Shown here: in pieces, positions 1 to 64,000 of the stretch
How the letters are laid out: each line of letters begins with the position of its first letter
How positions within the stretch are numbered: position 1 is the first letter of the stretch
Assembly: GCA_017563185.1 (NCBI GenBank)
Contig: JAFXIL010000195.1
Span: forward strand, 16,159 to 80,158
DNA from: Kiritimatiellia bacterium
GTDB taxonomy: Bacteria > Verrucomicrobiota > Kiritimatiellia > RFP12 > UBA1067
Reading direction: 5' to 3'
DNA: 64,000 nucleotides
Program-made: the position numbers and the translations under genes
The notes under the pieces: model-generated
Told to the model about the DNA's origin: nothing
Databases searched by the model: none
What the model saw: the letters and a program-made list of their open reading frames with translations, nothing else

Positions 1-1
1 T

Positions 2-484
2 CTCCACTCCCGCGCGCGCAAGCCCGGCGAGAGCGAGCGCTTCACGTTCCTGATGTGGCAGTACGCCTTCGCTCACAAGCTGCACCGCACGCCCACCAAT
101 CCCGTCGGACGCAGGTTCGACCCGACGGTGCCCTGGATCGACGAAAACATGAATCCCGACACGGCGGACTGGATCGCCCGCACGCTCCTCCATCAGCGCA
201 AGCAGAAACCCCGCGAGCGCGGCAAGGACTACAACCACTCGACGTTCTGCGATCTGGTTGTCTCCGGACTAGTTGGTTTCATGCCGGAGGGCGCGGACGG
301 CTTCTCGGTCGATCCGCTCTGCCCCGCGACGTGGGACTACTTCATTCTCGACAACCTCCGCTACCGCGGCCATGACGTCTCCATCCGTTGGCACCGCGGG
401 CGCGGGCTCACTGTGAAGGTAGACGGACGCGAGGCCGCGCACAGTCAGACGCTCGCCAAGATGCACGTGCGCCTAGAGAAATGA
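2..484 (+). CDS. C-terminal fragment of a glycoside-hydrolase-like protein (5' end lies outside the window)
   Basis: The reading frame is open from the window edge (frame of ORF 53..484). The C-terminal sequence (…WDYFILDNLRYRGHDVSIRWHRGRGLTVKV…) resembles the beta-sandwich C-terminal domain of large secreted glycosidases. No catalytic motif is visible, so the family is unassigned. Confidence 0.35.
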   Translation, partial: LHSRARKPGESERFTFLMWQYAFAHKLHRTPTNPVGRRFDPTVPWIDENMNPDTADWIARTLLHQRKQKPRERGKDYNHSTFCDLVVSGLVGFMPEGADGFSVDPLCPATWDYFILDNLRYRGHDVSIRWHRGRGLTVKVDGREAAHSQTLAKMHVRLEK

Positions 485-500
485 AAGAAAGGCGGTAACG

Positions 501-1880
501 ATGGGCAGCGGTGAATGTCAGGACATAGGTCGGCGCGCGTTTCTTGAACGCGCGGCATGGGCCGTTACCGTGGCGGCAGTCGGAAGCGGCGCGGCGTCGA
601 AGGCCGCGCCCGTGCAGGGTAAGGCGTCCCTCGTGGGATTCGCGGCGTCGAAGCTCGAGAAGATCCGCGTGGCGGTGATCGGCACGGGCGGACGCGGCGG
701 CAGTGCTGTGCATCGTCTTTGCCACGTGCCCGGCGTGGAGGTGGTGGCGCTCTGCGAACTCGACGAGAACAAGGCGAAGCACCATCAGCAGGCGCTGAAG
801 AAGAATGGTTTCAGGGAGCCGCAGCTCTTTATTGGCCCCGAGGCGTACAAGAAGCTGTGCGAATCCGGCGTGTGCGACCTCGTGCACATCAACACGAACT
901 GGGAGTCGCACGGCATGATCGCGCGCTATTCCGTGGAGTGCGGAATACACACGATGGTGGAGGTGCCGGGCGTGCGCAGGATCGACGACGCCTGGGCGAT
1001 CGTGGAAGCCGCCGAGAAGAACCGCTGCCACTGCATGCCGCTCTCCAACTGCTGCTACGACGAGGACGCGATGACGATGATAAACGCGGCGCATGCGGGC
1101 ATCCTCGGCGAGCTCGTGCATGGTGAGGGCTGCTACCTGCACTTCACGCGCAATTTGCGTAGCCAGGGCTTCCAAGACGCCAACAGGATATTCTCGTCGC
1201 TCGAGGCGCTTAGAAACCACACGGGAATGTGCTACTGCGTGCATGCGCTCGGGCCGATCTCGCTCGCGATGAACATCAACAGAGGCGACAGGCTGGAGCA
1301 TCTCGTATCGATGGGCAACAAGGGATTCGGCTGGGAGATGTACGCGCAGAAGAAGTTCGGTCCGAAGGCGAGGGTTTCGCAGATCAGGTTCGAAGCGAAC
1401 GACTTCAACACCACGTGCGTCTACACGGCGCAGGGAAAGACGATCCTCCTTCGGCAGTGCAACGACGTTCCGATGCCGTACACGCGCTTCAACTCCATCT
1501 ATGGCTTCAACGGAACGATCGAGACGCGTCCGCTGCGCGTCGCGGTCGAGAAGAAGTTCGACGCGGGCGCGGGGAACTTTCTTGAAGGCGCCGAGCTTGA
1601 CGCGTTCCGCGCGAAATACGGTTCGCCGCTCTGGAGGAAGGACGCTGCAACGGCCAAACGCATTGGCGGACACGGCGGGCAGGATTACTTCATGGACTTC
1701 CGCTGGGCGCACTGCATCCGCAACGGCCTGCCGCTCGACATGAACGTGTACGACCTCGCCGCGTGGAGCGCCATCTTCGAGCTGAGCGAGAAGAGCGTCC
1801 GTAACCGCTCGCAGGCGCAGGACATTCCCGACTTCATGCGCGGCGCATGGAAGACCACCAAGCCCGACACGGCGATATGA
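501..1880 (+). CDS. Gfo/Idh/MocA-family NAD-binding oxidoreductase with twin-arginine signal peptide (GH109-like)
   Basis: 459 aa. The N-terminus GRRAFLERAAWAVTVAAVGSGAA is a TAT motif (RRxFL). A Rossmann motif VAVIGTGGRGG follows. The size and architecture are typical of GH109 / Gfo-Idh-MocA periplasmic enzymes. RBS gaaagg lies upstream. Confidence 0.8.
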   Translation: MGSGECQDIGRRAFLERAAWAVTVAAVGSGAASKAAPVQGKASLVGFAASKLEKIRVAVIGTGGRGGSAVHRLCHVPGVEVVALCELDENKAKHHQQALKKNGFREPQLFIGPEAYKKLCESGVCDLVHINTNWESHGMIARYSVECGIHTMVEVPGVRRIDDAWAIVEAAEKNRCHCMPLSNCCYDEDAMTMINAAHAGILGELVHGEGCYLHFTRNLRSQGFQDANRIFSSLEALRNHTGMCYCVHALGPISLAMNINRGDRLEHLVSMGNKGFGWEMYAQKKFGPKARVSQIRFEANDFNTTCVYTAQGKTILLRQCNDVPMPYTRFNSIYGFNGTIETRPLRVAVEKKFDAGAGNFLEGAELDAFRAKYGSPLWRKDAATAKRIGGHGGQDYFMDFRWAHCIRNGLPLDMNVYDLAAWSAIFELSEKSVRNRSQAQDIPDFMRGAWKTTKPDTAI

Positions 1881-2099
1881 CGCTGCCTTCCCTCGCGCGG
1901 CGCTGCACACGGCGCAGGCGTCGCGGTCGATGTTCTCGTTCGTAACCTGCGTGTCGGCGAGCTCTCCCGGATAGACAGCGAAAGGCGCCTGGGCGACAAG
2001 CGCGAGCGCCATCGTCGCCATCTCCTTCACAGCATGCTTCTGCTTGTTCGTTTTTACCATGCCGACATTGTACCACACTTACATAATGGCGACATGGGG

Positions 2100-3074
2100 C
2101 TAGAATACGCGGTTGATGATCTCGGCTGCCGAGTTGAGGCAGGCACGGTAGTCGCTTGGCGTCTTTGCGAGCGGGAAGCGGATGCCGGACCAGTCGATCT
2201 TGTGGTGGTTCTTGCCGCTGATGTAGCGGAAGCCGATCTTCTCAAGTTCGGCTATGGCGGAGGCGTCGAGGTTGGAGCCGGCATCCTTGACGATCTGCCG
2301 TACGGCCTCGCGGCGGGCCTCGAGTTCGCCGGAGGGTGGATTGGCGGCGATTACGGCCTCGAGGATCCGGGCGCGGCGGTCGCGCCCAGCGGCCTCTGCC
2401 GCGCGGTATGCGTCGCGCAGAGTCTCCACAACGTGTTCGCGCAGCTCGCCCGTGAACTTCTCGGCGAAGGCAGGGGGCTTCTCGAGCATCACCGACGACG
2501 AAAGCGACGTGCGCTGTGCCTCGACGAGAAGGTCCTTGAGGCGGGATATCTCGCGGTCGCGCTCCTCGATCGCCCGGTCTCGCTCCGCGATAGTGCCATC
2601 GCGGGCGGCGACTTCGGCGGAGAGCCTTGAAATCTCCTCCGGATCCGGACGGGGGGAGGCGCGAAGCTCGTCTAGCTCCTTTAGCGCGGCGGTGTGTTCG
2701 TCTCGCAGCTGGGCGAGGTCGGCGGCCAGGGATTCGCATGCCGCCATCTGCGCTTCGAGCTCACCTGACAACTTGGCTTCTCGCGCGGCTGCGGCCTCGC
2801 GTTCTGCGGCGAGGGCGCTTGCGGCCTGCTCCTCGCGCACTCGTGAAATGGTGGACGGGGTTACGATCGTCGTATGCCGCTCTGGAGCTGCGGGGGTGCG
2901 GGCGTCCTTCCTGCGGTCTTCGCCAGGGCCGAGCAGGGATGAGAAGTAGTCGGACGCGTTTGAGGCGCCCACGAGGGCTCGGTCGGCGGAGGAAACGGGC
3001 TTGGGCGGCTCGGGCGCGGGCTTAGGGGGCGCTGGCTTGAATTTGAGCTTAGAGAGGTCGTTGAAGGTCCCCAT
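2100..3074 (-). CDS. hypothetical coiled-coil protein (Ala/Glu/Arg-rich)
   Basis: 324-aa ORF. The N-terminus is proline/lysine-rich, and the long central region is heptad-like and rich in A/E/R/L. It is divergent from nusA. I recognise no catalytic motif. Confidence 0.5.
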   Translation of the reverse strand: MGTFNDLSKLKFKPAPPKPAPEPPKPVSSADRALVGASNASDYFSSLLGPGEDRRKDARTPAAPERHTTIVTPSTISRVREEQAASALAAEREAAAAREAKLSGELEAQMAACESLAADLAQLRDEHTAALKELDELRASPRPDPEEISRLSAEVAARDGTIAERDRAIEERDREISRLKDLLVEAQRTSLSSSVMLEKPPAFAEKFTGELREHVVETLRDAYRAAEAAGRDRRARILEAVIAANPPSGELEARREAVRQIVKDAGSNLDASAIAELEKIGFRYISGKNHHKIDWSGIRFPLAKTPSDYRACLNSAAEIINRVF

Positions 3075-3234
3075 GGGTCTATGTTCCTTTCATTGGATGT
3101 GTTTCACAAGATTATACCACAAATTTCGGAAACTGTCGCAGCCGCTGAAAGCGACGTGGAAAATGAAGCGCGCGAAACCGCGAAACTAGAAACCACGAAA
3201 CTAGAAGCCGCAACCACTTTTTTCCATTTACCCA

Positions 3235-3263
3235 TTGACTTTTCACCTAAAAAACGATACTAT
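3235..3263 (+). promoter_or_regulatory. putative sigma70-type promoter upstream of nusA (-35 TTGACT, 17-nt spacer, -10 TACTAT)
   Basis: TTGACT at 3235-3240 and TACTAT at 3258-3263 with a 17-nt spacer, about 75 nt upstream of the nusA ATG. The match to the E. coli-type consensus is from sequence only. Confidence 0.35.
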
Positions 3264-3339
3264 TATCGTCGTTTTTCACGGTGGTTCAGCGAATCACCGA
3301 AGTGTTGTTTTGTTTTTTGACAAGAGAGGAAGCTGCATC

Positions 3340-4662
3340 ATGGCCACGAACAATGACTTGTTGGCAATAGTGAACTACATCGAGCGCGAGCGCGGTGTGG
3401 ACCGCGAGATTGTGCTTGGCGCAATCGAGAGCGCGGTAACGAAAGCCGCCGTCAGGAACAATCCCGACGTGACGAGAGACCTCCGCGTGGCCATTGACCG
3501 CAAGACTCTCATGCTGCATGTGTACGACACGAAGGTCGTGACCGACGAGGACTTGGGGCCTGGCTACATTTCCGTGGCGCGCGCGCGCCGCATCAAGCCC
3601 GACGCCGCCGAAGGCGAAACTCTTGAGATCGAGATACCCGCCGCGAAGCTTGGGCGCATAGTGGCCGCCGCCACGCGCCAGGGCATCACGGACGCCATCC
3701 ACAACGCGGAGCGCGACAACACTTTCGTTGAATACAAGAACCGCGTCGGCGAGATCGTGAGCGGCACCGTGACGGCCGTGAACCACCGCGACCTCTACGT
3801 GATGGTTGGCAAGACGGAGATGGTGCTGCCCGGCAAGGAGCGCATCCCCATGGAAGAGCACAAGGTGGGCGATTCGATCCGCGCGATCGTGGACAAGGTG
3901 CGCGACCCCGACGACAACAAGGAGAGGCAGCGCGGCGCCTCCTTCAGCGCGCAGAGCCACGCCGTCATGCTCAGCCGCTCCTCGCCCGAGTTCGTGCGCA
4001 CGCTCTTCCGCCTCGAAGTCTCCGAGATCGCCGACGGCGTGGTGGAGATCATGGGCATCGCCCGCGACGCCGGCTACCACACCAAGATAGCGGTGCGCAC
4101 GCACGACGACAAGGTGGACCCCGTGGGCGCGTGCGTGGGCCTGAAGGGCGCGCGCGTGCGCAACATCGTGCGCGAGCTCAACGGCGAGAAGATCGACATC
4201 GTGCGCTGGAGCGACGACATGAAGAACTACGTGACCCAGGCTCTTGCCCCGGCGAAGCTTGAGTCCGTGGAAGTGGACGTGGCGCGCGGTTCGGTGCATG
4301 CCACCGTGGCGCCCAGCGAATACTCCAAGGCCATCGGCAAACGCGGCCAGAATGTGCGCCTCACCTCAAAGCTCACCGGCTGGCATGTGGAGGTGACCAA
4401 GGCCATGTCGCTCGCAAGCTTCGAAGACCAGAAGGCCGAGGCCATCAAGAACCTTGCCGAGACCTTCAGCGTGTCAACCGCTGTTGCAACGCAGCTTGCC
4501 GATGCCGGCTTCCTCACTGTGGACGGAATCGTGGAGAGCGACGAGGAGGGCTTCATCGCGGCTACCGGACTCGACGAGGTCACCGCCAAGGGCCTCTACG
4601 CCGCCGCTCAGGCGGTGGCCGAGCTTACGGCCCAGGCCGAAGAGGAGAACGGCGAGGGCTGA
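3340..4662 (+). CDS. nusA: transcription termination/antitermination factor NusA
   Basis: The N-terminus MATNNDLLAIVNYIERERGVDREIVLGAIESAV is the classic NusA start. S1 and KH regions follow. It is immediately upstream of infB (conserved synteny). RBS agagagga precedes the ATG at 3340. Confidence 0.9.
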   Translation: MATNNDLLAIVNYIERERGVDREIVLGAIESAVTKAAVRNNPDVTRDLRVAIDRKTLMLHVYDTKVVTDEDLGPGYISVARARRIKPDAAEGETLEIEIPAAKLGRIVAAATRQGITDAIHNAERDNTFVEYKNRVGEIVSGTVTAVNHRDLYVMVGKTEMVLPGKERIPMEEHKVGDSIRAIVDKVRDPDDNKERQRGASFSAQSHAVMLSRSSPEFVRTLFRLEVSEIADGVVEIMGIARDAGYHTKIAVRTHDDKVDPVGACVGLKGARVRNIVRELNGEKIDIVRWSDDMKNYVTQALAPAKLESVEVDVARGSVHATVAPSEYSKAIGKRGQNVRLTSKLTGWHVEVTKAMSLASFEDQKAEAIKNLAETFSVSTAVATQLADAGFLTVDGIVESDEEGFIAATGLDEVTAKGLYAAAQAVAELTAQAEEENGEG

Positions 4663-4720
4663 GAGTCGGTTGCGCGGCAGCAAATTCGTTTCGGCTTCAA
4701 TGTGGTGAGAGGGAATTGTC

Positions 4721-7456
4721 ATGAGAGTATATCAGTTCGCCAAGAAGATCGGCGCCACGTGCGCAACGGTCATGAAATGGGCAGAGGAGTGCGAAATCGA
4801 GGTGTACTCGCCGCTCTCGGAGCTTGAAGGCGATGACGCCAATACGCTGAACGCCCGCTTCCTCAAGGAGGGGCCTGCGACTGTCAAGGCCGAGACTGAG
4901 GCCGTTCGCGCACGCGGAAAGGCGAAGGCCGAGAAGGCTGTGAAGGCGCGCGCCGCCAAGGACAAGGCACAGGCTGAGGCCCTTGAGGCCGCACGCAGGC
5001 GCGCCATGGCCGTACACAACGGCGAGCCTTTCGTGATGACTCCGGCCGAGCCGCCGAAGGCGGAAGAAGTCCACGCAGAGAAGCCGGCGAAGGAGCAGAC
5101 GGAGCCGGTTGAGGAGAAGGGGCCGAAGGTTGAGATCGGAGTGTCCCTGCCCGAACTGCCCAAGGTGAGCTTTGAGATGTCGGAGGAGCAGGACACTTCT
5201 GGCGGAGATGATTTCGAGGACGAAGACGACGAGGACGCTCTCGACTATCTGCAGGGCAAGGACCGCGGACGCTCCTCCAAAAAGGACGTCAAGAAGGAGA
5301 AGGATTCCAAGAAGGACGAGGAGAAGGGTGGCTCCAGGCGCGACCGCGAGAGAGGCGAGCGCGACAGGAAGGACGCTCCTGCGAAGAAGGACCGCGATGT
5401 GCGCGCTACGGCAAGAACTGCCGAGCCTGCCGCCGCGCGCCGTTCTGCCGCGCCAGCTGCGCCCGCAGCGCCTGCTGCCAAGCATCCTGCAGCGCCGCAG
5501 CGCCCCGCCTCCACGCGCGTGGGCGGTCATCGCGCGGGCTTCTCTTCCGTGTCCATGAAGCTGTCACGTCCGCAGGTGCAGATCGGCACTGCCAAGCCGG
5601 TGGTCACGGCAGTCGGCGCGCCGACTGCCGCCCCCGCCGCTCCCGCGAAGCCAACGATATCGCTTTCCGTGTCGACCCGCGAGATCTCGATCCGCGGCGC
5701 GGTGGTGGTGAAGGAGCTCGCGCTCAAGCTCGGCATACGCCCGAACAGGCTAATCGCCGATCTCATGGGCCTGAAGATACTCGCCTCCATCAACCAGCGC
5801 GTCGAGCCGGAGGTGGCCATCAAGGTGGCGCAGAAGTACGGCTACAAGGTGAACGTGGAGCACGCGCGCGACGCTGCGAACAAGAAGCCCGTGCTGAAGT
5901 CGATCGACGCAGACGACGAGATCCCGCAGGACAAGCCCGAGGACATGCAGCCGCGTCCTCCGGTGGTCACCTTCCTCGGCCATGTGGACCACGGCAAGAC
6001 GACTCTCATGGACTACATCCGCCACGCGCACGTGGCGGCCGGCGAGGCTGGCGGCATCACGCAGCAGATCTCCGCCTACCAGGTGGACGTGCAGGGCCGC
6101 AAGATCACGTTCCTCGACACGCCCGGCCACGCCGCGTTCAACGCGATGCGCCAGCGCGGCGCGCAGCTCACCGACATCGCAGTGATCATCATCGCGGCAG
6201 ACGACGGCATCATGCCGCAGACCGAGGAGGCTATCAAGTTCGCCCGCCAGGCCGGCGTGCAGATCATGGTGGCCATCACCAAGTGCGACAAGCCCACCGC
6301 CAACACCCAGCGCGTCAAGCAGCAGCTGCAGAAGGCCGGTCTCACCCCCGAAGAGTGGGGTGGCGACATCGTGTGCTGCGAAGTGTCGGGCGTCTCGGGC
6401 CAGGGCGTGGACAACCTTCTCGAGATGATGCTGCTGCAGGCCGACGTGCTCGAGCTTTCCGCCAACCCTCGCCGCCGCGCCAACGGCTACGTGATCGAGG
6501 CCGAGCTCGAACAGGGCTTCGGCCCCTCCGCCACGCTGCTCGTCACCGGCGGCACCCTCAAGGTGGGCGACGCAATCCTCATCGGCGAGCACTTCGGCAA
6601 GGTGCGCTCTCTCATCGACGACCGCGGCCGCCGCATCAAGGAGGCGCCTCCCGCGACGCCCGTGAAGTGCACTGGTCTCTCCGGCGTGCCCGAAGCAGGC
6701 GCGGAGTTCCGTGTGATGCTCGACGAGAAGCGCGCCCGCACGCTCGCCGAGGAGACGGCCCGTCTGCGCAAGGAGCAGGAGCTTTCGCAGACGAAGGCGC
6801 TCTCGCTCGACGACCTCATGAGCCAGATGAACGCCGGCGACAAGCGCGAGCTGAGCGTGGTAGTGAAGAGCGACACGCAGGGCTCACTCGAGGCGATCGT
6901 CGAGGCGCTGCGCGGCATCAAGAGCGAGAAGGTGGGCCTCAAGATCATCGGCACTGGCACGGGCAACGTCTCCATCACCGACGTGAAGAGCGCCGCCGCT
7001 GGCAAGGCCGTGATCGTGGGCTTCGACATCGGCTGCGACTCCGGCGTGCAGCAGCAGGCCCGCCACGACGGCGTGCGAATCAACTCGTTCCGCATCATCT
7101 ACGAGCTGATCGACCATGTGAAGAAGACCATGCTCGACCTTCTGCCGCCAGAGTACACAGAGAAGATCAAGGGCCACGCCCAGGTCAAGGCGATCTACGA
7201 CATCGGCAAACTCGGAAAAATCGCAGGCTCGCAGATGCTCGACGGCTCTCTCGTGGCCTCGGCCCGCTACCGCATCCTCCGCAACGGCGCCAAGGTGTGG
7301 GAAGGCAAGGTGCAGACGCTGCGCCACTTCAAGGACGAGGTCAAGGAGGTCACCGGCCAGCAGGAATGCGGCATCTGCTTTGCGAACTACGAGGGCTTCG
7401 CCGAGGGCGACGTGGTGGAGTGCTATATCCTCGAGGAACTGCCGCGCTCGCTCTAG
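4721..7456 (+). CDS. infB: translation initiation factor IF-2
   Basis: 911 aa. The N-terminus MRVYQFAKKIG… is IF2-like, with a charged low-complexity linker. The GTPase G1 motif is GHVDHGKTTLMDYIR, and DTPGHAAF and NKCD-like (TKCDK) motifs follow. Synteny is nusA-infB-rbfA. Confidence 0.95.
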   Translation: MRVYQFAKKIGATCATVMKWAEECEIEVYSPLSELEGDDANTLNARFLKEGPATVKAETEAVRARGKAKAEKAVKARAAKDKAQAEALEAARRRAMAVHNGEPFVMTPAEPPKAEEVHAEKPAKEQTEPVEEKGPKVEIGVSLPELPKVSFEMSEEQDTSGGDDFEDEDDEDALDYLQGKDRGRSSKKDVKKEKDSKKDEEKGGSRRDRERGERDRKDAPAKKDRDVRATARTAEPAAARRSAAPAAPAAPAAKHPAAPQRPASTRVGGHRAGFSSVSMKLSRPQVQIGTAKPVVTAVGAPTAAPAAPAKPTISLSVSTREISIRGAVVVKELALKLGIRPNRLIADLMGLKILASINQRVEPEVAIKVAQKYGYKVNVEHARDAANKKPVLKSIDADDEIPQDKPEDMQPRPPVVTFLGHVDHGKTTLMDYIRHAHVAAGEAGGITQQISAYQVDVQGRKITFLDTPGHAAFNAMRQRGAQLTDIAVIIIAADDGIMPQTEEAIKFARQAGVQIMVAITKCDKPTANTQRVKQQLQKAGLTPEEWGGDIVCCEVSGVSGQGVDNLLEMMLLQADVLELSANPRRRANGYVIEAELEQGFGPSATLLVTGGTLKVGDAILIGEHFGKVRSLIDDRGRRIKEAPPATPVKCTGLSGVPEAGAEFRVMLDEKRARTLAEETARLRKEQELSQTKALSLDDLMSQMNAGDKRELSVVVKSDTQGSLEAIVEALRGIKSEKVGLKIIGTGTGNVSITDVKSAAAGKAVIVGFDIGCDSGVQQQARHDGVRINSFRIIYELIDHVKKTMLDLLPPEYTEKIKGHAQVKAIYDIGKLGKIAGSQMLDGSLVASARYRILRNGAKVWEGKVQTLRHFKDEVKEVTGQQECGICFANYEGFAEGDVVECYILEELPRSL

Positions 7457-7480
7457 CGGGACGCGGCCAAGGAGCGTGAA

Positions 7481-7849
7481 ATGGCAGTTGACCGTCTTGA
7501 AAGAGTGAACTCGCTTCTGCGCCGCGTGATCGGCGAGGCGATGTTCCGCGTGCTGCAGGGCGACGACGTGAATCCCGGCGTAGTCACCGTGACCGCCGTC
7601 GCGTGCGCCAAGAACCTGCGCAACGCCACCGTGAAGGTGAGCGTGTTCGGCGACGCAGCCGAGCAGAGCCGCGTGATGGGCCACATCATCCGCCGCACGC
7701 ACGAATTCGAGCGCATCGTCAACGCAGAGGTGCGCCTGAAGTTCACGCCGCAGCTGCGGTTCGTGATCGACCATTCGCTTGAGAAGGGCGACCACGTGCT
7801 CAGCATCATAAGCGAGATCGAGAAGAACGAGAGCGGCGCGAATGGCTAA
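7481..7849 (+). CDS. rbfA: ribosome-binding factor A
   Basis: 122 aa. It has the RbfA-like N-terminus (RVNSLLRRVIGEA) and sits directly after infB. Confidence 0.85.
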   Translation: MAVDRLERVNSLLRRVIGEAMFRVLQGDDVNPGVVTVTAVACAKNLRNATVKVSVFGDAAEQSRVMGHIIRRTHEFERIVNAEVRLKFTPQLRFVIDHSLEKGDHVLSIISEIEKNESGANG

Positions 7850-8567
7850 CCTCGCCTCAATTGCCATGCTTGCAGAGCAGGACGGCCTGCTGCTTGTGGA
7901 CAAACCCGTCCAGATCGCCTCGCACGACGTGCTAAAGGCCGTGAAGACGCGCTTCAACCTGGTGAAGATCGGCCATGGCGGCACGCTCGAGCCCAATGCC
8001 ACGGGCCTTCTTGTGCTTCTCGTGGGCGACGCAACGCGCGTCTCGGGCGACGTGATGGACGGCGACCGCGAATACTCTGCGACAATCCGTCTCGGGCGCG
8101 TGACCGACACTGCGGACCGCGAAGGCCGCACGCTCTCAGAGTCCCCGTTTGACGGCGTCACTCGCGAGGCGCTCGATGCCGCTCTTCCCGAGTTCCGCGG
8201 CGACATTTTCCAGACGCCTCCTGCCTTCAGCGTGATGAAGCGCCCCGACACTCCGTCGTACGGAATCGTCCCCACCGACCCCGCCGACGCCAAGGCCCGC
8301 CTAGTGCACGTGTTCCGCCTGGCCGTGACGGAGTTCGCGCCGCCGCTCGTGTCGTTCGACATCCTCTGCACCAAGGGCGTGTGCGTGCGCGCACTTGCCC
8401 ACGATCTCGGCGCGCAGCTCGGCTGCGGCGCCTCTCTCGAGACGCTGCGCCGCACGCGCTGCGGCAGATTTTCCGTGGACGAGGCGCTTGGCTTCATGGA
8501 CGTGATGAAGCTCGATCCCGTGGCGTTCAAGGACCGTCTCGTTCCAATGGCGAGGGCCTTTGCCTGA
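7842..8567 (+). CDS. truB: tRNA pseudouridine(55) synthase TruB
   Basis: The motif VDKPxxxxSHDVLKAVKTRFNLVKIGHGGTLEPNATGLL carries the TruB catalytic Asp. It overlaps the rbfA end by 8 nt. Confidence 0.9.
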   Translation: MANLASIAMLAEQDGLLLVDKPVQIASHDVLKAVKTRFNLVKIGHGGTLEPNATGLLVLLVGDATRVSGDVMDGDREYSATIRLGRVTDTADREGRTLSESPFDGVTREALDAALPEFRGDIFQTPPAFSVMKRPDTPSYGIVPTDPADAKARLVHVFRLAVTEFAPPLVSFDILCTKGVCVRALAHDLGAQLGCGASLETLRRTRCGRFSVDEALGFMDVMKLDPVAFKDRLVPMARAFA

Positions 8568-9421
8568 TGAACCTCGCCGTGGGCTTCTTCGACGGCGTGC
8601 ATGTCGGCCACCGCCGGATTCTCGCCTGCGCCGATGCAGCGCTCACTTTCCGCGACCATCCCGCGCGCGTGCTTGCGCCGTCGCGCGCGCCTGCGCTGCT
8701 GATGACTTCGTCCGCAAGGCTTGCCGCCGTAGAGGCGGCGCTGCGTCCCGGAGCGACCGGGCGAGTGCGCGCGCTTGATTTCACGCCCGACTTCGCCGCC
8801 GAATCCGCAGAGGCGTTCGCTCTCTGGCTGCGCCGCGAATATCCCGATCTGGAGGAGATTCTCTGCGGACCAAACTGGCGCTTCGGCGCAGGAGGAGTTG
8901 GCGACGCCGCTTTCCTGCGCGAGAGGGGATTTGCCGTGCGCGCGATGCCGTTCGTCGAGATCGACGGTTCGCCCGTCTCCTCCACGCGCATCCGCGCCGC
9001 GATTGCCGCAGGCGACATGGCCGATGCAGCGCGTCTCCTGGGGCGTCCATGGCGCGAGGAGGGCGAGGTCGTTCCGGGTAAGGGTTTGGGACGCGCGCTT
9101 GGATTTCCCACGATGAACGTGAAGGTGGCTGAAGGACTGGTGCGCCCTCCATGCGGCGTGTACGCCGTGGAGACGCCGCTTGGGCGCGCCGTGGCGAACT
9201 GGGGTGTCGCGCCGACGATGGGGGAGAAGGCGTGGGAGCATCCCGTCCTTGAAGTGCATGTGGTCTCAACGCATCCTGTCGCCGCGCCGAAGACGCTTGC
9301 GGTTGACTTTCTCGCGTTCATCCGCCCCGAGCGCGTCTTCTCCGGCGAAGATGCGCTTCGCGCGCAGATCGCCGCCGACATTCTGGCGGCGCAGGGCATG
9401 GACGAATTGTTTCTAAACTGA
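8567..9421 (+). CDS. ribF: bifunctional riboflavin kinase / FAD synthetase
   Basis: The internal start MNLAVGFFDGVHVGH is the nucleotidyltransferase HxGH-type motif. The C-terminal riboflavin-kinase part includes GKGLGRALGFPTMN. Its ATG at 8567 overlaps the truB stop (TGATG). The preceding ORF frame from 8381 is an artefact of the open GC-rich frame. Confidence 0.85.
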   Translation: MNLAVGFFDGVHVGHRRILACADAALTFRDHPARVLAPSRAPALLMTSSARLAAVEAALRPGATGRVRALDFTPDFAAESAEAFALWLRREYPDLEEILCGPNWRFGAGGVGDAAFLRERGFAVRAMPFVEIDGSPVSSTRIRAAIAAGDMADAARLLGRPWREEGEVVPGKGLGRALGFPTMNVKVAEGLVRPPCGVYAVETPLGRAVANWGVAPTMGEKAWEHPVLEVHVVSTHPVAAPKTLAVDFLAFIRPERVFSGEDALRAQIAADILAAQGMDELFLN

Positions 9422-9459
9422 CACTAAGTCACAAGGCATGTCCGCAACGGCTGAAAATG

Positions 9460-9468
9460 TGCTATAAT
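9460..9468 (+). promoter_or_regulatory. extended -10 element TGcTATAAT, 7 nt upstream of the sod ATG (leaderless-type arrangement)
   Basis: TGCTATAAT at 9460-9468; the ATG at 9476 follows a 7-nt spacer. The same architecture recurs at 24456 and 25628. Confidence 0.4.
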
Positions 9469-9475
9469 GTCTGCC

Positions 9476-10174
9476 ATGAAAACAGACATTACTAGACGAC
9501 GTTTTGCGGCAGGCGCGGCGTGCGCCGCTCTGGCCGCGTGCGCCGATGCCAAGAGAGGAAAGCCCGCCATGAAGGAGATAGCTCTTCCACCGCTGCCGTA
9601 TGCCGAAGACGCACTTGCGCCCGTCATCTCGGCAAAGACGATTTCCTACCACTACGGAAAGCACCATGCCGGGTACATAAAGGCACTGAATGGCCTTATA
9701 TCCGGAACTCATTATGAAACTCTGTCGCTCTCGGAGATGGTGGGGCTTTCGCGCGAGCTGAACGATCCCGGGATATTCAACAATGCAGCCCAGGCGTGGA
9801 ACCACGACTTCTACTGGCATTCGCTCGCCCCTGTGGGCAAGGGAGGCGAACCGTCGGCCGAACTGCTCAAGGCGATCAACGAGTCGTTCGGGTCGCTTGA
9901 CAATTGCAAGAAGGCGCTTTCCCAAGCCGCCACGAGGCAATTCGGAAGCGGCTGGGCGTGGCTCGTCGCAAAGGGCGGAAAACTCCTCGTGGAGAGTACA
10001 GGCAACGCCGACACGCCGTGCAGGCAGCAGTACGTGAAGCCGCTTCTCACCATCGACGTGTGGGAGCATGCCTACTATCTCGACTGGCAGAACAACCGCG
10101 CCGCATACGTCAAGGCGATTGTCGACGGTCACCTGGACTGGTCCGCCGCCTCCAGTCGCTTCGCGTCGGCCTGA
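9476..10174 (+). CDS. Fe/Mn-family superoxide dismutase with N-terminal export/lipoprotein-like signal
   Basis: SOD signatures are present: YHYGKHH and DVWEHAYYLDWQNNRAAYV. The N-terminus MKTDITRRRFAAGAACAALAACADAK has an RRRF TAT-like motif and a lipobox-like LAAC. An alternative start lies at 9467. Confidence 0.85.
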   Translation: MKTDITRRRFAAGAACAALAACADAKRGKPAMKEIALPPLPYAEDALAPVISAKTISYHYGKHHAGYIKALNGLISGTHYETLSLSEMVGLSRELNDPGIFNNAAQAWNHDFYWHSLAPVGKGGEPSAELLKAINESFGSLDNCKKALSQAATRQFGSGWAWLVAKGGKLLVESTGNADTPCRQQYVKPLLTIDVWEHAYYLDWQNNRAAYVKAIVDGHLDWSAASSRFASA

Positions 10175-10193
10175 GACGACTGGAGGTGTTCCA

Positions 10194-11165
10194 ATGGCAG
10201 CCGCCCATAATGAAGGCGCATCGCGCCGAAAGGCCGGATCTCTGGACCGGCGCTCGTTCGTTGGATCGCTCGCGGCGTTTGGCGCGGGACAGGTTGCGTT
10301 TGGCGCGACGAACTGCGTTGAGCAGACGTCTGCCGCGCCTAAGCCGAATAACAGGTTCTCGGCGTGGGACGAAGTGTCGCTTGGCGGCACGGGCATTCGC
10401 ACGTCGCGTCTTGGCTTCGGAACGGGCGTGAAGTCCGGCAACCGCTCCAGCGGGATGGTCCGCCGCAACGGACACGACGGCGCGGTGAAGCTGGTGCGCG
10501 CCGCATACGAGCGCGGGATAAGGTTCTTCGACACTGCCGACAGCTACGGCACCCACGCGGTGCTGCGCGAGGCGCTCTCTCCGTTTCCGCGTTCGTCCTA
10601 CGTAATCTGCACGAAGTACTGGTTCATGGGCGGCGGCATCCCGGAGGCCGACAAGTCCGACGTCGAGAGCTCCGTCAGCCGCTACCTTCGCGAGCTAGGA
10701 ACGGACTACATTGACATTTTGCAGCTGCATTGCGTGTTTCAGCCAGATTGGCCGACAAATCTCCAGAAGCACATGGAGGGGCTTGAGCGCTGCAAGAAGG
10801 CAGGAAAGATCCGCGCCCATGGCTGCTCGTTCCACGGCGCGAAGTCGCTTCCGCTCGCTGCCGACACGAAGTGGCTTGACGTGGCGCATGTGCAGATCAA
10901 CCCGTTTGGAAGCAAGATGGGACTCAAGCCAGACGAGGCGCTTGAGCAGGTACGGAGACTGCACGCCGCCGGGAAGGGCGTGATCGGGATGAAGGTGCTT
11001 GGCGAAGGGGCTATAGCCAAGGAAGGGCGCATGGACCAGTCGATTGCCTGGGTGCTGAAGAACAATGCTGCGGATGTGCTTGACATCGGTTTTCTCGACA
11101 TCGCCGAGATCGACGACATCGCCCGCCGTATCGCGGCGGTCGAGGGGACAGTCCCCAACACCTAG
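10194..11165 (+). CDS. aldo/keto reductase with twin-arginine signal peptide
   Basis: Internal start MAAAHNEG…SLDRRSFVGSLAAFGAG (TAT motif), with RBS ggaggtg upstream. The AKR fold is indicated by GxGxxxxG…RFFDTADSYG…ILQLHC…GVIGMKVLGEG. The last codons (…GTVPNT*) are themselves a copy of the downstream palindromic repeat. Confidence 0.8.
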   Translation: MAAAHNEGASRRKAGSLDRRSFVGSLAAFGAGQVAFGATNCVEQTSAAPKPNNRFSAWDEVSLGGTGIRTSRLGFGTGVKSGNRSSGMVRRNGHDGAVKLVRAAYERGIRFFDTADSYGTHAVLREALSPFPRSSYVICTKYWFMGGGIPEADKSDVESSVSRYLRELGTDYIDILQLHCVFQPDWPTNLQKHMEGLERCKKAGKIRAHGCSFHGAKSLPLAADTKWLDVAHVQINPFGSKMGLKPDEALEQVRRLHAAGKGVIGMKVLGEGAIAKEGRMDQSIAWVLKNNAADVLDIGFLDIAEIDDIARRIAAVEGTVPNT

Positions 11166-11399
11166 CGGGGACAGTCCCCAATGCTTCCAAGGGGGACAGT
11201 CCCCAATATCCAAGGGGGACAGTCCCCAATGCTTCCAAGGGGGACAGTCCCCAATGTTTGAAAAGGAGAACAGATGAGAACACCTAGCGGGGACAGTCCC
11301 CAATGCTTCAAGGTGACAGTCCCCAATATCCAAGGGTGACAGTCCCCAATGCTTCCAAGGGGGACAGTCCCCAATGTTTAGAAAAGGAGAACAGATGAA
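11142..11399 (+). repeat. tandem duplication (2 x ~122 bp) containing 9 copies of a ~24-bp sub-repeat with palindromic core GGGGACAGTCCCC
   Basis: The direct repeat unit aacacctagcggggacagtccccaatgcttccaag…aaaaggagaacagatga occurs twice (11156-11277 and 11278-11399). Each unit carries four GGGGACAGTCCCCAAT(A/G)(T/C)… sub-repeats at 23-25 bp spacing. A ninth copy lies within the last codons of the upstream reductase gene. Each 122-bp unit ends with RBS aaaaggagaacag plus ATG. Confidence 0.9.
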
Positions 11400-14300
11400 T
11401 GAAAAAAGCGGACGGGCCTGCGAAACGTTGGGTTGTCTTCGTTGGGCGCGGCTGTTGGCTCTTGTGGCGGGGATTGCCGCAGTTGGAGGCGTGAATGGTG
11501 CGGTGTCGTATATAGTTGATTCCGCCGAGGGGCCTGAGAAGGCGAAGTGGGCCGAAGACGTGCTTGAGTTCGCTGATCCGTTCATCGGCTCAGGCGGCAC
11601 GGGCCACACCACTCCGGCGGCCGCGTATCCGTTCGGCATGGTCCAGCCTGGCCCTGACACCAGCCACTCCGGCTGGGAACATTGCTCCGCCTACCAGTAC
11701 GGCGACAAGCGCATCAGGCGCTTCTCCCAGAACCATCTGAGCGGGACAGGCTGTTCTGAGTTCACCGACCTTGGATTCATGCCCTCGGCCGATGACCCTG
11801 ACGATGCGCTGAGGCGCGACTATTCTGCCGGTTTCGACAAGGCTACGGAAAATGCGTCGCCGGGATACTACACCGCCACGCTTGAATGCGGAACGAAGGT
11901 GGAGGCGACGTGCACGAGGCATGTGTCGCTCTTCCGCTTCACGTTTCCGAAGGGCAAGAAGGCGTCGCTCCTGTTCGATCCGTCGTGGTCGTTCTCCAGG
12001 ACAAAGTCCGCAGAAATCGCCACGATGAAGGATAGACGCGTCTCGGGACACGTCGACCGCCACGGCTGGCCGGGCCACGAGTACTGGTTCGCCTGGGAGG
12101 TGTCTGCCGAGCCCACGCGCGCGCGCGTCGTCAGAGAGGCCATGGCGGAGAAGGGCAGAGTGCCGATCTGCGCGTACGAATTCGATGCGGACAGGGACAA
12201 CGTCATCTACCTCAAGGTCGCGCTGTCGCGCACCTCCGCCAAGGGCGCGCGCCGCAACATCGACAAGGAGGTGCCGGACTGGGACTTCGACGGGGTGCTT
12301 GCCGCCAACCGCGCCGCCTGGCGCAGGATACTCGAGCGCGTAAAGGCGAAGGGCACCAGAGACCAGCTAAAGACACTCTATACTTCGCTCTACCACCTCT
12401 GCTTCCAGCCGAACACTATTTCAGACGTTGACGAACCCGACCTCTATTCCACCTTCTCGTGCTGGGATACGTATCGCGCGGCGGGTCCGCTCTACACCAT
12501 CCTCACTCCCGAATACGTGCCCGCGTTCATCAACTCGATGTTGTGGCACTTCGAGAAAAACGGCCACCTCCCCGTATGGACCCTCTGGGGCAAGGACAAC
12601 CAGTGCATGGTCGGCGTGCATTCAGTGCCCATGATTGTCGATGCGTACCTGAAGGGCTTCAAGGGCGTGGACTGGGAGCGGGCGTTCGACTGCGTGCGCA
12701 AGACGCTGAGGGAGAACCGCGGCAGATGGATTGCGCGATACGAGCTCCTCGACAAGTACGGCTACTATCCCTGCGACTTCATCAAGAACGAATCGGTGTC
12801 GTGGCTGCTCGAAAACTGCTACGACGATGCCTGCGCGTATCGTATGGCCAAGAAGCTCGGCGGCAGGAAAGAGGACGAGAAGTTCTTCCTTGAGCGTTCC
12901 CGCACCTGGACGAAGTGCTTCGACCCGAAGACCGGCTTCATACGCGCCCGCGACTCGAAGGGCAGATGGCGCGAACCTTTTGATCCCTACAGAATCCACG
13001 GCGAAGGCCATCACCACTACACGGAGGGCAACGCATTCCACTGGAACTGGCATGTCATGCAGGATCCTGACCTTCTCGTCAAACTGCTTGGCGGCAAGGA
13101 CGCCGCGCTCAAGAGGCTTTACGGACTCTTCAACGAAGACCCCAGCAAGCTTTCCGATGCGCCGCCGGATGTGACCGGTCTTATCGGGCAGTACTGCCAC
13201 GGCAACGAGCCTAGCCACCATAACATCTATTTCTTCTCTTTGCTCGGCAGGCGCGACCTCGCCGCCCAGTACATAAGGGAAGTGATGGATACGCAGTATC
13301 AGACCACTCCCACGGGCCTCTGCGGAAACGACGACTGCGGGCAGATGAGCGCGTGGTGCATATTCAGTACGCTGGGTTTCTATCCGTTCGACCCGTGCGG
13401 CGGCAAATACGTGCTTGGTGAAGCGCAGATGGAGGAGATATCCATCGACGTAGGCGGCGGCAAGCGGTTCCGGGTGTCGTCCGAACTGCCCGGCGAGGCT
13501 TCCAAGGCGGTTCAGTTCAACGGACGCAAGATGGACGGCGTCATGATCGCCCACGACGAGATAATGAAGGGCGGCACGCTCGACTTCGTTGGAGGCACCT
13601 CGAGGTTCGACTACGTCTTCGACACGACCGGCGCCCCGGAACTTGCCGCATGGACCAGGCAGAACCTTGCGCCGCTTATCCGCAAATGGTATCCGAAGCT
13701 GACCGAGATGTTCCCGTCGGAAGGCTGGAGCCCGAACAGGAAAGTCAGATTCCGCTTCAAGGAGAGAATCGGCTGCCCGGCGTATGCGGCTGGCAACTGC
13801 GTGACTTTGGACCGCGAGTGGATCAATAGCAACCCCACGGACGTCGGCTGCGCGATACACGAGCTTTTCCACATTGTCCAGGGCGGGTATCGCAAAGCTC
13901 CTGGCTGGCTTGCAGAAGGACTTGCCGACTACGTCAGGTTCTATCTCTATGAGCCTGAAGCGCATGGATGCGACTTGATTCTAGGCTCCTCCGAGGTACG
14001 CTACAACCAATCCTATCGCGTGTCCGCAAACTTCCTCAATTTTGTAGAAACGAAATACCCCGGCGTCGTGAAGGAGCTGAACGCGCTCTGCCGTCAGGGC
14101 AAATATGAAGAAGAGACCTACTGGAAGAAGCGCACCGGCAAGACGGTCAAAGAAATCGAGAGGGAATGGAAGTCCCTAGGGGATATGCCGTTCAGGTACT
14201 ACCGCTTCTGCGTTGACCGCACGAAGCGCCCGGCCGACTGCATGCAGCTTTCCGAAATCGAGCTGATCGATTCAAAGGGCAAGGTGATTCCCGCCGGGAG

Positions 14301-14658
14301 ATTCGAGCTTGGCTTCAACGGTAGCGGCGGCAGAAAGTTCGGAAATGGCGAAACGCCTGACCGGGCCATTGACGGCGACGTCGAAACCAAGTGGCTGGAT
14401 TTCAGGGCCGAGCACAATGCCAAGCCCTCGCTTCGCGCCGCCGTTTGGCTGCAGTTCAAGTTCGCCTCGCCGACTGAGCTCTCCGGCTACAGGTGGTACA
14501 CGGCGAACGACTTTGAAGACCGAGATCCCGGCGCCTGGCGCCTCCTCGGATCCAACGACGGCGCCAACTGGGTCATGATCGACCAGGTCACCGGCTTTCG
14601 CGCCACTTCAGAGCGCAACAAACTCGCCTTCTCCCGGCGCCTGCCAGAAGTGAAGTAG
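11395..14658 (+). CDS. secreted GH92-family alpha-mannosidase fused to an HExxH (BSP-like zincin) domain and a C-terminal F5/8-type discoidin (CBM32-like) domain
   Basis: A signal peptide follows M at 11395 (…LLALVAGIAAVGGVNGA). The GH92 N-terminal signature is GSGGTGHTTPAAAYPFGMVQPGPDT, and the GH92 body runs to about aa 740. Residues 745-930 contain GCAIHELFHIVQG (HExxH). Residues 940-1087 are F5/8-C-like (…DGDVETKWLDFRAEH…WRLLGSNDGANWVMI). An ATG at 11374 inside the repeat is an unlikely start. Confidence 0.85.
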   Translation: MNEKSGRACETLGCLRWARLLALVAGIAAVGGVNGAVSYIVDSAEGPEKAKWAEDVLEFADPFIGSGGTGHTTPAAAYPFGMVQPGPDTSHSGWEHCSAYQYGDKRIRRFSQNHLSGTGCSEFTDLGFMPSADDPDDALRRDYSAGFDKATENASPGYYTATLECGTKVEATCTRHVSLFRFTFPKGKKASLLFDPSWSFSRTKSAEIATMKDRRVSGHVDRHGWPGHEYWFAWEVSAEPTRARVVREAMAEKGRVPICAYEFDADRDNVIYLKVALSRTSAKGARRNIDKEVPDWDFDGVLAANRAAWRRILERVKAKGTRDQLKTLYTSLYHLCFQPNTISDVDEPDLYSTFSCWDTYRAAGPLYTILTPEYVPAFINSMLWHFEKNGHLPVWTLWGKDNQCMVGVHSVPMIVDAYLKGFKGVDWERAFDCVRKTLRENRGRWIARYELLDKYGYYPCDFIKNESVSWLLENCYDDACAYRMAKKLGGRKEDEKFFLERSRTWTKCFDPKTGFIRARDSKGRWREPFDPYRIHGEGHHHYTEGNAFHWNWHVMQDPDLLVKLLGGKDAALKRLYGLFNEDPSKLSDAPPDVTGLIGQYCHGNEPSHHNIYFFSLLGRRDLAAQYIREVMDTQYQTTPTGLCGNDDCGQMSAWCIFSTLGFYPFDPCGGKYVLGEAQMEEISIDVGGGKRFRVSSELPGEASKAVQFNGRKMDGVMIAHDEIMKGGTLDFVGGTSRFDYVFDTTGAPELAAWTRQNLAPLIRKWYPKLTEMFPSEGWSPNRKVRFRFKERIGCPAYAAGNCVTLDREWINSNPTDVGCAIHELFHIVQGGYRKAPGWLAEGLADYVRFYLYEPEAHGCDLILGSSEVRYNQSYRVSANFLNFVETKYPGVVKELNALCRQGKYEEETYWKKRTGKTVKEIEREWKSLGDMPFRYYRFCVDRTKRPADCMQLSEIELIDSKGKVIPAGRFELGFNGSGGRKFGNGETPDRAIDGDVETKWLDFRAEHNAKPSLRAAVWLQFKFASPTELSGYRWYTANDFEDRDPGAWRLLGSNDGANWVMIDQVTGFRATSERNKLAFSRRLPEVK

Positions 14659-14742
14659 GAATCCGTCGGCGCACGAAGATGCACATTACTGCGTAAGACC
14701 GGAAGCCCGCGCTTTGTGCCGCGTATGGCTACGCTCGCCGAA

Positions 14743-17037
14743 TTAGAAGCGGGCGAGATCGAGCATTGAGCCTGGGCCGAGCGCGCGAAGATAGATGAAG
14801 AAGTAGAAGCGGTTGTCGCATTCCTCCTTCGAGCCGTCCACGCGCGTGTACGAGGTCTCGTGTGCGAACTGGAAGCGGTAGCCGATGCAGTCCGTCATCA
14901 GGTCAAACCACGAGCCAACCTCGTCGAGGTCGTTGCGGCGGCAGTCGTAGCGGATGTACGGCGACCACGCGAACCAGTCGCACACGGTGTGCTCGAAGCC
15001 GAGCTGCACCACGTTTGAGTACTCGTAGTTCCATCTGTCGTAGAGGCTGGGAAGGTAGTTCCATATGCGGTGGTCGCGGCCGATGTAGCCGGCGTGCCAC
15101 GCGAAGACGTCGGTGAGGCGCTGGCGGAAGAAGACGTCGGCGTAGGCGGCCTTGGAGTTTTCGCAGTCGTATTCGGCGCGGGTGTAGAACGTGACGTCGC
15201 GGGTGGGCAGCCAGCGGATGCGCGTGCCGGGAACCGCCTGGCGGTGTCCGCTGCGGCTGTAGTTGGGGTCTTCGTCCGTGTCGGGGTAGCCGGCGAGAGG
15301 GCCGTCCTTGTATGGGGTCATGGTCTCGAAGGGGATGGCGGCATACACGTCCCAGTCCAGAATGGTTCGTAGAATGTTCTGCTCGTCCGTTCTCTGGAAG
15401 ACGTTGCGGATGCCGGGGCGCACGCCGTGCCAGCTGGTTGGAAGGCCGCGGCCCTCGAAGCCGAACTGGTCGAGCCAGTCGACGGAGCTGTCGTAGCTGT
15501 CGAAGACGTAGTGGCGCTTGCTACGGCCGGAGGAGAGCTGCGCGTTCTGGTAGGAGTAGTCGATGTACGGCTCGAAGGTGTGGCGCCACGAGTCGTTGAG
15601 CCAGCTGGTGGCGTGCGCGGAGAGGGTGAAGCCGAACTCGCAGATGTGGCGGAAGAGGGCGTCGCCGGAGGCCTTGAGGTATTCGGAGCTGCGCGAGCCG
15701 CTGTTGCTCCAGTAGGTGCCGCGGTAGCCGGCGCGCGGGTTGACGGCGAGCACGTCCCAGAGCTTGAAGGGGGCGGTCACGCGGTGCGCGGTGTCCATGC
15801 GAAAGGCCTGGTAGTCGGCGCCGCGTCCGCTCTCGCCGAGGTATGGAACGTAGCGGAACATCGGATCGTGCGAGCCGTAGCGGGCATAGTCGTGGTTGAG
15901 GTAGCCGGCGCGCGTCTGCGACTCGTAGTTGGCGGGGAGGTCCCAGATGGGCTGCGGGGCGATGTTGGCCCAGCCTTCCGGGAGGCGGGAGGTGCCGCCG
16001 TAGAAGTCGTTGATGGGACCGGATACGCTGCCGCCAACGGCCCATGAGAGCCAACGGTGTTCGTACCATGCTTCATTGGAGGGGAGGGACTCGAGGCGGT
16101 GGTCCTTGTCGAAGAAGTCGCGGTTCATGTGCGAGTCGCTGAAGTAGGTGGCATGCACTCGCAGGTCGTCGTTGGGCGAGAGTTCAGCGCTGTGGTCCAG
16201 CACCACACGGTAGCGGTGGCGGTCCACGTCGCTGCCCCAGTTCTGGTAGTTGCGGTGGTGCCCGCTCCAGCGGCGGCCGGTGTAGCGGTCGTAGTCCTCG
16301 TCCCAGGCGTTGTAGCCGGAGATCTTGCCCTTGCCGAACTCCTGCAGATCCCAGCGCAGCGACTGCCCCACGGCGAAGCCGTTTTTCGTGCGGTAGTCGG
16401 CCGAGGTCGATGCGCCCAGCTTGTAGCCGCCGGGTGTGCCGTCGTCGTACAGGTTGTACACGTATTTGGTGAGCAGAAAGCCGCCCCAGCGCGAGCGGTA
16501 GCCGGGCATTGCGCGCAGGCCGTAGTCGGTGTTGAGCGGGTAGTACCACATGGGCACCCAGAGAACGGGCACGTCCATGTACCTTAGCCATGCGTTCTTG
16601 ACGAGCACGGCCTTGTCCTGGATGTATGTGAAGTCGCCGCGGAGGTCCCAGTGAAGATGGTCCACATCGTTGGAGCATGTGGTGGCCTTGGCGGGATTGC
16701 CGAAGGAGTAGATGCCGTCCACGCTGCGAGAGACGCGCTCCGAGAAGAAGCGGTACGGCGCGGCAGTGGCTGTGACGGAGCCAGTGGCGAGCAGAGCCCC
16801 GTCCTTGAGTCCACCCTGCAGGTACTTGCCTGTCACCGTGAGCTCGCCCGCGATGCGCTGGCCCTTCGCCTTCTGTGGAAGGGGGGCTGGGGCGAGGAGG
16901 TCTAGGATGCTAGACTCGGGGGAGAGAATATCCAGCATGTTAGACTCGGCTGCGACAGCGCCGAGCGTGGCGAGCGAGGCAAGAAAGAGTAGTGTCTTTT
17001 TCATTGTATTTTGTTCGCTTTGCGGGCTGAGTGTCAT
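14743..17037 (-). CDS. lptD: LptD/OstA-like outer-membrane beta-barrel protein (LPS-assembly protein family, tentative)
   Basis: It has a signal peptide (MKKTLLFLASLATLGAVAAES), an N-terminal OstA-like beta-jellyroll region, and a very W/Y/G-rich C-terminal ~550 aa typical of large OM barrels. The start at 17037 overlaps the rng stop (ATGA); an alternative ATG is at 17004. The upstream 200 codons of the ORF-track entry are antisense/overlap artefact. Confidence 0.5.
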   Translation of the reverse strand: MTLSPQSEQNTMKKTLLFLASLATLGAVAAESNMLDILSPESSILDLLAPAPLPQKAKGQRIAGELTVTGKYLQGGLKDGALLATGSVTATAAPYRFFSERVSRSVDGIYSFGNPAKATTCSNDVDHLHWDLRGDFTYIQDKAVLVKNAWLRYMDVPVLWVPMWYYPLNTDYGLRAMPGYRSRWGGFLLTKYVYNLYDDGTPGGYKLGASTSADYRTKNGFAVGQSLRWDLQEFGKGKISGYNAWDEDYDRYTGRRWSGHHRNYQNWGSDVDRHRYRVVLDHSAELSPNDDLRVHATYFSDSHMNRDFFDKDHRLESLPSNEAWYEHRWLSWAVGGSVSGPINDFYGGTSRLPEGWANIAPQPIWDLPANYESQTRAGYLNHDYARYGSHDPMFRYVPYLGESGRGADYQAFRMDTAHRVTAPFKLWDVLAVNPRAGYRGTYWSNSGSRSSEYLKASGDALFRHICEFGFTLSAHATSWLNDSWRHTFEPYIDYSYQNAQLSSGRSKRHYVFDSYDSSVDWLDQFGFEGRGLPTSWHGVRPGIRNVFQRTDEQNILRTILDWDVYAAIPFETMTPYKDGPLAGYPDTDEDPNYSRSGHRQAVPGTRIRWLPTRDVTFYTRAEYDCENSKAAYADVFFRQRLTDVFAWHAGYIGRDHRIWNYLPSLYDRWNYEYSNVVQLGFEHTVCDWFAWSPYIRYDCRRNDLDEVGSWFDLMTDCIGYRFQFAHETSYTRVDGSKEECDNRFYFFIYLRALGPGSMLDLARF

Positions 17038-18725
17038 ACGGCCGGTTTCCCGGCACCAGAAGAGTATAGCACTTGTCCGCTCTCCGCGTCCAGTATAGAA
17101 TACGATTCCGGATGACGGTGGAGTTCCGAGACGAAGGTGAGCTTTGTGTTGAACTGTGCCTGCAGCTGTGCGAGAATCTGCGCGTCTTCGGTGCGCAGGC
17201 GCTGCATCACCGCGGGGGCGATCACTATCTTCGGCACGAACGGACGCTTCTCCGCGTCGGCCTTGCGCAGCAGGGACGTGAGCTGGCGCTGGAGTTCGAT
17301 GGAGACTGCGAGCGGACTCTTCACCACGCCGTGGCCGCCGCAGCACGGGCAGGTGCTGCTGAGCATGGAGAGGATGGATTCCTCGTGGCGCTGGCGGCTC
17401 ATCTCCAGGAGGCCGAGGTCGCTGATCTCGAGCACGTTGGTGCGCGCGCGGTCGCGCTTGAGCGCGTCCTTGAGCGCGCGGTACACCTGCTTCTGGTGCT
17501 TGCGGCTCTTCATGTCGATGAGGTCGAGCACCACGAGTCCGCCGATGTTCCTGAGGCGCAGCTGGCGGGCGACCTCCTCCACGGCCTCGAGGTTGACTTC
17601 GAGAATCGCCTCCTCCTGAGTGCCCTTGCACTTGTGGTGGCCGGTGTTCACGTCCACCGCGATGAGGGCCTCTGTCTCGTCGATCACGAGATAGCCGCCG
17701 CCTTTCAGGCGCACTTGGCGCTTGAATGCGTCGTGCAGCTGGCGCTCAACGCCGAGGCGCTCGAAGATGTTCTCTGCGCCGTCGTAGCGGCGCACCTTGC
17801 CGCGTGCGCGGCGGGAGATGCGGCTCGTGGCGTCGCGCAGCTTCTCGAAGGTGCTCTCGTCGTCCACGACAACGCTGTCGATGTCCTCGGTGAGCCAGTC
17901 GCGCACCACGCGCTCCACGAGGCCGGGCTCCTGCCACACGCAGCAGGGCGTGCGCAGGTTCTTCACGTTGCCCTGCAGCTCGTGCCAGCTCTGCAGGAGA
18001 TTGCGCATGTCGCGCACGAAGGAGGTTCCCTTGGCGCCAACGCCTGCTGTGCGCACGATGAGGCCCACGTCGTCGGGCAGGAGAAGGCGGTCGAGAATCT
18101 TCTTGAGGCGCTTGCGCTCCTCGGCGTCGCCGATCTTGCGGCTGACGCCGCGAGTCTTGGTGCCGGGCATCATCACTAGGTAGCGTCCGGGAATGGAGAG
18201 ATTCGTGGTCACGCGTGGCCCCTTGGTGGAGATGGGGCCCTTCGTCACCTGCACGATGATCTCGGTGCCGGGTTTGAAGCGCTCGTGGATCTCCTCGGTG
18301 GTGAGGCGCGGGGGCTTGCCGCGGCGCTTGGAGTTGTTCTTGCCTTTGCCGTTCTTGCCGTTTTTGCCGTTCTTGCCAGAGGACTTGTCGTCCGCATAGT
18401 CGTCGCTGCCGTCGTCGATTTCGTCGAGGAAGGCGTCTACGTCGGGCTGCATGTCCCAGTAGTGGAGGAACGCGTTCTTCTTCAGGCCGATGTCCACAAA
18501 CGCCGCCTGCAGGTCGTCCTGCAGGTTCTGGATGCGCCCCTTGAAGACGCATCCGACGAGGCGCTCGTCCTCGGGATGTTCCACCATGTACTCCTCGAGA
18601 CGTCCGTTTTCCATCACGGCCACGCGCGTCTCGAGCTTTTCGACGTTCACGAGTATCTCTCGCTTGATCTTGCTTCGGTTCAGCCAGTTCCTGACTGTGT
18701 TCACCACTGTTTGTATCACTGACAT
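17034..18725 (-). CDS. rng: RNase E/G-family endoribonuclease
   Basis: The start MSVIQTVVN…REILVNVEKLETRVAVMENGRLEEYMVE is the S1-domain start of the Rne/Rng family. Further markers are DVNTGHH (the DNase-I-like catalytic region) and a CPxCxGxG zinc link. It is 564 aa. RBS gaaaggaa lies upstream. Confidence 0.85.
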   Translation of the reverse strand: MSVIQTVVNTVRNWLNRSKIKREILVNVEKLETRVAVMENGRLEEYMVEHPEDERLVGCVFKGRIQNLQDDLQAAFVDIGLKKNAFLHYWDMQPDVDAFLDEIDDGSDDYADDKSSGKNGKNGKNGKGKNNSKRRGKPPRLTTEEIHERFKPGTEIIVQVTKGPISTKGPRVTTNLSIPGRYLVMMPGTKTRGVSRKIGDAEERKRLKKILDRLLLPDDVGLIVRTAGVGAKGTSFVRDMRNLLQSWHELQGNVKNLRTPCCVWQEPGLVERVVRDWLTEDIDSVVVDDESTFEKLRDATSRISRRARGKVRRYDGAENIFERLGVERQLHDAFKRQVRLKGGGYLVIDETEALIAVDVNTGHHKCKGTQEEAILEVNLEAVEEVARQLRLRNIGGLVVLDLIDMKSRKHQKQVYRALKDALKRDRARTNVLEISDLGLLEMSRQRHEESILSMLSSTCPCCGGHGVVKSPLAVSIELQRQLTSLLRKADAEKRPFVPKIVIAPAVMQRLRTEDAQILAQLQAQFNTKLTFVSELHRHPESYSILDAESGQVLYSSGAGKPAV

Positions 18726-18898
18726 GTCTGTTCCTTTCGGTTGTAAGTTTGTTTGAGAGTTTGAGAGTTTGAAAGTTTGAAGGTTTGAAAGTTTGAGAGT
18801 TTGAAAGGTTGAGAGTTTGAAAGGTTGAGAGTTTGAAAGGTTGAGAGTTTGAAAGTTTGAGAGTTTGAAGGTTTGAAAGGTTGAGAGTTTGATGGGTT
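18726..18898. repeat. 8-bp microsatellite (GTTTGARR / GGTTGAGA; ~18 tandem copies) occupying the whole rodA-rng intergenic spacer
   Basis: The tract gtttgagagtttgagagtttgaaagtttgaaggtttgaaagtttgagagtttgaaaggttgagagtttgaaagg… occupies 18747-18895. On the coding (minus) strand it reads as (YYTTCAAAC)n, i.e. a CA/U-rich unstructured 5' leader directly in front of the rng start. Confidence 0.9.
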
Positions 18899-20065
18899 CT
18901 AGGTTTCGGCGATTTCTTCGTTGTGGACGGCCACGCTCTGCACTAGGCCGAGCGAGGCCATCAGCACTATGAGGAAAGTGCGACCTGCGCTGATGAAGGG
19001 CAGCGGAAGGCCGGTTATGGGCATGAGCCCGATGGACATTGCGATGTTGATGTACACATGGCAGAAGATGAGTGTGGCCACGCCGGCTGCCAGAAGCTGG
19101 CCGCGTTCGTCGGTTGCCTTGAAGGCGATCCGGAGGCATGGCAACAGAACGCCCAGATAAAGAGCGAGCAGCAGCAGGTTGCCGATGAACCCGCTCTCCT
19201 CCGCCACCACCGCGAAGATGAAGTCGTTCATGGAGACTGACTGCGGCAAATATCCGAGCGCCTTGAACTCGCCCTTTCTCAGTCCCTTGCCCCATACGGA
19301 TCCCGAGCCAATCGAGATGAGCAGCTGATGCTGGCTGTATCCCGTTCCCTTCAGGTCCCTCTCCGGGAACAGGAACACCTTCAGTCGCTTGATCTGGTGC
19401 TCCCTCAGGGGAAGGCGGCTGTACATCTGCGCTTTGCGCGCCTCGTCGTTCTGGCGTTCGGCAACGTACACGGTGCCAAGCACCAGGCCTGCGGCGAGCA
19501 GCGCCACCATTAGCAGCGCAACGAGTCCTTTCGTCCAAACGCGCGCCACGAGCAGCATCACCATCACCGCCGGCGCCAGCACGAGCGCCGTGCCGAGGTC
19601 CGGCTCTTTGAGTATGAGAAGGGCGGGAACGGCGAACGCAGCACCCGCTGCGGCGAACCACTTGAAGGACCTGCGCCCCTCGCGCCCCAGCAGATACGCT
19701 ATGAAGATGATCACCGCGAGCTTTGCCACTTCGCTTGGCTGGAAGAACCACAGCCACCTTCTGCCGCCGTAGATCTCAGCGCCCACGATCAGCACCGCCA
19801 CGAGCAGTACGAGCGCGCCGGCGTAGGCGGGTATGGCCACGAAGTCGAAAAGCCTGCGATAGTCGATTGAGGCGAGCGTGAAGTAGATTGCGAGGCCGAA
19901 TGCGGCAGTGCCGGCGTGGACGCGCCAGATGTTCTGTATGACGGCTATCTGGCGTGTGCTGCAGGCGCTCCAGATGAACGCCGTGCCCATTGCTATTAGG
20001 CAGGTCATGCATGCTGTCAGCACCCAGTCGGTGCGTTTGAGCTTGGAAAGGAACGCCGCGATCAT
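18899..20065 (-). CDS. rodA: SEDS-family peptidoglycan glycosyltransferase RodA
   Basis: A 10-TM FtsW/RodA-like protein (…GTGYSQHQLLISIGSGSVWGKG…). It lies directly downstream of PBP2 (mrdA) in the mre cluster. Confidence 0.85.
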   Translation of the reverse strand: MIAAFLSKLKRTDWVLTACMTCLIAMGTAFIWSACSTRQIAVIQNIWRVHAGTAAFGLAIYFTLASIDYRRLFDFVAIPAYAGALVLLVAVLIVGAEIYGGRRWLWFFQPSEVAKLAVIIFIAYLLGREGRRSFKWFAAAGAAFAVPALLILKEPDLGTALVLAPAVMVMLLVARVWTKGLVALLMVALLAAGLVLGTVYVAERQNDEARKAQMYSRLPLREHQIKRLKVFLFPERDLKGTGYSQHQLLISIGSGSVWGKGLRKGEFKALGYLPQSVSMNDFIFAVVAEESGFIGNLLLLALYLGVLLPCLRIAFKATDERGQLLAAGVATLIFCHVYINIAMSIGLMPITGLPLPFISAGRTFLIVLMASLGLVQSVAVHNEEIAET

Positions 20066-20068
20066 CTG

Positions 20069-21949
20069 CTAGTCCCTCCCCTCGTAGTAGTGGACTGACG
20101 GGCGGCCGCCCGTCACCTCCTCCTCGCCGAATATCCCCGCGAGCACGTTGTGGACGCGCGGCGCAACAGTCTTGCCGCCTGATTCTCCTCGCTCCACGAG
20201 CATTGCGATCGCCACCGTCGGATTCTCGTATGGGGCGAAAGCGATGATCCACGTGTTCTTCCGCTTCGTCTCGCCGCGTCCGATCTCGGCCGTGCCCGTC
20301 TTGCCTGCGCAGTCCACCTTCAGCCTGAAGCGGCGGCGCCGTTCGCCGGGCTTCTGCGCCTGCTCGGTGCGCACGAGGATGGCGCGTCCCGTGCCTGTTT
20401 CCACAACGGCCTTCATGCTCTTCCTCACAAGGTCTATCGCGTCATCCTCGTAGGGAATGCGCCGCACGGCCGAGGCGATGTGCGCGCCCTCCCTGCGCGC
20501 GTATAGATATGGACGGTACACCCGTCCGCCGTTCGCGAGCGTGGCGGCCACCACTGCCATCTGGAGCGGTGTCACGAGCAGCATGCCTTGGCCGATGCAC
20601 ATCTGGCACGTGTCGCCGGGATACCAGTGCTCGTTGTACCAGCGGTATTTCCATTCGTCGTCGGGCACCACGCCGGAGTATTCCCCGCCGATGTCGATTC
20701 CGGTGCGCGAGCCCAGGCCGAAGGCCCGCGCGGCGGTGATGACGGCGTTGGAGCCAACAGCCGTGCCGAGGTTGCAGAAGAACGTGTTGCAGCTCTGCTC
20801 GATGGCATCGCTCAGATTGACGGAACCGTGTCCGTAGCGGTCCCAGCAATGGAGGCGCAGGTTGCCGAGGCGGTACACTCCCTGGCAGTTGTATTCGTCC
20901 TCGGGCATCCACGCGGTGGCGAGGCCGGCGAGGGCGGTGATGGGCTTGAATGTTGAGCCCGGGGCGTAGCCTTCGGAGATGGCGCGGTTCTGCCCGCGCT
21001 TGGCTGGGGCGTTCGTAAGGTTGGCGTACATTGCGTGCGTGAGGGCGGGCACGCACTCGTTGGGGTTGAAGGTGGGGGCGCTTGCGAGGGCCAGCACGGC
21101 GCCGTCGCGCGGATCCAGCACCACACCCGCGCCGGTGACGCCTTCGAGCTCGCGTTCGAGCGACGCCTGTATCCTTATGTCGAGCGTGAGGGCAAGGTCG
21201 AGCCCGTTGGCCGGCGCCACGTCGCCGTCTTCCGTTTCGTCCATGATGCTCTTGTGGGCGCGGGTTGGACGGAACCCGCGTGCGTCCACCGTCACGCGCT
21301 TCTCTCCCGTCACACCCGAAAGGAATCGGTTGTAGTAGCTCTCCACCCCGCCGCGTCCCTTCATCTCCTTCTCGTTGAAGTACACTGGATCGTTCTCAAA
21401 TCCCTCGGGATCGCTGCGGCCCGTGTAGCCCAATACGTGCGCGGCGAGGGACCCGAAGGGGTAGGTGCGTTCGGCGGAGACATGGTCGGCGAAACCAGGG
21501 AACTCGTGGGAGCGCTCGCAGAAGCGCGCGAAGGTGGCCTCGTCGAGGTCTTGCCACGCCACAAGGGGTATCGCGCTTGCAGTGTGCAGGTGGCGCGCGA
21601 TCTCGCGCGCGGATATCTGGCGGGGAATCGCAAGGGCGCGGGAGAGCGCGTCGATTGCCGCGTCAACTGCGGCGACGGTGTTTGACGATGCGCCGCGGCG
21701 CTGGAACTCCTCGAGATTGCACTGGATGCAGCGGCTTGGACGGCATTCGGCGAGCACACGGCCGTTGCGGTCGAAGATGCGGCCGCGCCTGCCGGGAACG
21801 CGCACGCGGCGGATGGTCTGAATGGCCTGGCTTTCGCGCGACTTCGCAACGTTGAGAACCTGCAGGCGGAATAGAGAAATGCCCAGCACGAGTTCGCCGA
21901 ACACGAACACCGCGCCGAGCGCGGCTATGAACCAGCGGGACGGATTCAT
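20069..21949 (-). CDS. mrdA: penicillin-binding protein 2 (elongasome transpeptidase)
   Basis: It has an N-terminal TM anchor and a PBP dimerisation domain (…RGRIFDRNGRVLAE…). Transpeptidase motifs STFK, SSN and KTGT are present. Synteny is mreBCD-mrdA-rodA. Confidence 0.9.
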   Translation of the reverse strand: MNPSRWFIAALGAVFVFGELVLGISLFRLQVLNVAKSRESQAIQTIRRVRVPGRRGRIFDRNGRVLAECRPSRCIQCNLEEFQRRGASSNTVAAVDAAIDALSRALAIPRQISAREIARHLHTASAIPLVAWQDLDEATFARFCERSHEFPGFADHVSAERTYPFGSLAAHVLGYTGRSDPEGFENDPVYFNEKEMKGRGGVESYYNRFLSGVTGEKRVTVDARGFRPTRAHKSIMDETEDGDVAPANGLDLALTLDIRIQASLERELEGVTGAGVVLDPRDGAVLALASAPTFNPNECVPALTHAMYANLTNAPAKRGQNRAISEGYAPGSTFKPITALAGLATAWMPEDEYNCQGVYRLGNLRLHCWDRYGHGSVNLSDAIEQSCNTFFCNLGTAVGSNAVITAARAFGLGSRTGIDIGGEYSGVVPDDEWKYRWYNEHWYPGDTCQMCIGQGMLLVTPLQMAVVAATLANGGRVYRPYLYARREGAHIASAVRRIPYEDDAIDLVRKSMKAVVETGTGRAILVRTEQAQKPGERRRRFRLKVDCAGKTGTAEIGRGETKRKNTWIIAFAPYENPTVAIAMLVERGESGGKTVAPRVHNVLAGIFGEEEVTGGRPSVHYYEGRD

Positions 21950-22503
21950 GCGTCCCCTCCGATCGACTCGGGGCCTTCGAATCCCACGTTCTTCTCAAGG
22001 CGCGGCATGAGGAAGAAAATGACTGCGCCCACAGGGGCGGCGGGGATGGCGCTCGCGAAGAAGCGTATTATCGGCGCTGGATCGTCGCCCGCGACGCCCC
22101 ACACGGCGAGCCACAGTTCGTGAAGGGGGGCGGCAAGCGTCACCGCCAGGAGTCCGAAGGCCGCAGGGGAGAGGGTGGCTGCGGTTGAGCGCATGAAGCG
22201 CATGGAGACGCCGGCGAGAAGGAAGAAGCCGGTGGCGCAGCCTATCGGGAAGCCGCTCAGCGCGTCCTCGAGCGCGCCTGCGAAGACGGCCACGGGAATC
22301 CAGCGGGCGGCGTAGAACGGACGCTTCCGCGATGGGTGGCGTTCGGAGTCGTTGGTAGGTTGGTCGGCAATGGTCCAGTGGAGGACGAGCGCGAGGAGGA
22401 ATGGGGGCTTCGTCCCGCCGAAGACGGGCCACATGTCCTGCAGCGCGGCAGCGAAGACCGTGCAGACGAAGAAGAAGAGGAACTGTACTGCTCTAGTCTT
22501 CAC
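21946..22503 (-). CDS. mreD: rod shape-determining protein MreD (tentative; GTG start)
   Basis: A small polytopic membrane protein (VQFLFFFVCTVFAAAL…) between mreC and mrdA. The GTG at 22503 overlaps the mreC stop, and the 3' end overlaps the mrdA start. The longer ORF-track version (to 22590) is implausible. Confidence 0.5.
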   Translation of the reverse strand: MKTRAVQFLFFFVCTVFAAALQDMWPVFGGTKPPFLLALVLHWTIADQPTNDSERHPSRKRPFYAARWIPVAVFAGALEDALSGFPIGCATGFFLLAGVSMRFMRSTAATLSPAAFGLLAVTLAAPLHELWLAVWGVAGDDPAPIIRFFASAIPAAPVGAVIFFLMPRLEKNVGFEGPESIGGDA

Positions 22504-23332
22504 GGCGGATGAACACGTCCTCGAGGGATTGGAAGTCGACGGCCGGCATGACGGCTCCCTCCCTCTCAAGCTGCGTTTCGTCCTCTTCACACCCTTCGAC
22601 CAGGTAGCCGACCGTCAGCCCGCGGGGAAATACGCCCCCCAGGCCGCTAGTGATGATTTTCGCATTTGGCGGCAGTGCGGGCCGCCTTTTCATGTGTCGC
22701 ATGCGAAGAGGGTTTACAAGATACAGAATGGAAAGTCCGGTGCGGGCGTGGGCGATGTGCGTGCCGCCGCCCTCGAGTATGCCGTGCACTGCGCCCAGCG
22801 AGGGGTCGCCGGTATGGATTTCGCAGGCGACCTTTACGGAAGGATCTGTGAGAAGGCGCACGTCGGCCGTGCTGCGCGACACCTGCTCGACGCGCCCCAC
22901 TAGCCCGCCCGGCACGGCAACGGTGGCGTTTGTCTTGACGCCGTCAGCCGAGCCGCGCCCCACGCGCATGAGCCCGCGCACGCCGCCTGCTCCGTCGCGG
23001 CTCAGCACCGGCGCGCATATCCAGCGGTTCGTGGCGGCCGCGGAATATGCCAGCAGCTTCCTGAGCCGCTGGTTCTCCTCGGCGAGTGCGTTTCTTTCCG
23101 TCTCGAGCATTCGCAGTGCGGCCGCCTCAGTTCTGAGCCGCTGGTTCTCGGAGGCTGTTTGCGCCGGGCGGCACACCGCCTTGAGCCAGGCCACGGGGCC
23201 GCGCACCGTCCAGACACGGGCGTTCTCCACGGGATACACAGCCTCCTTGGCAAGACTGCGCCCGCACGCGAGCCAAAGCCCGAGAGCTGCAAGCGCGACT
23301 AGCGCGGCGACTGTTCCTGTGTTGCCTTTCAA
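22493..23332 (-). CDS. mreC: rod shape-determining protein MreC
   Basis: It has a signal anchor, a coiled-coil region (LRTEAAALRMLETERNALAEENQRLRKLL), and a C-terminal beta-barrel-like domain. The start is TTG at 23332, preceded by RBS gggaagg. Confidence 0.8.
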   Translation of the reverse strand: MKGNTGTVAALVALAALGLWLACGRSLAKEAVYPVENARVWTVRGPVAWLKAVCRPAQTASENQRLRTEAAALRMLETERNALAEENQRLRKLLAYSAAATNRWICAPVLSRDGAGGVRGLMRVGRGSADGVKTNATVAVPGGLVGRVEQVSRSTADVRLLTDPSVKVACEIHTGDPSLGAVHGILEGGGTHIAHARTGLSILYLVNPLRMRHMKRRPALPPNAKIITSGLGGVFPRGLTVGYLVEGCEEDETQLEREGAVMPAVDFQSLEDVFIRRED

Positions 23333-23366
23333 TCGTCCTTCCCTTGCGGAAGGACTTCCGGACGCG

Positions 23367-24410
23367 TCAGTCTCTCTTGTTCTTGAGGAGAATGTCGAGC
23401 TGGCTCATGACCTGTCCGGTGCCCTCGGCCACCGCCGAGAGAGGATCGTCCGCAAGCGTGACGGGCAGACCCGTCTCCTGGGCGATCAGCTTGTCGAGGC
23501 CGCGCAGAAGCGAACTGCCGCCGGAGAGCACGATGCCGCGGTCCACAAGGTCCGCCGCCAGCTCCGGTTCGCAGTTGCCCAGCGTCGAGCGAACAGCCTC
23601 GACGATGTTTGAAACAGGTTCTGTGAGCGAGTCTCTGATCTCCTCGGACGAGATCGTCATCGTCTTCGGAAGCCCCGCCACTATGTCACGGCCGCGCACT
23701 TCCATGGTCATCTCCTGACCTGTAGGAAACGCCGAACCGATCGTCATCTTGATTTCCTCGGCCGTGCGCTCGCCAATCAGAAGATTGTACACGCGCCGCA
23801 TGTGGCTCACGATGCACGCGTCCATGGCGTCGCCCGCCGAACGCACGCTGCGCGAATGCACTATGCCGGCAAGCGAGATGATCGCCACCTCGCATGTGCC
23901 GCCGCCGATGTCCACTATCATGCTGCCCGCCGGCTCTGACACCGGCAGTCCCACTCCGATCGCCGCCGCCATCGGCTCCTCGACCAGAACAACCTCTCCC
24001 GCCCCTGACGCCTTGGCGGCATCTTCGACCGCGCGCTTCTCCACCTCCGTGATGTCGCCTGGAACGGCAATCACCACGCGCGGCTTCGCGTAGTTCCTCC
24101 AAACGTGCTTGGGGCACACTTTGTTTATGAAATAGCTGAGCATGGCCTCCGTTACGTCAAAGTCCGCAATCACGCCGGACTTCATCGGACGAATGGCCAT
24201 GATGTTTCCGGGAGTGCGGCCAAGCATCTTCTGAGCCTCAATTCCAACGGCCAGAACGCGCTTGGTGTCCTCCTTTATTGCGACAACGCTGGGCTCCCTC
24301 AGCACTATTCCATGGTCCTTGACGTAAACAAGGCAGTTGGCAGTGCCGAGGTCTATGCCGATGTCGGTTGAGAAGAAGCTCGAAAAGAGACCTTTGAATT
24401 TGGAAAACAT
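23367..24410 (-). CDS. mreB: actin-like rod shape-determining protein MreB
   Basis: The motifs DLGTANCLVYV…DIGGGTCEVAI… are actin-fold phosphate-binding motifs. It is 347 aa. Confidence 0.95.
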   Translation of the reverse strand: MFSKFKGLFSSFFSTDIGIDLGTANCLVYVKDHGIVLREPSVVAIKEDTKRVLAVGIEAQKMLGRTPGNIMAIRPMKSGVIADFDVTEAMLSYFINKVCPKHVWRNYAKPRVVIAVPGDITEVEKRAVEDAAKASGAGEVVLVEEPMAAAIGVGLPVSEPAGSMIVDIGGGTCEVAIISLAGIVHSRSVRSAGDAMDACIVSHMRRVYNLLIGERTAEEIKMTIGSAFPTGQEMTMEVRGRDIVAGLPKTMTISSEEIRDSLTEPVSNIVEAVRSTLGNCEPELAADLVDRGIVLSGGSSLLRGLDKLIAQETGLPVTLADDPLSAVAEGTGQVMSQLDILLKNKRD

Positions 24411-24455
24411 GTTACATATTATAGACTATTCGCGCGCGCGTTGCAAGGGGATTTG

Positions 24456-24464
24456 TGATATACT
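24456..24464 (+). promoter_or_regulatory. extended -10 element TGaTATACT inside the 15-mer GATTTGTGATATACT, 6 nt upstream of the anSME ATG
   Basis: An identical 15-mer also occurs at 25622-25636, and the start codon follows 6-7 nt later in both cases. This suggests leaderless transcripts and/or a shared operator. Confidence 0.4.
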
Positions 24465-24470
24465 TGTGGC

Positions 24471-25535
24471 ATGGATTTTTCTCTGCTGGTAAAACCCGTG
24501 GGCTCGGCATGCAATCTTGCCTGCGACTACTGCTTCTACTGCCCGGCCAACGGAGCGCGCGCCCCGGCGCCTGCGCGCATGACGCGCGCCGTGCTGGAGC
24601 GGATGCTCGCTTCGTATCTGGCCGAGCCAGTTTCCGCCCCGGCGGTCGCCTTCCAGGGTGGCGAACCGCTGCTGGCGGGCGAGGACTTCTTCCGCGGGGC
24701 TGCTGCAATCGCCGCGCGCGCCGGGCGGCGCGTTTCGTTCTCCGTCCAGACGAACGGCACCCTCGTCACACCCTCCCTCGCCCGCTTCTTCGCCGCGGAG
24801 GGTTGGCTCGTCGGCGTGAGCGTTGACGGCCCCGCCTCCCTGCACGACCTTCACCGCCGCACCTCGTCGTCCTCACCCTCCCATGCCGATGTCCTGGCCG
24901 GTCTCTCGGCCCTCCGTTCAGCCGGCGTCGAGTTCAACACCCTCACCCTCGTCACCCCAGCCAACGCCAGTTCCCCCGAAATCGTCTATCGCCACCTTCG
25001 CGACGAGATCGGCGCCCGCTTCCTCCAGTTCATCGAATGCACATCGCCGGCGCCCTACGCGGTCTCCGCCGCTGCATGGGGCGATTTTCTCTGCCGCCTA
25101 TACGATGTGTGGCGCGCGTGCGGCGACGAGCGCCGCGTGAGCGTGCGCCTATTCGACACGATCGTGCTACGGCTTCTGGGCGGCCCGCCGGACGCCTGTC
25201 CGTTCGCCAGCGACTGCCGCAACTACTTCGTCGTCGAGAACGATGGCTCGGTCTATCCCTGCGACTTCCACGTCTCCCCCGAATGGCGCCTTGGCGACGT
25301 CATGCATGATTCATGGACTTCGCTCGTGGAGAGTCCCCTCTACGCCGCATTTGGACAGCGCAAGTCCGATCTTCCGTCCCAGTGCCTGGAATGTCCATAC
25401 TGCTTCATCTGCCAGGGCGACTGTGTGCGCAACCGCGCGCCGGGCGGTCCCTCACGCCTGTGCGCCGGCTGGCGCCGCTTCTTCGATCACGCCATCCCCG
25501 GCCTCGCCGAACTCGCCCGCGAGGTGGTGTGGTAG
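24471..25535 (+). CDS. anaerobic sulfatase-maturating enzyme (radical SAM / SPASM)
   Basis: CNLACDYCFY is the radical-SAM CxxxCxxC cluster. The C-terminal Cys-rich SPASM region is CPFASDC…CDFHV…CLECPYCFICQGDC. The size (354 aa) and architecture match AnSME (AslB/ChuR-like). Confidence 0.85.
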   Translation: MDFSLLVKPVGSACNLACDYCFYCPANGARAPAPARMTRAVLERMLASYLAEPVSAPAVAFQGGEPLLAGEDFFRGAAAIAARAGRRVSFSVQTNGTLVTPSLARFFAAEGWLVGVSVDGPASLHDLHRRTSSSSPSHADVLAGLSALRSAGVEFNTLTLVTPANASSPEIVYRHLRDEIGARFLQFIECTSPAPYAVSAAAWGDFLCRLYDVWRACGDERRVSVRLFDTIVLRLLGGPPDACPFASDCRNYFVVENDGSVYPCDFHVSPEWRLGDVMHDSWTSLVESPLYAAFGQRKSDLPSQCLECPYCFICQGDCVRNRAPGGPSRLCAGWRRFFDHAIPGLAELAREVVW

Positions 25536-25627
25536 ACTCGTGGCTCGTGGCTCGTGGCCCGTGACGCCACTTCGTTTTTGTTGTTGCGCGCATGGAACCG
25601 TTAGACTGGCGCTGAGATGCCGATTTG

Positions 25628-25636
25628 TGATATACT
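25628..25636 (+). promoter_or_regulatory. extended -10 element TGaTATACT inside the second copy of GATTTGTGATATACT, 7 nt upstream of the GH43 ATG
   Basis: See the feature at 24456; the 15-mer here is at 25622-25636 and the ATG is at 25644. Confidence 0.4.
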
Positions 25637-25643
25637 CTTTGCA

Positions 25644-28238
25644 ATGAAAAAGCCAGAAGAAATCAAGATCGTCGGATTGACGGGGAAGGTCGTGTTCGCG
25701 CTGTGTGCCGCAATGGCGGCCTTCGGCGCGCATGAGGCGCGGGGAGCGGCGATACAGCCCATGTTCGCCGCCGCAACGGCGCTTCAGTCTTCTGACGGCA
25801 CGAATCCGATCGTCAAGGACCGTTTCTCGCCCGATCCCGCCCCGGTGGTGGACGGTGATACGCTCTATGTATTCACAGGGCACGACGAACCCGACGCGCG
25901 CGGGTACAAGATGAAGGACTGGCAGGTGTTCTCGACGAAGGATATGGTCCACTGGCACAGCCACGGCGCGGTGATGGACACCTCCACGTTCAAGTGGGCG
26001 CGCCAGGGCGACCGCGCCTGGGCCTCGCAGGCGATCAAGCGCAACGGCAAATGGCATTGGTATGTCGCGGTGCAGCACGGAAAGGGCGGCGACGCGATCG
26101 GCGTGGCCACTGCCGACTCGGTGGATGGCCCATGGACCGATCCCGTGGGCGACGCTCTTCTGCGCGCCCCCGCCGGCTACATCGACCCGTCCGTATTCAT
26201 AGACGACGACGGCAAGGCCTGGCTCTTCTGGGGCAACTGCGGCGGAAACCCCGGCTGCTGGTACGTAGAGCTCAAGGAGAACATGCACGAGCTCGCCGGC
26301 GAGGTGAAGCCGGTGGCGGGCCTCATGGACGAAGCCGCGTTCGGCGCGCCGCTGTGGAAGAAGTGGGGCGCAGGCCACCGCCGCAACGGAGAGAAGAACA
26401 CCAACTTCGAGGAGGCGCCCTGGATATACAAGCTCGGCACCACCTACTACCTCGAATACGCCGCCGGCGGATGCCCGGAATTCTGGGCATACTCCACGGC
26501 GAAGTCGATACACGGCCCTTGGACCTACCGCGGCGCCGTCACGGACTGCGCGGAGAACACGGGCACCATCCACAGCGGCAGCGTCTTCTTCAAGGGCTCG
26601 TGGTATCTCGTCTACCACAACGCGAACCTGCCCAACGGCGCCGACTGCCGGCGCAGCTTCTGCATCGAAAAGTACACGCGCAATCCCGACGGCTCTATCC
26701 CGTTTGTCCACCAGACGAAGAGCGGCGTCTCCCGCGCGGGGGCGACATCGCTTGCGCCAACGCTCTGGGCTGATGTGCCCGACATCGCGATGTGCCGCAA
26801 GGGCAAGAAGTTCTACATGGTTTCCACGTCCATGCACTTCAACCCCGGCATCCCCGTGATGGTTTCGACGAACCTCGTGGACTGGAAGACGGCCTCGTAC
26901 TGCTACGAGACGATAGAGAACCGTCCTAAGGACCGTCTCGACGACGGACGCAACGACTATTCGGGCGGCACATGGGCAAGCTCCATCCGCTACGACGCGC
27001 AGGGCGACATGTTCTACGTCACGAGCTTCAACAACCAGATCGACTCGACGTATCTCTTCTGGACGCGCGACCCAGAGAAGGAGCCGTGGTCGTTCTCTCG
27101 CCTTTCGCCGAAGCAGTACGACGAATCTCTCTGGATAGAGGACGGCCGGTTCTGGATATACGCCACCGTGCCGGGGCGCCCGTACAAGGTGCGTCTCACC
27201 GAGCTGAAAGACGACCTCTCGGGCTTCAAGGACCGCGGCGAGATCGTGCTCGACAACGTGACCGACTGCTGCGGGGGCGGCGGGCTCGGCGAGGGCACGC
27301 AGGTGTTCAAGCGCAACGGATGGTACTATCTCGTCAACATCGCATGGCCGCGCGGAAATTGCCGCACGGTGGTGGTGCATCGCGGTAAGTCTCGGAGGGG
27401 ACCGTGGGAAGGAAAGGTCGTATTGCAGCGAGAAGGCATCGCCCAGGGGTCGTTCATAGACGACGCAGACGGCAACTGGTACGGCTATTTCTTCGGCGAC
27501 CGCGGCGCGGTGGGGCGCTGCCCGTACATCCTGCCAATCACGTGGGAGGACGACTGGCCGGTGGTGGGGCGGACGAATCTAGTTTCCTCCGCCTCGCCGC
27601 GGATGCCGGGCGTCGTGGCGTCCGACGAATTCAACTCCGGCAAGCTCGACATCGCCTGGCAGTGGAACCACAATCCCGTGGAGAGCCTCTGGTCGCTCAC
27701 GGCAAGGCCAGGATGGATGCGGCTCTCCACGGACCGTCTCGACAGCGACCTCCTCAGCGCGCGCAATACGCTTACGCAGCGCTGCTGGGGACCCGCCTGC
27801 CGCGCCGTCACGAAGCTCGACGTCTCTGGCATGAAGCCGGGCGACTGGGCTGGAATAGCCTTCTTCCAGAAGGAATACGGCTTCATCGGCGTGCGAAAGA
27901 CGTCCGACGGCCGCGTGTTCGTGGAAGTGACTGGCCCCGCCGTCAAGCGCGGCCAGGGCGCTGTGGCGGAGCTCAGGAGCGGAGCGAAGGAGGTCTACCT
28001 CAAGGCGATTGGCGATTTCGCGCGCCCGGCGCGCGAGTTCTTCAACGGCAATCCCGAGGGCGACGACCTTGGCCGCTTCGCGTTCAGCGAGGACGGCGTT
28101 GCATGGTTCCCGCTTGGCCGGTCCTTCAAGATGCGCTATACGATACCGCATTTCACGGGCTACCGCTTCGCGCTCTTCTACTTCTCCACCGAGGAGGCGG
28201 GCGGGCACGTTGATTTCGATTTCCTCAGGCTGGACTGA
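25644..28238 (+). CDS. secreted multi-domain GH43-family glycoside hydrolase (two beta-propeller-like modules plus C-terminal beta-sandwich)
   Basis: It has a signal peptide (MKKPEEIKIVGLTGKVVFALCAAMAAFGA). The first module has GH43 motifs (DPAPVVDGDTLYVFTGHDE…DPSVFIDDDGKAWLFWG…EAPWIYK). A second propeller-like module spans about aa 380-650, and the C-terminal ~220 aa is concanavalin-like. An ATG at 25617 is an alternative start. Confidence 0.8.
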   Translation: MKKPEEIKIVGLTGKVVFALCAAMAAFGAHEARGAAIQPMFAAATALQSSDGTNPIVKDRFSPDPAPVVDGDTLYVFTGHDEPDARGYKMKDWQVFSTKDMVHWHSHGAVMDTSTFKWARQGDRAWASQAIKRNGKWHWYVAVQHGKGGDAIGVATADSVDGPWTDPVGDALLRAPAGYIDPSVFIDDDGKAWLFWGNCGGNPGCWYVELKENMHELAGEVKPVAGLMDEAAFGAPLWKKWGAGHRRNGEKNTNFEEAPWIYKLGTTYYLEYAAGGCPEFWAYSTAKSIHGPWTYRGAVTDCAENTGTIHSGSVFFKGSWYLVYHNANLPNGADCRRSFCIEKYTRNPDGSIPFVHQTKSGVSRAGATSLAPTLWADVPDIAMCRKGKKFYMVSTSMHFNPGIPVMVSTNLVDWKTASYCYETIENRPKDRLDDGRNDYSGGTWASSIRYDAQGDMFYVTSFNNQIDSTYLFWTRDPEKEPWSFSRLSPKQYDESLWIEDGRFWIYATVPGRPYKVRLTELKDDLSGFKDRGEIVLDNVTDCCGGGGLGEGTQVFKRNGWYYLVNIAWPRGNCRTVVVHRGKSRRGPWEGKVVLQREGIAQGSFIDDADGNWYGYFFGDRGAVGRCPYILPITWEDDWPVVGRTNLVSSASPRMPGVVASDEFNSGKLDIAWQWNHNPVESLWSLTARPGWMRLSTDRLDSDLLSARNTLTQRCWGPACRAVTKLDVSGMKPGDWAGIAFFQKEYGFIGVRKTSDGRVFVEVTGPAVKRGQGAVAELRSGAKEVYLKAIGDFARPAREFFNGNPEGDDLGRFAFSEDGVAWFPLGRSFKMRYTIPHFTGYRFALFYFSTEEAGGHVDFDFLRLD

Positions 28239-28253
28239 GATGAAAGAGAAAAG

Positions 28254-28440
28254 ATGAATAGAGCTGTAGTTGCCTGCTGCGCATTCGCGGCGTGCACGGT
28301 CTTCGCCGATGTCGAGATGATCAACATCGCCCATCGCGGCATGTGGGATAAAGCAGTGCCGCAGAACACAGTGGAGGCCATCAGGCGCGCGTACGAGTCA
28401 GGCGCCACATGGGTGGAGACCGATTTCCACAGCAGCACCT
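28254..28440 (+). pseudogene. N-terminal fragment of a glycerophosphodiester phosphodiesterase (GDPD) gene; rest of domain missing/degenerate
   Basis: The first ~62 codons (signal peptide plus INIAHRGMWDKAVPQNTVEAIRRAYESGATWVETDFH) match the GDPD N-terminus well. After that, no reading frame continues the domain; the ORF-track tail is a Cys/Arg-rich artefact. About 200 bp of non-coding-looking sequence follows. Confidence 0.45.
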
Positions 28441-28648
28441 GTGCCCCGTGCGCTTCCGCAACGTGTGGGTGCGTGTGCGGCAACGGCGCACGAGGTGATG
28501 CCCCACGCGGTCGAGTCCGTTCGAAATCGAGCGCATTATGGTGTTGTGGTAGTTCTGCGCGGTGGGGCCGACGTTGTCGAACTCGTTGCCGTACTTGCCG
28601 AGTGTGATGCCGCTGCATTCGGTGCCGGACTTATTTCAGTCGGATGTT

Positions 28649-29482
28649 TTATCGGTCTGCAAGCGTGGCCATGCGCGCGGAGCGGCCCGCGGCGAGGAGT
28701 TCGCGAAGGGCGGTGCCGTCTTCCGCAGCTATCGCGCGGCGGTATTCGCCAAGGCGGGCGATTAGGCCGTCGAGCGCGTCGAGAAGGGCGGAGCTGTTCT
28801 CTAGGAAGAGGTCGCGCCAGATGTCGGGATCGAGCCGGGCCACTCGCGTCATGTCGTGGAAGCTGCCGGCCGAATATCCGCGGTGCTCGAGGGCGAGGGG
28901 ATCCTGGACGTATGCGGACGACACCACGTGCGCGAGCTGCGAGGTGAGGGCGATCATCCGGTCGTGGTGTTCTGGTGTGGTGACGACCACGCGTCCGAAT
29001 CCAAGCGACTTGAAGAACGTCTCCAGCATGTCGAGCGGGCCGCGTCCGCACGAAGGATACGGCGTGAGTATCATCGATGCGCCATTGAATAGATCGGCGC
29101 TTGCGTTGGCGAAGCCGCTCACCTCCTTGCCGGCCATCGGGTGCCCGCCAACAAATGTCCATCTGCTCTGGAAGGCGAACCTCTCGAGCGCCTTGCAGAC
29201 GGCGCTCTTTACGCCTGTTGCGTCCACCACCACGGCTCCCTGCTTGAAAGTGGCTTCGTGTGCGCATATCCACGGCGCGACGGCGGCGGGCGGCAGCGCC
29301 ACGATCACGACGTCGCACGCGCCGATGTCGTCTTCCAGCACGGCCTGCGCCACGCCTTCTGAAACGGCCGTCTCCGCAGTCGCCCTCGTGCGGTTCCACA
29401 CCTGCACGGCATGGCCGGCCTGCGCGGCTGCCTTGGCGAACGATCCGCCGATCAGCCCCAGCCCTATGATGCCGATATTCAT
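28649..29482 (-). CDS. tyrA: prephenate dehydrogenase
   Basis: The N-terminus MNIGIIGLGLIGGSFAKAA is a Rossmann motif, and HPMAGKE marks the catalytic His region. It is 277 aa. The ORF-track start at 29491 is TTG; the ATG at 29482 is preferred. Confidence 0.8.
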   Translation of the reverse strand: MNIGIIGLGLIGGSFAKAAAQAGHAVQVWNRTRATAETAVSEGVAQAVLEDDIGACDVVIVALPPAAVAPWICAHEATFKQGAVVVDATGVKSAVCKALERFAFQSRWTFVGGHPMAGKEVSGFANASADLFNGASMILTPYPSCGRGPLDMLETFFKSLGFGRVVVTTPEHHDRMIALTSQLAHVVSSAYVQDPLALEHRGYSAGSFHDMTRVARLDPDIWRDLFLENSSALLDALDGLIARLGEYRRAIAAEDGTALRELLAAGRSARMATLADR

Positions 29483-29501
29483 GTGAAGCAATCCTTTTCG
29501 C

Positions 29502-30755
29502 TCACATTGCGGCGGCGAGGGCCGCCGCGAACGCCGAGCAGGAGACTTCGGTGGCGTTCTCCATCAGGCGGGCGAGGTCGTAGGTGACCGTCTTGGCGGA
29601 TATGACGGAGTCCATTGCGGCGATTATGCGGTCGGCGGCCTCCGTCCAGCCCATGTACCTCAGCATCATCTCGCCGGAGAGAATGAGCGAGCCGGGGTTG
29701 ACCTTGTCGAGGTTGGCGTTCTTGGGGGCCGTGCCGTGTGTGGCCTCGTACACCGCGGCGCCTGTATGGTAGTTGATGTTGGCGCCGGGAGCGATGCCGA
29801 TGCCACCCACCGTTGCGGCAAGCGCGTCGGAGACGTAGTCGCCGTTCAGGTTGAGCGTGGCGATCACGTCGTACTCGGCGGGACGCGTGAGGATCTGCTG
29901 CAGAAACGCGTCGCAGATGCAGTCCTTGACAACGATCTCGCGGCCCGTCTTCGGGTTCTTGAACGAGCACCAGGGGCCGTCGCCGATTGGCGCTGCGCCG
30001 TAGTCGCGCTTCGCGAGGGCGTAGCCCCAGTCGCGGAAGGCGCCTTCTGTGAACTTCTGGATGTTGCCCTTGTGGACGAGCGTCACAGACTTGCGGTCGT
30101 TCGCGACCGCATAGTCGATGGCGGCCTTCACGAGGCGCTCAGTGCCTTTCTGCGAGACGGGCTTTACGCCGATGGAGGACGTCTCGGGGAAGCGGATCTT
30201 CTTCACGCCCATCTCGTCGATCAGGAAACGCTTGATCTTGTCCGCCTCGGGCGTGCCGTTCATCCACTCGATGCCGGCGTAGATGTCTTCTGTGTTCTCG
30301 CGGAAGATCACCATGTCGGTGAGCTCGGGATGCTTCACGGGCGAGGGAACGCCCTTGAACCAGCGCACGGGGCGCAGGCACACGTAGAGGTCGAGCTGCT
30401 GGCGCATGGCCACGTTGATCGAGCGGATGCCGCCGCCTATCGGGGTGGTGAGCGGGCCCTTGATCGAGACCAGATACTCGCGGCACGCGTCAAGCGTATC
30501 CTGCGGCGGCCAGGTGTTCGGGCCATAGACTGCATTCGCCTTCTCGCCGGCGTACACCTCCATCCAAGATATGCGGCGGCTCTCGCCGTATGCGGCCTTC
30601 ACGGCGGCGTCCACCGCCGTGCGCATGGCGCGCGTGATGTCCGGGCCGATTCCGTCGCCTTCGATGAAGGGGATGATCGGGTTTGCAGGCACGGCGAGAC
30701 GGCCGTTATGCATGGTGATCTTCTCGCCTTGAGGCACGTTGATTTTGCTGGTCAT
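29502..30755 (-). CDS. icd: NADP-dependent isocitrate dehydrogenase
   Basis: The sequence [40 protein letters not shown] is the near-canonical prokaryotic Icd N-terminus. It is 417 aa. Confidence 0.9.
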
Positions 30756-30801
30756 TGCGTTGTCCTGATTTGTCTTTGAGAGTGTTGGCAGCGCCGCGGC
30801 G

Positions 30802-31653
30802 CTACTGGATGAACTTGAGAATCGCGGGGGTGACGTCCTCAAGCGACTTGACGGACGCGCGCAGCTCGGCCTCGCGTGGGCCGAAGGCGATGAAGGGGAC
30901 GGGGTTGCGCGTGTGGCCGCGTTCGTTCACGGCCTCGATGTTGCCATGGTCGGAAGTTATGACGAGCGTGATGCCGGCCGCCTCGGTGAATCGCACGAGC
31001 GAGGCGAGGAAACGGTCGTAGAGGCGCAGCACGCCGCAGGCGCGCGGGTAGTCGGAGGAATGCCCGGCGACGTCGGTCTGGAAGAACTCGAAGAGCGTGA
31101 AGTCGCACGTGCGGGCGATGCCGAAGAGGTGGGCGGCGGCATCCTCGGGGGAGATGGGGGGAATGTCGGGATAGCGGTCCTGGATGGTCTCGCGGGTGAG
31201 GTCCTGGAGAAGGGCCTGGTCGTCGCAGAGGTCGTCGAGGGTTGATATGACCTCTGGGGTGGTGAGGGCCATTACGGTGGTCACGCTCTTGAATCGGCGG
31301 GCGGCAAGTTCGTCGGGCGAGTCGATCAGAAAGGCGTCAGCAAACCGCACGCGCAGGCCACGCGCCTTGAGGGAGAGGAAGAGATTGCTCTCCTCGATCT
31401 TGCGGCGCAGTGCGGGGCCGGGAAAGCCTTCGCAGTGGCGGCCCATGAGAAGGGGGGCGTTGAGGCCGGTGAACATGGTGGCCTGCCCGGTGGCGGACTG
31501 CGGAAGGCCGTCCACCGAAAGGCATGCGTCGATGGGCGTCGAGTGCCGTTCGATGAGGCGGCAGAGGGCGGGGCACACTTCGGGATTGACGGGGTTGTCT
31601 GCAGCCGGCGGACGAAGCCCCACGCCGTCTATGAAGAGAAAGAGTATCTTCAC
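30802..31653 (-). CDS. metalloenzyme-superfamily protein (cofactor-independent phosphoglycerate mutase / phosphopentomutase-like)
   Basis: [12 protein letters not shown] is the N-terminal metal-binding Asp region, and ITSDHGN is the alkaline-phosphatase-core motif. It is 283 aa. Its start overlaps the stop of the upstream gene (ATGA). Confidence 0.55.
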
Positions 31654-33062
31654 TTTGACGCTGGCTTTTCCGCAGGCTTCGTTTCCGCTGGCTTTGTCTC
31701 CACTGGCTTGGCTTCTGCAGATTTTGCTTCCGCAGGCTGCGCTTCTGCGGGCTTCGCGGCGGCGGGTTTCTTCTCGGCGGGCTTTTTCGCGGGGAGCTCA
31801 ACGGGGAAGCCGTTGTCCTTCATCTCCTTCGCGAGGGTCTTTAGGGAGGGTTCGTCTTCGGCGGCCTTTTCGAGGGCCGTCTTGAAGAAGTCGGCTGCGA
31901 GGGCGCGGTATTCGGCGGCCTTGGCGGAATCGTTGGAATTCTTGGAGAATTCGGCGCAGCGGAGGTAGTTGCGGGCGATCACCCATTCGCGTGAGTAGAG
32001 GATGCCGGTGGAGGGGTCGCAGTCCTCGAAGTCCTTCTGCTCGTCGGAGCGCATGAAATCGATGAAGGCGAGCATCTGCTTCGTGGCCTCGGGCCAGTTC
32101 TTGGCCTCCATGGCCTTGTGTCCGCGCAGCTTGGCGGCGGTGGCCTTGCACCATGCGGGCGAGCGGTTGGGGAGGCCGCCTTTCTCGAGAAGCGCAATTG
32201 CGCTGTCGAAGTCGTTCACGAGGAAGAAGCCGTCGAGGCGGCGCTCGGCGAGGAGCTCGGCGCCGCCCTTTGAAAGTCGGCCCGACTTGACGAGTGCCTC
32301 GGTGTAGGCGAGCATTTCGCCGATGGCCTTCACGTTCGGAGGGTTCTGCGGCGTTCCGTCGCCGCCGAAGCGGATGATCTGCTCCTCGCAGATGGAGGCC
32401 ACGAAGTCGGACGATGTGAAGAAGGGCGACGCCTCGAGCTTGCGGAGGTTCGCGACGATCGCATCGGACGGCATCTCGCGGAATGCGCCGGAGAACGCCG
32501 AACGCACCATGCGCGAGGCGGTGCCAGAGCGGCCTACCTTCACGAGCCGTGCGCATGCGCCGTCGAGGTCTTTGGCCTGGACGAGCTGCACCACGCCGCT
32601 CGCGCGGAGCTGGTCGATGCTCTCCGTGAGAAGCCGCTGTGCGCGGAGAGGCGGAGTGTTCGTCGCGGGTGGCGGGAACGTCTTCACGAAGGAGTCTGCG
32701 AACATAAGCAGCTTGTCCGCCGCGGGGGTGAGCGCCTCCTTGGCGTCACGCGCGCGGTCGAGTGCGCGCGAGGCGTGGCCGGCGATGGCCTCCTGCGTGA
32801 TCAGCGTCTCGTGCCGCAGCTCAAGCCAGGGGAAGTTCGGCTTGCCGTAGATGCGCCACACCTTCTTCGTCGAGAGCTCCTTGAGCAGCTCAGTCTTCGC
32901 CTCGGTGGACGCCGCCTTCGCGAAACGCTGCTCCACCTGCTGGACCGTCGCGGAGCGCTTGGCCTCGGTGTAGCGAAGTTGCCGGCATCCGAATCCGATG
33001 GCCGCCACCACGACGACTGCCAGCGCCGATATTACTGCGATTTTCACTGAAGACTTGCTCAT
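31650..33062 (-). CDS. hypothetical membrane-anchored protein with C-terminal (KPAE)n low-complexity tail
   Basis: It has a signal anchor (MSKSSVKIAVISALAVVVVAAIGF). The C-terminus is [47 protein letters not shown] recognise no domain. It is the first gene of the hyp-metalloenzyme-icd-tyrA string. Confidence 0.5.
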   Translation of the reverse strand: MSKSSVKIAVISALAVVVVAAIGFGCRQLRYTEAKRSATVQQVEQRFAKAASTEAKTELLKELSTKKVWRIYGKPNFPWLELRHETLITQEAIAGHASRALDRARDAKEALTPAADKLLMFADSFVKTFPPPATNTPPLRAQRLLTESIDQLRASGVVQLVQAKDLDGACARLVKVGRSGTASRMVRSAFSGAFREMPSDAIVANLRKLEASPFFTSSDFVASICEEQIIRFGGDGTPQNPPNVKAIGEMLAYTEALVKSGRLSKGGAELLAERRLDGFFLVNDFDSAIALLEKGGLPNRSPAWCKATAAKLRGHKAMEAKNWPEATKQMLAFIDFMRSDEQKDFEDCDPSTGILYSREWVIARNYLRCAEFSKNSNDSAKAAEYRALAADFFKTALEKAAEDEPSLKTLAKEMKDNGFPVELPAKKPAEKKPAAAKPAEAQPAEAKSAEAKPVETKPAETKPAEKPASK

Positions 33063-33112
33063 GATTGTTGTGCCCTCAAAGTTTTTTCGCATATTATAAA
33101 ATGATTTTGGAT

Positions 33113-33142
33113 TTGACGCAAGGGGAAAGTGTGCGGTATTAT
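33113..33142 (+). promoter_or_regulatory. putative sigma70-type promoter of hom (-35 TTGACG, 18-nt spacer, -10 TATTAT) in an AT-rich divergent spacer
   Basis: TTGACG at 33113-33118 and TATTAT at 33137-33142. On the opposite strand a TATAAT (reverse complement of 33092-33097) faces the divergent gene. Confidence 0.35.
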
Positions 33143-33175
33143 ATACGCCCACACGGAAAGACGAGGTAGAAAGAG

Positions 33176-34474
33176 ATGAAAGAAATAGGAGTAGGAATAC
33201 TCGGATTCGGCACGGTGGGCGCAGGCGTGGCCGAAGGGCTGCTGCGCAACCGCAGGCTTATGGCTGAGCGCCTTGGCGTGGACATCGCGCTCAGGCGCAT
33301 TGCGGATCTTGACATCACGACGGACCGCGGCGTGGCCGTCGATCCCGATGTGCTCACAACCGACGCCCAGGGCGTGATCGCCGATCCAAACGTCCAGATC
33401 GTCGTCGAGACCATCGGCGGCACCGGCATCGCCCGCACGTTCGTGCTGGCCGCGCTCAATGCCGGCAAGGCCGTTGTCACCGCCAACAAGAAGCTTCTCG
33501 CCGAGCACGGCAAGGAGATATTCGACGCCGCCGCGAAGAACGGCGTGGACATCTACTTCGGCGCGTCGGTCGGAGGCGGCATACCCATCATCCGCTCGCT
33601 CCGCGAAGGCCTCGCGGGCAACGACATCCAGCAGATACACGGCATCCTCAACGGCACGTGCAACTACATCCTCACCCGCATGGAGACGGAGGGACGTCCC
33701 TTCGGCGAGATACTCGCCGACGCCCAGAAGCTCGGCTACGCCGAGGCCGATCCCTCCCTCGACATCGACGGCTTCGACACCGCCCACAAGGCATGCATCC
33801 TCTCGGCGCTCGCGTACGGCTTCCAGCCTTCGCTCGACCAGGTGCAGATGGAGGGCATCCGCAACCTCGACGGGCGCGACGTCAAGTACGCCGCGGACTT
33901 CGGCTGCCGCATCAAGCTGCTCGCCGTGGTGGCCAAGCACGGCGCCGACGTGGAAGTGGGCGTGCACCCCACGCTCGTCCCCTTCGATCACATGCTCGCG
34001 AGCGTGAACGGCGTGTTCAACGCCGCGATGGTGCGCGGCGACATGGTGGGCGACACGATGTTCTACGGGCGCGGCGCGGGCCGCCTGCCCACCGCGTCCA
34101 CGGTGGTGGGCGACATCGGCGACATCGCGCGCAACATGGCGCACGGCGAGACGCGCTACGCGCGCGCCGTGCCCACGTACGGCGAGGGCGTCACGAAGCT
34201 GCGCGCGCCGGGCGACATCTTGAGCCGCTTCTACCTGCGATTCGGCGTGGCCGACCGCGCGGGCGCGTTCGGGCAGATAGCGTCCATACTCGGCCGCCAC
34301 GGCGTCTCGATCTCCGCCGCCGCCCAGAAGGCGGCAGACGTGGACGCCGGCGGGTTCGTGCCAGTCGTCGTGCTCACCCATCCCGCCGCCGCGAAGGCCG
34401 TCGACGCCGCGCTCGAGGAGATATCGAAGAGCGGCGCGACTGGCGGCGCCCACGTGCGCCTGCGCATGCTCTAG
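33176..34474 (+). CDS. hom: homoserine dehydrogenase (with C-terminal ACT domain)
   Basis: The sequence ILGFGTVGAGVAEGL…VVTANKKLLA…IHGILNGTCNYIL… matches Hom. It is 432 aa. Confidence 0.9.
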   Translation: MKEIGVGILGFGTVGAGVAEGLLRNRRLMAERLGVDIALRRIADLDITTDRGVAVDPDVLTTDAQGVIADPNVQIVVETIGGTGIARTFVLAALNAGKAVVTANKKLLAEHGKEIFDAAAKNGVDIYFGASVGGGIPIIRSLREGLAGNDIQQIHGILNGTCNYILTRMETEGRPFGEILADAQKLGYAEADPSLDIDGFDTAHKACILSALAYGFQPSLDQVQMEGIRNLDGRDVKYAADFGCRIKLLAVVAKHGADVEVGVHPTLVPFDHMLASVNGVFNAAMVRGDMVGDTMFYGRGAGRLPTASTVVGDIGDIARNMAHGETRYARAVPTYGEGVTKLRAPGDILSRFYLRFGVADRAGAFGQIASILGRHGVSISAAAQKAADVDAGGFVPVVVLTHPAAAKAVDAALEEISKSGATGGAHVRLRML

Positions 34475-34515
34475 GGCAGATTGCGAAGAGAATGTTCACG
34501 AGAAAGGAAATCAAA

Positions 34516-35682
34516 ATGGCATCCAGGAAGCAGAGAACTCTCATCAAGAACGCGCACGTGATCTCGCCCGACCTCGACCTGAGGCGTGCGAACGTGATGC
34601 TCGAAGGCGCGAAGATCGCGCTCGTCACGCAGGAGGATGTGCCATCCGCGGGCTTCGGAACGGTGGTGGACCTGCGCGGCAAGTACCTCGTGCCGGGCTT
34701 CATCGACGTGCACCTGCACGGCGCAAGCGGCTTCGACGTTTGCGACGCCACCCCAGAGGCCATAGAGAAGATCGCCGAGGCCAAGCTCGCCGAGGGCTGC
34801 ACCAGCTTCCTGCCCACCACGCTCACCGTGGCGAACTCGACGCTGAAGGCCGCCGCGAAGGCCGTTGCCGCATACAAGAAGAACGAGCGCTTCGCCAAGG
34901 TGATAGGCATCCACCTCGAGGGGCCGTTCATCAACCCCGCCTGCTGCGGCGCGCAGAACCCCGCATTCGTGCGCAAGCCTAACATGCGCGAGGTGCTCGC
35001 GATCTCGGCCATCTCGCCCGTCAAGATGGTGAGCTTCGCGCCCGAGATGCCCGGCGGCGCCGAGTTCGCGGAGGCCTGCCTCGCAAACGGCATCGTGCCC
35101 AGCTGCGGCCACACCGGCGCCACCTTCGCCCAGCTCCTGCCTGCGTACGACAAGGGCCTCAGGCACCTCACGCACTTCTGCAACCAGATGACGAAGCTGC
35201 ACCACCGCGAGATAGGCGTGGTGGGCGCGGGCTTCCTGCTCGACGACCTGAACACCGAAGTCATCTGCGACCGCATCCACCTCTGCGACGACATGCTGCG
35301 CCTCGTCTTCTGGAAGCGCGACCTCGCGCACGTGCAGATGATCACCGACTCCCTCCGCTGCTCGCACTGTCCCGACGGCTACGAGTTCGAGATGGGCGGC
35401 CTCAAGGTGGCCCTCAAGAACGGCGAGGCGCGCCTCGTGGAGGGCGGCAACCTCGCGGGCTCCACGCTCTGGCTCAACAAGGGCCTCAAGAACCTCGCCG
35501 AGGTGACGGGGCTTCCGCTCAAGGATCTCGTGCGCGTCACGAGCTGGAACCAGGCGATTGAGCTCGGCCTCGGCAGAAAGCTCGGCAAGGTGGAGAAGGG
35601 CTTCATCGCCGACCTCGCCGTTCTCGACCCGAAGACGTTCGACGTCTGCGCCGTGTTCGTCGAAGGCGAACAGCGCATCTAG
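34516..35682 (+). CDS. nagA: N-acetylglucosamine-6-phosphate deacetylase
   Basis: FIDVHLHGASGFD is the HxH metal site; IHLEGPFIN…SCGHTGA… also fit the amidohydrolase NagA family. RBS agaaagga precedes the ATG at 34516; an alternative ATG is at 34492. Confidence 0.85.
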   Translation: MASRKQRTLIKNAHVISPDLDLRRANVMLEGAKIALVTQEDVPSAGFGTVVDLRGKYLVPGFIDVHLHGASGFDVCDATPEAIEKIAEAKLAEGCTSFLPTTLTVANSTLKAAAKAVAAYKKNERFAKVIGIHLEGPFINPACCGAQNPAFVRKPNMREVLAISAISPVKMVSFAPEMPGGAEFAEACLANGIVPSCGHTGATFAQLLPAYDKGLRHLTHFCNQMTKLHHREIGVVGAGFLLDDLNTEVICDRIHLCDDMLRLVFWKRDLAHVQMITDSLRCSHCPDGYEFEMGGLKVALKNGEARLVEGGNLAGSTLWLNKGLKNLAEVTGLPLKDLVRVTSWNQAIELGLGRKLGKVEKGFIADLAVLDPKTFDVCAVFVEGEQRI

Positions 35683-35684
35683 AG

Positions 35685-36185
35685 GTGCGCATGCTCTTCG
35701 CAAACGTGATAAGAGACTTCAATCCGGGGAACTACTTTCTGCATCCGTGGTTCTGGTCCGCGTTTCTCGCCTGGATCACGGCGCAGACGATCAAGATAGT
35801 GCGCTCCGCGGTGAAGACGAAGTCCATTGACTTCGAGTACCTCGTCTCCACCGGCGGAATGCCGAGCGCGCATTCCGCCATGGTGATGGGCCTCGCCACG
35901 TCGATCGGGCTCACCGAGGGCTTCGGCTCGCCCGTCGCCATGCTCGCGCTAGGTTTCGCGGCCGTGACCACGTTCGACGCCGCCACCGTGCGCCATGCCG
36001 CCGGCGAGCAGGCGAAGGTGCTCAACCGCATCATGAAGAACCTCGTCACATCGCATCAGTTCCCCTCGGTCACTCATCTCAAGGAGCTTCTTGGCCATAC
36101 GCGCAAGGAGGTGTGCTGGGGGATGGTGACAGGTGTGTGCGTGGCCGTGGCGGTGTGCAGCCTCTGGCCCGCGCGCTTTTCGTAG
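35685..36185 (+). CDS. divergent PAP2-family (DUF212) membrane protein
   Basis: A small 4-TM protein with GGMPSAHSA, the acid-phosphatase-like motif of the divergent PAP2 family. The start is GTG at 35685 or ATG at 35691, directly after the nagA stop. Confidence 0.6.
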   Translation: MRMLFANVIRDFNPGNYFLHPWFWSAFLAWITAQTIKIVRSAVKTKSIDFEYLVSTGGMPSAHSAMVMGLATSIGLTEGFGSPVAMLALGFAAVTTFDAATVRHAAGEQAKVLNRIMKNLVTSHQFPSVTHLKELLGHTRKEVCWGMVTGVCVAVAVCSLWPARFS

Positions 36186-36214
36186 GTGCCGCAAAACGAC
36201 ATGGTTTACAGCCA

Positions 36215-37834
36215 ATGAGACGCATCATAAAGTATTTCGACAACCTTGCCGCGCCGGCGCTTCTGGCGGCGGGGGCCTTGCTTTGCCTGGCATTCGCGGC
36301 CGTGTGGTTCGGCGGGCTCAACCAGGACGAAGGATGGTACCTGTACGCCGCTCAGATGGTGCGCGCCGGCCATGTGCCCTACCGCGACTTCTTCTACACG
36401 CAGGGGCCGGCCATGCCGTTCGTCTATTCGGTGCTTGCGCCTCTGTGGGGACGCGGCTCGCCGCTGCAGGGGCTTCTGGGTGGACGCATCGTCACGCTCC
36501 TCATAGGGCTTCTCGGCACCGGATGCGCCGTGGCGCTGGCGCGCCGTCTCGTGCCGCCCGCGCGCCGCACGGCGGCCGCGGTCGTCGTGTTTGCTCTTCT
36601 AGCCTGCAATCTCTACCACCTCTACTTCAACACGATTCCGAAGACGTACGCGCTTGGCGGGCTCTTCCTGATGGCGGGGCTCCTGCTGATCGTGCGCGGA
36701 CTCGAGGCGGGCGGCACGAAGGGCGGCGCATGCCTCTTCACCGGCGGCCTCTCGCTTGCGTTCGCCACAGGCACGCGCATCTCGCTGCTGCTCGTCCTGC
36801 CCGTGGTGGGCGTCACGCTGCTCGTCCGCTTCCGCACGTTCAGGTGGAGCTTCGCGTGGTACGGCTTCGGCGGGGCAACGGGGCTGCTGCTCACTTACGG
36901 CGTGTTCACGCTGGACGCGGATTCGCTGCGCGGCCTCCTCGCGGCGCAGAGCTACCACGCGGCGCGCGGCGGGTTCGACCCGTTCTTCGTCATAGGCAGC
37001 GTGAGCCGTCTCGTGCGGGGCTATCTTGCGCTGGGAGCGGCGTTCTTCGCCGCAGTCTGTCTCTGCGCGCGCGGGGAGGCGTCCTGCGAGGAAGAGCCCG
37101 AACGCGGCCGGGAGGTGGCGCGCACGATGTTCTGGATTCTGGGCCTCGGCTTCGCGGCGGTCTTCGCGCTGCAGCTCAGCGCGCCGTTCCCATACGACGA
37201 CTACCAGGTGCCGATAATGGGAATGCTCGCGGTGCTTGTGGCCGCGTGGCTGGTGCGGAGGCTGCCGGACGGGGATGCGTGGCGCGTTGGGGCCGCATGG
37301 TTCGTGGTTCTGACGGCATCGGCTGTCTCGTTCGCCTCGCCGCTCCTGCAGGAGTGGGCGGCGTACAGCAACGATCGCTTCTGGAGCCAGAAGAAGGAGA
37401 TGACCGAGCTCGCGAAGCTGCGCGCGGTGGGGCGCAAGATAGAGGCGCTCGATCCAGGCGGCGACACGCTTCTCACGCAGGATCTTTATCTCGCGGTGGA
37501 GACCGGGCGCACCGTGCCACGCGGGCTTGAGATGGGGCCGTTCTGCTATTTTGCCGACCTGCCGGACGACGACGCGCGCGCCCTGCACGTGATGAACCGC
37601 TCGCTCATGGAGCAGCTGCTCGAATCCGCCCCGTCTCCCGTCGCCGCATGCAGCGGCTACGCATTCGCCATCACCGCCCCGTCGTGCAGGGAGACCTCCT
37701 TCGACGAGCAGACCCGCGCCTTCAAGGTGCTGAAACGCCACTACGCGCGCACCGAGAGCGTGCTCAACTTCGGGCAGAACACCACAACGCTTCTTCTCTT
37801 CAAGCGCCGCAGCGCCGCTCCGCAGGGAGAGTGA
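36215..37834 (+). CDS. GT39/ArnT-like polytopic membrane glycosyltransferase (tentative)
   Basis: An N-terminal ~350-aa multi-TM region with a DE/loop motif (GLNQDEGWYLYAAQMVRAGHVPYRDFFYTQGP) resembles the PMT/ArnT/YkcB family. A soluble domain follows at the C-terminus. Confidence 0.6.
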   Translation: MRRIIKYFDNLAAPALLAAGALLCLAFAAVWFGGLNQDEGWYLYAAQMVRAGHVPYRDFFYTQGPAMPFVYSVLAPLWGRGSPLQGLLGGRIVTLLIGLLGTGCAVALARRLVPPARRTAAAVVVFALLACNLYHLYFNTIPKTYALGGLFLMAGLLLIVRGLEAGGTKGGACLFTGGLSLAFATGTRISLLLVLPVVGVTLLVRFRTFRWSFAWYGFGGATGLLLTYGVFTLDADSLRGLLAAQSYHAARGGFDPFFVIGSVSRLVRGYLALGAAFFAAVCLCARGEASCEEEPERGREVARTMFWILGLGFAAVFALQLSAPFPYDDYQVPIMGMLAVLVAAWLVRRLPDGDAWRVGAAWFVVLTASAVSFASPLLQEWAAYSNDRFWSQKKEMTELAKLRAVGRKIEALDPGGDTLLTQDLYLAVETGRTVPRGLEMGPFCYFADLPDDDARALHVMNRSLMEQLLESAPSPVAACSGYAFAITAPSCRETSFDEQTRAFKVLKRHYARTESVLNFGQNTTTLLLFKRRSAAPQGE

Positions 37835-37838
37835 CACT

Positions 37839-40211
37839 TTGGACGGAAGCAGGAAAGATGCGGAGTCTGACGCCGCGCTGTTCATGGACGACCCCAACTG
37901 GGCGGCGTTCATTCCCGACGCCCCGCAGGGCGGGCCGAAGTGCCGGATGGTGCCGCACGAGGACTGCTCGCCGCTGGACGTTGACGCCGTGGTGCGCCAT
38001 CTTGAGAGCGGCGGCATTCTCGGCTCCATGCAGGGATACGAGACTCGCCCAGGCCAGCTTGAGATGGTCCGCGCCGTCACATGCGCGTTCAACGGCAGAG
38101 AGCACCTGATGGTCGAGGCAGGCACCGGAGTTGGCAAGTCGCTTGCATACCTCGTGCCCGCCGTGCAGTGGAGCTTCCTGAACGACACGCCAGTGGTGCT
38201 CTCCACCGCCACGCGAAATCTCCAGAGCCAGCTCATATCGAGCGATCTGCCGCGCGCCGCGAAGACTCTTGGCGACGACGCCGGAAAGTTCCGCGCCACG
38301 GTGCTCAAGGGACGAGTGAACTATCTTTGCCTGCGCGCGCTCGGCGAATACATGCAGGGAGGGTATTGGACGCTCTCGGACGACGAACGCGAGGCGTTCG
38401 ACAAGTTCCTCGGATGGCTGCGCCGCACGGAAGACGGCGACCTGGACGACCTGGGCGACGAGGAGATGCGCGCGCGCCTCTCGTGTCCAAGCGAGGACTG
38501 CGCGGGAAGGACGTGTCCGTTCCGCGCAAAGTGCTTCGTGGCCAAGGCCCGCGCCCGCGCCCGCGAAGCGCATGTGGTGGTGGTGAACCACGCGCTTGTG
38601 CTTGCGGACTCCGAGAGCGCCGGCTCGGAGCTTCTGCCCGCGTACGGACGCATCGTCTTCGACGAGGCGCACAACCTCGAGGACATAGCAACGGAGTTTC
38701 TTTCGTACGAGCTTTCGCGTCCCGCCCTCGCCCGGCTTCTCGGCAGGCTGGCGCGTCCTTCCCGGTCGCGGCGCGGCCCCGGCCGCACGCGCGGCGTCTT
38801 GGGCGCGGTGGAGCGCCAGCTGCAGCGCGGCGCGTTTCCGAACAAGGACGCCGCCGTCGAGGCTCGAGAGCTTCTCACGAAGACGCATGTGCAGATGCGC
38901 TTCGTGCAGAGCGCCGGGGAGGCGCTCTTCGCGGTGCTGGAGCGCCTCTTCTCGCCCGCTCCGAAGGAGAGCGTGATACGCTTCCGCTGCGTTCCGCAGA
39001 GGCAGTATTCGCTGAGGGGGCTTTTCGCGGACTATTCGCCTGCGCAGTGGAGCGAGGAAGAGCTCTTGAACGCGGGCATTGCGTTCGAAGACGCGCTGGC
39101 GCGCCTTCAGGGATGCGTGTTCGACCTCGCCGAGGCGCTCGCGGCAGCCTCGCCAGGCGTGCCGCAGCAGGACGATCCCTCAGCGCAGATCAAGGCCGTG
39201 GCGGATTCGATCAAGGACTTCATGCTGGAGAGCAAATTCATCCTCAGCTCAAGCGATCCGTCGCGCGCCTACTGGGCGGAGCGCCGCCCCGGCAGCGCCC
39301 GCGCCCGCCAGGGCGCGTACGTGCGCCTTGTGGCCGCGCCTCTCTCGGTCGCGGGCGAACTGAAGAAGCGGTTCTACGACGCCAAGGACTCCGTGGTGCT
39401 CTGCTCCGCCACGCTGCGCGCCGGCGACAAGTTCGACTACATGGCGAGGAAGCTCGGCGTGTCGCTCGTTGAGGCGGGGCGCGTCCGCTCGCTCGTGGCG
39501 GCCTCGCCGTTCGACTACCTTCGCCAGGCCTGCGTGCTCGCTTGCGACTTTCTGCCCGACCCCTCGGCGAACGCCGTCGAATACGGCGCCGCGCTTGTGG
39601 ACGTGCTGCGTGACGTCTTCGTCGCCACCGATGGACGAGCCCTCGTTCTCTTCACCGCATACGAGATGATGCGCGCCGTCGCGGAGAACGTGCGCGCCCC
39701 CCTTGAAGAGGCTGGGATGGATCTTCTCGTGCAGGGCGACGGCCTTTCGCGCGAGGGCATGGTGGCCGCCCTCAAGAAATGCGGCGCCCCATCGAAGGGA
39801 AAGCGCGCGCGGCGCGTGGTGCTTTTCGGCGCGCAGTCGTTCTGGGAGGGGGTGGACGTGCCAGGCGAGGCGCTCAGCTGCGTGGTGCTGGCGCGTCTGC
39901 CGTTTCCGCAGGTGGGCGAGCCGATCGTGGAGGCGAGAAGCGACCGCATCAAGGAGAACGGCGGCTCGCCGTTCCGCGACTACATGCTGCCCGAGGCGAT
40001 CATCCGCTTCCGCCAGGGATTCGGACGCCTTGTGCGCACGAAGCGCGACAGGGGAGTCGTGGTGGTGACCGACCCAAGAGTGGTCACGAAGAACTACGGC
40101 GCGATGTTCCGCAAGGCGGTGCCCGCGAGCGTTCATTCCGTGCCGACTCTGGCGGAGCTCAGCGCGCGCACCGCAGCGTTTCTGCACGTGGAGCCTAAGA
40201 GCCTCATTTGA
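37839..40211 (+). CDS. dinG: DinG/Rad3-family ATP-dependent DNA helicase (Fe-S type)
   Basis: Walker A is EAGTGVGKSLAYLVP, and the DEAH-like motif is FDEAHNL. The Fe-S Cys cluster is CLRALGE…SCPSEDCAGRTCPFRAKCF. A C-terminal helicase_C_2 domain is present (VLFTAYEMM…GSFWEGVDVPGEAL). It is 790 aa with a probable TTG start. Confidence 0.85.
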   Translation: MDGSRKDAESDAALFMDDPNWAAFIPDAPQGGPKCRMVPHEDCSPLDVDAVVRHLESGGILGSMQGYETRPGQLEMVRAVTCAFNGREHLMVEAGTGVGKSLAYLVPAVQWSFLNDTPVVLSTATRNLQSQLISSDLPRAAKTLGDDAGKFRATVLKGRVNYLCLRALGEYMQGGYWTLSDDEREAFDKFLGWLRRTEDGDLDDLGDEEMRARLSCPSEDCAGRTCPFRAKCFVAKARARAREAHVVVVNHALVLADSESAGSELLPAYGRIVFDEAHNLEDIATEFLSYELSRPALARLLGRLARPSRSRRGPGRTRGVLGAVERQLQRGAFPNKDAAVEARELLTKTHVQMRFVQSAGEALFAVLERLFSPAPKESVIRFRCVPQRQYSLRGLFADYSPAQWSEEELLNAGIAFEDALARLQGCVFDLAEALAAASPGVPQQDDPSAQIKAVADSIKDFMLESKFILSSSDPSRAYWAERRPGSARARQGAYVRLVAAPLSVAGELKKRFYDAKDSVVLCSATLRAGDKFDYMARKLGVSLVEAGRVRSLVAASPFDYLRQACVLACDFLPDPSANAVEYGAALVDVLRDVFVATDGRALVLFTAYEMMRAVAENVRAPLEEAGMDLLVQGDGLSREGMVAALKKCGAPSKGKRARRVVLFGAQSFWEGVDVPGEALSCVVLARLPFPQVGEPIVEARSDRIKENGGSPFRDYMLPEAIIRFRQGFGRLVRTKRDRGVVVVTDPRVVTKNYGAMFRKAVPASVHSVPTLAELSARTAAFLHVEPKSLI

Positions 40212-40213
40212 GT

Positions 40214-40343
40214 TTAACGCAGAGACGCAGAGACGCATAGGCGCAGAGAATCCCATATAAAGCAGAAAGAGAATGAGAATCGAAACTATGAAGAATATGA
40301 GCACATACGATTCTTTCTCCGCGCCTCTGCGCCTCTGCGTTAA
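40214..40343. repeat. imperfect inverted repeat: 23-bp arms (TTAACGCAGAGACGCAGAGACGC / GCGCCTCTGCGCCTCTGCGTTAA, 2 mismatches) built from tandem CGCAGAGA octamers, flanking an 84-bp AT-rich core
   Basis: Left arm 40214-40236; right arm 40321-40343. Arm similarity extends, with gaps, to about 39 bp (…GCGCAGAGAATC / GATTCTTTCTCCGCGC…). The core (ccatataaagcagaaagagaatgagaatcgaaactatgaagaatatgagcacatacg) is AT-rich, unlike the rest of the genome. It lies between dinG and hrpB. Confidence 0.85.
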
Positions 40344-40393
40344 GAAATGCGAGTGGCAACAGAGGAATTTAGGCGGGGGGATAGGCCTTGCAG

Positions 40394-42805
40394 ATGAGAG
40401 AGATGTTTCCAGTTGAGAGGATAATCCCGGCAGTGGCCGCCTCGCTCGAGCGGAACCGCAGCGTTGTGCTGCGCGCGCCGCCCGGAAGCGGCAAGACCAC
40501 ATGCGTACCGCCGGCGCTTCTCGACGCGCCGTTTCTGAAGGGACGCAAGATCCTCATGCTCGAGCCGCGGCGTCTCGCGGCGAGAAGCTGCGCCGCCTTC
40601 ATCGCCCGCCGCATGGGCGAGGCGGTGGGCGACACTGTTGGATACCAGGTGCGCCTTGAGCGCAAGGTTTCGGCCCGCACGCGCCTCGAGATCGTCACGG
40701 AGGGTCTGCTCGCGCAGAGGCTCGTGTCGGATCCCGAGCTTGCCGACGTCGGGCTTGTGATCTTCGACGAGTTCCACGAACGTTCCCTGCAGTGCGATCT
40801 CGGGTTCGCGATGGCGCTCGACGTGAGGCGCGCGCTGCGCGAAGACCTGCGCATCCTCGTGATGTCCGCAACGCTCGACGTGGAGTCTGTTGCCGCCCAC
40901 ATGGGCGATGCCGACGTCCACTTCGCCGAGGCGCGCATGTTCCCGGTCGAGACGCGCTACCTGCAGGTGGAGTCGCTCGCGCCCATATCGGCACAGATGG
41001 CCGGCGCAGTGCGGCGCGCGCTAGCGGAGCCTGGCGGCGACGTTCTCTGCTTCCTGCCCGGCGAGGGCGAGATAAGGCGCTGCCAGGAGGAGCTCTGCGA
41101 CGACGCCGCGTCGCTCGGCGGCGCGGAGGTGCTGCCGCTCTACGGCGCGCTCCCGAAGGAGGCGCAGGACCGCGCGGTGGCGCGCCGGACGCCAGGCGAC
41201 GGCGGGGCGAGGCGGGTGATCCTCGCCACATCGATCGCCGAGACCTCTCTCACAATCGATGGCGTGACAACGGTGATAGACTCCGGCCTGATGCGCGTTA
41301 GCAGGTTCTCGCCAAGTTCCGGCATGAGCCGCCTAGAGACGCTGCGCCTCACGCGCGACAGGGCCGACCAGCGGCGCGGACGCGCCGGACGCGTTGCGCC
41401 GGGCGTGTGCCTGCGGCTCTGGACCGAAGCGCAGGACCGCCAGCTGCAGAGCGCCATGCAGCCCGAGATAATGGACGCCGATCTCGCCCCCGTCGTGCTC
41501 ACCGCCGCCACATGGGGCACGACGGCGCTGGACGGCCTCCCCTGGCTCACGCCGCCGCCGTGGTCCTCCTGGGAGAATGCGAAGTCCCTGCTCCGCTCTC
41601 TCGGCGCGCTCGACGGAGAAGGGCGCATCACCGAGCGCGGCCGGTCGATGGCCCGCCTCGCCGCTCATCCCCGCCTCGCGAACATGATGCTGCACGACCG
41701 CCGCTCCGCCTACTGGGCCGCCATTCTCGAAGAGGGCTCGCGTTCGCGAGAGACGGACATCTCGCGGATACATCCCACACCGAGAATGCTCGAGCTCGCA
41801 CGGCGCTGGGGATGGCGGCGCGGCGACGATCCGCCCGATCCCGCAGCGCTTGCATACGCTTTCCCCGACCGCATCGCCCGCAACCGCGGCAACGGCACGT
41901 TCCAGATGACGTGCGGACGCGGCGCGTTCATGGACCGTGCCGAGGTGCTTTCCTCCTCGCCGTTTCTAGTCTTGTGCGAGCTGGACGACCGCGGCGGCGA
42001 TGCCAAGGTGCATCTTGCCGCGTACATCGGCCTTGACGATATTGAGAGCATCTTCGCCGATGAGATCACCGAGGGCACCACAACGGAATGGGATAGGCGC
42101 GCCGAGGCGGTTAAGGCCGTCCGCCAGACGAGGCTCGGGAAGATGGTGATCGAGGAGGGCGGCCAGTCTAGTCCGCGCGAGGAGGACGTGCAGGCCGCGC
42201 TCTTTGCGGGCATGCGCCAGAAGGGCGTGGCGAACCTGCCGTGCTGGACGCCCGGTCTGCGCCAGCTTCAGGCGCGGATATGCTTTCTCCACCGCGTTCT
42301 CGCGGATGAGGCGTGGCCTGACGTTTCGGACGCGGCGCTTGAGGCTCATCTTGAGGCTTGGTTTGCAGGGTTCACGCTCGGCATGAGCCGGTGGGCGCAT
42401 CTTGCGAAGCTCGACCTTGCGGCCGTGTTCGACTGCGCGCTCGCTGAGGCGGGGCTCGACAGGCGCGCGCTCGACAGGCTTGCTCCTGTGAAGATGCAGG
42501 TGCCTAGCGGGTCGATGATGACGATCCACTACGAGGAGGACGAGCCGTTCGTGGCGGTGCGTCTGCAGGAATGCTTTGGGCTTCTCGCCACGCCGAAGGT
42601 GGCGGGTGGGAGAGTGCCGATCGTGATGCGGCTACTTTCGCCGGCGCAGCGTCCCGTGCAGGTGACTAAGGATCTCGAGGGCTTCTGGAAGACGAGCTAC
42701 GCGCTTGTGCGCAAGGACATGAGGGGCCGCTATCCAAAGCACTACTGGCCGGAGGACCCGTCAATCGCCGAGCCCACCCGCCGCGTGCGGCCAGCCAGGA
42801 GCTAG
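40394..42805 (+). CDS. hrpB: ATP-dependent RNA helicase HrpB
   Basis: Walker A is PPGSGKTT. Further markers are DEFHERS (the DEAH box), SATLD, and the HrpB-specific C-terminal domain. It is about 800 aa. Candidate starts are the ATGs at 40394 and 40403 and a TTG at 40388. Confidence 0.9.
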   Translation: MREMFPVERIIPAVAASLERNRSVVLRAPPGSGKTTCVPPALLDAPFLKGRKILMLEPRRLAARSCAAFIARRMGEAVGDTVGYQVRLERKVSARTRLEIVTEGLLAQRLVSDPELADVGLVIFDEFHERSLQCDLGFAMALDVRRALREDLRILVMSATLDVESVAAHMGDADVHFAEARMFPVETRYLQVESLAPISAQMAGAVRRALAEPGGDVLCFLPGEGEIRRCQEELCDDAASLGGAEVLPLYGALPKEAQDRAVARRTPGDGGARRVILATSIAETSLTIDGVTTVIDSGLMRVSRFSPSSGMSRLETLRLTRDRADQRRGRAGRVAPGVCLRLWTEAQDRQLQSAMQPEIMDADLAPVVLTAATWGTTALDGLPWLTPPPWSSWENAKSLLRSLGALDGEGRITERGRSMARLAAHPRLANMMLHDRRSAYWAAILEEGSRSRETDISRIHPTPRMLELARRWGWRRGDDPPDPAALAYAFPDRIARNRGNGTFQMTCGRGAFMDRAEVLSSSPFLVLCELDDRGGDAKVHLAAYIGLDDIESIFADEITEGTTTEWDRRAEAVKAVRQTRLGKMVIEEGGQSSPREEDVQAALFAGMRQKGVANLPCWTPGLRQLQARICFLHRVLADEAWPDVSDAALEAHLEAWFAGFTLGMSRWAHLAKLDLAAVFDCALAEAGLDRRALDRLAPVKMQVPSGSMMTIHYEEDEPFVAVRLQECFGLLATPKVAGGRVPIVMRLLSPAQRPVQVTKDLEGFWKTSYALVRKDMRGRYPKHYWPEDPSIAEPTRRVRPARS

Positions 42806-43854
42806 TCGTCCAGCTCCACCGACGTGGCGGCATCGGGCGCTGGCAGATCGCCACCGGCCTCCACCATGGTCGCCGCGTTGTACACGGCGTCCCAGGTCTG
42901 CAAGCGCGCCTCGCGGTCCTTCACGAGCATGTTGGCCACAAGATGCGCGAAGCCGCGCGAGAGCTCGGGCGCGAGCTGGCGGGGGTCTGGAGCGTGCGCC
43001 ATGGGGTCCACGTGCGCGCGCAGGATTTCGTCGTTGTCCATCAGCGGAAAGAGCATGCGGCCTGTGGTGAGGTGGTAGAGCGCGGCGCCGAGGCAGTAGA
43101 TGTCGGCCCGGCAGTCGAGCTCCTTGTCGCAGTATATCTGCTCTGGGCTGATGTATGCCGGCGTGCCGATCACCTCTTCCTTCTCGTCGTAGCGGTGCAT
43201 CACGGCGGTGGACTGGCAGAGGCCGAGGTCCATCACCTTCACCGTGCCGTCGCGGTCCACCATTATGTTCTCGGGCTTTAGGTCGCAGTGAACGATGCCG
43301 AAGAGATCCCACGCGTACTTCATCGCGTCGGCCACCGACTCGCAGACGATGAGCGCGTCCGACTCGGAGATGCGCTTCTTGCGGTTCTGCAGCGAGCCGA
43401 ACGTGTAGCCGTCCACATAGTCCATGATCAGGTAGTATCGTCCGTCAACGCAGTCCGCGCCGTAGCCCTGCACGATGCCCTGGTGGTGGAGGTCCGTCAT
43501 CATGCGCACCTCCGACATGAACTGGCGGATGTCCTGCCCGGTGGCTGTGAACTTTTCGTCCAGCACCTTCACGGCCACGAAGCGCTGCAGCTCCTTGTGC
43601 CATGCGCGCCACACAACGGCCATCCCGCCGCGTCCGACGATCGCGTCGAAGCGCAGGAAGGGGAGGTTGGGGGGAGTGTCGCGCGAGATTTTCTTCACCA
43701 CGCGCGTCTGCTGCACGGCGTCTGGCTCTGGGGATGGGATGCCGATCTTCGGGCGAAGCACGACGTGGGCGTTGGAGGGCCGCTTTGCGAAGCGGTATTT
43801 GCGGCGCGGCGCATCGCCGTCCGCCGCAGGGGGTGTGTTGTCTGCTGCTTCCAT
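42802..43854 (-). CDS. Ser/Thr protein kinase (Hanks-type), cytoplasmic
   Basis: Motifs: VAVKVL (the VAIK-like Lys), HCDLKPENIM (the catalytic loop), DLGL (DFG-like), and GTPAYISPE (the APE-like activation segment). It is 350 aa. Its ATG overlaps the stop of the upstream zinc-finger gene (TAATG), and its stop overlaps the convergent hrpB stop (CTAG). Confidence 0.85.
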   Translation of the reverse strand: MEAADNTPPAADGDAPRRKYRFAKRPSNAHVVLRPKIGIPSPEPDAVQQTRVVKKISRDTPPNLPFLRFDAIVGRGGMAVVWRAWHKELQRFVAVKVLDEKFTATGQDIRQFMSEVRMMTDLHHQGIVQGYGADCVDGRYYLIMDYVDGYTFGSLQNRKKRISESDALIVCESVADAMKYAWDLFGIVHCDLKPENIMVDRDGTVKVMDLGLCQSTAVMHRYDEKEEVIGTPAYISPEQIYCDKELDCRADIYCLGAALYHLTTGRMLFPLMDNDEILRAHVDPMAHAPDPRQLAPELSRGFAHLVANMLVKDREARLQTWDAVYNAATMVEAGGDLPAPDAATSVELDD

Positions 43855-44455
43855 TAGCGCTTCTCCCTCTTGGGCGTTCCGCCCTGGCCATGGCACTTTC
43901 TGCACACCACGCCGCCCCTGCCCATGCAGTCGGGGCATACGATCTTGCCTATGCCCGAGCATCCGCCGCACGGCGTCACCAGCATCTTCGCGTACTTCAT
44001 GGACGATCTCATCCCCGCGGTGGTGGTCTTCTGCGAGACGATCCATCCCGGCTTTCCGTTCTTGTTGCCTCCTCCGCTCTGGCACTTGCGGCAGGCCTGG
44101 TATCCCGTGCCATGGCACTTGCGGCAGGCCGTCACGCCGGCCCACCTGCATTCGGGGCATGCGTCCAGTCCATTGCGCTCCTCCTCTGGCGGTGCCTTCA
44201 CGAACAGTCTGTACGTCTCGTGACGGCCAGTGCCGGAACACAGCGGACACGTCTTGTACTTCACGTCGAAGCGGTGCGTGGTGAACGGCTTGCCCGGGGT
44301 GACGCCGATTTCGCCGTCGTACTGCCCGAGGTTGGGCGGAGTGAGGGATAGCGAGCGTTTGCCTCTGCAGGCGGCGCATGGCGACGACTGCATTGTGGGC
44401 TCGGCGAAGAGCGCTACGACGGCGGCGATTGCGAAGACGAACGTTGCTTGCGTTT

Positions 44456-44459
<4 letters not shown>
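43854..44459 (-). CDS. secreted Cys-rich zinc-finger protein with DnaJ-type CxxCxGxG repeats
   Basis: It has a signal peptide (MKTQATFVFAIAAVVALFAEP). At least 7 CxxC pairs are present, several as CxxCxGxG (CPLCSGTG, CRKCHGTG, CGGCSGIG, CRKCHGQG). Its start overlaps the stop of the response-regulator gene (ATGA). Confidence 0.6.
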
Positions 44460-45811
<1,352 letters not shown>

Positions 45812-45840
45812 TTACTTCCTTGTTAGGTTCATTCCTATGA

Positions 45841-46272
45841 TCAAGTATCGTCGGTAGTCATCCACCCCGGCTTGATTTCCTCTGCCATTGCGCATACAAG
45901 TGCAGCTGGACCGTATCCGATTCTGTCGGCCGCTTTCATCGCCTCTAATGCCTTCATGGGGTCTTTCTTGCAACCTTGTCCCATGCCTAATCTGATTCCC
46001 TTTTCATAAAGCATTTTCCCATGGTTGTACATTCCCGTGTTTACATGATTCATCCTGCTTCCGCGGTTTTCAGCGTCCTTGATCACGTTACTTGTCGCCA
46101 TTGCAGAAAGAAAGATCATTGATACGGTGACAGAGAGCTGTAGCCTCCATGACAGGGCACGTATCACGCGAAGAAGTGCGCGCGAACAGTCGGAACCGCC
46201 GTACCAGTCGGCAGCGATCTTGTTCTTAAGCTCTTCGAGGATGGAGAATGGATATTTCACTGTTGTGCCCAC
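45841..46272 (-). CDS. small Sel1-like repeat protein (tentative; GTG start; low-GC segment)
   Basis: 143 aa. The C-terminal half (GMYNHGKMLYEKGIRLGMGQGCKKDPMKALEAMKAADRIGYGPAALVCAMAEE) fits a Sel1/TPR-like repeat. GC is about 50% against about 68% for the genome. It is tightly spaced between the lipoprotein gene and the RR gene. Confidence 0.4.
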   Translation of the reverse strand: MGTTVKYPFSILEELKNKIAADWYGGSDCSRALLRVIRALSWRLQLSVTVSMIFLSAMATSNVIKDAENRGSRMNHVNTGMYNHGKMLYEKGIRLGMGQGCKKDPMKALEAMKAADRIGYGPAALVCAMAEEIKPGWMTTDDT

Positions 46273-46280
46273 GGCATCTT

Positions 46281-47072
46281 TTAATGCCTTTCTTTCTTTG
46301 CTTGAGGTAAATCTTTTTCCATCTCGCTTGGCAGTTTGCCAAGTACAGACTTTACATGTGACACAATAGCGGCTCGTTGCTCTAGCGTAAGACGGTGGCT
46401 TATGGAATGATATATGTGGTTGATTCTGCGAAGCTGGCTGTCTTCTTCCAGGCCCATTTCCTTTTTGAAATGTTCAAGTCGTCTATATTGTGTTGACTGA
46501 CGTCTATCGTTCAGGTTTAATCCAGGCATTGCGCTATCTGCCGCAGTTGCAGCTTGTCGTTCTTTTAGTATTACGTCCAGTAGTATGTTCCACCCCTCTA
46601 TTTTTTCTGGATTACGGAAGAATATGGTGAGCGCAGCCCATTGGCTGATATTCCATTGGTTACGCAAACGAACCTCAAGTCGATTATGTTCCTTTTCCTC
46701 TCCTTGAGCGTCATGTTCAATGTCGAAAGAAATATTCGTAGCGGCTTTAACGTAAATGCCGCTCAGAATTTCATAGAGGTTGGTCTGGGAATCTGCCGTA
46801 GCTTCCTTGCATAAATCATATGCTAGACTGTAGGAGTCGCATCCTCTAGCATCAAGCATTCCTGCTAGTTGCTGAACGCGAGTTTTAAATTTCTCTATGG
46901 CGTTACGCGAATCATCATTTTCTTCTTTTTGCGATGTAACTTGCTCGTGATGAGGCATTGCAACATTGCTCTTGATATCACTACGCTCTCTGCCGTCGCG
47001 ACATCCAACAACTACAGCAATCAGGCAGATGCTGAAGGATAGTGCCTTATCCCGTAATCCAAAGATGCTCAT
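46281..47072 (-). CDS. hypothetical lipoprotein (low-GC segment)
   Basis: The signal peptide carries a lipobox (MSIFGLRDKALSFSICLIAVVVGC). The 263-aa body is charged with no recognisable domain. Its ATG overlaps the stop of the upstream 876-aa gene (ATGA). Confidence 0.5.
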   Translation of the reverse strand: MSIFGLRDKALSFSICLIAVVVGCRDGRERSDIKSNVAMPHHEQVTSQKEENDDSRNAIEKFKTRVQQLAGMLDARGCDSYSLAYDLCKEATADSQTNLYEILSGIYVKAATNISFDIEHDAQGEEKEHNRLEVRLRNQWNISQWAALTIFFRNPEKIEGWNILLDVILKERQAATAADSAMPGLNLNDRRQSTQYRRLEHFKKEMGLEEDSQLRRINHIYHSISHRLTLEQRAAIVSHVKSVLGKLPSEMEKDLPQAKKERH

Positions 47073-49699
47073 TCTGGTAATCTCCCTGTTGTTATGATGG
47101 TGTTTGTACCGCGGATTACGTAATGTCCTGCCTTGATCACGCCAGCAGAGCCGTTTGGCAGAATTGTAAATTTCTGCTGCTCTGGAACTGCATTGGTTCG
47201 GGCTGGCATAGAGTCTCCGATCGTATTATGCTCATTCCACCCTAGTGGAATTGACCATATTATCACACCCTCCTGCCATCCGAACGAAACATCGTTTGTA
47301 AGTACGCCGTCGGGCGTCATTGGCTTAAGTATTCTGGAATTAGATGCTTCGTCCTCAAGCATGAAGAGATTGTCGTCACCTATGTTGAGCCACTCTCCGG
47401 CATGGTGGTCAGTTGTATGCGCCCATTCATCTGAGAATTCCTCGTTGCGAAAATATCCACTTACACCGCCTTCGGTGGTTGGTATCTCTTGCATGGCAAT
47501 GTTTCCGAAAGACACAGTGCGTGGGGCAATATACAGTTCTAGGAGCATACCTACGCCGCCAGCTTCGTTTTCGCCCAATCCAAAGTCAATTTTAGTTACT
47601 CGAGGACAATAGTATTTTCTCGGCTCTAGAATCATACAAGTAGTTTGGTAAGACTCATTGTTGACAGAAATTGTAAGAATACACTCGCCACCCTCTAAAG
47701 GAGCATGGAAGGAATGCGCGGTGTTCCTTAATGCAGAAATGGTCCCCTTGTTGACGTTCCAAGTGGCAGTCAATGATTTAGGCCAATGCCAGCAGGCAAC
47801 TTCTTCTTTTATCCCATAAATGTGCCTGCTCGTATTGCCGTCCAACGGCGCACTACGTATAGCCTCAAGTTGAACCTTGACTGTCGTTGCAGATGCCGAG
47901 TCTGACACAACTTCCAACAGAGACGGGGTGAATGCCGCGTTCACTATGATGTCGTCTGCTGCATCGCTGTGCCGTGCCGCTTCATAATCCACGGCAAACG
48001 ACATGCTACCTCCTGATGGAATCATTGCCATGTAGGGGAAGTGCAGATTGGCCCCGCCAGTTCGGACGAGTTGGTCAATATTCTGCGCTGTCAAGAGTAG
48101 CATGCCGCCGGTTTCTCCACCGTACACCGAGACTGAAAGAGTTGTGCTGGTGGATCGGCGCGCCACAACGTCATTCGGTGCATTCGTGTATGCGTCTTCA
48201 TAGAATACAACCGGCTTGTCAAAATCCACCGAGACGGACGCGGGCAGCTGCGGCATGCCTGGAAAGCCCGATCCAGCCGCAGCACATCCACACCACAACG
48301 ACGGTACGGCGAAAACCGCGCCTTCGAGCGTATATGTTCCGTCAATGGAAGTTCCGCCGCATTCGCAGTTGTCGCATCCCGTGAACCCAATCCAGTTGCC
48401 GCTGGCGACGTATGAACATGACGAGCCACCCGACAAAAGGCGGGGCCCGACACTGCCGCCAAATCCCGGCGTCCACGAGAATGCGCCGCCAGGATCGAAC
48501 GGCTGAACGCCGACGGCGTATCCGCCATCGTCAGGCGAGAGGTCGAACGAGAGCGGCCACTTGACTGTGAACGAGCGTCCGTCGTTGAGTCCATTTATGG
48601 TCACGACCGCGTTGCTGGGCGCTGACACGGAGAATGGCTCCGTGGATGTCACTATGTACTCAACGCCCATCAAAAGCGGAACATGGTTTGTCTCGCCGCC
48701 TCTGGCGATGACTATGGGCGAACCGAGATGAGATTCGCGGTCGGCGTTGAAGCAGATCGGCACAGGACCGCGATCCACCACGACGTCCACGAAGTAGTAG
48801 GCGTTCGTGTTCACAATGTCGGCGCATACGACATTGTACCATTCCTCGTTCGTCCCGTGCGCATCAGGTCCCGCAACGAGCGGCTCCGGGTCGAGGGTGT
48901 TTTCAAGGCCATCGTTGTCCCAGTCGAATGGAAACGCCGGTGCATATTCAACTGTCTGATTTTGATAGCGATACGCAAAGCGTCCGTCAGAGAAGAATTC
49001 CGCCTGGAAGTTGGTTATGCAGCTAACATCGCGGTTCACCGGCGAGTTCTCCCATGTGACGATCAGCGAGTTAGACGGCGATGTCGCATGCCAGAACACG
49101 TTTGAGACGCCGCCCGGCAGGAGATGCCAGTTGAACGCCGGCACCACGGCAAGCGGCGCTTCAAAAGGCGACGGAAAGTAGCATGTGCGCAGAGTCGGAC
49201 GAAACTCGCATTTGGAGAACACGGCCATTCCCTCGAGAAATCCCTCGCGCCATGGGAATGACCAGCCGACAGAAGGAATGCGCATCACATCTTCAAATCC
49301 GCCTCGCACGAGCCACGGCTCGTATGTCTGTGGCGTGCCGAAGGCATCACGCGCCACGATCTCACAACCCTCGCGCGTCTCAGCCACGCGCCAGCTGTTG
49401 GTAATGTCCGCGTCGGCAATTGGAAGCGCGATGTTCCCAGCATTGCGGTCACGCGGGACGCGTGACCCTACTGACCCTACCATGTTTGGCGGATCATTGG
49501 TGTACTTGGCGAAACCCTTGTACACTCCCGTTGCCGCCATCGCGCCCAGCAGCAGCGCCAAAACAAAGTTGTGCTCCTTCACAAGCCACGCAAGCGCATT
49601 GACGCGATTCCACACGAACCACGCCACAGCAACCGCAACACACACTCCCAGCAGTGCATGCAGTACATCTGGCGGCAAGGGATGGAGCATTTTGCACAT
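47069..49699 (-). CDS. large membrane-anchored protein of unknown function (two N-terminal TM helices; Cys/Gly-rich middle; compositionally distinct C-terminal third)
   Basis: 876 aa. TM1 is LHALLGVCVAVAVAWFVW and TM2 is FVLALLLGAMAATGVY. A DxDxDG-like acidic motif (FDWDNDGLENTLDPEP) is thrombospondin-type-3/calcium-binding-like. A Cys cluster (CSYVASGNWIGFTGCDNCECGG…CGCAAAG) follows. Codons about 1-530 are high-GC; the remaining ~340 codons are about 50% GC. The ATG at 49699 abuts the HK stop codon with a 0-nt spacer. Confidence 0.6.
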   Translation of the reverse strand: MCKMLHPLPPDVLHALLGVCVAVAVAWFVWNRVNALAWLVKEHNFVLALLLGAMAATGVYKGFAKYTNDPPNMVGSVGSRVPRDRNAGNIALPIADADITNSWRVAETREGCEIVARDAFGTPQTYEPWLVRGGFEDVMRIPSVGWSFPWREGFLEGMAVFSKCEFRPTLRTCYFPSPFEAPLAVVPAFNWHLLPGGVSNVFWHATSPSNSLIVTWENSPVNRDVSCITNFQAEFFSDGRFAYRYQNQTVEYAPAFPFDWDNDGLENTLDPEPLVAGPDAHGTNEEWYNVVCADIVNTNAYYFVDVVVDRGPVPICFNADRESHLGSPIVIARGGETNHVPLLMGVEYIVTSTEPFSVSAPSNAVVTINGLNDGRSFTVKWPLSFDLSPDDGGYAVGVQPFDPGGAFSWTPGFGGSVGPRLLSGGSSCSYVASGNWIGFTGCDNCECGGTSIDGTYTLEGAVFAVPSLWCGCAAAGSGFPGMPQLPASVSVDFDKPVVFYEDAYTNAPNDVVARRSTSTTLSVSVYGGETGGMLLLTAQNIDQLVRTGGANLHFPYMAMIPSGGSMSFAVDYEAARHSDAADDIIVNAAFTPSLLEVVSDSASATTVKVQLEAIRSAPLDGNTSRHIYGIKEEVACWHWPKSLTATWNVNKGTISALRNTAHSFHAPLEGGECILTISVNNESYQTTCMILEPRKYYCPRVTKIDFGLGENEAGGVGMLLELYIAPRTVSFGNIAMQEIPTTEGGVSGYFRNEEFSDEWAHTTDHHAGEWLNIGDDNLFMLEDEASNSRILKPMTPDGVLTNDVSFGWQEGVIIWSIPLGWNEHNTIGDSMPARTNAVPEQQKFTILPNGSAGVIKAGHYVIRGTNTIITTGRLPE

Positions 49700-50851
49700 T
49701 TATGTGAGGCTCCTGACGCGCTTTTCGAGGCGGGGGACAATTACGGTGAACTTGGTGCCTTCGCCTTCCTTGGACTCCACGTCTATGTCGCCGCCGTGTG
49801 CGCGTGCGATTCTGCGCGAAAGCATCAGGCCAAGGCCCGTTCCCTGCTTCTTCGTGGTGCGGTACGGCTCGAAAAGCGCAGCGACGGCGCTTGGCGCCAT
49901 GCCAGCGCCTGTGTCGCGGAACGACACTGTGACGGAGTCGTCGCTGGAATCGAGCGCGATCGAAAGTTCGCCGCCGTCCTTCATGGCCTCGAGCGCGTTC
50001 TTCACGAGGTTGAAGAACACCTGCTCCATCTGCGCGCGGTCGAGGGCGACTAGCGGAAGGGCGGGTGGAAGGTCGAGGGTCACGCGTATGCGGCGGCTCT
50101 CGATCTGCGGCTTGAGAGTCTCGAGTGTGTCGCGAAGGGGATCAGCAAGCGAGCCGGGCACCAGGTTGGGGCGAACGGGACGCATCGCCTCGAGGAAGCC
50201 GCGGTTGATGTCGATGATGCGGCGGATCTCGTTCTGGGCGGTCGCGACGTCTGCGAGCAGGCGCTCACGCCGGGCGGAGTCCGATTCTTTGCGGAACTCG
50301 CGGGCCATGAGCTGGAGGTTCATTGAAAGGGCGTTTAGCGGGTTGCCGATCTCGTGCGCGAGACCGGCGGCAAGGTCCTGGATGGCGTCCGTGCGCTCGC
50401 TCTCGCGCGCGTCCGCCGCGCGCGCGTGCTCCCCTGTGACATCGCGGATGATCACGACGACGGCGTTGCCGTTGGGAAGGGAGCCAAGCTCGAGTATGCG
50501 GCGCTCGGGGTAGGCGATCTCGATCTCGCAGGAGGCCTTGCGCGCCCAGCCTGCGCCCTCGGCTGAGGGGTTCAGCAGACGGTCCCAGTCCCAGCCCGGC
50601 AGCATGTCGCGTATGGGCTTGCCGCGCCCGCGCGAGAAGGGACATGCCGCCAGACGCTCGGCAATGCTGTTGGAATACATCAGCATACCGCTAGAGTCTA
50701 TCACGAGCACCCCCTCCGAAAGCGTGTTGAAGACTGACTCCAAAAACCCGATTTCGTTGGCAAGGGCCTCGAACTGATGACGACGATCTGCCGCATCGAG
50801 CTTGTCGATTCGGTCAGCGACTTTCTTGAAAAATTTCTTCATGTGCGCCAT
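49700..50851 (-). CDS. cytoplasmic PAS-domain sensor histidine kinase (NtrB-like)
   Basis: It has no TM segment. A PAS-like region is present (LSEGVLVIDSSGMLMYSNSIAERL). The H-box is LAHEIGNPLNAL. The N, G1 and G2 boxes are LVKNALEAM, DTGAGM and GTGLGL. It is 383 aa and is the first gene of the operon. Confidence 0.85.
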   Translation of the reverse strand: MAHMKKFFKKVADRIDKLDAADRRHQFEALANEIGFLESVFNTLSEGVLVIDSSGMLMYSNSIAERLAACPFSRGRGKPIRDMLPGWDWDRLLNPSAEGAGWARKASCEIEIAYPERRILELGSLPNGNAVVVIIRDVTGEHARAADARESERTDAIQDLAAGLAHEIGNPLNALSMNLQLMAREFRKESDSARRERLLADVATAQNEIRRIIDINRGFLEAMRPVRPNLVPGSLADPLRDTLETLKPQIESRRIRVTLDLPPALPLVALDRAQMEQVFFNLVKNALEAMKDGGELSIALDSSDDSVTVSFRDTGAGMAPSAVAALFEPYRTTKKQGTGLGLMLSRRIARAHGGDIDVESKEGEGTKFTVIVPRLEKRVRSLT

Positions 50852-50878
50852 TTAGTCCCAATGAAACCATTTGGCACA

Positions 50879-50887
50879 ATTATATCA
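50879..50887 (-). promoter_or_regulatory. extended -10 element TGaTATAAT on the minus strand, ~36 nt upstream of the histidine-kinase ATG (putative operon promoter)
   Basis: The reverse complement of 50879-50887 is TGATATAAT. This is the same TGATATA(A/C)T core seen at 24456 and 25628. Confidence 0.4.
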
Positions 50888-50962
50888 TTTTCTAGCTTGC
50901 AGTTCAATAGTGGATTTACATCGATTTAAAATGCCGGAGTTACTCAAAAAAGCGATTCTCTA

Positions 50963-50991
50963 TTGACGCGCGTTTAGCACAATGGTATGAT
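50963..50991 (+). promoter_or_regulatory. putative sigma70 promoter (-35 TTGACG, 17-nt spacer, -10 TATGAT) for the metallophosphoesterase gene
   Basis: TTGACG at 50963-50968 and TATGAT at 50986-50991. RBS aaggagagg precedes the ATG at 51036. Confidence 0.4.
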
Positions 50992-51035
50992 ATGGCGTGA
51001 TTTTTCAGACGGCAACGAGCAAGGAGAGGCATATA

Positions 51036-52766
51036 ATGAAACGACGTGAGTTCATTGGCGGCATGGTGGCTGTCGGCACAAGCCCGCTTTTCGGCGTGGC
51101 GGGTGACGGAGGTGAACGCATCGCCAGAATAGGACTCATTACCGACACCCATGTTGAGACGACTCTTGAAAGCTGCTCCCGCGTGCGTGCCGCGCTTTCG
51201 CTCTTCAAGGCCAAGGGTGCGGAGATGGTGATCAACTGCGGCGACATCGCCGACCGCCACTATCCCCAGGGCTATCGTTTCTACAGGCAGACCGTCAACG
51301 AGGTCTTTCCCGACCCGGCGTCGCGTCCGAAGGAGATATTCGTGTACGCCTGGCACGACCTCATCAACCATGACAAGGTGCTGGGCGGCAAATGGGATCC
51401 TGTGGCCGCATACGCCAATGTGCGCAAGCAGCTAGAGGCCCCCAATCCGCCTTTCTGCGACTTCGTGTGGAAGGGCCTTCCTTTCGTGGTGGCCACGCAG
51501 AACGTCGGCATGAAGGGTTTCCCCTCGTGGGAGGAATACGAGAAGACCGTCGATCGCGTGTGTGCCGCCAACCCCGGAAAGCCGGTGTTCGTGTGCGACC
51601 ACCTGCCGCCCGCCGGCACCACGTTCCACAGCCGCGAATGGGGCAGCGAGAGATGCCGCCGCATGCTCAACCGCTTCCCGCAGGTGGTGTCGCTTTCGGG
51701 GCACGTTCACGGCTCGCTCGCGAACGAGCGCCAGATATGGCAGGGCGAGTTCACGGCCGTTAACATCGGCTGTCTCCAGACTTGGGGCGGCTTTGCGTCC
51801 GGCTCAACCCCGCCTCGCCAGGCGAAGCCCAACTTCGGCGCGATTGTGATGGACGTCTTTGCCGACCGTCTCGAGTTCCATCGCCACGACGTGCGCGACG
51901 GCTCCGAGATCGCCCCTCCATGGGTGGTGCCTCTTCCGTTCGATCCTTCCGCCGCACCCTACGCGCCCGCCCGCGCCGCCGCGCGCGTGAGGAGACTGCC
52001 GGCATTCAATGACGGCGCGAAGGTGGAGGTGAAGCCCGTCGCCTCCGGCTTTGAGGTGAAGTTCGACGACGCCACCACGCCCCAGGCGTTCATGTACCGC
52101 ATCCAGTGCGAGCGCAGAAACGCGCTCGGCGAATGGGAGGCCTTCTCGCGGGACGACGTGTTCAGCGAATTCTGGAAGGCGAAGGCCGACCGCACAGGCG
52201 TCATCAGCCACGTTCTCGCCTCGGGCTTCTTCTCGCCGCGCGGCGAATACCGCGTGTCGGTGCGTCCGCTCGACTTCTTCTACCGCGCCGGCGCGGAAAT
52301 CGCTTCGCAGGCGGCGACCATGCCTGGAGAGCCAGCCCCCGAAGAGTTGTGGAGGATCGAGCCTCCCGTGCGCAAGCTTCGCTTCACCGAATACAATAAA
52401 GCGGTGGCGGAGACCGTAGGCGGCAGGTTCGCGCCGTCCACCGGGCAGGGCACGCTGTGGCTCCCCGAGAATGCGTTCGCGAATCTCGTGCCCGGAAAGC
52501 GCCACCAGCTTGTGCTGGACCTCGACAGCTGCCTGCCGGACGGCGACTGGTGCGGCTGGCGCGTGCGCCTCGCCCCGCGCTCGGGCGGAAGCGTGCCGGC
52601 CAGCAGCGCCCTCACGGCATCTGGCTCTCCCGGCACGCTGCGCTACGTGTTCACGTTCACAACTCCGGCGGACGGCTCGTTCCCCGCCTCCTGCAACATC
52701 ACATTCAACAACCACCTTCCCGGCGCAAGCCTTCGCGTGGCCGGAATCCGCCTTCTGCGCGGCTGA
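51036..52766 (+). CDS. calcineurin-like metallophosphoesterase with twin-arginine signal, plus C-terminal beta-rich extension
   Basis: MKRREFIGGMVAVGTSPLFG is a TAT motif. Metallophosphoesterase motifs are ITDTHV (DxH), GDIADR (GDxxDR) and LSGHVHG (GHxH). The ~250-aa C-terminal extension has no obvious domain. Confidence 0.8.
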   Translation: MKRREFIGGMVAVGTSPLFGVAGDGGERIARIGLITDTHVETTLESCSRVRAALSLFKAKGAEMVINCGDIADRHYPQGYRFYRQTVNEVFPDPASRPKEIFVYAWHDLINHDKVLGGKWDPVAAYANVRKQLEAPNPPFCDFVWKGLPFVVATQNVGMKGFPSWEEYEKTVDRVCAANPGKPVFVCDHLPPAGTTFHSREWGSERCRRMLNRFPQVVSLSGHVHGSLANERQIWQGEFTAVNIGCLQTWGGFASGSTPPRQAKPNFGAIVMDVFADRLEFHRHDVRDGSEIAPPWVVPLPFDPSAAPYAPARAAARVRRLPAFNDGAKVEVKPVASGFEVKFDDATTPQAFMYRIQCERRNALGEWEAFSRDDVFSEFWKAKADRTGVISHVLASGFFSPRGEYRVSVRPLDFFYRAGAEIASQAATMPGEPAPEELWRIEPPVRKLRFTEYNKAVAETVGGRFAPSTGQGTLWLPENAFANLVPGKRHQLVLDLDSCLPDGDWCGWRVRLAPRSGGSVPASSALTASGSPGTLRYVFTFTTPADGSFPASCNITFNNHLPGASLRVAGIRLLRG

Positions 52767-52921
52767 AAGGAGACCTATGGCAAGTCAACTGAATTCCAGC
52801 ATGTCCGCCGCGCGCGTCGCGGTCGCGGGCGTTCTCTCCCAACACCGAACGCGGCCTGATGGAGCTGGGCGAATGGCTGCCGGCAAACTGGAACGACGGC
52901 TGACCGCTGCGGGAGCAAGGC

Positions 52922-54451
52922 ATGAACTACATCCTGGCGCATGACCTTGGAACGAGCGGCAACAAGGCCACTCTGTACGCGGCTGACGGCACGGCATGCG
53001 CAAGCGTGCTCGCAGCCTACGACACGCGCTTCTTCAACGGTTGCTGGGCCGAGCAGAATCCAGACGACTGGTGGAAGGCCGTGTGCGACTCCACGCGGGA
53101 GCTGCTGGAGCGCGCGCGCGTGGACCCGCGCGACGTGGCGGTGGTGGCGCTGAGCGGGCAGATGATGGGATGCACGCCCGTGGACGCGGAAGGACGCGCC
53201 CTCAGGCCGTCCATGCTCTACTGCGACCAGCGCGCGACTGCCGAGGCAGACGCCATCCTTTCGCGGATGTCACTTGCCGACTTCTACCGCATCGTCGGCC
53301 ACCGCGTGAGCGCCTCCTACTCCCTCGAGAAGCTCATGTGGCTGCGCGCAAACGAGCCAGAGGTGTTCGCGAAGACGGCGAAGACGCTCTGCGCGAAGGA
53401 CTACGTGAACTGCCGCCTCACAGGCCGCATGGCCACCGACTACTCCGACGCGAGCGGCACGAACGCGTTCGACATAAACACATTCAAGTGGTCGGGGGAG
53501 GTTCTTGCCTGCGCCGGAATCGCGCTGGACCTCTTCCCCGAGGCGCTGCCATCCACGGCGATCCTCGGCGGAGTGACCTCCGAGGCGGCCGCCGCGACAG
53601 GGCTTCTCGAAGGCACGCCCGTAGCGGTTGGCGGCGGCGATGGAAGCGCGGCTGGCGTTGGCGTGGGATGTGTGAGGCCTGGCTCTGCGTACAACTGCAT
53701 GGGATCTTCGAGCTGGATCGCGCTCACGGTCAGGGATCCCGTTGTGGATCCTGAGATGCGCACGATGAACTGGGCGCACTGCGTGCCGGGATATCTGCAT
53801 CCGTCGGGCACGATGCAGACTGCCGGGTCGAGCTTCAAGTGGCTTGCCGAGCAGCTGTGCGCCGAGGAGACCGCCGAGGCGGCGCGCGCTGGAGGCTCGA
53901 AGTATGCGCTGATCGACGCGAAGGCCGCTTCCTCGCCCGCCGGCGCCAATGGCGTGCTCTTTCTGCCGTACATGCTGGGCGAGCGCACTCCGTGGTGGAA
54001 TCCGGACGCGCGCGGCGCGTTCGTCGGGCTCAACCTCGCGACGAAGCGCGCCGACATGCTGCGCGCGGTGCTGGAGGGGGTGGCGATGAATCTCGGGTAC
54101 ATCGTGGACATCTTCCGGAACGGCGGCGTGTCGTTCGACGGCGGCCTCAGGATCATCGGCGGAGGCGCGCAGAGCCGCGTGCTGCGGCAGATCCTCGCGG
54201 ACGCATGCGGCTGCCCGGTGCATACGCTTCAGTCCACGGCCGAGGCGACGTCCATGGGCGCCGCCATAATCGGCGGCGTGGCGTGCGGCATGTTCCCGGG
54301 ATTCGACGTTGTGGACGATCTTCTCAAGACGTCCGAGACCATCGCCCCAGACCCTTCGCGCGTCGAGTTCTACCGCGGCCGCACGAAGCTGCTTGCCAAG
54401 GCGTATAGATCGCTCGTGGGCGTGTACGCGGATCTCGCGGCGGGAATGTGA
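52922..54451 (+). CDS. FGGY-family carbohydrate kinase (xylulokinase-like)
   Basis: The N-terminus MNYILAHDLGTSGNKATLY is the FGGY N-terminal motif. The C-terminal signature is …GGGAQSRVLRQILADACG…. It is 509 aa with RBS gggag upstream. Confidence 0.85.
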   Translation: MNYILAHDLGTSGNKATLYAADGTACASVLAAYDTRFFNGCWAEQNPDDWWKAVCDSTRELLERARVDPRDVAVVALSGQMMGCTPVDAEGRALRPSMLYCDQRATAEADAILSRMSLADFYRIVGHRVSASYSLEKLMWLRANEPEVFAKTAKTLCAKDYVNCRLTGRMATDYSDASGTNAFDINTFKWSGEVLACAGIALDLFPEALPSTAILGGVTSEAAAATGLLEGTPVAVGGGDGSAAGVGVGCVRPGSAYNCMGSSSWIALTVRDPVVDPEMRTMNWAHCVPGYLHPSGTMQTAGSSFKWLAEQLCAEETAEAARAGGSKYALIDAKAASSPAGANGVLFLPYMLGERTPWWNPDARGAFVGLNLATKRADMLRAVLEGVAMNLGYIVDIFRNGGVSFDGGLRIIGGGAQSRVLRQILADACGCPVHTLQSTAEATSMGAAIIGGVACGMFPGFDVVDDLLKTSETIAPDPSRVEFYRGRTKLLAKAYRSLVGVYADLAAGM

Positions 54452-54511
54452 TGTGTTGTGCCATGCGGGAGTTTTTGGTAGAATATCGCCTTATTCAATT
54501 TAGGAGCAAAT

Positions 54512-55534
54512 GTGGACTTGAACAGTAACATTCCTCTGGTGCTTTCGCTGGTCTTCATCGTGGGAGGCCTCGCTGCGCTGTGCTGGAGCGCCGACCGCTT
54601 CATTTCGGCGGCGGCGCGCATTGCGCGCGCAATCGGGATGTCGCCGATGATCGTGGGCATGGTGGTGATAGGCTTCGGCACGAGCGCGCCGGAGATGGCG
54701 GTGTCGGTTCTCTCCGGAATGGCGAAGCACTCCAACCTGTCTCTCGGCAATGCGTACGGATCGTGCATATTCAACATCGCGCTGATCCTCGGCGTGTCGT
54801 CCGTGATATGGCCGCTGAAGGTGAAGCCGTCTATATGCAAGATCGGCGTGCCGCTGCTGATGGCGGTCACGGGGCTTTCGTTTCTGCTTGTGAAGGACAT
54901 GGCGTTCGAGCGCTCGAACGGCGTGGTCTTGCTGGCGCTGTTCGCGCTGATGATGCCGGCCTACTGCATCTACGACCAGAAGATGCAGGGGGGCGGTTCG
55001 CCGCTGAAGGTCAAGAGCGCTGAGCGTCCGCCACTGCGCGTCGTCGATTTCGCACGGCTTGTCTTCGGGCTGGCGTTGCTCGTGGCGTCGTCTCACCTGC
55101 TCGTGTGGGGATGCGTGGACTTCGCGCGCGACGTGCTGGAGGTGGACGATCTCATAATCGGCCTGACGATAGTGGCGGCAGGAACTTCTCTTCCAGAGCT
55201 CGCGAGCGCGGTCGCCTCGGCCCGCAGGGGCGAGCACGAGTTCGTGATCGGCAACATAGTGGGCTCCAACCTCTTCAACATGCTCGCCGTCGTGGGCCTG
55301 GCCGGAGCAATCGCCCCGTTCAGCGGGTACAGCCGCTACATCGTCTCGCGCGACATTCCGATGATGGCCGGCGTCACGGCGTTCGTGTTCATCTTCGGCT
55401 TCAACTGGCGCAGGCCGAGCGAGGCGGGGCGCATAGGCCGCCGAGCCGGCGCGTTGTGGATACTGTCTTTCGTGGCCTACGTCCTGATCATGATCGCGCA
55501 GGAGACGCGGCTGCGGGGAACCGGCATGCTCTAG
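54512..55534 (+). CDS. Ca2+/Na+ (CaCA-family, YrbG-like) antiporter
   Basis: Two alpha-repeat motifs are present: GFGTSAPEMAVSV and AAGTSLPELASAV. It has about 10 TM segments and a GTG start with RBS aggagc. Confidence 0.85.
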   Translation: MDLNSNIPLVLSLVFIVGGLAALCWSADRFISAAARIARAIGMSPMIVGMVVIGFGTSAPEMAVSVLSGMAKHSNLSLGNAYGSCIFNIALILGVSSVIWPLKVKPSICKIGVPLLMAVTGLSFLLVKDMAFERSNGVVLLALFALMMPAYCIYDQKMQGGGSPLKVKSAERPPLRVVDFARLVFGLALLVASSHLLVWGCVDFARDVLEVDDLIIGLTIVAAGTSLPELASAVASARRGEHEFVIGNIVGSNLFNMLAVVGLAGAIAPFSGYSRYIVSRDIPMMAGVTAFVFIFGFNWRRPSEAGRIGRRAGALWILSFVAYVLIMIAQETRLRGTGML

Positions 55535-55551
55535 GAAAGGAAGGACGGCAC

Positions 55552-56628
55552 ATGCAGAAGCTCACAGAGATAGCCTGGCCGGAGTTTGAGGCCCTGCCTC
55601 TCGAGGCGAAGAAGCCGTATCTCGAAAACTACGAGATACCGGCCACACCATACCACACCCTCTTTGCGCAGCAGTTCGACAGGCCGCTGCTGGAACGCCT
55701 CGCCGCGCTCGCGAACCGCATACGCTTCATGGCCAAGAGCAAGGAGGGGGCTCTGTACCTGAAGTCGCTGCTGCCGCACAAGCGGGCGATGCTCTACTTC
55801 TCGCAGCCGAGCTCGCGCACGTTCCTCTCGCATCTGGCGGCGTGCCAGATACTGGGGCTCACCACGGGGAGCGTGCGCGATTCGGCCACGTCCTCGGAGT
55901 TCAAGGGAGAGTCGCACGAGGATTCGATACGCACGTTCTCGTCGTACTTCGACATGATCATAATGCGCACGCCGGAGAAGGGCCTAGCCGAGCACATGGC
56001 CTGGGAGCTCTCCAATTCGTCGCGTCCGATTCCGATCATCAACGCCGGCTCCGGCAAGGACCAGCATCCCACGCAGGCGCTTCTCGACGTCTACACGCTC
56101 CTGCGCTCGTTCGAGACGAAGGGCGGCCTCAGGAACCGCACGGTGACATTCTGCGGCGACCTCATGCGCGGGCGCACCGTGCGCTCGCTCAGCTACCTTC
56201 TCACCAACTTCGAGAACATCCGCCAGGTGTTCGTGGCGCCGCCGCAGCTGCAGGTGCCGGAGGACGTGCTGAAGATTCTGCGCGCCAAGGGCGTGGAGTT
56301 CGCCGTGTCGCAGAACCTGCGCGAGGCGGTGACGCTCTCCGACGCGGTGTACATGACGCGCATCCAGGACGAGTGGGACCAGTCGAAGGGCGAGAGCGCG
56401 AAGATCGACACGAGCCACTTCAAGTTCGGCGCGGAGGAGCTGAAGCTGCTTCCCAGGGACGGCATCATCATGCACCCGCTTCCGCGCCGCGACGAGATCG
56501 CCGTCTGCTGCGACCATGATCCCCGCGCCATGTACTGGCGCCAGATGCGCAACGGCATGTGGATACGCTCCGCTCTGATCGCGATGACGTTCGGCTTCGA
56601 GAGACAGATAATGTGCTTTGGAGCGTAG
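55552..56628 (+). CDS. aspartate/ornithine carbamoyltransferase-family protein with atypical carbamoyl-phosphate motif and ~60-aa N-terminal extension
   Basis: The HPxQ motif is HPTQ and the HxLP motif is HPLP. The canonical STRTR is replaced by SQPSSRTF. RBS ggaaaggaagg precedes the ATG at 55552. It is 358 aa. Confidence 0.65.
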   Translation: MQKLTEIAWPEFEALPLEAKKPYLENYEIPATPYHTLFAQQFDRPLLERLAALANRIRFMAKSKEGALYLKSLLPHKRAMLYFSQPSSRTFLSHLAACQILGLTTGSVRDSATSSEFKGESHEDSIRTFSSYFDMIIMRTPEKGLAEHMAWELSNSSRPIPIINAGSGKDQHPTQALLDVYTLLRSFETKGGLRNRTVTFCGDLMRGRTVRSLSYLLTNFENIRQVFVAPPQLQVPEDVLKILRAKGVEFAVSQNLREAVTLSDAVYMTRIQDEWDQSKGESAKIDTSHFKFGAEELKLLPRDGIIMHPLPRRDEIAVCCDHDPRAMYWRQMRNGMWIRSALIAMTFGFERQIMCFGA

Positions 56629-56630
56629 CC

Positions 56631-57485
56631 ATGAGAATCGCGAAAGAGACAAGGGCGCTCGCATGGCAGGCGCTGCGTGCGAAAGACACATACGGCACCT
56701 TCCTCCTGGCGCTGCTGCTGCTGACTGCGGTGCGCGTGCTGGCGGTGCTGCCGTGCATCATGGCCGTAGTGGGGTTCGTGGTGGTCATGGCGGTCATGGC
56801 TGCGAAGGGGAATCCTGGGGGCTGCGGGGAGTCGTTGGACGACGCGATGGCCCTGCTGACAAGCTTGGGCGATAGAATTGGAGACCTTCAGCCCGGCATA
56901 ATCGCCGGCTCTGTGGTCATCTCGGCTGCCGTGGTGGCGGTGTTCTTATACCTGATCGGCTTCGCTACCTGGAGCAAGAACGCAATGGCGATTGCCGCAG
57001 CGCGAGGCGGGATAAGGACGGCCCATGCATTCAGCGGATGGGGAAACGGCTGGCGAATGGCCACGCTCGTCCTGTGGCGCGACACGCTTGTGTTCCTGCA
57101 GCTGCTGCTTTTGATCGTGCCGGGCGTCCGCGCGGCGTTCTCCTATGCGATGGCGCCGTTTCTTCAGATCGACCATCCGGACTGGACGGCGCTCAGATGC
57201 ATCAACGAGTCGAAGCGGCTCATGGAGGGCAACCGCTGGCGGCTCTTCTGCCTTGGCATCAGCTTCATCGGATGGTATCTGCTCGTGGTGCTCGTGAACT
57301 TGGCGATCCAGATCGGCGGCATCGCCCTCTTCGTCCTCGAGCCGTATCCATCTACGGCGACCGCCATCTTCTACGATGAGCTGCTCGACGACGATCCCGG
57401 GCAGCCACGCGCGGATGCCGCTTCTGGCGAAGAGCCCCCGCAGGAATCTGAAGAAACAGAACAAGAAAGGAATCCAGCAGAATGA
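56631..57485 (+). CDS. DUF975-like integral membrane protein
   Basis: It has about 6 TM segments and an acidic C-terminal tail (DDDPGQPRADAASGEEPPQESEETEQ). I assign no function. Confidence 0.55.
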   Translation: MRIAKETRALAWQALRAKDTYGTFLLALLLLTAVRVLAVLPCIMAVVGFVVVMAVMAAKGNPGGCGESLDDAMALLTSLGDRIGDLQPGIIAGSVVISAAVVAVFLYLIGFATWSKNAMAIAAARGGIRTAHAFSGWGNGWRMATLVLWRDTLVFLQLLLLIVPGVRAAFSYAMAPFLQIDHPDWTALRCINESKRLMEGNRWRLFCLGISFIGWYLLVVLVNLAIQIGGIALFVLEPYPSTATAIFYDELLDDDPGQPRADAASGEEPPQESEETEQERNPAE

Positions 57486-58528
57486 AGAACGTCAAATCAC
57501 TCGCAGGCGCGGCGCTCGCCCTCGGCATGATCGCAGGCTGCGGCCCCTCTAAGCCCGAGCTGCACATCTACACGTGGAGCGACTACGTGGACGAGGACGT
57601 GAAGAGCAAGTTCGAGGAGGAGAACAACTGCAAGGTCGTGATCGACACATTCGACTCGAACGAGGCCATGTACGCGAAGCTTCAGGCAGGCTCCACGGGA
57701 TACGACATCATCACCCCCAGCTCCTACCAGATTCCGCTCATGGCGAAGAACAAGATGATCATCCCCCTCGACCACTCGAAGATCCCCAACGTGAAGAAGA
57801 ACTTCGACGCCGCCTTCGCGAACTCCATCCTCGACCCGTCGCTCACCTACAACGCTCCCTACATGGTCACCTACACCGGCATCGCGTATCGCAGGGACAA
57901 GATCGCGAAGGACGTTCCCGTGGACAGCTGGAAGATCTACGAGACTGCAGCCCTCAAGGGGCGCATGTCGCTTCTCTCCGACATGCGCGAGACCATCGGC
58001 GCCGCGCTGAAGTCCCTCGGCTTCTCGCTCAACTCCGAGAAGAAGGAGGAGCTGGACAAGGCCGTTGAGGTGGTGCTCAAGTGGAAGAAGAACATCGCCA
58101 AGTTCGACAACGAGCAGTACAAGACCGCCGTCGCCGCAGGCGAGTGGTTCGTCGGCCATGGGTATTCCTCCGACGTCACGCAGATCATGCTCGAGGACGA
58201 CAAGGTGGGCTTCTCTCTTCCCAAGGAGGGCTTCACGATCGCGTTCGACGAGATGGTGATCGCGGCCGACGCCCCGCAGAAGGAGCTCGCCCACAAGTTC
58301 ATCGACTTCATGTACCGTCCCGAGATGGCCAGGGCCAACATGGAGAGCGTGTGCGCCCCGATGCCCGTCAAGGCGGCGCTTGAGGCGCTCAAGCCCGAGC
58401 TGAAGGCGCTCATCGTGAAGGACGCCGACACGATCAAGCGCGGCGAGGTGCTGCGCGACTTCGACGACAAGCCCGAAGTGCGCAAGATGTACATCGAGGC
58501 CTGGGACAGGATAAAGGCCGGCGAGTGA
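57482..58528 (+). CDS. polyamine (spermidine/putrescine) ABC-transporter substrate-binding lipoprotein, PotD/PotF family (orphan)
   Basis: The signal peptide has a lipobox (LALGMIAGCG). Similarity to the PotD/PotF fold runs throughout (…YTWSDYVDEDV…GYDIITPSSY…). No permease or ATPase genes are adjacent. Confidence 0.75.
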   Translation: MKNVKSLAGAALALGMIAGCGPSKPELHIYTWSDYVDEDVKSKFEEENNCKVVIDTFDSNEAMYAKLQAGSTGYDIITPSSYQIPLMAKNKMIIPLDHSKIPNVKKNFDAAFANSILDPSLTYNAPYMVTYTGIAYRRDKIAKDVPVDSWKIYETAALKGRMSLLSDMRETIGAALKSLGFSLNSEKKEELDKAVEVVLKWKKNIAKFDNEQYKTAVAAGEWFVGHGYSSDVTQIMLEDDKVGFSLPKEGFTIAFDEMVIAADAPQKELAHKFIDFMYRPEMARANMESVCAPMPVKAALEALKPELKALIVKDADTIKRGEVLRDFDDKPEVRKMYIEAWDRIKAGE

Positions 58529-58553
58529 GCCGGCGCGCAAGGAGTCTTTTCGA

Positions 58554-59366
58554 ATGAACAAGCTTCTCCCTTTGCTCGCGCTTGCGCTCTGCGCTGTCTG
58601 CGCCGGCTGCTTCGACAACCGCGGGCGTCCGCCTGACGCGACGCCCGTGACGTCCCTAAAGGCGCTCGCCGCCACGAACCGCGCCGACGTGACGCGCCTC
58701 TACCTGCGCGGCGGCGCGGAGCCGCTCGCGAAGGGCGCCCTCGCCGATCTGCCCAATCTCCGCGAGCTGGACCTCTCGGAGCGGCAGCTGGCCGCCGTGC
58801 CGGAGGAGGTGTTCGCCATGAAGTCGCTCGAACACCTGTATCTCGTGCGCAACGAGTTCAAGGAGCTGCCCGACGCGCTCGCCACGCTGCCCGCGCTCAC
58901 CTACCTGAACCTCGACGGCAACAAGCTCACGGGCGTTCCCGAGTCCCTCGGCGGCGCCGCGAAGCTGAAGTGGCTGCGCCTCAACGAGAACCAGATCGTC
59001 TCGCTGCCCGACTCTCTCGGCAGGCTCGGCGACCTGCGCCGCTTCTACGCCCGCCGCAACAAGCTCAAGGAGGTGCCGGCGTTCTTGAAGTCCTGCACGC
59101 GCCTCGAGGATCTGTCGCTCGACGCCAACTTCATCACCGAGGTGCCCGACTGGCTCGTGAAGCTTCCCGCGCTCAAGAGCGTTTCGTTCAGTGGCTGCCG
59201 CATATCCAAGCTTCCCGCAGACCTTTCCCCGTGGCGTCGCCTCGATTCGCTCGTCCTCTCCGGCTGCCCGATCCACGCCGACGAGATGGCTCGCATCCGA
59301 AAGGAGCTGGGCGACATCGGCGGCACCGAGCAGGTCAACGGCAAAGGCGTGGCGGTGGTGTTCTAG
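58554..59366 (+). CDS. leucine-rich-repeat lipoprotein
   Basis: It has a lipobox (LALCAVCAGC) and about 9 LxxLxLxxNxLxxLP repeats (LRELDLSERQLAAVP, LEHLYLVRNEFKELP, LTYLNLDGNKLTGVP…). Confidence 0.75.
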   Translation: MNKLLPLLALALCAVCAGCFDNRGRPPDATPVTSLKALAATNRADVTRLYLRGGAEPLAKGALADLPNLRELDLSERQLAAVPEEVFAMKSLEHLYLVRNEFKELPDALATLPALTYLNLDGNKLTGVPESLGGAAKLKWLRLNENQIVSLPDSLGRLGDLRRFYARRNKLKEVPAFLKSCTRLEDLSLDANFITEVPDWLVKLPALKSVSFSGCRISKLPADLSPWRRLDSLVLSGCPIHADEMARIRKELGDIGGTEQVNGKGVAVVF

Positions 59367-59369
59367 GCA

Positions 59370-61787
59370 ATGCCCGACTCTAGACTCAAGGATCTCGCGG
59401 AGGCGCCTCTCGGGCGCCTTCTGCTGCGCTATTCGTGGCCTGCCCTCGTCTCGATGACGTTGAACGCGCTCTACACTATCGTGGACCGTGCGTACATCGG
59501 CCATGGCTGCGGACAGGACGCAATGGCCGGCCTCACGCTCGCCTTCCCGGTGATGATGGTGTTTGGCGCGTTCGGCGTGTTCGTTGGCGCGGGCCACTCG
59601 GCGCTCATCTCCCTCAAGCTCGGCGCGGGCGACCGCCCGGCCTGCGACAAGATACTCGGCGAGCTTGTGGCGTTCAAGCTTGCGTTCTTCTTCGTGCTGC
59701 CGCCGCTTGTGTTCGCGTTTCTCGACCCCATTCTGCGTGCGACGGGAGGATCCGGCGTGACGCCGGGCGCCCTAGAGCAGGCGAAGACGTATCTGCGCCT
59801 CGTTCTCTTCTCGCATCTCTTCTCGCATCTCGCCTTCGGCCTCTCTGCAGCGATGCGCAGCGAAGGCGGCGTGCTGCCATCCATGATGTGCATGGTGGTG
59901 GGTTTCGGCACGAACCTCGTGCTCGACCCATTGTTCATCTTCGCATTCAAGATGGGCGTGACCGGTGCCGCCTGGGCCACCAACATCGCGATGTTCCTCT
60001 CGTGCCTCTGCGCGCTGTGGTACTACAGGCCAGGACACAGCGTGGTGCGCCTTCGCCTTGGATGCGTGCGGTTCTACCGCGAGTACGCGCGGCGGGCGGC
60101 GGGCATCGGCCTCTCGCCTGCCCTGCAGCAGCTGATGGGCAGCCTGATAACGGTCTCGATGCAGATGGCGTTCGCGAAGTGGGCGACAAGCCGCGAGGCG
60201 GCCACTGCGCAGATCGCGTCGCTCGGCATCTTCCAGATGTCGGTCATGTTCTTCTTCATGCCGGTGATGGGCGTGCAGCAGGGGCTTGCGCCGATAATGG
60301 GCTTCAACTGGGGCGCGCGCAGCTACGGCAGAGTGCGCGACGCGCTGATCCTCGGCTTCTGGATAACGACGGCGTGCGTGGCCTTTGCCTCGGCCGCGAG
60401 CGTCCTTGCCCCGGGGGTGATAGCGCGCGTGTTCACCGACGGCAAGGACGTCGGCTTTCTGCGTCTTGTCGCGGGCGACCTGCGCCTCGCAAACTGCATG
60501 TTCTGGTGCATCGGCCTCAACGTTGTGGCGACCACCTACTTCCAGTCCATCGGCCATCCATGGACGGCCATAGTCCTTTCGATGATGCGCCAGTGCCTCT
60601 GCCTCCTGCCGTGCATCTGGCTGCTCCCGTATCTCTTCTCCGACCACATGTTCGCCATCTGGGTGTCTCATCCGATCTCAGACGTTCTCGCCTTCTTCTT
60701 CACAATCCCGCCGTTCTTCTCGCACGCGCGCTTCCTGCGCCGCGCATCGAGCATTTCGGCCTCTCGTTCGCGCGAGAGCGTGCGTGTGGAGCGCGCTCCC
60801 CTGCGCAAGCGCATCGCGCCGTGGCTTTCGTTCTTTCGCCTTCCGAACCTGCCTACCGCCCCGGGCGACGCTCTGGCGGGGGCGGCGTTCCTTGCCGCCG
60901 CCTTCCCCGAAATCATCCGCGGTTGCGCGCCCCGCGCGCTCGCGGCGGCGGCGGCCGCGCTTTTTCTCTACATGTTCGGCCTTGCGGACAACGATGTGGT
61001 CGGTGCGCCTGAAGACGCGCAGCGCTCACCGCACCGTCCCATCCCGTCCGGGGCGATATCCATGCGCGCCGCGAAGAGCGCCCGCGCAATCTGCCTTGCC
61101 CTTGCCGCAGTCACTGGCGCCTGCGCGTCGCTGCCTTTGGTCTGGTGGGCGATTGCTCTTCTGCTTGGTGGCGCGATATTGCTTTACAACCGCGTGAAGG
61201 GCTCTTTGCTGATGGGCGCGTGCAGGGGCATCAGCATGATCGCGGGCGGCGCGGCACTATACGTGCCCGGGCTTGCGCGCCGTTCGACGATCATGCATCC
61301 AGGCGATCCGGGCGTGATGTTCTTCGCCGCGTGCGCGGCGCTGATCCTCGCGGCAGGGGGGTGGATGCTCTACATAGCGGCGGTGACGAAGCTCTCTGAA
61401 GGCGAGGAGACCGAGAGCGAGGGGCTGGGCAACCGGCGCTATCTGCTGGGGCTTGCCTCATTTGCGCCGCTTGCCGCGTTCGTGCCGGTTCTCGCATGCC
61501 GCATGAACCTGCCTGATCCGCGCGTCACGTTCACGTTCCTGATGCTGCCCGTTCTGGGCTGCCTCTGGACGTTCATCACATGGTGTTCGGCTGTGTCGCC
61601 GCTCTGGTGCGCGCATGGTCCGGCCGAGCGCCGCGCCGCCGTTGGACGCACCATAGGCGCGCTTCTCTACCTGCAGCTCGGCTTCGTGCTAGTGGCGCCC
61701 GAGCCTGCATTTCTCGCCGCGGCCGCGGTGCTTTGGGGCGCCTCGCGCACCATCCGCCGCTTCGCGCCGGGCATCAGCGGATCGTGA
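59370..61787 (+). CDS. fusion ORF: MATE/MOP-family efflux/flippase domain (aa 1-~470) + UbiA-family prenyltransferase-like membrane domain (aa ~480-805)
   Basis: The N-terminal half has 12 TM segments and is MATE-like (LLRYSWPALVSMTLNALYTIVDRAYIGHG…). The C-terminal half carries the UbiA signature region (ADNDVVGAPEDAQRSPHRPIPSGAIS) plus 7-8 TM segments. It is one continuous frame in this assembly. Confidence 0.65.
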   Translation: MPDSRLKDLAEAPLGRLLLRYSWPALVSMTLNALYTIVDRAYIGHGCGQDAMAGLTLAFPVMMVFGAFGVFVGAGHSALISLKLGAGDRPACDKILGELVAFKLAFFFVLPPLVFAFLDPILRATGGSGVTPGALEQAKTYLRLVLFSHLFSHLAFGLSAAMRSEGGVLPSMMCMVVGFGTNLVLDPLFIFAFKMGVTGAAWATNIAMFLSCLCALWYYRPGHSVVRLRLGCVRFYREYARRAAGIGLSPALQQLMGSLITVSMQMAFAKWATSREAATAQIASLGIFQMSVMFFFMPVMGVQQGLAPIMGFNWGARSYGRVRDALILGFWITTACVAFASAASVLAPGVIARVFTDGKDVGFLRLVAGDLRLANCMFWCIGLNVVATTYFQSIGHPWTAIVLSMMRQCLCLLPCIWLLPYLFSDHMFAIWVSHPISDVLAFFFTIPPFFSHARFLRRASSISASRSRESVRVERAPLRKRIAPWLSFFRLPNLPTAPGDALAGAAFLAAAFPEIIRGCAPRALAAAAAALFLYMFGLADNDVVGAPEDAQRSPHRPIPSGAISMRAAKSARAICLALAAVTGACASLPLVWWAIALLLGGAILLYNRVKGSLLMGACRGISMIAGGAALYVPGLARRSTIMHPGDPGVMFFAACAALILAAGGWMLYIAAVTKLSEGEETESEGLGNRRYLLGLASFAPLAAFVPVLACRMNLPDPRVTFTFLMLPVLGCLWTFITWCSAVSPLWCAHGPAERRAAVGRTIGALLYLQLGFVLVAPEPAFLAAAAVLWGASRTIRRFAPGISGS

Positions 61788-61792
61788 ATGCA

Positions 61793-62785
61793 ATGAAACA
61801 GATGGCCACAGATGCGCGCAAGCCCCTGAGAATGCCGGAGGGGAGCTGTTTGGGATGGCTGGCCGCCGCGTTCTCCATCGTCGTGTGGAGCATCACCTAC
61901 GCGAGCACGCGCGTGCTGCTGCGCGACTTCTCTTCGCTCGAAATACAGATCGTGCGCTTCACGCTCGCCTGGGCGGCGCTGGCGCTCTTAGGGGCGGCTT
62001 CTCGGCGGACGTCGTCGCCGCGCGGAGCTGGCAACGAGCCTCTTTTCGCGGCCATGGGCTTCACGGGGATTGCGGCCTACCAGTTCCTGGAGAACTGCGC
62101 GATATACTACACGAACGCGAGCAACGTGGCGATACTCGTTGCCTTCGCGCCGATAATGACGGCCGTGGTGACGAGGATGTTCGTGAAGGACAAGTCGATG
62201 TCGGCGTCGTTCGTGGCGGGGTCGCTGGTGGCGGTCGGCGGCGTGGCGGTGGTGAGCCTGGGCGCGGGGGCCGAGCTTGAGCTGCGTCCTGTGGGCGACC
62301 TGATGGCGATTGGCGCAATGGCGTCGTGGGGGGGCTACTCGATGCTGGTCGATGTGGCGAACAGGCGGGGAGTGCCGCCGGCATTGGCTATGCGCAGGGC
62401 GTTCGTGTGGTCGCTTCTGATGATGGCGCCGCTCGTCGCATGGGGGGCCACCGAGGCGGGCGCAAGGGCGGTGGACGGCGTGTTCGCGGTGACGTTCGAC
62501 TACGCGCGCAACGCGGAACGCTTCTCGAGGGCGGCGAACTGGGTGAACTTCGGATTCCTTGGCGTGTTTGCGTCCGCAGCGAGCTTCGCGCTCTGGAACT
62601 ACGCCTGCCGGTCGCTCGGCGTGGTGCGGGCGTCTGTCGGGCTCTATCTCACGCCGGTCATAGGAGTCGCGTTTGCCGTGGCGTTTCTAGGCGAGGCGCT
62701 CACGGCGTCGGGCGTGTGCGGCGGCGCGCTCATCCTCGCCGGCGTGTACGTGGCAAGCAGGACAAGGCAGAAGGAGAGGCAATGA
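61793..62785 (+). CDS. EamA/DMT-family transporter
   Basis: It has 10 TM segments in two EamA repeats. The ATG at 61793 comes 5 nt after the upstream stop. Confidence 0.75.
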   Translation: MKQMATDARKPLRMPEGSCLGWLAAAFSIVVWSITYASTRVLLRDFSSLEIQIVRFTLAWAALALLGAASRRTSSPRGAGNEPLFAAMGFTGIAAYQFLENCAIYYTNASNVAILVAFAPIMTAVVTRMFVKDKSMSASFVAGSLVAVGGVAVVSLGAGAELELRPVGDLMAIGAMASWGGYSMLVDVANRRGVPPALAMRRAFVWSLLMMAPLVAWGATEAGARAVDGVFAVTFDYARNAERFSRAANWVNFGFLGVFASAASFALWNYACRSLGVVRASVGLYLTPVIGVAFAVAFLGEALTASGVCGGALILAGVYVASRTRQKERQ

Positions 62786-63165
62786 CGACTAGACTGACAA
62801 AAGACGGACGCAAGGTCCCCGGCGTAGTCCTGTTCGCAGTGGTCGTGGCGCTTGCGGCGATCGGCAAGGGCCGCTTGTGGTGCAACTGGGTGTGCCCTGC
62901 CGGAGCTATAGAGGTGATTCCGCGCCTTGAGCGCAAGAACGCACATGGGGCACGCGATCTGGAAGAAGGACCATTGCATACGCATTTCGGATGGAGTGTC
63001 GTGCACGGCATGCGCCCGGAAGTGTCCGGTGAAGGCGATCCACATCGTCGAGGGCTTTCCCGTGGTGGACAAGGGCGCCTGCATCGGATGCGGCGCATGC
63101 GCCACGCCGCAAGCGCGGCCGCGTTGCGCACTCCTTTCTCGCGCGCGAGGCCGTCGCCCTGTTGA
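62782..63165 (+). pseudogene. 4Fe-4S ferredoxin-like membrane protein, apparently frameshifted
   Basis: Frame A (from the ATG at 62782, overlapping the EamA stop) encodes a TM region plus RLWCNWVCPAGA (the Fer4_5-type motif), then degenerates. Frame B (+1, open from 62918) encodes a ferredoxin cluster domain: CTACARKCPVKAIHIVEGFPVVDKGACIGCGACA. One gene appears split by a frameshift near 62915-62930. Confidence 0.4.
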
Positions 63166-63393
63166 TAACTTTTCCATCAGTGCAACGGGATGCCAGCCTG
63201 TTGGGTTGTTCGCCGCTCGAACCACGAGCCACGAATCGCGAACCACTGTCTTTCATCTTCCTGTCCTCCGCCCGCGCGGCCAGAATGGCTTCGGCGGAGA
63301 ACGGCCCCCGCCTCGCGCAGACGGGAACAGTGTCTCATTGGTTTGGCTGTCAAATGAAATTCACACGTCAGATTCCCCAGGACAAACGAAAAA

Positions 63394-63413
63394 CCCCCTG
63401 TAGATACAGGGGG
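63394..63413 (-). terminator. rho-independent terminator (8-bp GC stem CCCCCTGT/ACAGGGGG, 4-nt loop, U-tract on minus strand)
   Basis: The plus strand reads aaaaaCCCCCTGTagatACAGGGGGttgg. On the minus strand the hairpin is followed by TTTTTCGTTTG. It lies about 120 nt downstream of the minus-strand ORF ending at 63535. Confidence 0.6.
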
Positions 63414-63534
63414 TTGGCGCATTGGAAAAAGTTTCACGAGATGACGGTTTCGGTGAAACTTTCACCGCATTACGCGGGTTTTTCATGAAAGTTTCATCGC
63501 GCGAAGTGAAAGTTTCGCCGGAAGCGGACGTGCA

Positions 63535-63885
63535 TTAGAACTCTTGCGCGTGATTATGGCAGTAATGGTACAGCGCCTTGACGGACGGATAGCCGCCCTT
63601 GACGTTCTGCCATGCCTTGCGGCAGGCGCGGAGGATTGACATCCGCTTGCCGGCGGCGCGCGCCTCGCGCACGAGGCTGCGCACGGCGGCGATCTGGCGC
63701 CCGCGCTCGCCCTTTGGAGACCGCCTGTCGGCCTCGCTCGTGCGGGCGGTGTGCGCGTCCCTGATGACCTCGCGCCTGGGGCATTGACTTCTGCCTGTGG
63801 GTATGATACACTTTGAGCCGTCTCGGGGCAGGAGGATGCCGATGGAGATGGTTGTGAGGGTATTGTTTTGAAGAGAGAATTCCAC
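63535..63885 (-). CDS. hypothetical small protein (low confidence)
   Basis: 116-aa ORF. The C-terminal ~50 aa (…RSLVREARAAGKRMSILRACRKAWQNVKGGYPSVKALYHYCHNHAQEF) look protein-like; the N-terminal part may be GC-driven noise. The terminator above follows it. Confidence 0.3.
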   Translation of the reverse strand: MEFSLQNNTLTTISIGILLPRDGSKCIIPTGRSQCPRREVIRDAHTARTSEADRRSPKGERGRQIAAVRSLVREARAAGKRMSILRACRKAWQNVKGGYPSVKALYHYCHNHAQEF

Positions 63886-64000
63886 AAGTTTGCCTTTGTG
63901 GCGGTTGCCGCAGCGGTTGCCGTCGGCGCAGAAGCCGACGACGCAGCGGGCGTGATGCGCGCTTCGGCGTCGAACGAGTCCGTCACGGTTGTCATGCCGT

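Follow-up and report, generated by a model that had tools for sequence, protein, structure and literature searches.

Identical extended -10 elements as probable promoters of leaderless mRNAs for an anSME-like gene and a GH43 gene in a Kiritimatiellae bacterium

Introduction

Extended -10 or '-16 region' promoters (TRTGn-TATAAT) have reportedly been described in Firmicutes and E. coli, in work by Voskuil & Chambliss in 1998 and by Mitchell et al. in 2003. A Pribnow box located 6-8 nt from starts defines group C of the GeneMarkS-2 classification, in which the genomes include Mycobacterium and Deinococcus (PMC6028130), and Zheng et al. (2011) reported a degenerate TAnnnT (TA-like) signal in high-GC Actinobacteria and Deinococcus (PMC3160421). 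Our literature searches did not find leaderless genes discussed for the Kiritimatiellae, which belong to the PVC group. The gut bacterium Akkermansia muciniphila is also a member of the PVC superphylum. Cappable-seq in this species placed approximately 10% of mapped transcription starts at annotated gene starts, and showed that the -35 and -10 positions are biased in sequence (PMC4782308).

Here, we analysed a 64,000-nucleotide stretch of Kiritimatiellae DNA (the window), in which two consecutive genes, encoding an anaerobic sulfatase-maturase (anSME)-like protein and a GH43 glycoside hydrolase, are each preceded by the same 15-mer. The anSME/GH43 arrangement, as predicted here, is a known type of leaderless gene, that of GeneMarkS-2 group C: the -10 element lies 6-8 nt before the ATG, there is no Shine-Dalgarno (SD) sequence, only first genes are involved, and SD-led genes coexist with them. 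Unlike the TAnnnT signal of Zheng et al., the Kiritimatiellae element has a complete TATAAT extended by a strong TG and T-17, in DNA of 60-64% GC. It resembles the Firmicutes and E. coli extended -10 promoters in having TG one base before the -10, T-17, and a purine or T at -16, and in the lack of a recognisable -35 at the anSME, GH43 and superoxide dismutase (sod) promoters, the activity of which is predicted; it differs in that many Kiritimatiellae promoters also have a TTGC-type -35 at 17 nt. Akkermansia muciniphila offers a parallel as a PVC gut bacterium with transcription starts at start codons, although it is of a different phylum or class and its starts were mapped experimentally, whereas the Kiritimatiellae leaderless case is read from sequence only.

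Results

Both exact copies of GATTTGTGATATACT lie on the plus strand (Table 1), the first separated from its ATG by TGTGGC (6 nt) and the second by CTTTGCA (7 nt). When up to three mismatches were allowed, the window contained 3 matches to GATTTGTGATATACT against 0.18 expected, a count reached in 0 of 100 shuffles; the third match is AATTTGTGGTATAAT, on the minus strand. The core, TGNTATANT, occurs 7 times in the window against 0.40 expected. The elements before sod and a histidine-kinase operon, which the original prediction had described as related, are both found among these seven, and its coordinates for the 15-mers and for both elements hold on re-checking. A further core match, TGATATACT at 4726-4734 (minus strand), lies inside codons 2-5 of infB and is probably a chance match; another, at 17063-17071 (minus strand), is inside the 3' end of an RNase E/G gene. 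The 15-mer is A/T-rich in a genome of 63% GC (60-64%). Identity between the two copies is limited to these 15 nt, and the flanking sequences are dissimilar, so no longer duplicated element is present.

Table 1. Features at the two 15-mers and at other promoters in the window
Feature	Position	Strand	Description
AATTTGTGGTATAAT, promoter of hypothetical coiled-coil gene (hyp324)	3111-3125	-	ATG 3074; leader of ~30 nt
sod promoter TGCTATAAT	9460-9478	+	Core 9460-9468; 7 nt; ATG 9476
mreB	23367-24410	-	First gene of mreB-mreC-(mreD)-PBP2-rodA operon; leaderless geometry
mreB promoter	24418-24446	-	-35 TTGCAA 24441-24446; 17-nt spacer; -10 TATAAT 24418-24423; 7 nt; ATG 24410
Promoter of anSME-like gene (predicted)	24450-24464	+	Extended -10; 100% conserved in L004, L005 and L016
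anSME-like radical SAM/SPASM gene	24471-25535	+	Radical_SAM and SPASM domains
Weak terminator-like hairpin and T-tract, between anSME and GH43	25554-25579	+	Not above shuffle expectation
Promoter of GH43 gene (predicted)	25622-25636	+	Identical extended -10 15-mer; -10 hexamer 25631-25636
GH43 (+GH43_C2) glycoside hydrolase gene	25644-28238	+	Signal-peptide-like N-terminus starting MKKPEEIK
Histidine-kinase promoter TGATATAAT	50879-50887	-	Leadered; ATG 50851; leader of ~20 nt
Canonical leadered promoter (comparison case)	50963-50991	+	TTGACG-17-(TGg)TATGAT; leader of ~38 nt; AGGAG SD; ATG 51036

The anSME promoter comprises T-19 to T-17, G-16, a TG at 24456-24457 and the -10 hexamer TATACT at 24459-24464. 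The extended -10 core that had been proposed for the 15-mers was borne out: in both copies TATACT matches TATAAT in at least five of six positions, TG is present at -15/-14 together with T-17, and no -35 match was found at 16-18 nt spacing upstream of either hexamer. The sod promoter shares this -35-less extended -10 layout. Both 15-mers carry the minority bases A-13 and C-8. In the relatives L004, L005 and L016, both promoters keep GATTTRTGATATACT, and the GH43 promoter orthologues read GATTTATGATATACT; from the GH43 -10 to the ATG the bases vary (ctttgca, ctctgtc or ctttgcc) at a constant length of 7. The sequence upstream of approximately -29 at the L005 GH43 gene has been replaced and the promoter core retained, consistent with -35 independence.

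The anSME-like product has as its best matches TIGR03942, at 314 bits (under the cutoff of 349), and anSMEcpe (PDB 4K36-39; E=1e-58). An in-frame TGA at 24456-24458 precedes the ATG by 15 nt, and residue 3 of the product aligns to residue 4 of solved anSMEcpe. The GH43 N-terminus (MKKPEEIK/MKRPEEIR) is retained in L004 and L005, and a stop in L005 breaks the reading frame from the in-frame upstream ATG at 25617, which is therefore not conserved as a start. Homology and in-frame stops together pin the predicted start codons of both genes, and no SD sequence precedes either. Given pinned starts and no SD, leaderless mRNAs are probably the best reading for anSME and GH43.

The geometry recurs across the lineage. 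Among 147 ORFs of the window and its close relatives, 14 carry a -10 box exactly 6-7 nt before the start, against 3 or fewer at every other distance from 0 to 60 nt. Four independent Kiritimatiellae MAG loci, for which third-party gene calls were used, yielded a -10 box 6-9 nt upstream of 10 of 57 called genes (0.18 expected). The positional peak was sampled on approximately 180 kb, and, across the loci sampled, approximately 20-40% of transcription units start with leaderless geometry. None of the 15 leaderless-geometry genes has an SD core (GGAG, GAGG or AGGA at -18 to -4), compared with 40 of 61 others, and the mean anti-SD duplex energy is -1.2 kcal/mol for the former versus -5.8 kcal/mol for the latter; all 15 start with ATG. 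SD sequences and leaderless geometry are mutually exclusive. The motif is confined to transcription-unit starts, and internal or closely spaced operon genes mostly have AGGAG-type SDs or overlaps, not TATAAT. A non-SD ribosome-binding motif of the GeneMarkS-2 group B type is not supported; internal operon genes have no short-distance TATAAT. The original prediction of leaderless, SD-less mRNAs is supported, at the level of sequence, by the pinned starts, the lack of an SD, the 6-7 nt kept in relatives and the peak at 6-9 nt.

Other promoters in the window are of both kinds. The sod gene, which encodes an Fe/Mn SOD bearing a twin-arginine signal, has the same geometry as the 15-mer genes, with 7 nt from core to ATG, and the histidine-kinase operon has a leader, in both cases as had been predicted. 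The same motif type precedes SD-bearing leaders at the histidine kinase, an Na/Ca exchanger, a metallophosphatase and L102 11054.

The bases that extend the -10 at its 5' side were compared in an unbiased sample, in which TG at -15/-14 was present at 15 of 23 promoter-proximal -10 boxes versus 6 of 93 elsewhere, and T at -17 at 18 of 23 versus 23 of 93. Across 35 lineage promoters, T-17 occurs in 86% and TG in 86-89%. Positions -18 to -22 are T/A-rich, with G at -22, and a TTGC-type -35 at 17 nt is found at mreB and at 7 of the 23 promoter-proximal boxes. The enrichment of TG and T-17 at promoter-proximal boxes identifies the 5' part of the 15-mer (ATTTGTG) as generic promoter consensus. The same or a near-identical motif is found before nifU, two aminoacyl-tRNA synthetase genes, obg, an ACT-domain gene, and nitroreductase, GH10 and GH51 genes.

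Discussion

We consider it likely that the 15-mers are ordinary extended -10 promoters giving leaderless mRNAs, and that they serve separate units without an operator-defined regulon. Each would act as a -35-independent extended -10 ('-16 region', T-17 R-16 T-15 G-14 n TATAnT) promoter, recognised by the housekeeping sigma70-type RNA polymerase of this rumen/gut Kiritimatiellae bacterium. With 6-7 nt between the end of the -10 hexamer and the ATG, transcription would start at the A of the start codon or 1 nt before it (at or next to A24471 for anSME), and the resulting leaderless mRNAs would be translated through direct recognition of the 5'-terminal AUG rather than via an SD. From this layout we infer where transcription begins at both genes and that their translation is leaderless. 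The two copies would drive two separate transcription units, and may be identical mainly because both are close to the lineage promoter consensus.

The original prediction went further, taking the additional 5' part of the motif, GATTTGTG, for a regulator site linking both genes, such that the 15-mer or GATTTGTG would be the operator of a factor co-regulating sulfatase maturation and GH43 glycan degradation. The identity of the copies does call for some explanation: a pair of promoters drawn independently from the lineage PWM would match at 15/15 positions with a probability of ~1.7e-4 to 4e-4 per pair, or ~0.01-0.04 for any identical pair within the window. Such identity in neighbouring units is thus somewhat unexpected, being rarer than generic consensus predicts, and consensus alone is not a full explanation. 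Also in favour of a shared regulator are the lack of a -35 and the shared A-13 and C-8 at both promoters, the retention of GATTTRTGATATACT at both in the three relatives, and the TGTGA within the motif, which we take to be a CRP/FNR-type half-site. However, the 5' extension is generic, and unrelated housekeeping genes carry near-identical motifs. Another exact 15/15 pair joins unrelated genes in different MAGs: all 15 bases of AATTTGTGGTATAAT at hyp324 recur in the promoter of nifU in L102, a different Kiritimatiellae MAG. Neither the 15-mer nor its flanks contain a dyad or a second half-site, and no regulator gene is adjacent, the neighbours being the mreB operon and prephenate dehydrogenase. 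Nor are the orthologues arranged alike: anSME in the 68-70% relatives (L096-L101) is operonic behind a sulfatase without a promoter of its own, GH43 orthologues are operonic in L104, leadered in L106 and preceded by GGATTTTGGTATAAT in L105, and the adjacency of the two genes is interrupted by insertions in L004, L005 and L016. We therefore do not uphold GATTTGTG as a regulator site, and regard the regulon as very unlikely. It is most unlikely, too, that the promoter 15-mer, with its A-13, C-8 and GATTT 5' part, is additionally bound by a putative regulator coupling the sulfatase-maturing enzyme with GH43; if true, uncultured rumen Kiritimatiellae would have a glycan-degradation regulon with its operator embedded in the promoter.

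A different possibility is that the mRNAs are leadered but SD-less, arising from upstream promoters or read-through, with the 15-mer as an unstructured, S1-binding translation enhancer comparable to the non-SD signal of Bacteroidota. In a genome of 63% GC, an A/T-rich motif placed directly before the start codon would suit such a role. Upstream of anSME, a weaker match to a conventional promoter (TTGAAT-17-TATTAT, 24394-24422, 9/12) could give this gene an SD-less leader of approximately 42 nt, and, since the hairpin after anSME is unconvincing as a terminator, there may be some read-through into GH43. We nevertheless judge this reading unlikely, as the motif fits a sigma70 -10 at each base (TA...T invariant, TG, T-17), appears only at transcription-unit starts, when internal operon genes mostly have AGGAG-type SDs, and in some cases lies 20-60 nt upstream of SD-led genes. 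The mreB copy, moreover, comes with a -35 that is conserved and at the right spacing, and the L005 GH43 promoter block was kept despite its replaced upstream context. That the 15-mers are merely two non-functional A/T-rich stretches, with no promoter at either, is barely credible: there are only two copies, short motifs recur by chance and the infB match is probably an example, but the shuffles, the excess of TGNTATANT, the conservation of both sites in relatives with spacing to the ATG maintained, and the strong positional enrichment across loci all argue against coincidence.

The mreB gene, the leaderless geometry of which was absent from the original prediction, lies beside anSME, and the two promoters are back-to-back, with predicted starts 61 bp apart. 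Its TTGCnn-17-TATAAT-6/7-ATG layout is kept in seven relatives (L016-L022; MreB 83-100% identity), in which the spacers diverge.

Promoter anatomy and start codons

The exact 15-mer GATTTGTGATATACT occurs twice in the window, directly upstream of the anSME-like gene (an anaerobic sulfatase-maturase-like radical SAM/SPASM gene) and of the GH43 gene. Both copies, and their distances to the ATG, were re-found exactly as the original prediction had reported them, and its sod and histidine kinase (HK) sites were recovered among the matches to the core TGNTATANT. At up to three mismatches the 15-mer has three matches in the window against 0.18 expected, a number reached in 0 of 100 shuffled sequences; the core occurs 7 times against 0.40 expected.

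Features of the window discussed in the text
Feature	Position	Strand	Details
Third 15-mer match (≤3 mismatches), AATTTGTGGTATAAT	3111-3125	-	
Core site, sod	9460-9468		7 nt, then ATG 9476
mreB	23367-24410	-	head of mreB-mreC-(mreD)-PBP2-rodA operon
mreB promoter and start	24408-24446	-	TTGCAA-17-TATAAT (10/12), 7 nt (ATGTAAC), ATG 24410
Conventional promoter match	24394-24422		9/12
15-mer, first copy	24450-24464	+	6 nt (TGTGGC), then ATG 24471
anSME-like gene	24471-25535	+	Radical_SAM + SPASM
15-mer, second copy	25622-25636	+	7 nt (CTTTGCA), then ATG 25644
GH43 gene	25644-28238	+	GH43 + GH43_C2
Core site, HK	50879-50887	-	leadered
Orphan TGGTACAAT	2058-2075	-	6 nt, then ATG; GH109/hyp324 intergenic region
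Extended -10 TGCTATACT	17063-17071	-	25 nt before ATG 17037
18-codon ORF region	50814-50887	-	ATG 50870, 8 nt after HK promoter -10
Palindromic array	11144-11398		upstream of GH92 gene
Low-GC island	45841-49699		46.6% GC at 46-48 kb
Short-period repeats	18751-18892; 25537-25563; 3171-3211; 40217-40249; 63218-63246		

Both copies read T-19 T-18 T-17 G-16 T-15 G-14 A-13 TATACT, which identifies them as putative extended -10 elements of the TRTGn-TATAAT ('-16 region') type, and neither has a -35 match at 16-18 nt from the hexamer. The TTGCAA at 24441-24446 was rejected as a -35 element for the anSME-like gene, as its spacer would be only 12 nt and the hexamer is the -35 of mreB on the opposite strand. 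The conventional promoter match listed in the table could give the anSME-like gene a leader. A CRP-like site (TGTGA-N6-TCACA) was also discarded, because TGTGG or CTTTG occupies the position of the second half and no dyad is formed. The two copies share no more than the 15 nt and have unrelated flanks, ruling out a longer repeat or mobile element. A structured RNA or riboswitch was likewise dismissed, with neither Rfam matches nor tRNA genes anywhere in the window.

A third gene in the same 1.2 kb, mreB, was overlooked in the original prediction and also has leaderless geometry, in which the -10 box ends approximately 6-9 nt before the ATG. The mreB and anSME promoters lie back-to-back; 61 bp separate their predicted starts. 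Between the anSME-like and GH43 genes there is a weak 5-bp hairpin and a T-tract after the anSME-like gene; the count of such structures does not exceed that in shuffled sequence and the region folds no better than its shuffles, leaving an intrinsic terminator between the two genes unsupported.

Elsewhere in the window, the motif type precedes the HK gene with a leader of approximately 20 nt, and the Na/Ca exchanger gene as TGGTAGAAT, 25 nt and AGGAG. The metallophosphatase promoter is TTGACG-17-TGgTATGAT, with AGGAG, and that of nusA is TTGACT-17-TACTAT, with a leader of approximately 70 nt. Since the same motif type drives ordinary leadered genes bearing a Shine-Dalgarno (SD) sequence, it is better understood as a promoter than as a translation signal acting at short distance.

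The start codons themselves are fixed. The anSME-like protein best matches TIGR03942 (anaerobic sulfatase maturase; 314 bits, under the cutoff of 349) and aligns to the solved anSMEcpe (4K36-39) with E=1e-58. Its residue 3 aligns to anSMEcpe residue 4, the CxxxCxxC motif at residues 14-21 falls within the alignment, and the frame carries an in-frame TGA at 24456-24458. ATG 24471 is thus the only possible start. The N-terminal MKKPEEIK of GH43 recurs, as MKKPEEIK or MKRPEEIR, in the two closest genomes, both ruminant-gut Kiritimatiellae MAGs (L004, 93% identity; L005, RGIG4394 from roe deer omasum, 91%). An upstream ATG at 25617, which would place the motif in coding sequence, was excluded by a stop in that frame in L005. 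Contigs identical or near-identical to the window are metagenome-derived, and window GC is 60-67% save for one low-GC stretch.

Conservation among related loci

Across seven metagenomic relatives (L016-L022; MreB identity 83-100%), the mreB arrangement of TTGCnn, a 17-nt spacer, TATAAT (TAAAAT in L022), 6-7 nt and ATG is kept in 7/7, while the spacer sequences diverge. The more distant L024 and L026 retain TTGCAA-17-TATAAT, but with a leader of approximately 50 nt. The GH43 promoter in L004, L005 and L016 is GATTTATGATATACT, in which a G-16 to A change leaves TRTG intact, and the 7 nt between -10 and ATG vary in sequence and not in length. All sequence upstream of about -29 differs in L005, because another gene has inserted there; the locus behaves as a natural deletion series, consistent with a -35-independent promoter and a constrained distance to the ATG.

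In relatives at 68-70% identity (L096-L101), anSME lacks a dedicated promoter and shares an 8-nt overlap with the arylsulfatase-like gene upstream of it, so that conservation of the 15-mer in these distant, operonic orthologues is uninformative. A sulfatase gene with an overlapping anSME is the classic sulfatase-maturase operon. In the clade of the window the anSME gene is relocated beside mreB, and no sulfatase gene was detected among the window ORFs scanned. Just downstream of anSME, L096 and L098 carry a separate leaderless-type promoter, TATGnTATAAT-8-ATG.

Positional statistics and translation signals

Among 147 ORFs of the window and close relatives, 14 have a -10-like hexamer that precedes the first ATG by exactly 6 or 7 nt, a count that includes orthologous redundancy, and no other distance from 0 to 60 nt accounts for more than 3 ORFs. 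An independent set of Kiritimatiellae MAG and metagenome loci with third-party gene calls (L102, L104, L105 and L106; 59-62% GC) has such a hexamer 6-9 nt upstream in 10/57 genes, against 0.18 expected from background hexamer frequency. These ten include nifU, two aminoacyl-tRNA synthetases, an ACT-domain protein, a nitroreductase-like protein, GH123, GH51 and a 68% GH43 orthologue. For a GH10 gene (L102 5577-5593), the public call starts at an ATG overlapping the -10 box (TGGTAGAATGgccgccATG), and leaderless geometry emerges once the second ATG, which follows the hexamer by 7 nt, is taken as the start. This second ATG, which opens a signal peptide, is the likelier start, and the gene appears to exemplify start mis-calling caused by leaderless geometry.

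An SD core (GGAG, GAGG or AGGA at -18 to -4) is found in 0/15 genes with leaderless geometry vs 40/61 others, and mean duplex energies, assuming a canonical anti-SD, are -1.2 and -5.8 kcal/mol, respectively. Kiritimatiellae have been placed under the CCUCCUUU anti-SD type (PMC10783764).

Our data suggest a model in which the housekeeping RNA polymerase holoenzyme would recognize the extended -10 without a -35 element and begin transcription at or next to the A of the ATG, the seventh or eighth base after the hexamer; the mRNA, with its 5'-terminal AUG, would then be translated without an SD. The last step rests on leaderless initiation as established in Actinobacteria and Deinococcus (PMC6028130, PMC3160421). 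We infer this mode of transcription and translation from promoter anatomy, pinned start codons, conserved ATG distance, the positional peak and the missing SD, which together make the promoter and leaderless interpretation put forward in the original prediction a probable one.

Is the 5' part a regulator site?

The same prediction had read the 5' part of the 15-mer as the site of a shared regulator joining the anSME-like and GH43 genes in one regulon. We compared all -10-like hexamers up to 60 nt upstream of called starts in L102 and L104-106 (n=23) with the remaining -10-like hexamers of those loci (n=93). TG at -15/-14 accompanies 15/23 upstream hexamers and 6/93 elsewhere; the corresponding figures are 18/23 and 23/93 for T at -17, 13/23 and 19/93 for T at -18, and 7/23 and 4/93 for TTG at -35. 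An alignment of 35 instances gives TTGC at -35 to -32, G-22, A-20, T-18, T-17 (86%), D-16, T-15, G-14, g-13 and TATAAT. Because this lineage consensus holds most of GATTTGTG, most of GATTTGTG is generic.

What speaks for a dedicated site is the identity itself. Two draws from the matrix agree at 15/15 positions with a probability of 1.7e-4 when the two query sites are omitted, and of approximately 4e-4 with them included (our calculation from the 35-instance counts), making the match between adjacent units mildly unusual, at roughly 0.01-0.04 for some window pair by our own estimate; over a whole genome such identity would be expected to occur. However, the 595 pairs of instances contain two agreeing at 15/15, two at 14/15 and sixteen at 13/15, and the second perfect pair joins unrelated genes of different genomes, the hypothetical gene at 3111 and nifU of L102. 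The 68-70% anSME orthologues are operonic. Of the GH43 orthologues, that in L104 (81%) is operonic with an SD, that in L106 (77%) has a leader, and the leaderless one in L105 (68%) differs in its 5' part, GGATTTTGGTATAAT-6-ATG. Inserted genes part anSME and GH43 even in close relatives, and neither dyad symmetry in the 15-mer region nor an adjacent regulator gene was found. With a generic 5' part, these orthologue contexts and neither dyad nor regulator, we consider a shared regulon highly improbable, and favour a general promoter of the lineage.

Relation to known systems and significance

Such a geometry agrees with GeneMarkS-2 group C, whose hallmark is a Pribnow box located 6-8 nt from the start (PMC6028130), and with the TA-like signal described by Zheng et al. 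(PMC3160421). Although that 2011 study proposed that -10 signals are degenerate in high-GC genomes (PMC3160421), full TATAAT and a strong TG/T-17 extension occur here despite 60-64% GC. The TG/T-17 extended -10 resembles the Firmicutes style. Literature searches retrieved nothing on promoters or leaderless genes in Kiritimatiellae. Akkermansia is a fellow member of the PVC group. Of the transcription starts mapped there by Cappable-seq, 10% lie at annotated starts of genes (PMC4782308).

In the approximately 180 kb sampled, a PVC-group lineage appears to transcribe about 20-40% of its transcription-unit starts leaderless, apparently including the essential mreB-mreC-mreD-PBP2-rodA operon. A leaderless-aware model is advisable for start calling in the abundant uncultured rumen and gut Kiritimatiellae, and A/T-rich motifs directly 5' of starts in this group should not be taken as regulator sites. 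The consensus TTGC (-35), 17-nt spacer and aTTTdTGgTATAAT is a usable promoter model for engineering and annotation of the group. These consequences for gene calling, motifs, biology and engineering are nothing conceptually new.

Additional promoter-like sites, low-GC island and repeats

Three further promoter-like sites were noted. The orphan TGGTACAAT site is directed, in antisense, towards and into the 3' end of the GH109-like gene; it may mark a small leaderless orphan ORF or an antisense promoter, or be a chance occurrence. A perfect extended -10 within the RNase E/G gene, at its 3' end, precedes an overlapping downstream gene for a 764-aa hypothetical protein, has an in-frame GTG 6 nt downstream and is conserved in relatives (L005 about 1014-1022, L017 11604); it may be an internal promoter. 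At the HK promoter, the 18-codon ORF lies in another frame and overlaps the HK start (50851), and could be a leaderless upstream ORF.

The low-GC island (vs approximately 63% GC elsewhere) sits between a sigma54-type response regulator and the histidine kinase. Neither Pfam nor PADLOC matches any of its three ORFs (143, 263 and 876 aa), PADLOC likewise gave no match to the unannotated window ORFs, and the island was probably acquired horizontally.

Many intergenic regions of the lineage are filled by short-period tandem repeats of 7-8 nt, and up to 16 nt, in the window and in related loci (L004, L018, L019, L022, L103, L104). Examples are 18 copies of GTTTGAAA between rodA and the RNase E/G gene, and four of CTCGTGG after the anSME stop, an array much longer in L004. 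The array upstream of the GH92 gene consists of approximately 10 tandem palindromic units (GGGGACAGTCCCC plus about 11 nt; period 23-25), and holds a 120-nt duplication in which the SD and ATG are repeated as well (GAAAAGGAGAACAGATGA at approximately 11260 and 11381).

Follow-up and report, generated by a model that had tools for sequence, protein, structure and literature searches.

Why are the two partners of a two-component system separated by genes for envelope proteins? The question is raised by a locus in a 64,000-nt stretch of DNA from a Kiritimatiellia bacterium (GCA_017563185.1, contig JAFXIL010000195.1, positions 16,159–80,158; hereafter the window), in which a first-pass annotation had seen an integrated seven-gene signalling module. 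Here we report that the intervening genes probably form a strain-variable envelope cassette, which occupies a multi-allelic slot in a conserved four-gene signalling operon.

An ORF check of the window recovered the seven genes, all on the minus strand, exactly where they had been placed. They encode a soluble PAS histidine kinase (HK; 383 aa; 49700–50851), an 876-aa protein (47069–49699), a 263-aa lipoprotein (46281–47072), a 143-aa ORF (45841–46272), an NtrC-family sigma-54 enhancer-binding response regulator (RR; 451 aa; 44456–45811), a secreted Cys-rich protein resembling DnaJ-type zinc fingers (ZnF; 201 aa; 43854–44459) and a soluble Hanks-type Ser/Thr kinase (STK; 350 aa; 42802–43854). 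The six tight junctions also read as described: the TAA of HK abuts the ATG of the 876-aa gene without a spacer, the 876-aa and 263-aa genes share an ATGA overlap, the 143-aa ORF is preceded by a gap of 8 nt and followed by one of 29 nt containing AGGAAG, and the RR/ZnF and ZnF/STK junctions are overlaps of the sequence ATGA and TAATG, respectively. A sigma-70-type promoter-like site (TTGAAC-17-TATAAT with a TG extension; 50879–50907, minus strand) precedes the start of HK by 28 nt. It comprises the extended −10 element noticed earlier, TGATATAAT, and a TTGAAC −35 element at 17 nt, with 10 of 12 consensus matches plus the TG. No convincing intrinsic terminator was found within the minus-strand seven-gene string. 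The proposal of a single transcript with coupled translation is therefore plausible, given one strong promoter-like site, the lack of an internal terminator and the stop/start junctions.

HK contains a HisKA domain and an HATPase_c domain (34.7 and 93.8 bits, both over the Pfam cutoff), as do HisKA-type sensor histidine kinases, and a PAS_4 domain (27.2 bits). The reported lack of a TM segment was confirmed; hydrophobic segments are absent, and the N-terminus leads directly into the PAS domain. RR has the architecture of the NtrC family, with a receiver (Response_reg, 86.8 bits), an AAA+ sigma-54 domain (Sigma54_activat, 243.2 bits) with an intact GAFTGA motif and a Walker A motif readable in the translation, and a C-terminal Fis-type helix-turn-helix (HTH_8, 47.7 bits), all over the Pfam cutoffs. 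STK is assigned to the Hanks-type Ser/Thr kinases by its Pkinase domain (157.9 bits; Pfam) and by the catalytic-loop and activation-segment motifs in its translation (VAVK, HCDLKPEN, DLG, SPE). The N-terminus of ZnF resembles a signal peptide, and the sequence contains eight CxxC motifs; its score against Pfam DnaJ_CXXCXGXG (PF00684) is 24.6 bits, below the cutoff of 32.7 bits.

In 133 of the 159 loci anchored on HK orthologues, RR begins within or just past the HK stop, and is usually followed by STK and often by a ZnF gene. Among the 62 genome loci with enough room, STK was present downstream in 49 and ZnF in 31; ZnF is thus found in many, not all, of the orthologous operons. HK and RR are adjacent without a cassette even at 97% HK protein identity (L009, L092). 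Judged from these neighbourhoods, HK-RR-(ZnF)-STK is a conserved four-gene core of gut and rumen Kiritimatiellae, which begins with HK and ends with STK. Since this order is kept across gut Kiritimatiellae, the linkage of a two-component pair with a zinc-finger protein and a Hanks kinase is real, as the first-pass annotation had proposed, and the interruption of the HK/RR pair by envelope-protein genes is likewise present in the window. The same comparison does not support an integrated module of seven genes.

The interruption is a strain-variable insert of 3,895 nt (45808–49702, minus strand), which was delimited by alignment with the empty sites of L009, L092 and L176 and with the footprint alleles of L171–L175, and which sits inside the ancestral ATGA overlap of the HK stop and the RR start. 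The empty site reads CTCAC-ATGA-AACAATCG in L092 and L176, and the occupied site in the window reads CTCACA-TAAATGT-GC...G-TAAATGT-TGAAACAATCG; the ends of the insert are 7-nt TAAATGT repeats (start, 49702–49696; end, 45814–45808). The footprint allele, ATAAATGTTGAAACAATCG, consists of a single TAAATGT and was found on five contigs, each from another sample (L171–L175), of which L171 shares the flanking synteny of the window. In locus L178, whose synteny is likewise that of the window, the slot encodes a TSP3 protein of 1123 aa and a protein of 216 aa. Locus L091 contains the same cassette as the window but with an intact third gene of 503 aa, and the window cassette equals the L091-type cassette with an internal deletion of ~1.05 kb. 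One backbone thus carries the 876-aa/lipoprotein/503-aa cassette, its ~1.05-kb-deleted version (window), a cassette encoding a TSP3-repeat and a PEP-CTERM-like protein, and the 7-nt TAAATGT footprint. The backbones of the other alleles (intact-503 cassette, TSP3 cassette, footprint) are 96.4–97.6% identical to that of the window; the empty-site ATGA alleles are on a sister backbone (~95% identity in HK and 89% in RR-ZnF-STK versus the window). The inserts of the window and L091 are 99.3% identical, their flanks 95.3–98.3%.

The 143-aa ORF is therefore the truncated 5′ part of the 503-aa gene, and a relic of the 3′ end of that gene, CTAACAAGGAAGTAAATGT, is preserved at 45808–45826 (minus strand); the L178 insert has the same right end. 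In the window, both the Shine-Dalgarno-like AGGAAG and the new start codon (ATG) of RR are now supplied by the relic. The ribosome-binding site that had been assigned to the 29-nt gap is accordingly present, although it stems from 3′ coding sequence of the 503-aa gene. Because the ancestral ATG of RR became TTG, the protein has gained an N-terminal Met-Leu.

A simple target-site duplication during the first insertion was rejected because TAAATGT is missing from the empty site. Comparison of the cassette ORFs with Pfam and NCBIfam and inspection of the cassette ends revealed neither a transposase or integrase nor terminal inverted repeats; an IS element or transposon was rejected on the grounds that none of the three cassette ORFs has a Pfam or NCBIfam match and that terminal inverted repeats are lacking. 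Inserts at exactly the HK/RR overlap are also present in a second lineage (64% HK identity; L023, L117, L105), which hints that this position is favoured by mechanism or selection and is not a neutral accident.

The 876-aa protein has an N-terminal hydrophobic helical hairpin, an invariant acidic motif (FDWDxDGxENxxDPxP), six conserved Cys residues, a chain of Ig-like beta-sandwich domains and a diverging, low-GC C-terminal third. It has no match in Pfam, NCBIfam, PADLOC or PHROG and belongs to a family of at least 174 members, all of which are unannotated. The AF2 model (pLDDT 80) matches solely Ig-like domains of surface proteins, and the protein is modelled as a membrane-anchored chain of Ig-like domains representing a family of Kiritimatiellae. 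If its N-terminus were inside and the hairpin formed two TM helices, the bulk of the protein would be cytoplasmic. Within this family, the N-terminal 100–550 residues are conserved, and divergence and a mosaic pattern mark the C-terminal third (for P0004, 79–93% versus 28–35% identity); in all eight loci examined, the latter has a low GC content together with the partner gene. That partner, the 263-aa protein, is all-helical and fast-evolving, and its invariant VGC lipobox bears out its earlier designation as a lipoprotein. On nine other contigs, a relative of the 876-aa protein is followed by a signal/lipobox protein of ~225–295 aa, never with HK or RR nearby, and the pair is probably an envelope cassette riding in the operon rather than a kinase sensor. 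The description of the third protein as Sel1-like must be revised: the truncated ORF contains one repeat stretch, which scores 13.8 bits against a cutoff of 30.7 bits (PF08238), and residues ~84–125 have weak phmmer matches to true Sel1 proteins (E 3.5e-8 to 5e-4), so that it has at most one Sel1-type repeat. None of the cassette proteins (876, 263 and 143 aa) matched the PADLOC defence models, and STK matched generic kinase models only. The large cargo proteins of the slot share an N-terminal anchor layout of two hydrophobic helices separated by a basic RRL-type loop, with weak similarity between the anchors (hhalign probability 3%, E 0.013). In L023 and L117, the large proteins share 59% identity over the N-terminal ~730 aa, beyond which their C-termini are unrelated; a HEIGH zincin-like motif is present in one of the two, and reprolysin matches of L117 were below threshold. 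Cassettes of the 876 type are also found elsewhere, for example between the ETF-alpha and ETF-QO genes or beside R-M genes.

These observations suggest that this species-level lineage acquired an accessory cassette precisely within the HK/RR ATGA overlap, and that the slot has since become multi-allelic. The cassette would lack a promoter of its own and would be transcribed by read-through from the sigma-70 promoter of the operon, and the TAAATG and ATGA stop/start junctions would keep the downstream genes RR, ZnF and STK translated. Alleles would move between strains by homologous recombination, for which conserved HK and RR sequence would serve as arms; the cassette is 99.3% identical between two backbones with an identity of only 95–98%. 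Deletion between the short terminal direct repeats would remove a cassette. The products would be envelope proteins, consisting of an anchored Ig-like stalk with a diversifying head and a co-varying lipoprotein, which are probably under diversifying selection for surface interaction (with phage, host or competitor) rather than serving as kinase sensors.

It is very improbable that the soluble HK uses the cassette proteins as accessory sensors and that the seven genes form one device, a QseEGF-like system extended by a Hanks kinase. The tight junctions, an HK without a membrane sensor domain of its own, and an order of HK, envelope proteins including a lipoprotein, and sigma-54 RR that resembles qseEGF (PMC6075780) would fit such a device, but the cassette is missing in 133 of 159 orthologous loci, and the same backbone occurs with an unrelated cassette or a 7-nt remnant while HK, RR, ZnF and STK are intact. 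Moreover, a cytoplasmic HK would be unable to contact a periplasmic lipoprotein as QseE does, and the third cassette gene is truncated in the window. The cassette-free, cassette-swapped and footprint alleles and the nine pairs without HK or RR also disfavour the earlier suggestion that the 2-TM protein or the lipoprotein is a signal-input partner of HK. An assembly chimera, in which a low-GC block was mis-joined into the operon, would account for the sharp fall in GC content to 0.43–0.50 at 45.8–47.9 kb in a background of 0.64. There is practically no chance of this explanation being correct, since the low GC content is intrinsic to the gene family in eight of eight loci, the frames are intact and the junctions precise; independent assemblies from ENA, Logan and NCBI/JGI (L001, L002, L091) all show the split arrangement, which is therefore not an artefact.

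The HK/RR overlap may also be a functional slot, a position under selection as a preferred acceptor for interchangeable surface-protein cassettes, which would be outputs rather than inputs, co-expressed with or controlled by the envelope-related sigma-54 system. Two lineages between them have at least two and probably three types of independent cargo at exactly this overlap (window/L091; L178; L023/L117/L105), which is consistent with such a role, as are the co-orientation of every first inserted gene, which begins in or beside the HK stop, the common anchor layout, and the 7-nt direct repeats that flank two of the cassettes (TAAATGT; TGAAACA); the RR/ZnF and ZnF/STK junctions showed no inserts of this kind. 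We nevertheless consider it unlikely because no recombinase or att-like structure was found, the anchors are only weakly similar, 876-type cassettes occur at unrelated sites, and no other site in the operon may be non-disruptive. That the overlap is a dedicated cassette-acceptor site, where interchangeable modules, each combining a large, N-terminally anchored surface protein that has a diversifying head with a cognate small envelope protein, enter, replace one another and leave at the 7-nt repeats, is in our opinion unlikely; if true, it would place the surface repertoire of a strain under one sigma-54 two-component/Hanks-kinase system and represent an integron-like logic without an integron integrase. 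Polymorphic effector/immunity modules used in strain competition would combine a conserved delivery stalk, a variable effector head and a protective lipoprotein. The conserved N-terminus and variable C-terminus of polymorphic toxins are found in the 876-aa family and in L023/L117, the GC content of the head and of the partner gene is low in every locus, and the partner gene evolves very fast; a C-terminal toxin domain and a secretion route were not detected, as the only fold matches were Ig-like or beta-sandwich and no secretion-system genes are nearby. This alternative appears quite improbable.

The strain-variable envelope cassette is not part of a new seven-gene signalling machine. The conserved HK/sigma-54 RR/(ZnF)/Hanks kinase operon of gut and rumen Kiritimatiellae is a target for studies of crosstalk between two-component systems and Ser/Thr kinases in a phylum that is almost unstudied, and the membrane-anchored Ig-like envelope proteins, which make up a large family without annotation, look, together with their co-varying lipoproteins, like determinants of strain-level surface diversity. 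As a natural case, the locus shows cleanly how a slot for gene cassettes within a 4-nt overlap for translational coupling can be multi-allelic, its alleles being empty, occupied, exchanged or reduced to a footprint; it is suited to studying how operons both tolerate and exploit insertions and to following strains in metagenomes.

The claim that the gene order matches no described system overlooked the qseE-qseG-qseF operon (glrK-yfhG-glrR), which according to PMC6075780 has the order HK, lipoprotein, sigma-54 NtrC-family RR in E. coli; the locus of the window, however, lacks the defining features of QseEGF. The kinase QseE resides in the membrane and binds QseG through a periplasmic loop, whereas the HK of the window is soluble, and qseG is conserved in its operon, whereas the intervening genes of the window are strain-variable and missing in most orthologous loci. 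A QseEGF-type three-component system was rejected in view of the HK/RR adjacency, the alternative and footprint alleles, and the lack of a hydrophobic segment in HK; the RR score against the NCBIfam GlrR equivalog (363.6 bits) is below the cutoff of 763. The best NCBIfam matches of the C-terminal half of HK and of the full RR are to AtoS/AtoC and ZraS/ZraR. RR shares their REC-AAA+(GAFTGA)-Fis HTH architecture, but the scores are far under the equivalog cutoffs (AtoC, 472.6 versus 714; AtoS, 207.4 versus 646; ZraR, 407.9 versus 760), HK has no membrane or periplasmic part, and the downstream partners are ZnF and a Hanks kinase.

Like capsule and O-antigen loci and hotspots of horizontal transfer, the slot holds alternative, unrelated sets of surface genes at one position between conserved flanks; its alleles vary among close strains, and the cargo, which is of low GC content, shows higher similarity than the backbone. 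It differs in its location, which is not an intergenic site between operons but the 4 nt shared by a stop and a start codon within a signalling operon, in having cargo that is co-oriented with and translationally abutted to the flanking genes, and in its known 7-nt footprint allele. The slot shares with integrons co-oriented, apparently promoter-less cassettes that would be run from an upstream promoter, with short (7-nt) boundary repeats and alternative cargo at one site. An integron cassette array was rejected because no integrase domain was found in or beside the operon and no attC-like inverted repeat (imperfect palindrome) at the cassette ends; also in contrast to integrons, each cassette contains several genes, and the boundary repeats TAAATGT and TGAAACA do not fit the GTTRRRY core. 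The 876-aa protein shares its string of Ig-like beta-sandwich domains with multi-Ig surface proteins (invasin/intimin, S-layer SbsC/EA1, PrgB, alpha-2-macroglobulin MG domains). It resembles TSP3-repeat proteins in one invariant TSP3-like acidic motif, and the alternative cargo carries true TSP3_bac repeats.

The operon comprises seven minus-strand genes, which encode a PAS histidine kinase (HK; 50851-49700), an 876-aa protein (p876; 49699-47069), a 263-aa lipoprotein (47072-46281), a 143-aa protein (46272-45841), an NtrC-type sigma-54 response regulator (RR; 45811-44456), a secreted Cys-rich zinc-finger-like protein (ZnF; 44459-43854) and a Hanks Ser/Thr kinase (STK; 43854-42802). ORF mapping of the window recovered all seven genes exactly as placed by the first-pass annotation, together with the six tight junctions it had described. 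The HK stop TAA is followed without spacer by the ATG of the 876-aa gene, which in turn shares an ATGA overlap with the lipoprotein gene; an 8-nt gap, a 29-nt gap containing AGGAAG, an ATGA overlap (RR/ZnF) and a TAATG overlap (ZnF/STK) complete the series. No convincing minus-strand terminator was found inside the seven-gene string. The extended -10 element TGATATAAT upstream of the HK was likewise confirmed and has a TTGAAC partner at 17 nt (50907-50879, minus strand; 10/12 matches, TG extension). The surrounding AT-rich spacer (50852-50996; GC about 0.45) separates the HK from a divergent 589-aa Metallophos gene and carries a second promoter-like site on the plus strand (50963-50991).

Pfam domains were PAS_4, HisKA and HATPase_c for the HK, whose N-terminus lacks a hydrophobic segment, REC, Sigma54_activat and HTH_8 for the RR, and Pkinase for the STK. 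As to the proposed DnaJ-type zinc finger, the ZnF sequence shows a signal-peptide-like N-terminus and eight CxxC motifs, and DnaJ_CXXCXGXG scored below the Pfam threshold. The mechanical ORF that holds the STK (42802-44379, 525 aa) continues upstream, out of frame, across the ZnF gene; the start at 43854 (350 aa) is the gene callers' choice and is conserved among relatives. A sigma-54 promoter scan of the 64-kb window gave a single one-mismatch match (TGGCAAGTCGCTTGCA, 38132-38147), not above chance (2.0 expected), and neither tRNA genes nor Rfam families at the gathering threshold were detected in the window.

The named relatives are MAGs of Kiritimatiellae, obtained from the rumen and gut. 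With the HK as anchor, 79 genome loci and 80 metagenome loci were fetched, and all seven proteins were mapped onto each. The RR starts in the HK stop or within a few tens of nucleotides of it in 133 of the 159 loci, mostly with an ATGA overlap, so HK and RR are adjacent without the cassette of three envelope-protein genes. In the 62 genome loci that extend far enough downstream, a following STK was seen 49 times and a recognisable ZnF 31 times. These counts point to HK-RR-(ZnF)-STK as the conserved operon. The proposed tie between a two-component pair and a Hanks kinase is thereby supported, and the three envelope genes lie outside the conserved operon, not within an integrated unit as had been claimed. 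A literature search on sigma-54/STK systems of Kiritimatiellota returned nothing specific.

Several loci depart from this pattern. In one lineage (L031-L035, L057, L107, L109, L110; HK about 60-62% identical), the HK is followed not by an RR but within a few nucleotides of its stop by a convergent gene (GH5-like in L031); the operon may have been broken at the same HK/RR boundary, or the HK may be an orphan paralogue. An 8-kb gap between RR and ZnF in locus L036 was considered as another cassette and rejected, since it contains housekeeping genes (topoisomerase, chromate transporter). Contigs labelled Lachnospiraceae, Clostridiales, Lachnospira hominis and Azospirillum (L016, L021, L063, L064) that bear an operon of this Kiritimatiellae type are probably mis-binned.

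The insert could be delimited to the nucleotide. The empty site of close relatives (L092, L176) reads CTCAC-ATGA-AACAATCGATTCTC, whereas the window reads CTCACA-TAAATGT-GCAAAATG, 3.9 kb of cassette and AAGGAAG-TAAATGT-TGAAACAATCGATTCTC. The insert (45808-49702; 3,895 nt) is located within the ATGA and has TAAATGT at both ends. It changes the HK stop from TGA to TAA and places a new ATG before the old RR start, now TTG, so that the RR begins Met-Leu. Neither a transposase or integrase nor terminal inverted repeats are present at the insert.

Contigs of the members of the HK's 90%-identity cluster revealed five states of this slot, with diagnostic junction k-mers for the empty site (CTCACATGAAACAATCG), the footprint (CTCACATAAATGTTGAAAC), the p876 cassette (CTCACATAAATGTGCAAAATG) and a TSP3 cassette (CTCACATGAAACAGCTGCGCG). 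State A is the empty ATGA site (L009, L092, L176, L177, L179-L181). State B adds a single TAAATGT (ATAAATGTTGAAACAATCG), with an RR that starts Met-Leu, and was found on five contigs (L171-L175), each from a separate sample; the flanking synteny of L171 is that of the window. State C is the p876 cassette (window, L001, L002, and L091, where it is longer by about 1.05 kb). State D, on L178 with the synteny of the window, is an unrelated cassette that encodes a 1123-aa TSP3-repeat protein and a 216-aa protein; it is bracketed by TGAAACA, and its right end carries a AACAAGGAAGTAAATGT-TGAAAC relic that also occurs in the window. State E (L038) has a different sequence after the HK stop that resembles the right-end relic, and its contig ends after 20 nt. 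The small protein of state D (L178:12594-13244) has a C-terminal IPEPSSALLLLVGGAMLALMRGKVV, a PEP-CTERM sorting signal near threshold (19.0 vs 20.7 bits); the RR and HK of the operon also resemble PrsR and PrsK, regulators of the PEP-CTERM system, at scores below threshold.

The third cassette gene of L091 is an intact 503-aa ORF, of which the 143-aa ORF of the window represents the first ~142 codons. The AGGAAG previously read as a ribosome-binding site originates, by comparison with L091, from the 3' end of the 503-aa gene. The backbones of alleles B, C and D are 96.4-97.6% identical to the window, whereas all empty-site alleles belong to a sister backbone with different flanking genes, where identity is about 95% in the HK and 89% in RR-ZnF-STK. 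The cassettes of the window and L091 are 99.3% identical and their flanks 95.3-98.3%, which suggests that strains have exchanged the cassette recently; homologous recombination in the conserved HK and RR genes would be the most plausible route. The simplest history would start with one insertion in the ancestor of the species-level clade. Later events would be an internal deletion, an exchange of cargo and a near-complete deletion between the 7-nt repeats, and state B is what this last deletion is predicted to leave.

A second lineage has inserts at the same overlap. In a clade with about 64% HK identity, HK and RR are adjacent in most loci, with three exceptions: L023 (junction identical to L101) encodes a 1059-aa TSP3-repeat protein with 202-aa and 299-aa proteins, L117 a 1156-aa TSP3 protein that is 59% identical to that of L023 over ~730 N-terminal residues and has an unrelated C-terminus with a HEIGH motif, and L105 two small genes. 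In all three, the ATGA overlap holds the start of the first inserted gene, so this position has received inserts repeatedly, be it through a mechanism, through selection for co-expression or simply as the one site of the operon where an insert does no harm. The 299-aa protein at the RR-proximal end of the L023 insert (L023:15114-16013) has a D...ExK-like motif (GIDHYTEHVLFEFK) and no signal peptide, and its homologues or remnants flank p876-type cassettes in two unrelated loci (L088:89-343 and 3651-4159; L090:7150-7413). A role as mobility nuclease was considered, and neither family nor PDB sequence searches gave a match; the protein may be a nuclease tied to cassette turnover or to neighbouring restriction-modification genes. 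The large L023 protein was also rejected as a distant p876 homologue, as BLASTP and hhalign gave weak N-terminal anchor similarity only. The large cargo proteins of different cassettes appear to share just this anchor layout (hydrophobic helix, basic RRL-type loop, hydrophobic helix).

None of the three cassette proteins matched Pfam, NCBIfam, PADLOC or PHROGs. At least 174 proteins are related to p876; none of them is annotated, and most are full-length. Their alignment shows six conserved cysteines and an invariant acidic motif (FDWDxDGxENxxDPxP) that is TSP3-like yet missed by the Pfam model. The AlphaFold model of p876 (pLDDT 80.4) consists of an N-terminal helical hairpin followed by a chain of beta-sandwich domains. 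Residues ~100-550 are conserved and the last third is divergent and mosaic; for protein P0004, identity is 79-93% in the stalk, against 28-35% in the head. For the p876 family, the idea of a polymorphic toxin whose tip is swapped was weakened, since the alignment of most members extends to the C-terminus. Downstream there is invariably a very rapidly evolving partner protein of ~225-295 aa with a signal or lipobox N-terminus. In the window this is a lipoprotein whose VGC lipobox is invariant and whose all-helical fold gave only generic helical-repeat matches.

GC content is 0.43-0.50 at 45.8-47.9 kb and about 0.64 elsewhere in the window. In each of the eight loci examined, GC is low (0.44-0.55 vs 0.58-0.65 in the flanks) in the last third of p876 and in the gene that follows. 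The explanation by a recent transfer from a low-GC donor was therefore dropped: the composition is a trait of the family and no proof of a foreign donor.

The cassette family is independent of the two-component genes: the p876-partner pair occurs on nine other contigs in unrelated settings (ETF-alpha/ETF-QO, restriction-modification genes, glycoside hydrolases), on none of which an HK or RR was near. A scan of viral contigs with the family alignment found no relatives. Two genomes have p876-type cassettes between their ETF-alpha and ETF-QO genes, and in three such cassettes directly adjoin restriction-modification genes (GmrSD and EcoRI methylase; SNF2/PLD and MmeI-type; DNA methylase and HNH), at L004/L005:6052-12448, L090:7147-12200, L007:2151-12560 and L089:3088-9510. 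The large gene is often preceded by a member of a ~190-200-aa secreted protein family.

The locus is best described as a strain-variable accessory cassette in a hotspot with conserved flanks, inside a signalling operon, that carries an uncharacterised family of envelope proteins. The operon and the link between two-component system and Ser/Thr kinase proposed in the first-pass annotation are retained, and the cassette as sensor input is not. The cassette would be transcribed by read-through from the operon promoter, with translation of RR, ZnF and STK kept up by the stop/start junctions. It may encode an envelope complex of an anchored Ig-like stalk, a variable head and a cognate lipoprotein under diversifying selection. 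Cassette alleles would be exchanged by recombination via the conserved flanks, and deletion between short direct repeats would account for their loss.

Among described systems, qseE-qseG-qseF of E. coli comes closest in gene order, with a lipoprotein gene between those of the HK and the sigma-54 RR (PMC6075780, PMC12691602). The window locus lacks the defining features of QseEGF: its HK is devoid of a periplasmic loop, the genes between HK and RR lack conservation and the RR is no GlrR equivalog. AtoSC and ZraSR gave the best sequence matches to HK and RR, with scores far below the cutoffs. The likeness to integrons is superficial, as the slot lacks an integrase, attC and the GTTRRRY core. In its behaviour it resembles a horizontal-transfer hotspot or a variable surface-antigen locus between conserved genes but, unlike these, it sits in a 4-nt coupling overlap inside an operon, which is unusual.

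Follow-up and report, generated by a model that had tools for sequence, protein, structure and literature searches.

How can a single gene lose the high GC content of its surroundings partway along its length, and what does this mean for its protein and for the small genes that follow it? The question arose from an earlier note on the 64-kb window (the whole stretch of 64,000 nucleotides that was analysed), in which the C-terminal third of an 876-aa gene (P876) and two downstream small genes were read as a low-GC block organised like a polymorphic toxin/immunity cassette.

Extent and setting of the low-GC block

45,780–48,050, no strand: low-GC block, 46.7% GC (two-change-point maximum-likelihood fit)
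44,456–45,811, − strand: sigma-54-dependent response regulator (RR) gene, downstream flank
45,812–49,699, − strand: 3.9-kb insertion (P876, P263, P143) between the HK and RR genes
45,841–46,272, − strand: P143, a chimeric ORF or gene remnant, unconfirmed as a gene
46,281–47,072, − strand: P263, putative partner lipoprotein; signal peptide and lipobox VVGC with Cys24; 4-nt overlap of its start with the P876 stop
47,069–49,699, − strand: P876, the family gene, 876 aa
49,700–50,851, − strand: histidine kinase (HK) gene (PAS, HisKA, HATPase_c), upstream flank; its stop codon is directly followed by the P876 ATG
50,879–50,907, − strand: promoter-like site upstream of the HK gene, TTGAAC, 17-nt spacer and TATAAT, with TG

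Sliding GC analysis and change-point fitting showed that the block is real, at 45,780–48,050 rather than the 45,841–48,100 first proposed, with a GC content of 0.467 as compared with 0.627 for the remainder of 43,000–53,000. Relative to the other 2.27-kb windows of the 64-kb window (mean 0.641, sd 0.021, minimum 0.586) its z-score was −8.4, and no second block of such low GC was found elsewhere in the window. The earlier estimates of about 50% GC for the block and about 68% for the genome were both too high, as we measured about 47% and a whole-window mean of 63.3%, respectively. An assembly artefact was rejected on the grounds that the sequence is matched at 99.98% over 18.9 kb by a metagenome contig from ENA (L001) and that the exact P876 protein is the representative of 13 member sequences. 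The outer edge of the block, 45,780, matches the start of the RR gene at 45,811. The inner edge falls within P876, at codon 550 or codon 594 in the two- and three-change-point fits, respectively, and GC3 declines stepwise along the gene, from 0.74 (codons 376–425) through about 0.60 (426–600) to 0.36–0.50 (650–875). The transition is therefore a steep shift within the gene, as had been noticed, and not the single step at about codon 530 that had been described. Gene by gene, GC3 was 0.80 for HK, 0.88 for RR, 0.59 for P876, 0.39 for P263 and 0.56 for P143; even the N-terminal part of P876 (0.60–0.76) lies under the neighbouring genes.

The low-GC block is part of a 3.9-kb three-gene insertion that splits the HK and RR genes. 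Seven contigs carrying HK orthologues with 66–90% identity (L067–L070 and L074–L076) have the two genes side by side or overlapping; in the window and in L001, 3.9 kb lies between them. A sister-strain contig (L045) carries the same insertion upstream of the RR gene. What had been regarded as a native N-terminal part of P876 thus arrived with the rest, since the whole three-gene block is absent from the seven orthologous contigs. No terminal direct or inverted repeats of the insertion were found. The conserved host operon comprises four genes, encoding HK, RR, a CxxC protein and a Ser/Thr kinase, and an incomplete cassette was inserted recently between its kinase and its regulator. Upstream of the insertion, the promoter-like site is the best match (10/12) that the coding strand offers, by consensus match alone, and no convincing terminator was found on the coding strand within the insertion. 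The cassette is probably read through from the HK-RR operon promoter, with co-transcription of its genes. By interrupting a conserved two-component operon, it may alter regulator expression and come under the operon promoter itself.

The gene nearest to RR, P143, had been taken for a Sel1-like protein. Its Sel1 scores were 13.8 bits for the 143-aa ORF and 15.1 for a 92-aa alternative, as compared with a Pfam gathering score of 30.7, and no Sel1 match was found in a homologous secreted 178-aa ORF of L035. Residues 83–140 of P143 are 72% identical to part of that ORF, residues 5–36 are similar to the N-terminal end of an 875-aa ORF in L015, and at the same position in L045, 128 unrelated nucleotides stand for 386. 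P143 is a chimeric remnant and not a Sel1 protein.

The P876 family and its cassette

49,520–49,672, − strand: N-terminal hydrophobic helical hairpin, aa 10–60, two predicted transmembrane helices
48,818–48,931, − strand: most conserved motif of the family, aa 257–294, FPFDWDNDGLENTLDPEP...H...EW...C, with a TSP3-like D-x-D-x-D-G-x-x-N-x-x-D loop
48,284–48,415, − strand: Cys-rich knot, aa 429–472, with invariant C445, C447, C470 and C472
47,072–47,902, − strand: exchangeable C-terminal 'head', aa ~600–876, with an Ig-like beta-sandwich (627–725) and a terminal beta domain (734–876)

P876 had no family match in Pfam, NCBIfam, PADLOC or PHROGs. We found 174 homologues, mostly full length, and at E ≤ 1e-3 the family extends to 2,956 representative clusters; short family 'proteins' are frameshifted pseudogenes. 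Kiritimatiellae MAGs contained 62 loci, with at least 5–9 loci in four of the MAGs, and no relatives were found in IMG/VR, INPHARED phages, PHROGs or plasmid collections. The family is Kiritimatiellae-specific, polymorphic, undescribed and multi-copy in rumen and gut Kiritimatiellae. A phage tail fibre with its chaperone was considered and rejected, as the phage sets lack relatives and the flanking genes are housekeeping genes.

In the AF2 model (pLDDT 77), P876 would begin with a two-helix membrane anchor, continue as a chain of beta/Ig-like domains and end with the variable head. The hairpin assignment is based on AF2 helices 10–42 and 44–60 and on the uncharged runs VLHALLGVCVAVAVAWFVW and FVLALLLGAMAATGVY, and its loop carries Arg/Lys residues family-wide; we infer a topology in which P876 beyond the anchor lies outside the cytoplasm. 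The motif at aa 257–294 has invariant columns from F258 to C292 in 35 sequences, AF2 pLDDT being low there, and the relatives P0341 and P0374 have Pfam TSP3_bac repeats. The head consists of two beta-sandwich domains in the predicted fold, with Ig-like matches only and with no match for the terminal domain. Structure comparison and searches of Pfam and NCBIfam revealed no recognisable toxin or enzymatic fold in it, and the predicted fold is none of the known nuclease, deaminase or peptidase types against which a search of the C-terminal ~340 aa had been suggested. Nor is this part a foreign, unrelated domain as first thought, but a divergent allele of a fold common to most members, with 14 invariant residues.

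A typical cassette starts with the gene for a secreted protein of ~200 aa ('up'), followed by the family gene and then by a closely linked partner gene (d1), which encodes a secreted protein or a lipoprotein. The 'up' gene lies directly upstream of the family gene in most loci and is missing from the 64-kb window, so that the window copy is an incomplete cassette of P876, P263 and the chimeric remnant. This copy may be inactive, because its 'up' gene is absent and the sister-strain contig points to decay.

All 32 non-redundant members analysed with a complete C-terminus have an ORF of 166–484 aa within −37 to +26 nt downstream. The downstream partner ORFs have a signal peptide in almost all cases and the strict lipobox pattern in about half; 25 of 33 fall into one BLAST component, to which the P263 type is joined through hhalign. 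P263 itself fits the lipoprotein pattern [LVI][ASTVI][GAS]C, since MSIFGLRDKALSFSICLIAVVVGC has VVGC with Cys24 as a putative lipidation site, and it belongs to the hyperdivergent d1 family (hhalign probability 91.8%, E = 7e-7); only four word-sharing relatives were found, at 99, 59, 53 and 52% identity. Extra d1 genes occur in L038, L041, L066 and L018, some loci having two or three per family gene.

Exchange of the head together with its partner gene

P876 proved to be mosaic, as had been proposed, in that its closest relative changes along the protein with breakpoints near aa 500 and 600. Residues 91–495 follow P0002 and P0004, mostly at 70–100% per 30-aa window, and residues 496–600 follow P0003; past residue ~600, P0004 falls to 10–53% and P0002 holds 57–87% as compared with P876. 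In L002 and L011, flanks that are 97–100% identical enclose a ~1.7-kb block, from about codon 560 through the end of d1, that is only 22–48% identical. Between L035 and L026, dS was 0.15 in the core, pS was 0.75–0.81 in the head and d1, and omega was 0.11–0.31 in all regions. The swapped alleles are old, with saturated synonymous sites, and are under purifying selection. A diversity-generating retroelement target was rejected, as the 64-kb window has no second copy of 45,812–48,100, variation affects whole modules and synonymous sites are saturated.

The composition step is a property of the family. Core GC exceeded head GC in 20/20 loci tested (mean difference 0.11, or 0.225 for GC3; Wilcoxon p about 9e-5), with the final ~260 codons and the d1 gene lying ~11 GC points under the N-terminal core, and the excess persisted at a core GC3 of 0.94. 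Head and d1 alleles remain near 50% GC regardless of host GC, and hence the step falls inside the gene. The identity of the partner followed that of the head (Spearman 0.47, partial 0.45) and not that of the core (0.18, partial 0.11). The C-terminal ~260–300 codons and the downstream lipoprotein gene thus form one exchangeable low-GC module, family-wide, as the earlier note had suspected from this locus. Head and partner would be inherited and replaced jointly as old, divergent alleles, through homologous recombination in the conserved stalk on the upstream side and in the flank on the downstream side.

Relatives with other C-terminal domains and different downstream genes, which the earlier note had envisaged, do exist. 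In these members (L053, P0088, L036, L027/L048/L050 and L061/L062), homology to P876 ends at residues ~295, ~387, ~485 or ~606–612 and is followed by 270–690 aa of unrelated sequence of at least four classes. The P0088 head matches Reprolysin_3 at 24.2 bits (cut-off 22.4) with the motif HEIGHAFGLAD, indicating a metzincin-type peptidase; the L061 and L062 heads have a CHAP-like domain at a sub-threshold E = 1.4e-4, and the L048 head has HEKRH, an assignment from the motif only. A signal-peptide ORF of its own lies next to the family gene in six of seven alternative-head loci that were examined and in the P0088 locus (L077); L061 is the one without.

Candidate functions and known systems

We regard it as somewhat better than an even bet that the family represents a new polymorphic effector/immunity-like cassette of an envelope-protein family, with putative toxicity. 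The head would act as an effector, and its cognate lipoprotein would bind and neutralise it in the periplasm of the producer. Binding of head and partner and an antagonistic function are what we infer by analogy; the mechanism would follow polymorphic toxin/immunity logic, with the enzyme-type heads (metzincin peptidase, CHAP-like amidase) carried on the same stalk. Against the effector reading, no enzymatic or toxin fold could be detected in the P876 head, most family heads are mutually homologous, as opposed to the unrelated folds of classical polymorphic toxins, and co-variation of head and d1 could come from physical linkage alone. No PAAR, TPS/FHA, LXG, Rhs/YD or VgrG delivery marker was found with Pfam, NCBIfam and PADLOC, and about 60 loci contained no orphan head-plus-partner module following a full gene. 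The toxin/immunity-type organisation first proposed therefore stands for the head swap and the type-specific downstream gene, and not for a toxin fold in the P876 head or a Sel1 gene. A more specific version is a tentative one: the family may constitute a Kiritimatiellae-specific system of contact-dependent antagonism or self-recognition, outside known secretion systems. An inner-membrane Ig-domain stalk, aided by the secreted 'up' protein, would present or release interchangeable heads of beta-sandwich, metzincin or CHAP-like type, and cognate periplasmic lipoproteins would shield the producer.

It is rather unlikely, if worth serious thought, that the cassette encodes a non-toxic polymorphic envelope or surface pair, in which the distal head of an Ig rod docks on a cognate, possibly outer-membrane, lipoprotein, both diversifying by frequency-dependent selection (phages, host antibodies, kin recognition), like variable adhesins or self-recognition pairs. 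Enzyme-type heads with their own secreted partners on the same stalk suit effectors better than adhesins, and the two or three d1 genes at some loci also speak against such a pair. A paralogous apparatus for nutrient acquisition or envelope remodelling, whose membrane-anchored heads serve in binding or hydrolysis (protease, amidase, beta-sandwich binder), vary with substrate range and are each regulated or anchored by a partner lipoprotein, would involve no conflict. It could account for the presence of several to many paralogues in each genome of gut bacteria that degrade glycans and proteins, for the hydrolase-like heads and for the conserved cassette stoichiometry. We nevertheless consider it improbable, as the cassettes were linked to no transporter or CAZyme clusters in the contexts examined, and strain-level replacement in near-identical loci and the ancient divergence of alleles at a single locus bear the mark of conflict or balancing selection, not of substrate specialisation. 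Least probable of all is an ordinary island acquired from a lower-GC donor, with the gradient reflecting incomplete amelioration or two donors and with no module mechanism. The entire block is indeed an insertion, GC3 is lowered in the N-terminal part of P876 as well, and gene fragments lie at the junction; as a complete explanation, however, this is contradicted by the intragenic step in every family locus tested, across various genomes and contexts, and by the replacement of only the head-plus-d1 block in L002/L011. That the family was not found in phage, plasmid or IMG/VR collections also speaks against it.

Returning to the effector/immunity-like reading, polymorphic toxins have diverse C-terminal domains arising by recombination, and metallopeptidase, papain-like and non-catalytic heads are listed among them (Zhang, de Souza, Anantharaman, Iyer and Aravind 2012, PMC3482391). 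The P876 family resembles them in its conserved N-terminus with alternative, partly unrelated C-termini recombined at fixed, conserved junctions, in a C-terminal-type-specific gene directly downstream (putative immunity), in its many paralogues per genome, and in its metallopeptidase and papain-like (CHAP-type) heads. It differs in that its two-helix hydrophobic hairpin contains no known trafficking or secretion-route domain (T5SS/TPS, T6SS/PAAR, T7SS/LXG-WXG), the dominant type among its heads, a homologous pair of beta-sandwiches, shows no recognisable catalytic fold, d1 is a family of secreted lipoproteins of 220–300 aa rather than a small cytoplasmic immunity protein, and the ~60 loci held no orphan cassettes. 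In E. coli, GC-rich Rhs cores end in AT-rich tips, and the ORFs downstream are AT-rich as well. Rhs tips are displaced together with the downstream ORF by recombination while the core is conserved, and a GC peak marks the tip boundaries (Jackson et al. 2009, PMC2935791). The P876 family is likewise multi-copy, with a tip that differs in composition from the core and is displaced with its downstream ORF, but it has no YD repeats, PAAR/VgrG association or DPxGL cleavage motif (no Pfam match), and the stalk in the AF2 model is a series of membrane-anchored Ig-like domains, not a YD shell. As in colicin/pyocin nuclease-immunity pairs, homologous effector domains and homologous immunity proteins would co-diversify into cognate pairs, although P876/P263 differ from these in fold, compartment (a periplasmic lipoprotein partner) and delivery domains and have no nuclease motif. 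PorM/GldM of type IX secretion shows a generic Ig-like resemblance to P876 at 10–12% identity; PorM is single-copy, non-polymorphic and encoded with porKLN, and nothing comparable lies at the P876 locus.

Kiritimatiellae are common yet almost uncultured in rumen and gut communities, and we know of no work on how they compete with or recognise one another. About 3,000 clusters, in several to many copies per genome and unannotated in Pfam, NCBIfam, PADLOC and PHROGs, show here the full evolutionary signature of conflict loci, namely head-plus-partner modules exchanged among near-identical genomes, balanced alleles of great age and a base composition that does not follow that of the host. Should the heads prove to be effectors, both the delivery platform and the set of effector and immunity folds would be new. 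The GC step shared throughout the family would also offer a clean natural case for asking why exchangeable modules remain AT-rich in GC-rich genomes.

The low-GC block and the interrupted operon

A 300-nt sliding profile showed that GC content falls from 0.65-0.70 to 0.43-0.52 at about 45,700-48,100, the only such dip within the 64-kb window (overall GC 0.633). Fitting two change points by maximum likelihood over 43,000-53,000 (log-likelihood gain 96) placed the block at 45,780-48,050, with a GC of 0.467 inside versus 0.627 outside; against other windows of equal length (mean GC 0.641, sd 0.021), the block has a z of -8.4. Both analyses confirm the low-GC shift described in the earlier note, and its boundary at about codon 530 of the 876-aa gene (P876) is close to the fitted inner edge at codon 550-594. 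The background of ~68% GC given there was too high, as we measured about 63-65%. GC at third codon positions (GC3) is 0.80 in the histidine kinase (HK) gene, 0.59 in P876, 0.39 in P263, 0.56 in P143 and 0.88 in the response regulator (RR) gene. Along P876, it declines from 0.74 (codons 376-425) through ~0.60 (426-600) to 0.36-0.50 (650-875). Amino-acid composition can be dismissed as the cause, since third codon positions drop most. An assembly chimera was likewise ruled out by an ENA metagenome contig 99.98% identical across 18.9 kb, and by the exact P876 protein standing for 13 member sequences. We have high confidence that the compositional shift is real.

Genes of the operon and of the segment within it, in gene order
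50,851..49,700, minus strand: HK383, histidine kinase with PAS (Pfam domains)
49,699..47,069, minus strand: P876, family gene
47,072..46,281, minus strand: P263, partner lipoprotein, a member of the d1 genes lying directly 3' of family genes
46,272..45,841, minus strand: P143, small ORF
45,811..44,456, minus strand: RR451, sigma-54 response regulator (Pfam domains)
directly past RR451, minus strand: CxxC-rich protein of ~200 aa, DnaJ zinc-finger-like
past the CxxC-rich protein, minus strand: Ser/Thr kinase (Pfam domains)

A second short GC dip (0.44-0.46) at 50650-51100 coincides with the intergenic DNA from which the HK operon and a Metallophos-family gene diverge, which carries promoter-like sites on either strand and resembles a normal intergenic region.

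The four-gene operon (PAS HK, sigma-54 RR, ~200-aa CxxC protein and Ser/Thr kinase; window 42802-50851, minus strand) is conserved across Kiritimatiellae contigs. HK orthologues number in the hundreds, at 60-98% identity. In seven contigs with an HK 66-90% identical to that of the window (L067, L068, L069, L070, L074, L075 and L076), the RR gene follows the HK gene directly, with spacings from a 4-nt overlap to a 93-nt gap, and the CxxC protein and then the Ser/Thr kinase come after RR in orthologous contigs long enough to show them. Since HK and RR are uninterrupted in these seven, the 3.9-kb segment 49,699..45,812 is a lineage-specific insertion; it is common only to L001 (99.98% identical) and the sister-strain contig L045. 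Two genomes, JAZLJP and JAUNMP, carry the uninterrupted operon (L067 and L068, respectively) together with family copies elsewhere (L025 and L027; L020). We have high confidence that the low-GC block belongs to an inserted cassette.

No terminal direct or inverted repeats were found flanking the insertion, and a transposon-like event was ruled out by the lack of both a target duplication and terminal inverted repeats. The HK/P876 junction (ATGTGCAAAATGCTCCATCC; window 49680-49720 and 45800-45830) resembles the uninterrupted HK/RR junction at 8130-8170 of L068 (ATGTGAAGCAGTCCATCC); the insertion point may lie within the first RR codons, a likeness that is short and could be due to chance. A search for a sigma-54 promoter near the cassette found none, which rules out control of the cassette by such a site. 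On the coding strand, the promoter-like site with the best match is upstream of HK, and the insertion contains no good terminator, so that read-through transcription of the cassette is plausible. A functional link between the cassette and HK/RR was rejected, as the family is never found beside such an operon elsewhere and the seven orthologous operons lack the cassette.

P143 cannot be accepted as a sound gene call and looks like debris brought in with the cassette. An 875-aa ORF in locus L015 has an N-terminus similar to P143 residues 5-36, residues 83-140 match part of a secreted 178-aa ORF 3' of d1 in locus L035 at 72% identity, and 386 nt of P143 are exchanged for 128 unrelated nt in L045. 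Its description in the earlier note as Sel1-like did not hold, with Pfam Sel1 scores of 13.8-15.1 bits versus a cut-off of 30.7. The L045 contig (positions 1-1500, corresponding to window 49678-45825; 97-99% nucleotide identity) joins P876 codons 8-25, 263-293 and ~760-876, implying deletions of ~710 and ~1400 nt plus a frameshift, with P263 99% conserved. This copy is either a decaying gene or a contig-end assembler artefact, the latter being suggested by the length of the first piece, exactly 55 nt.

A polymorphic family with an exchangeable module

The P876 family has no match in Pfam, NCBIfam, PADLOC or PHROGs. A word-indexed search gave 174 homologues at E ≤ 1e-3, mostly full length (850-950 aa), and a profile search gave 2,956 representative clusters at E ≤ 1e-3, of which 551 reach E ≤ 1e-30. 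Scanning one genome per species revealed 62 family loci, nearly all in rumen or gut Kiritimatiellae MAGs and many at contig ends, with at least 5-9 loci each in RUG10619, JAZUGW, RUG14821 and RGIG2765. Cassettes in L029, L043 and L061 are on contigs labelled 'Clostridiales bacterium CCNA10' and 'Gemmiger sp.', with 58-71% GC; these are probably mis-binned Kiritimatiellae rather than true Firmicutes occurrences. Searches of IMG/VR, INPHARED phages and PLSDB plasmids gave no relatives, and a phage or plasmid origin was ruled out as these and PHROGs had no matches. Genomic contexts vary from locus to locus (RNase E/G, MscS and ETF genes, among others). In the window, a 142-bp tandem repeat of period 8/16 (GTTTGAAAGTTTGAGA; 18751-18892, 37% GC, strong G skew) lies directly upstream of an RNase E/G-like gene (18725..17037, minus strand); L064 matches its flank at 90% identity and has a family cassette just upstream of the repeat. 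An ORF of ~926 aa, with no Pfam or PADLOC match, recurs beside cassettes, and its N- and C-terminal fragments flank cassettes at other loci (ORF and fragments: L003 11150-13930; L064 2-346 and 3648-4286; L066 7147-7416), which suggests repeated rearrangement around them.

All 32 non-redundant members analysed with a complete C-terminus have a d1 ORF of 166-484 aa on the 3' side, at a spacing of -37 to +26 nt. Almost all d1 proteins have a signal peptide and about half a strict lipobox pattern; P263 is one of them, with the lipobox VVGC at Cys24. One BLAST-connected family holds 25 of 33 d1 proteins, and profile-profile comparison links the P263 type to it (probability 91.8%, E = 7e-7, 194 columns). 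The d1 sequences diverge very fast, since a word-based search with P263 gives only four relatives (99, 59, 53 and 52% identity). Two or three consecutive d1 genes occur at some loci. In most loci, a gene encoding a secreted ~190-200-aa protein ('up') is immediately 5' of the family gene; the window contains none. Tandem cassettes occur in L013, L018 and L033. At L071-L073 (protein P0344), the family gene is broken by a frameshift near the motif VVFYEDAY and d1 is fragmented (93 + 100 aa). The split gene is present on 9 contigs from several samples, and the locus is thus a pseudogenised cassette persisting in the population. Database proteins of 377-402 aa beginning at VVFYEDAY were not accepted as orphan C-terminal modules, as P0344, the one checked, is the 3' half of the frameshifted gene.

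We found that the C-terminal ~260-300 codons of the family gene (the head) are exchanged together with d1. The homologue P0004 is 76-90% identical to P876 at aa 91-530 and only 26-33% at aa 621-876, while P0006 and P0008 share 43-74% identity with P876 N-terminally and 61-65% over aa 701-876. P876 is itself a mosaic, resembling P0014 in the N-terminal membrane block, P0002/P0004 at aa 91-495 and P0003 at aa 496-600, with only P0002 similar past ~aa 600. Across 496 locus pairs, d1 identity followed head identity (Spearman 0.47, partial 0.45) versus 0.18 (partial 0.11) for the core, the part N-terminal to the head. In the orthologous loci L002 and L011 of two MAGs, DNA that is 97-100% identical flanks both sides of a ~1.7-kb block, from ~codon 560 of the family gene to the d1 end, that is 22-48% identical. 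Between L035 and L026, the core has a dS of 0.15, the head and d1 have saturated pS values of 0.75-0.81, and omega is 0.11-0.31 in all regions. These values mean that the head/d1 alleles are old and functional and have been moved by recombination, not made by local hypermutation. The same figures rule out rapid in-situ evolution by positive selection as the main cause, and a diversity-generating retroelement (DGR) was rejected for lack of a template repeat.

Composition of family regions in 32 members
Core, aa 91-530: mean GC 0.62 (equal to the host flanks, also 0.62), GC3 0.73-0.76
Head, aa 621-876: mean GC 0.50, GC3 0.50
d1: mean GC 0.49, GC3 0.52

The GC step characterises the family as a whole. 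Core GC exceeded head GC in every one of the 20 loci whose flanks were usable, by a mean of 0.11 (0.225 for GC3; Wilcoxon p about 9e-5). Head GC follows core GC weakly (slope 0.33), and the step is present even at core GC3 values of 0.94 (L041), 0.91 (L029) and 0.88 (L020). The shift in the window is therefore the normal signature of the head and d1 module, on top of the insertion. We speculate that the modules stay near 50% GC because such hyperdivergent alleles would be incapable of internal homologous exchange and would thereby escape GC-biased conversion or selection. With high confidence, the shift marks the module, head plus lipoprotein, that recombines in a new polymorphic family.

Alternative heads and the possible role of the module

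Paralogues and orthologues with other C-termini and other downstream genes, which the earlier note had proposed to look for, do exist. By the family HMM, homology to P876 ends at residues equivalent to ~612 (L027, L048, L050), ~606 (L061, L062), ~485 (L036), ~387 (P0088) and ~295 (L053), followed by 270-690 aa of unrelated sequence in at least four classes, each seen in two loci or genomes. The C-terminus of P0088 is a Reprolysin-type metallopeptidase (Reprolysin_3, 24.2 bits, cut-off 22.4; motif HEIGHAFGLAD). The L061/L062 heads gave a sub-threshold CHAP match (E = 1.4e-4, 22.8 bits versus a cut-off of 26; KCNAFV...GHVGVV), and the L048 head has an HEKRH motif. Family detection was negative for the other two classes; motifs seen by eye might recall lytic transglycosylases (L036/L053) or transglutaminases (L027/L050), readings we do not claim as Pfam, NCBIfam and PDB sequence searches were empty. 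Six of the seven alternative-head loci examined have their own signal-peptide ORF directly 3', unrelated to d1, the exception being L061; the P0088 locus retains 'up' as well as a downstream signal-peptide ORF. Several alternative heads also show the GC drop.

Alternative heads with their own partners fit polymorphic toxin systems as defined by Zhang et al. 2012 (PMC3482391) as well as the C-terminal displacement model of Rhs genes (PMC2935791); our literature search found no description of polymorphic toxins in Kiritimatiellae. We have moderate confidence that the module is an effector with a cognate neutralising lipoprotein. Caution is called for because P876's own head contains no known toxin fold that we could find and the family has no identifiable delivery system, and because the window copy lacks 'up' and may be decaying, as the L045 contig would suggest unless its joins are an assembler artefact. 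The main alternative is that head and lipoprotein form a non-toxic polymorphic recognition pair of the envelope. We place a toxin/immunity function slightly below even chances. The reading as a whole, an inserted cassette whose recombining head-lipoprotein module acts as effector and neutraliser, is favoured by a narrow margin.

Predicted architecture of P876

An AlphaFold2 model of P876, built with 35 homologues, had a pLDDT of 77.

Elements of P876 in the AlphaFold2 model
aa 10-60: two N-terminal helices
aa 96-254: beta domain
aa 257-294: most conserved family motif (low confidence)
aa 301-412: Ig-like domain
aa 429-472: small Cys-rich element
aa 488-613: Ig-like domain
aa 627-725: Ig-like domain
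aa 734-876: terminal beta domain

Across the family, the loop that joins the two hydrophobic helices carries basic residues. In combination with the Ig-like domains and conserved cysteines, and with partners that are secreted, this feature suggests a topology in which the bulk of P876 is extracytoplasmic. Foldseek matched the whole model to strings of Ig domains, e.g., KIT, PrgB and S-layer proteins. The motif at aa 257-294, D-W-D-N-D-G-L-E-N-T-L-D, has a TSP3-like calcium-loop pattern, and Pfam TSP3_bac repeats are present in two relatives. Of the head residues, fourteen show no variation among 56 sequences (R625, G629, E632, P640, P693, P726, V729, F731, E738, H761, D783, P818, W821 and K856), and could represent an active site or a structural core.
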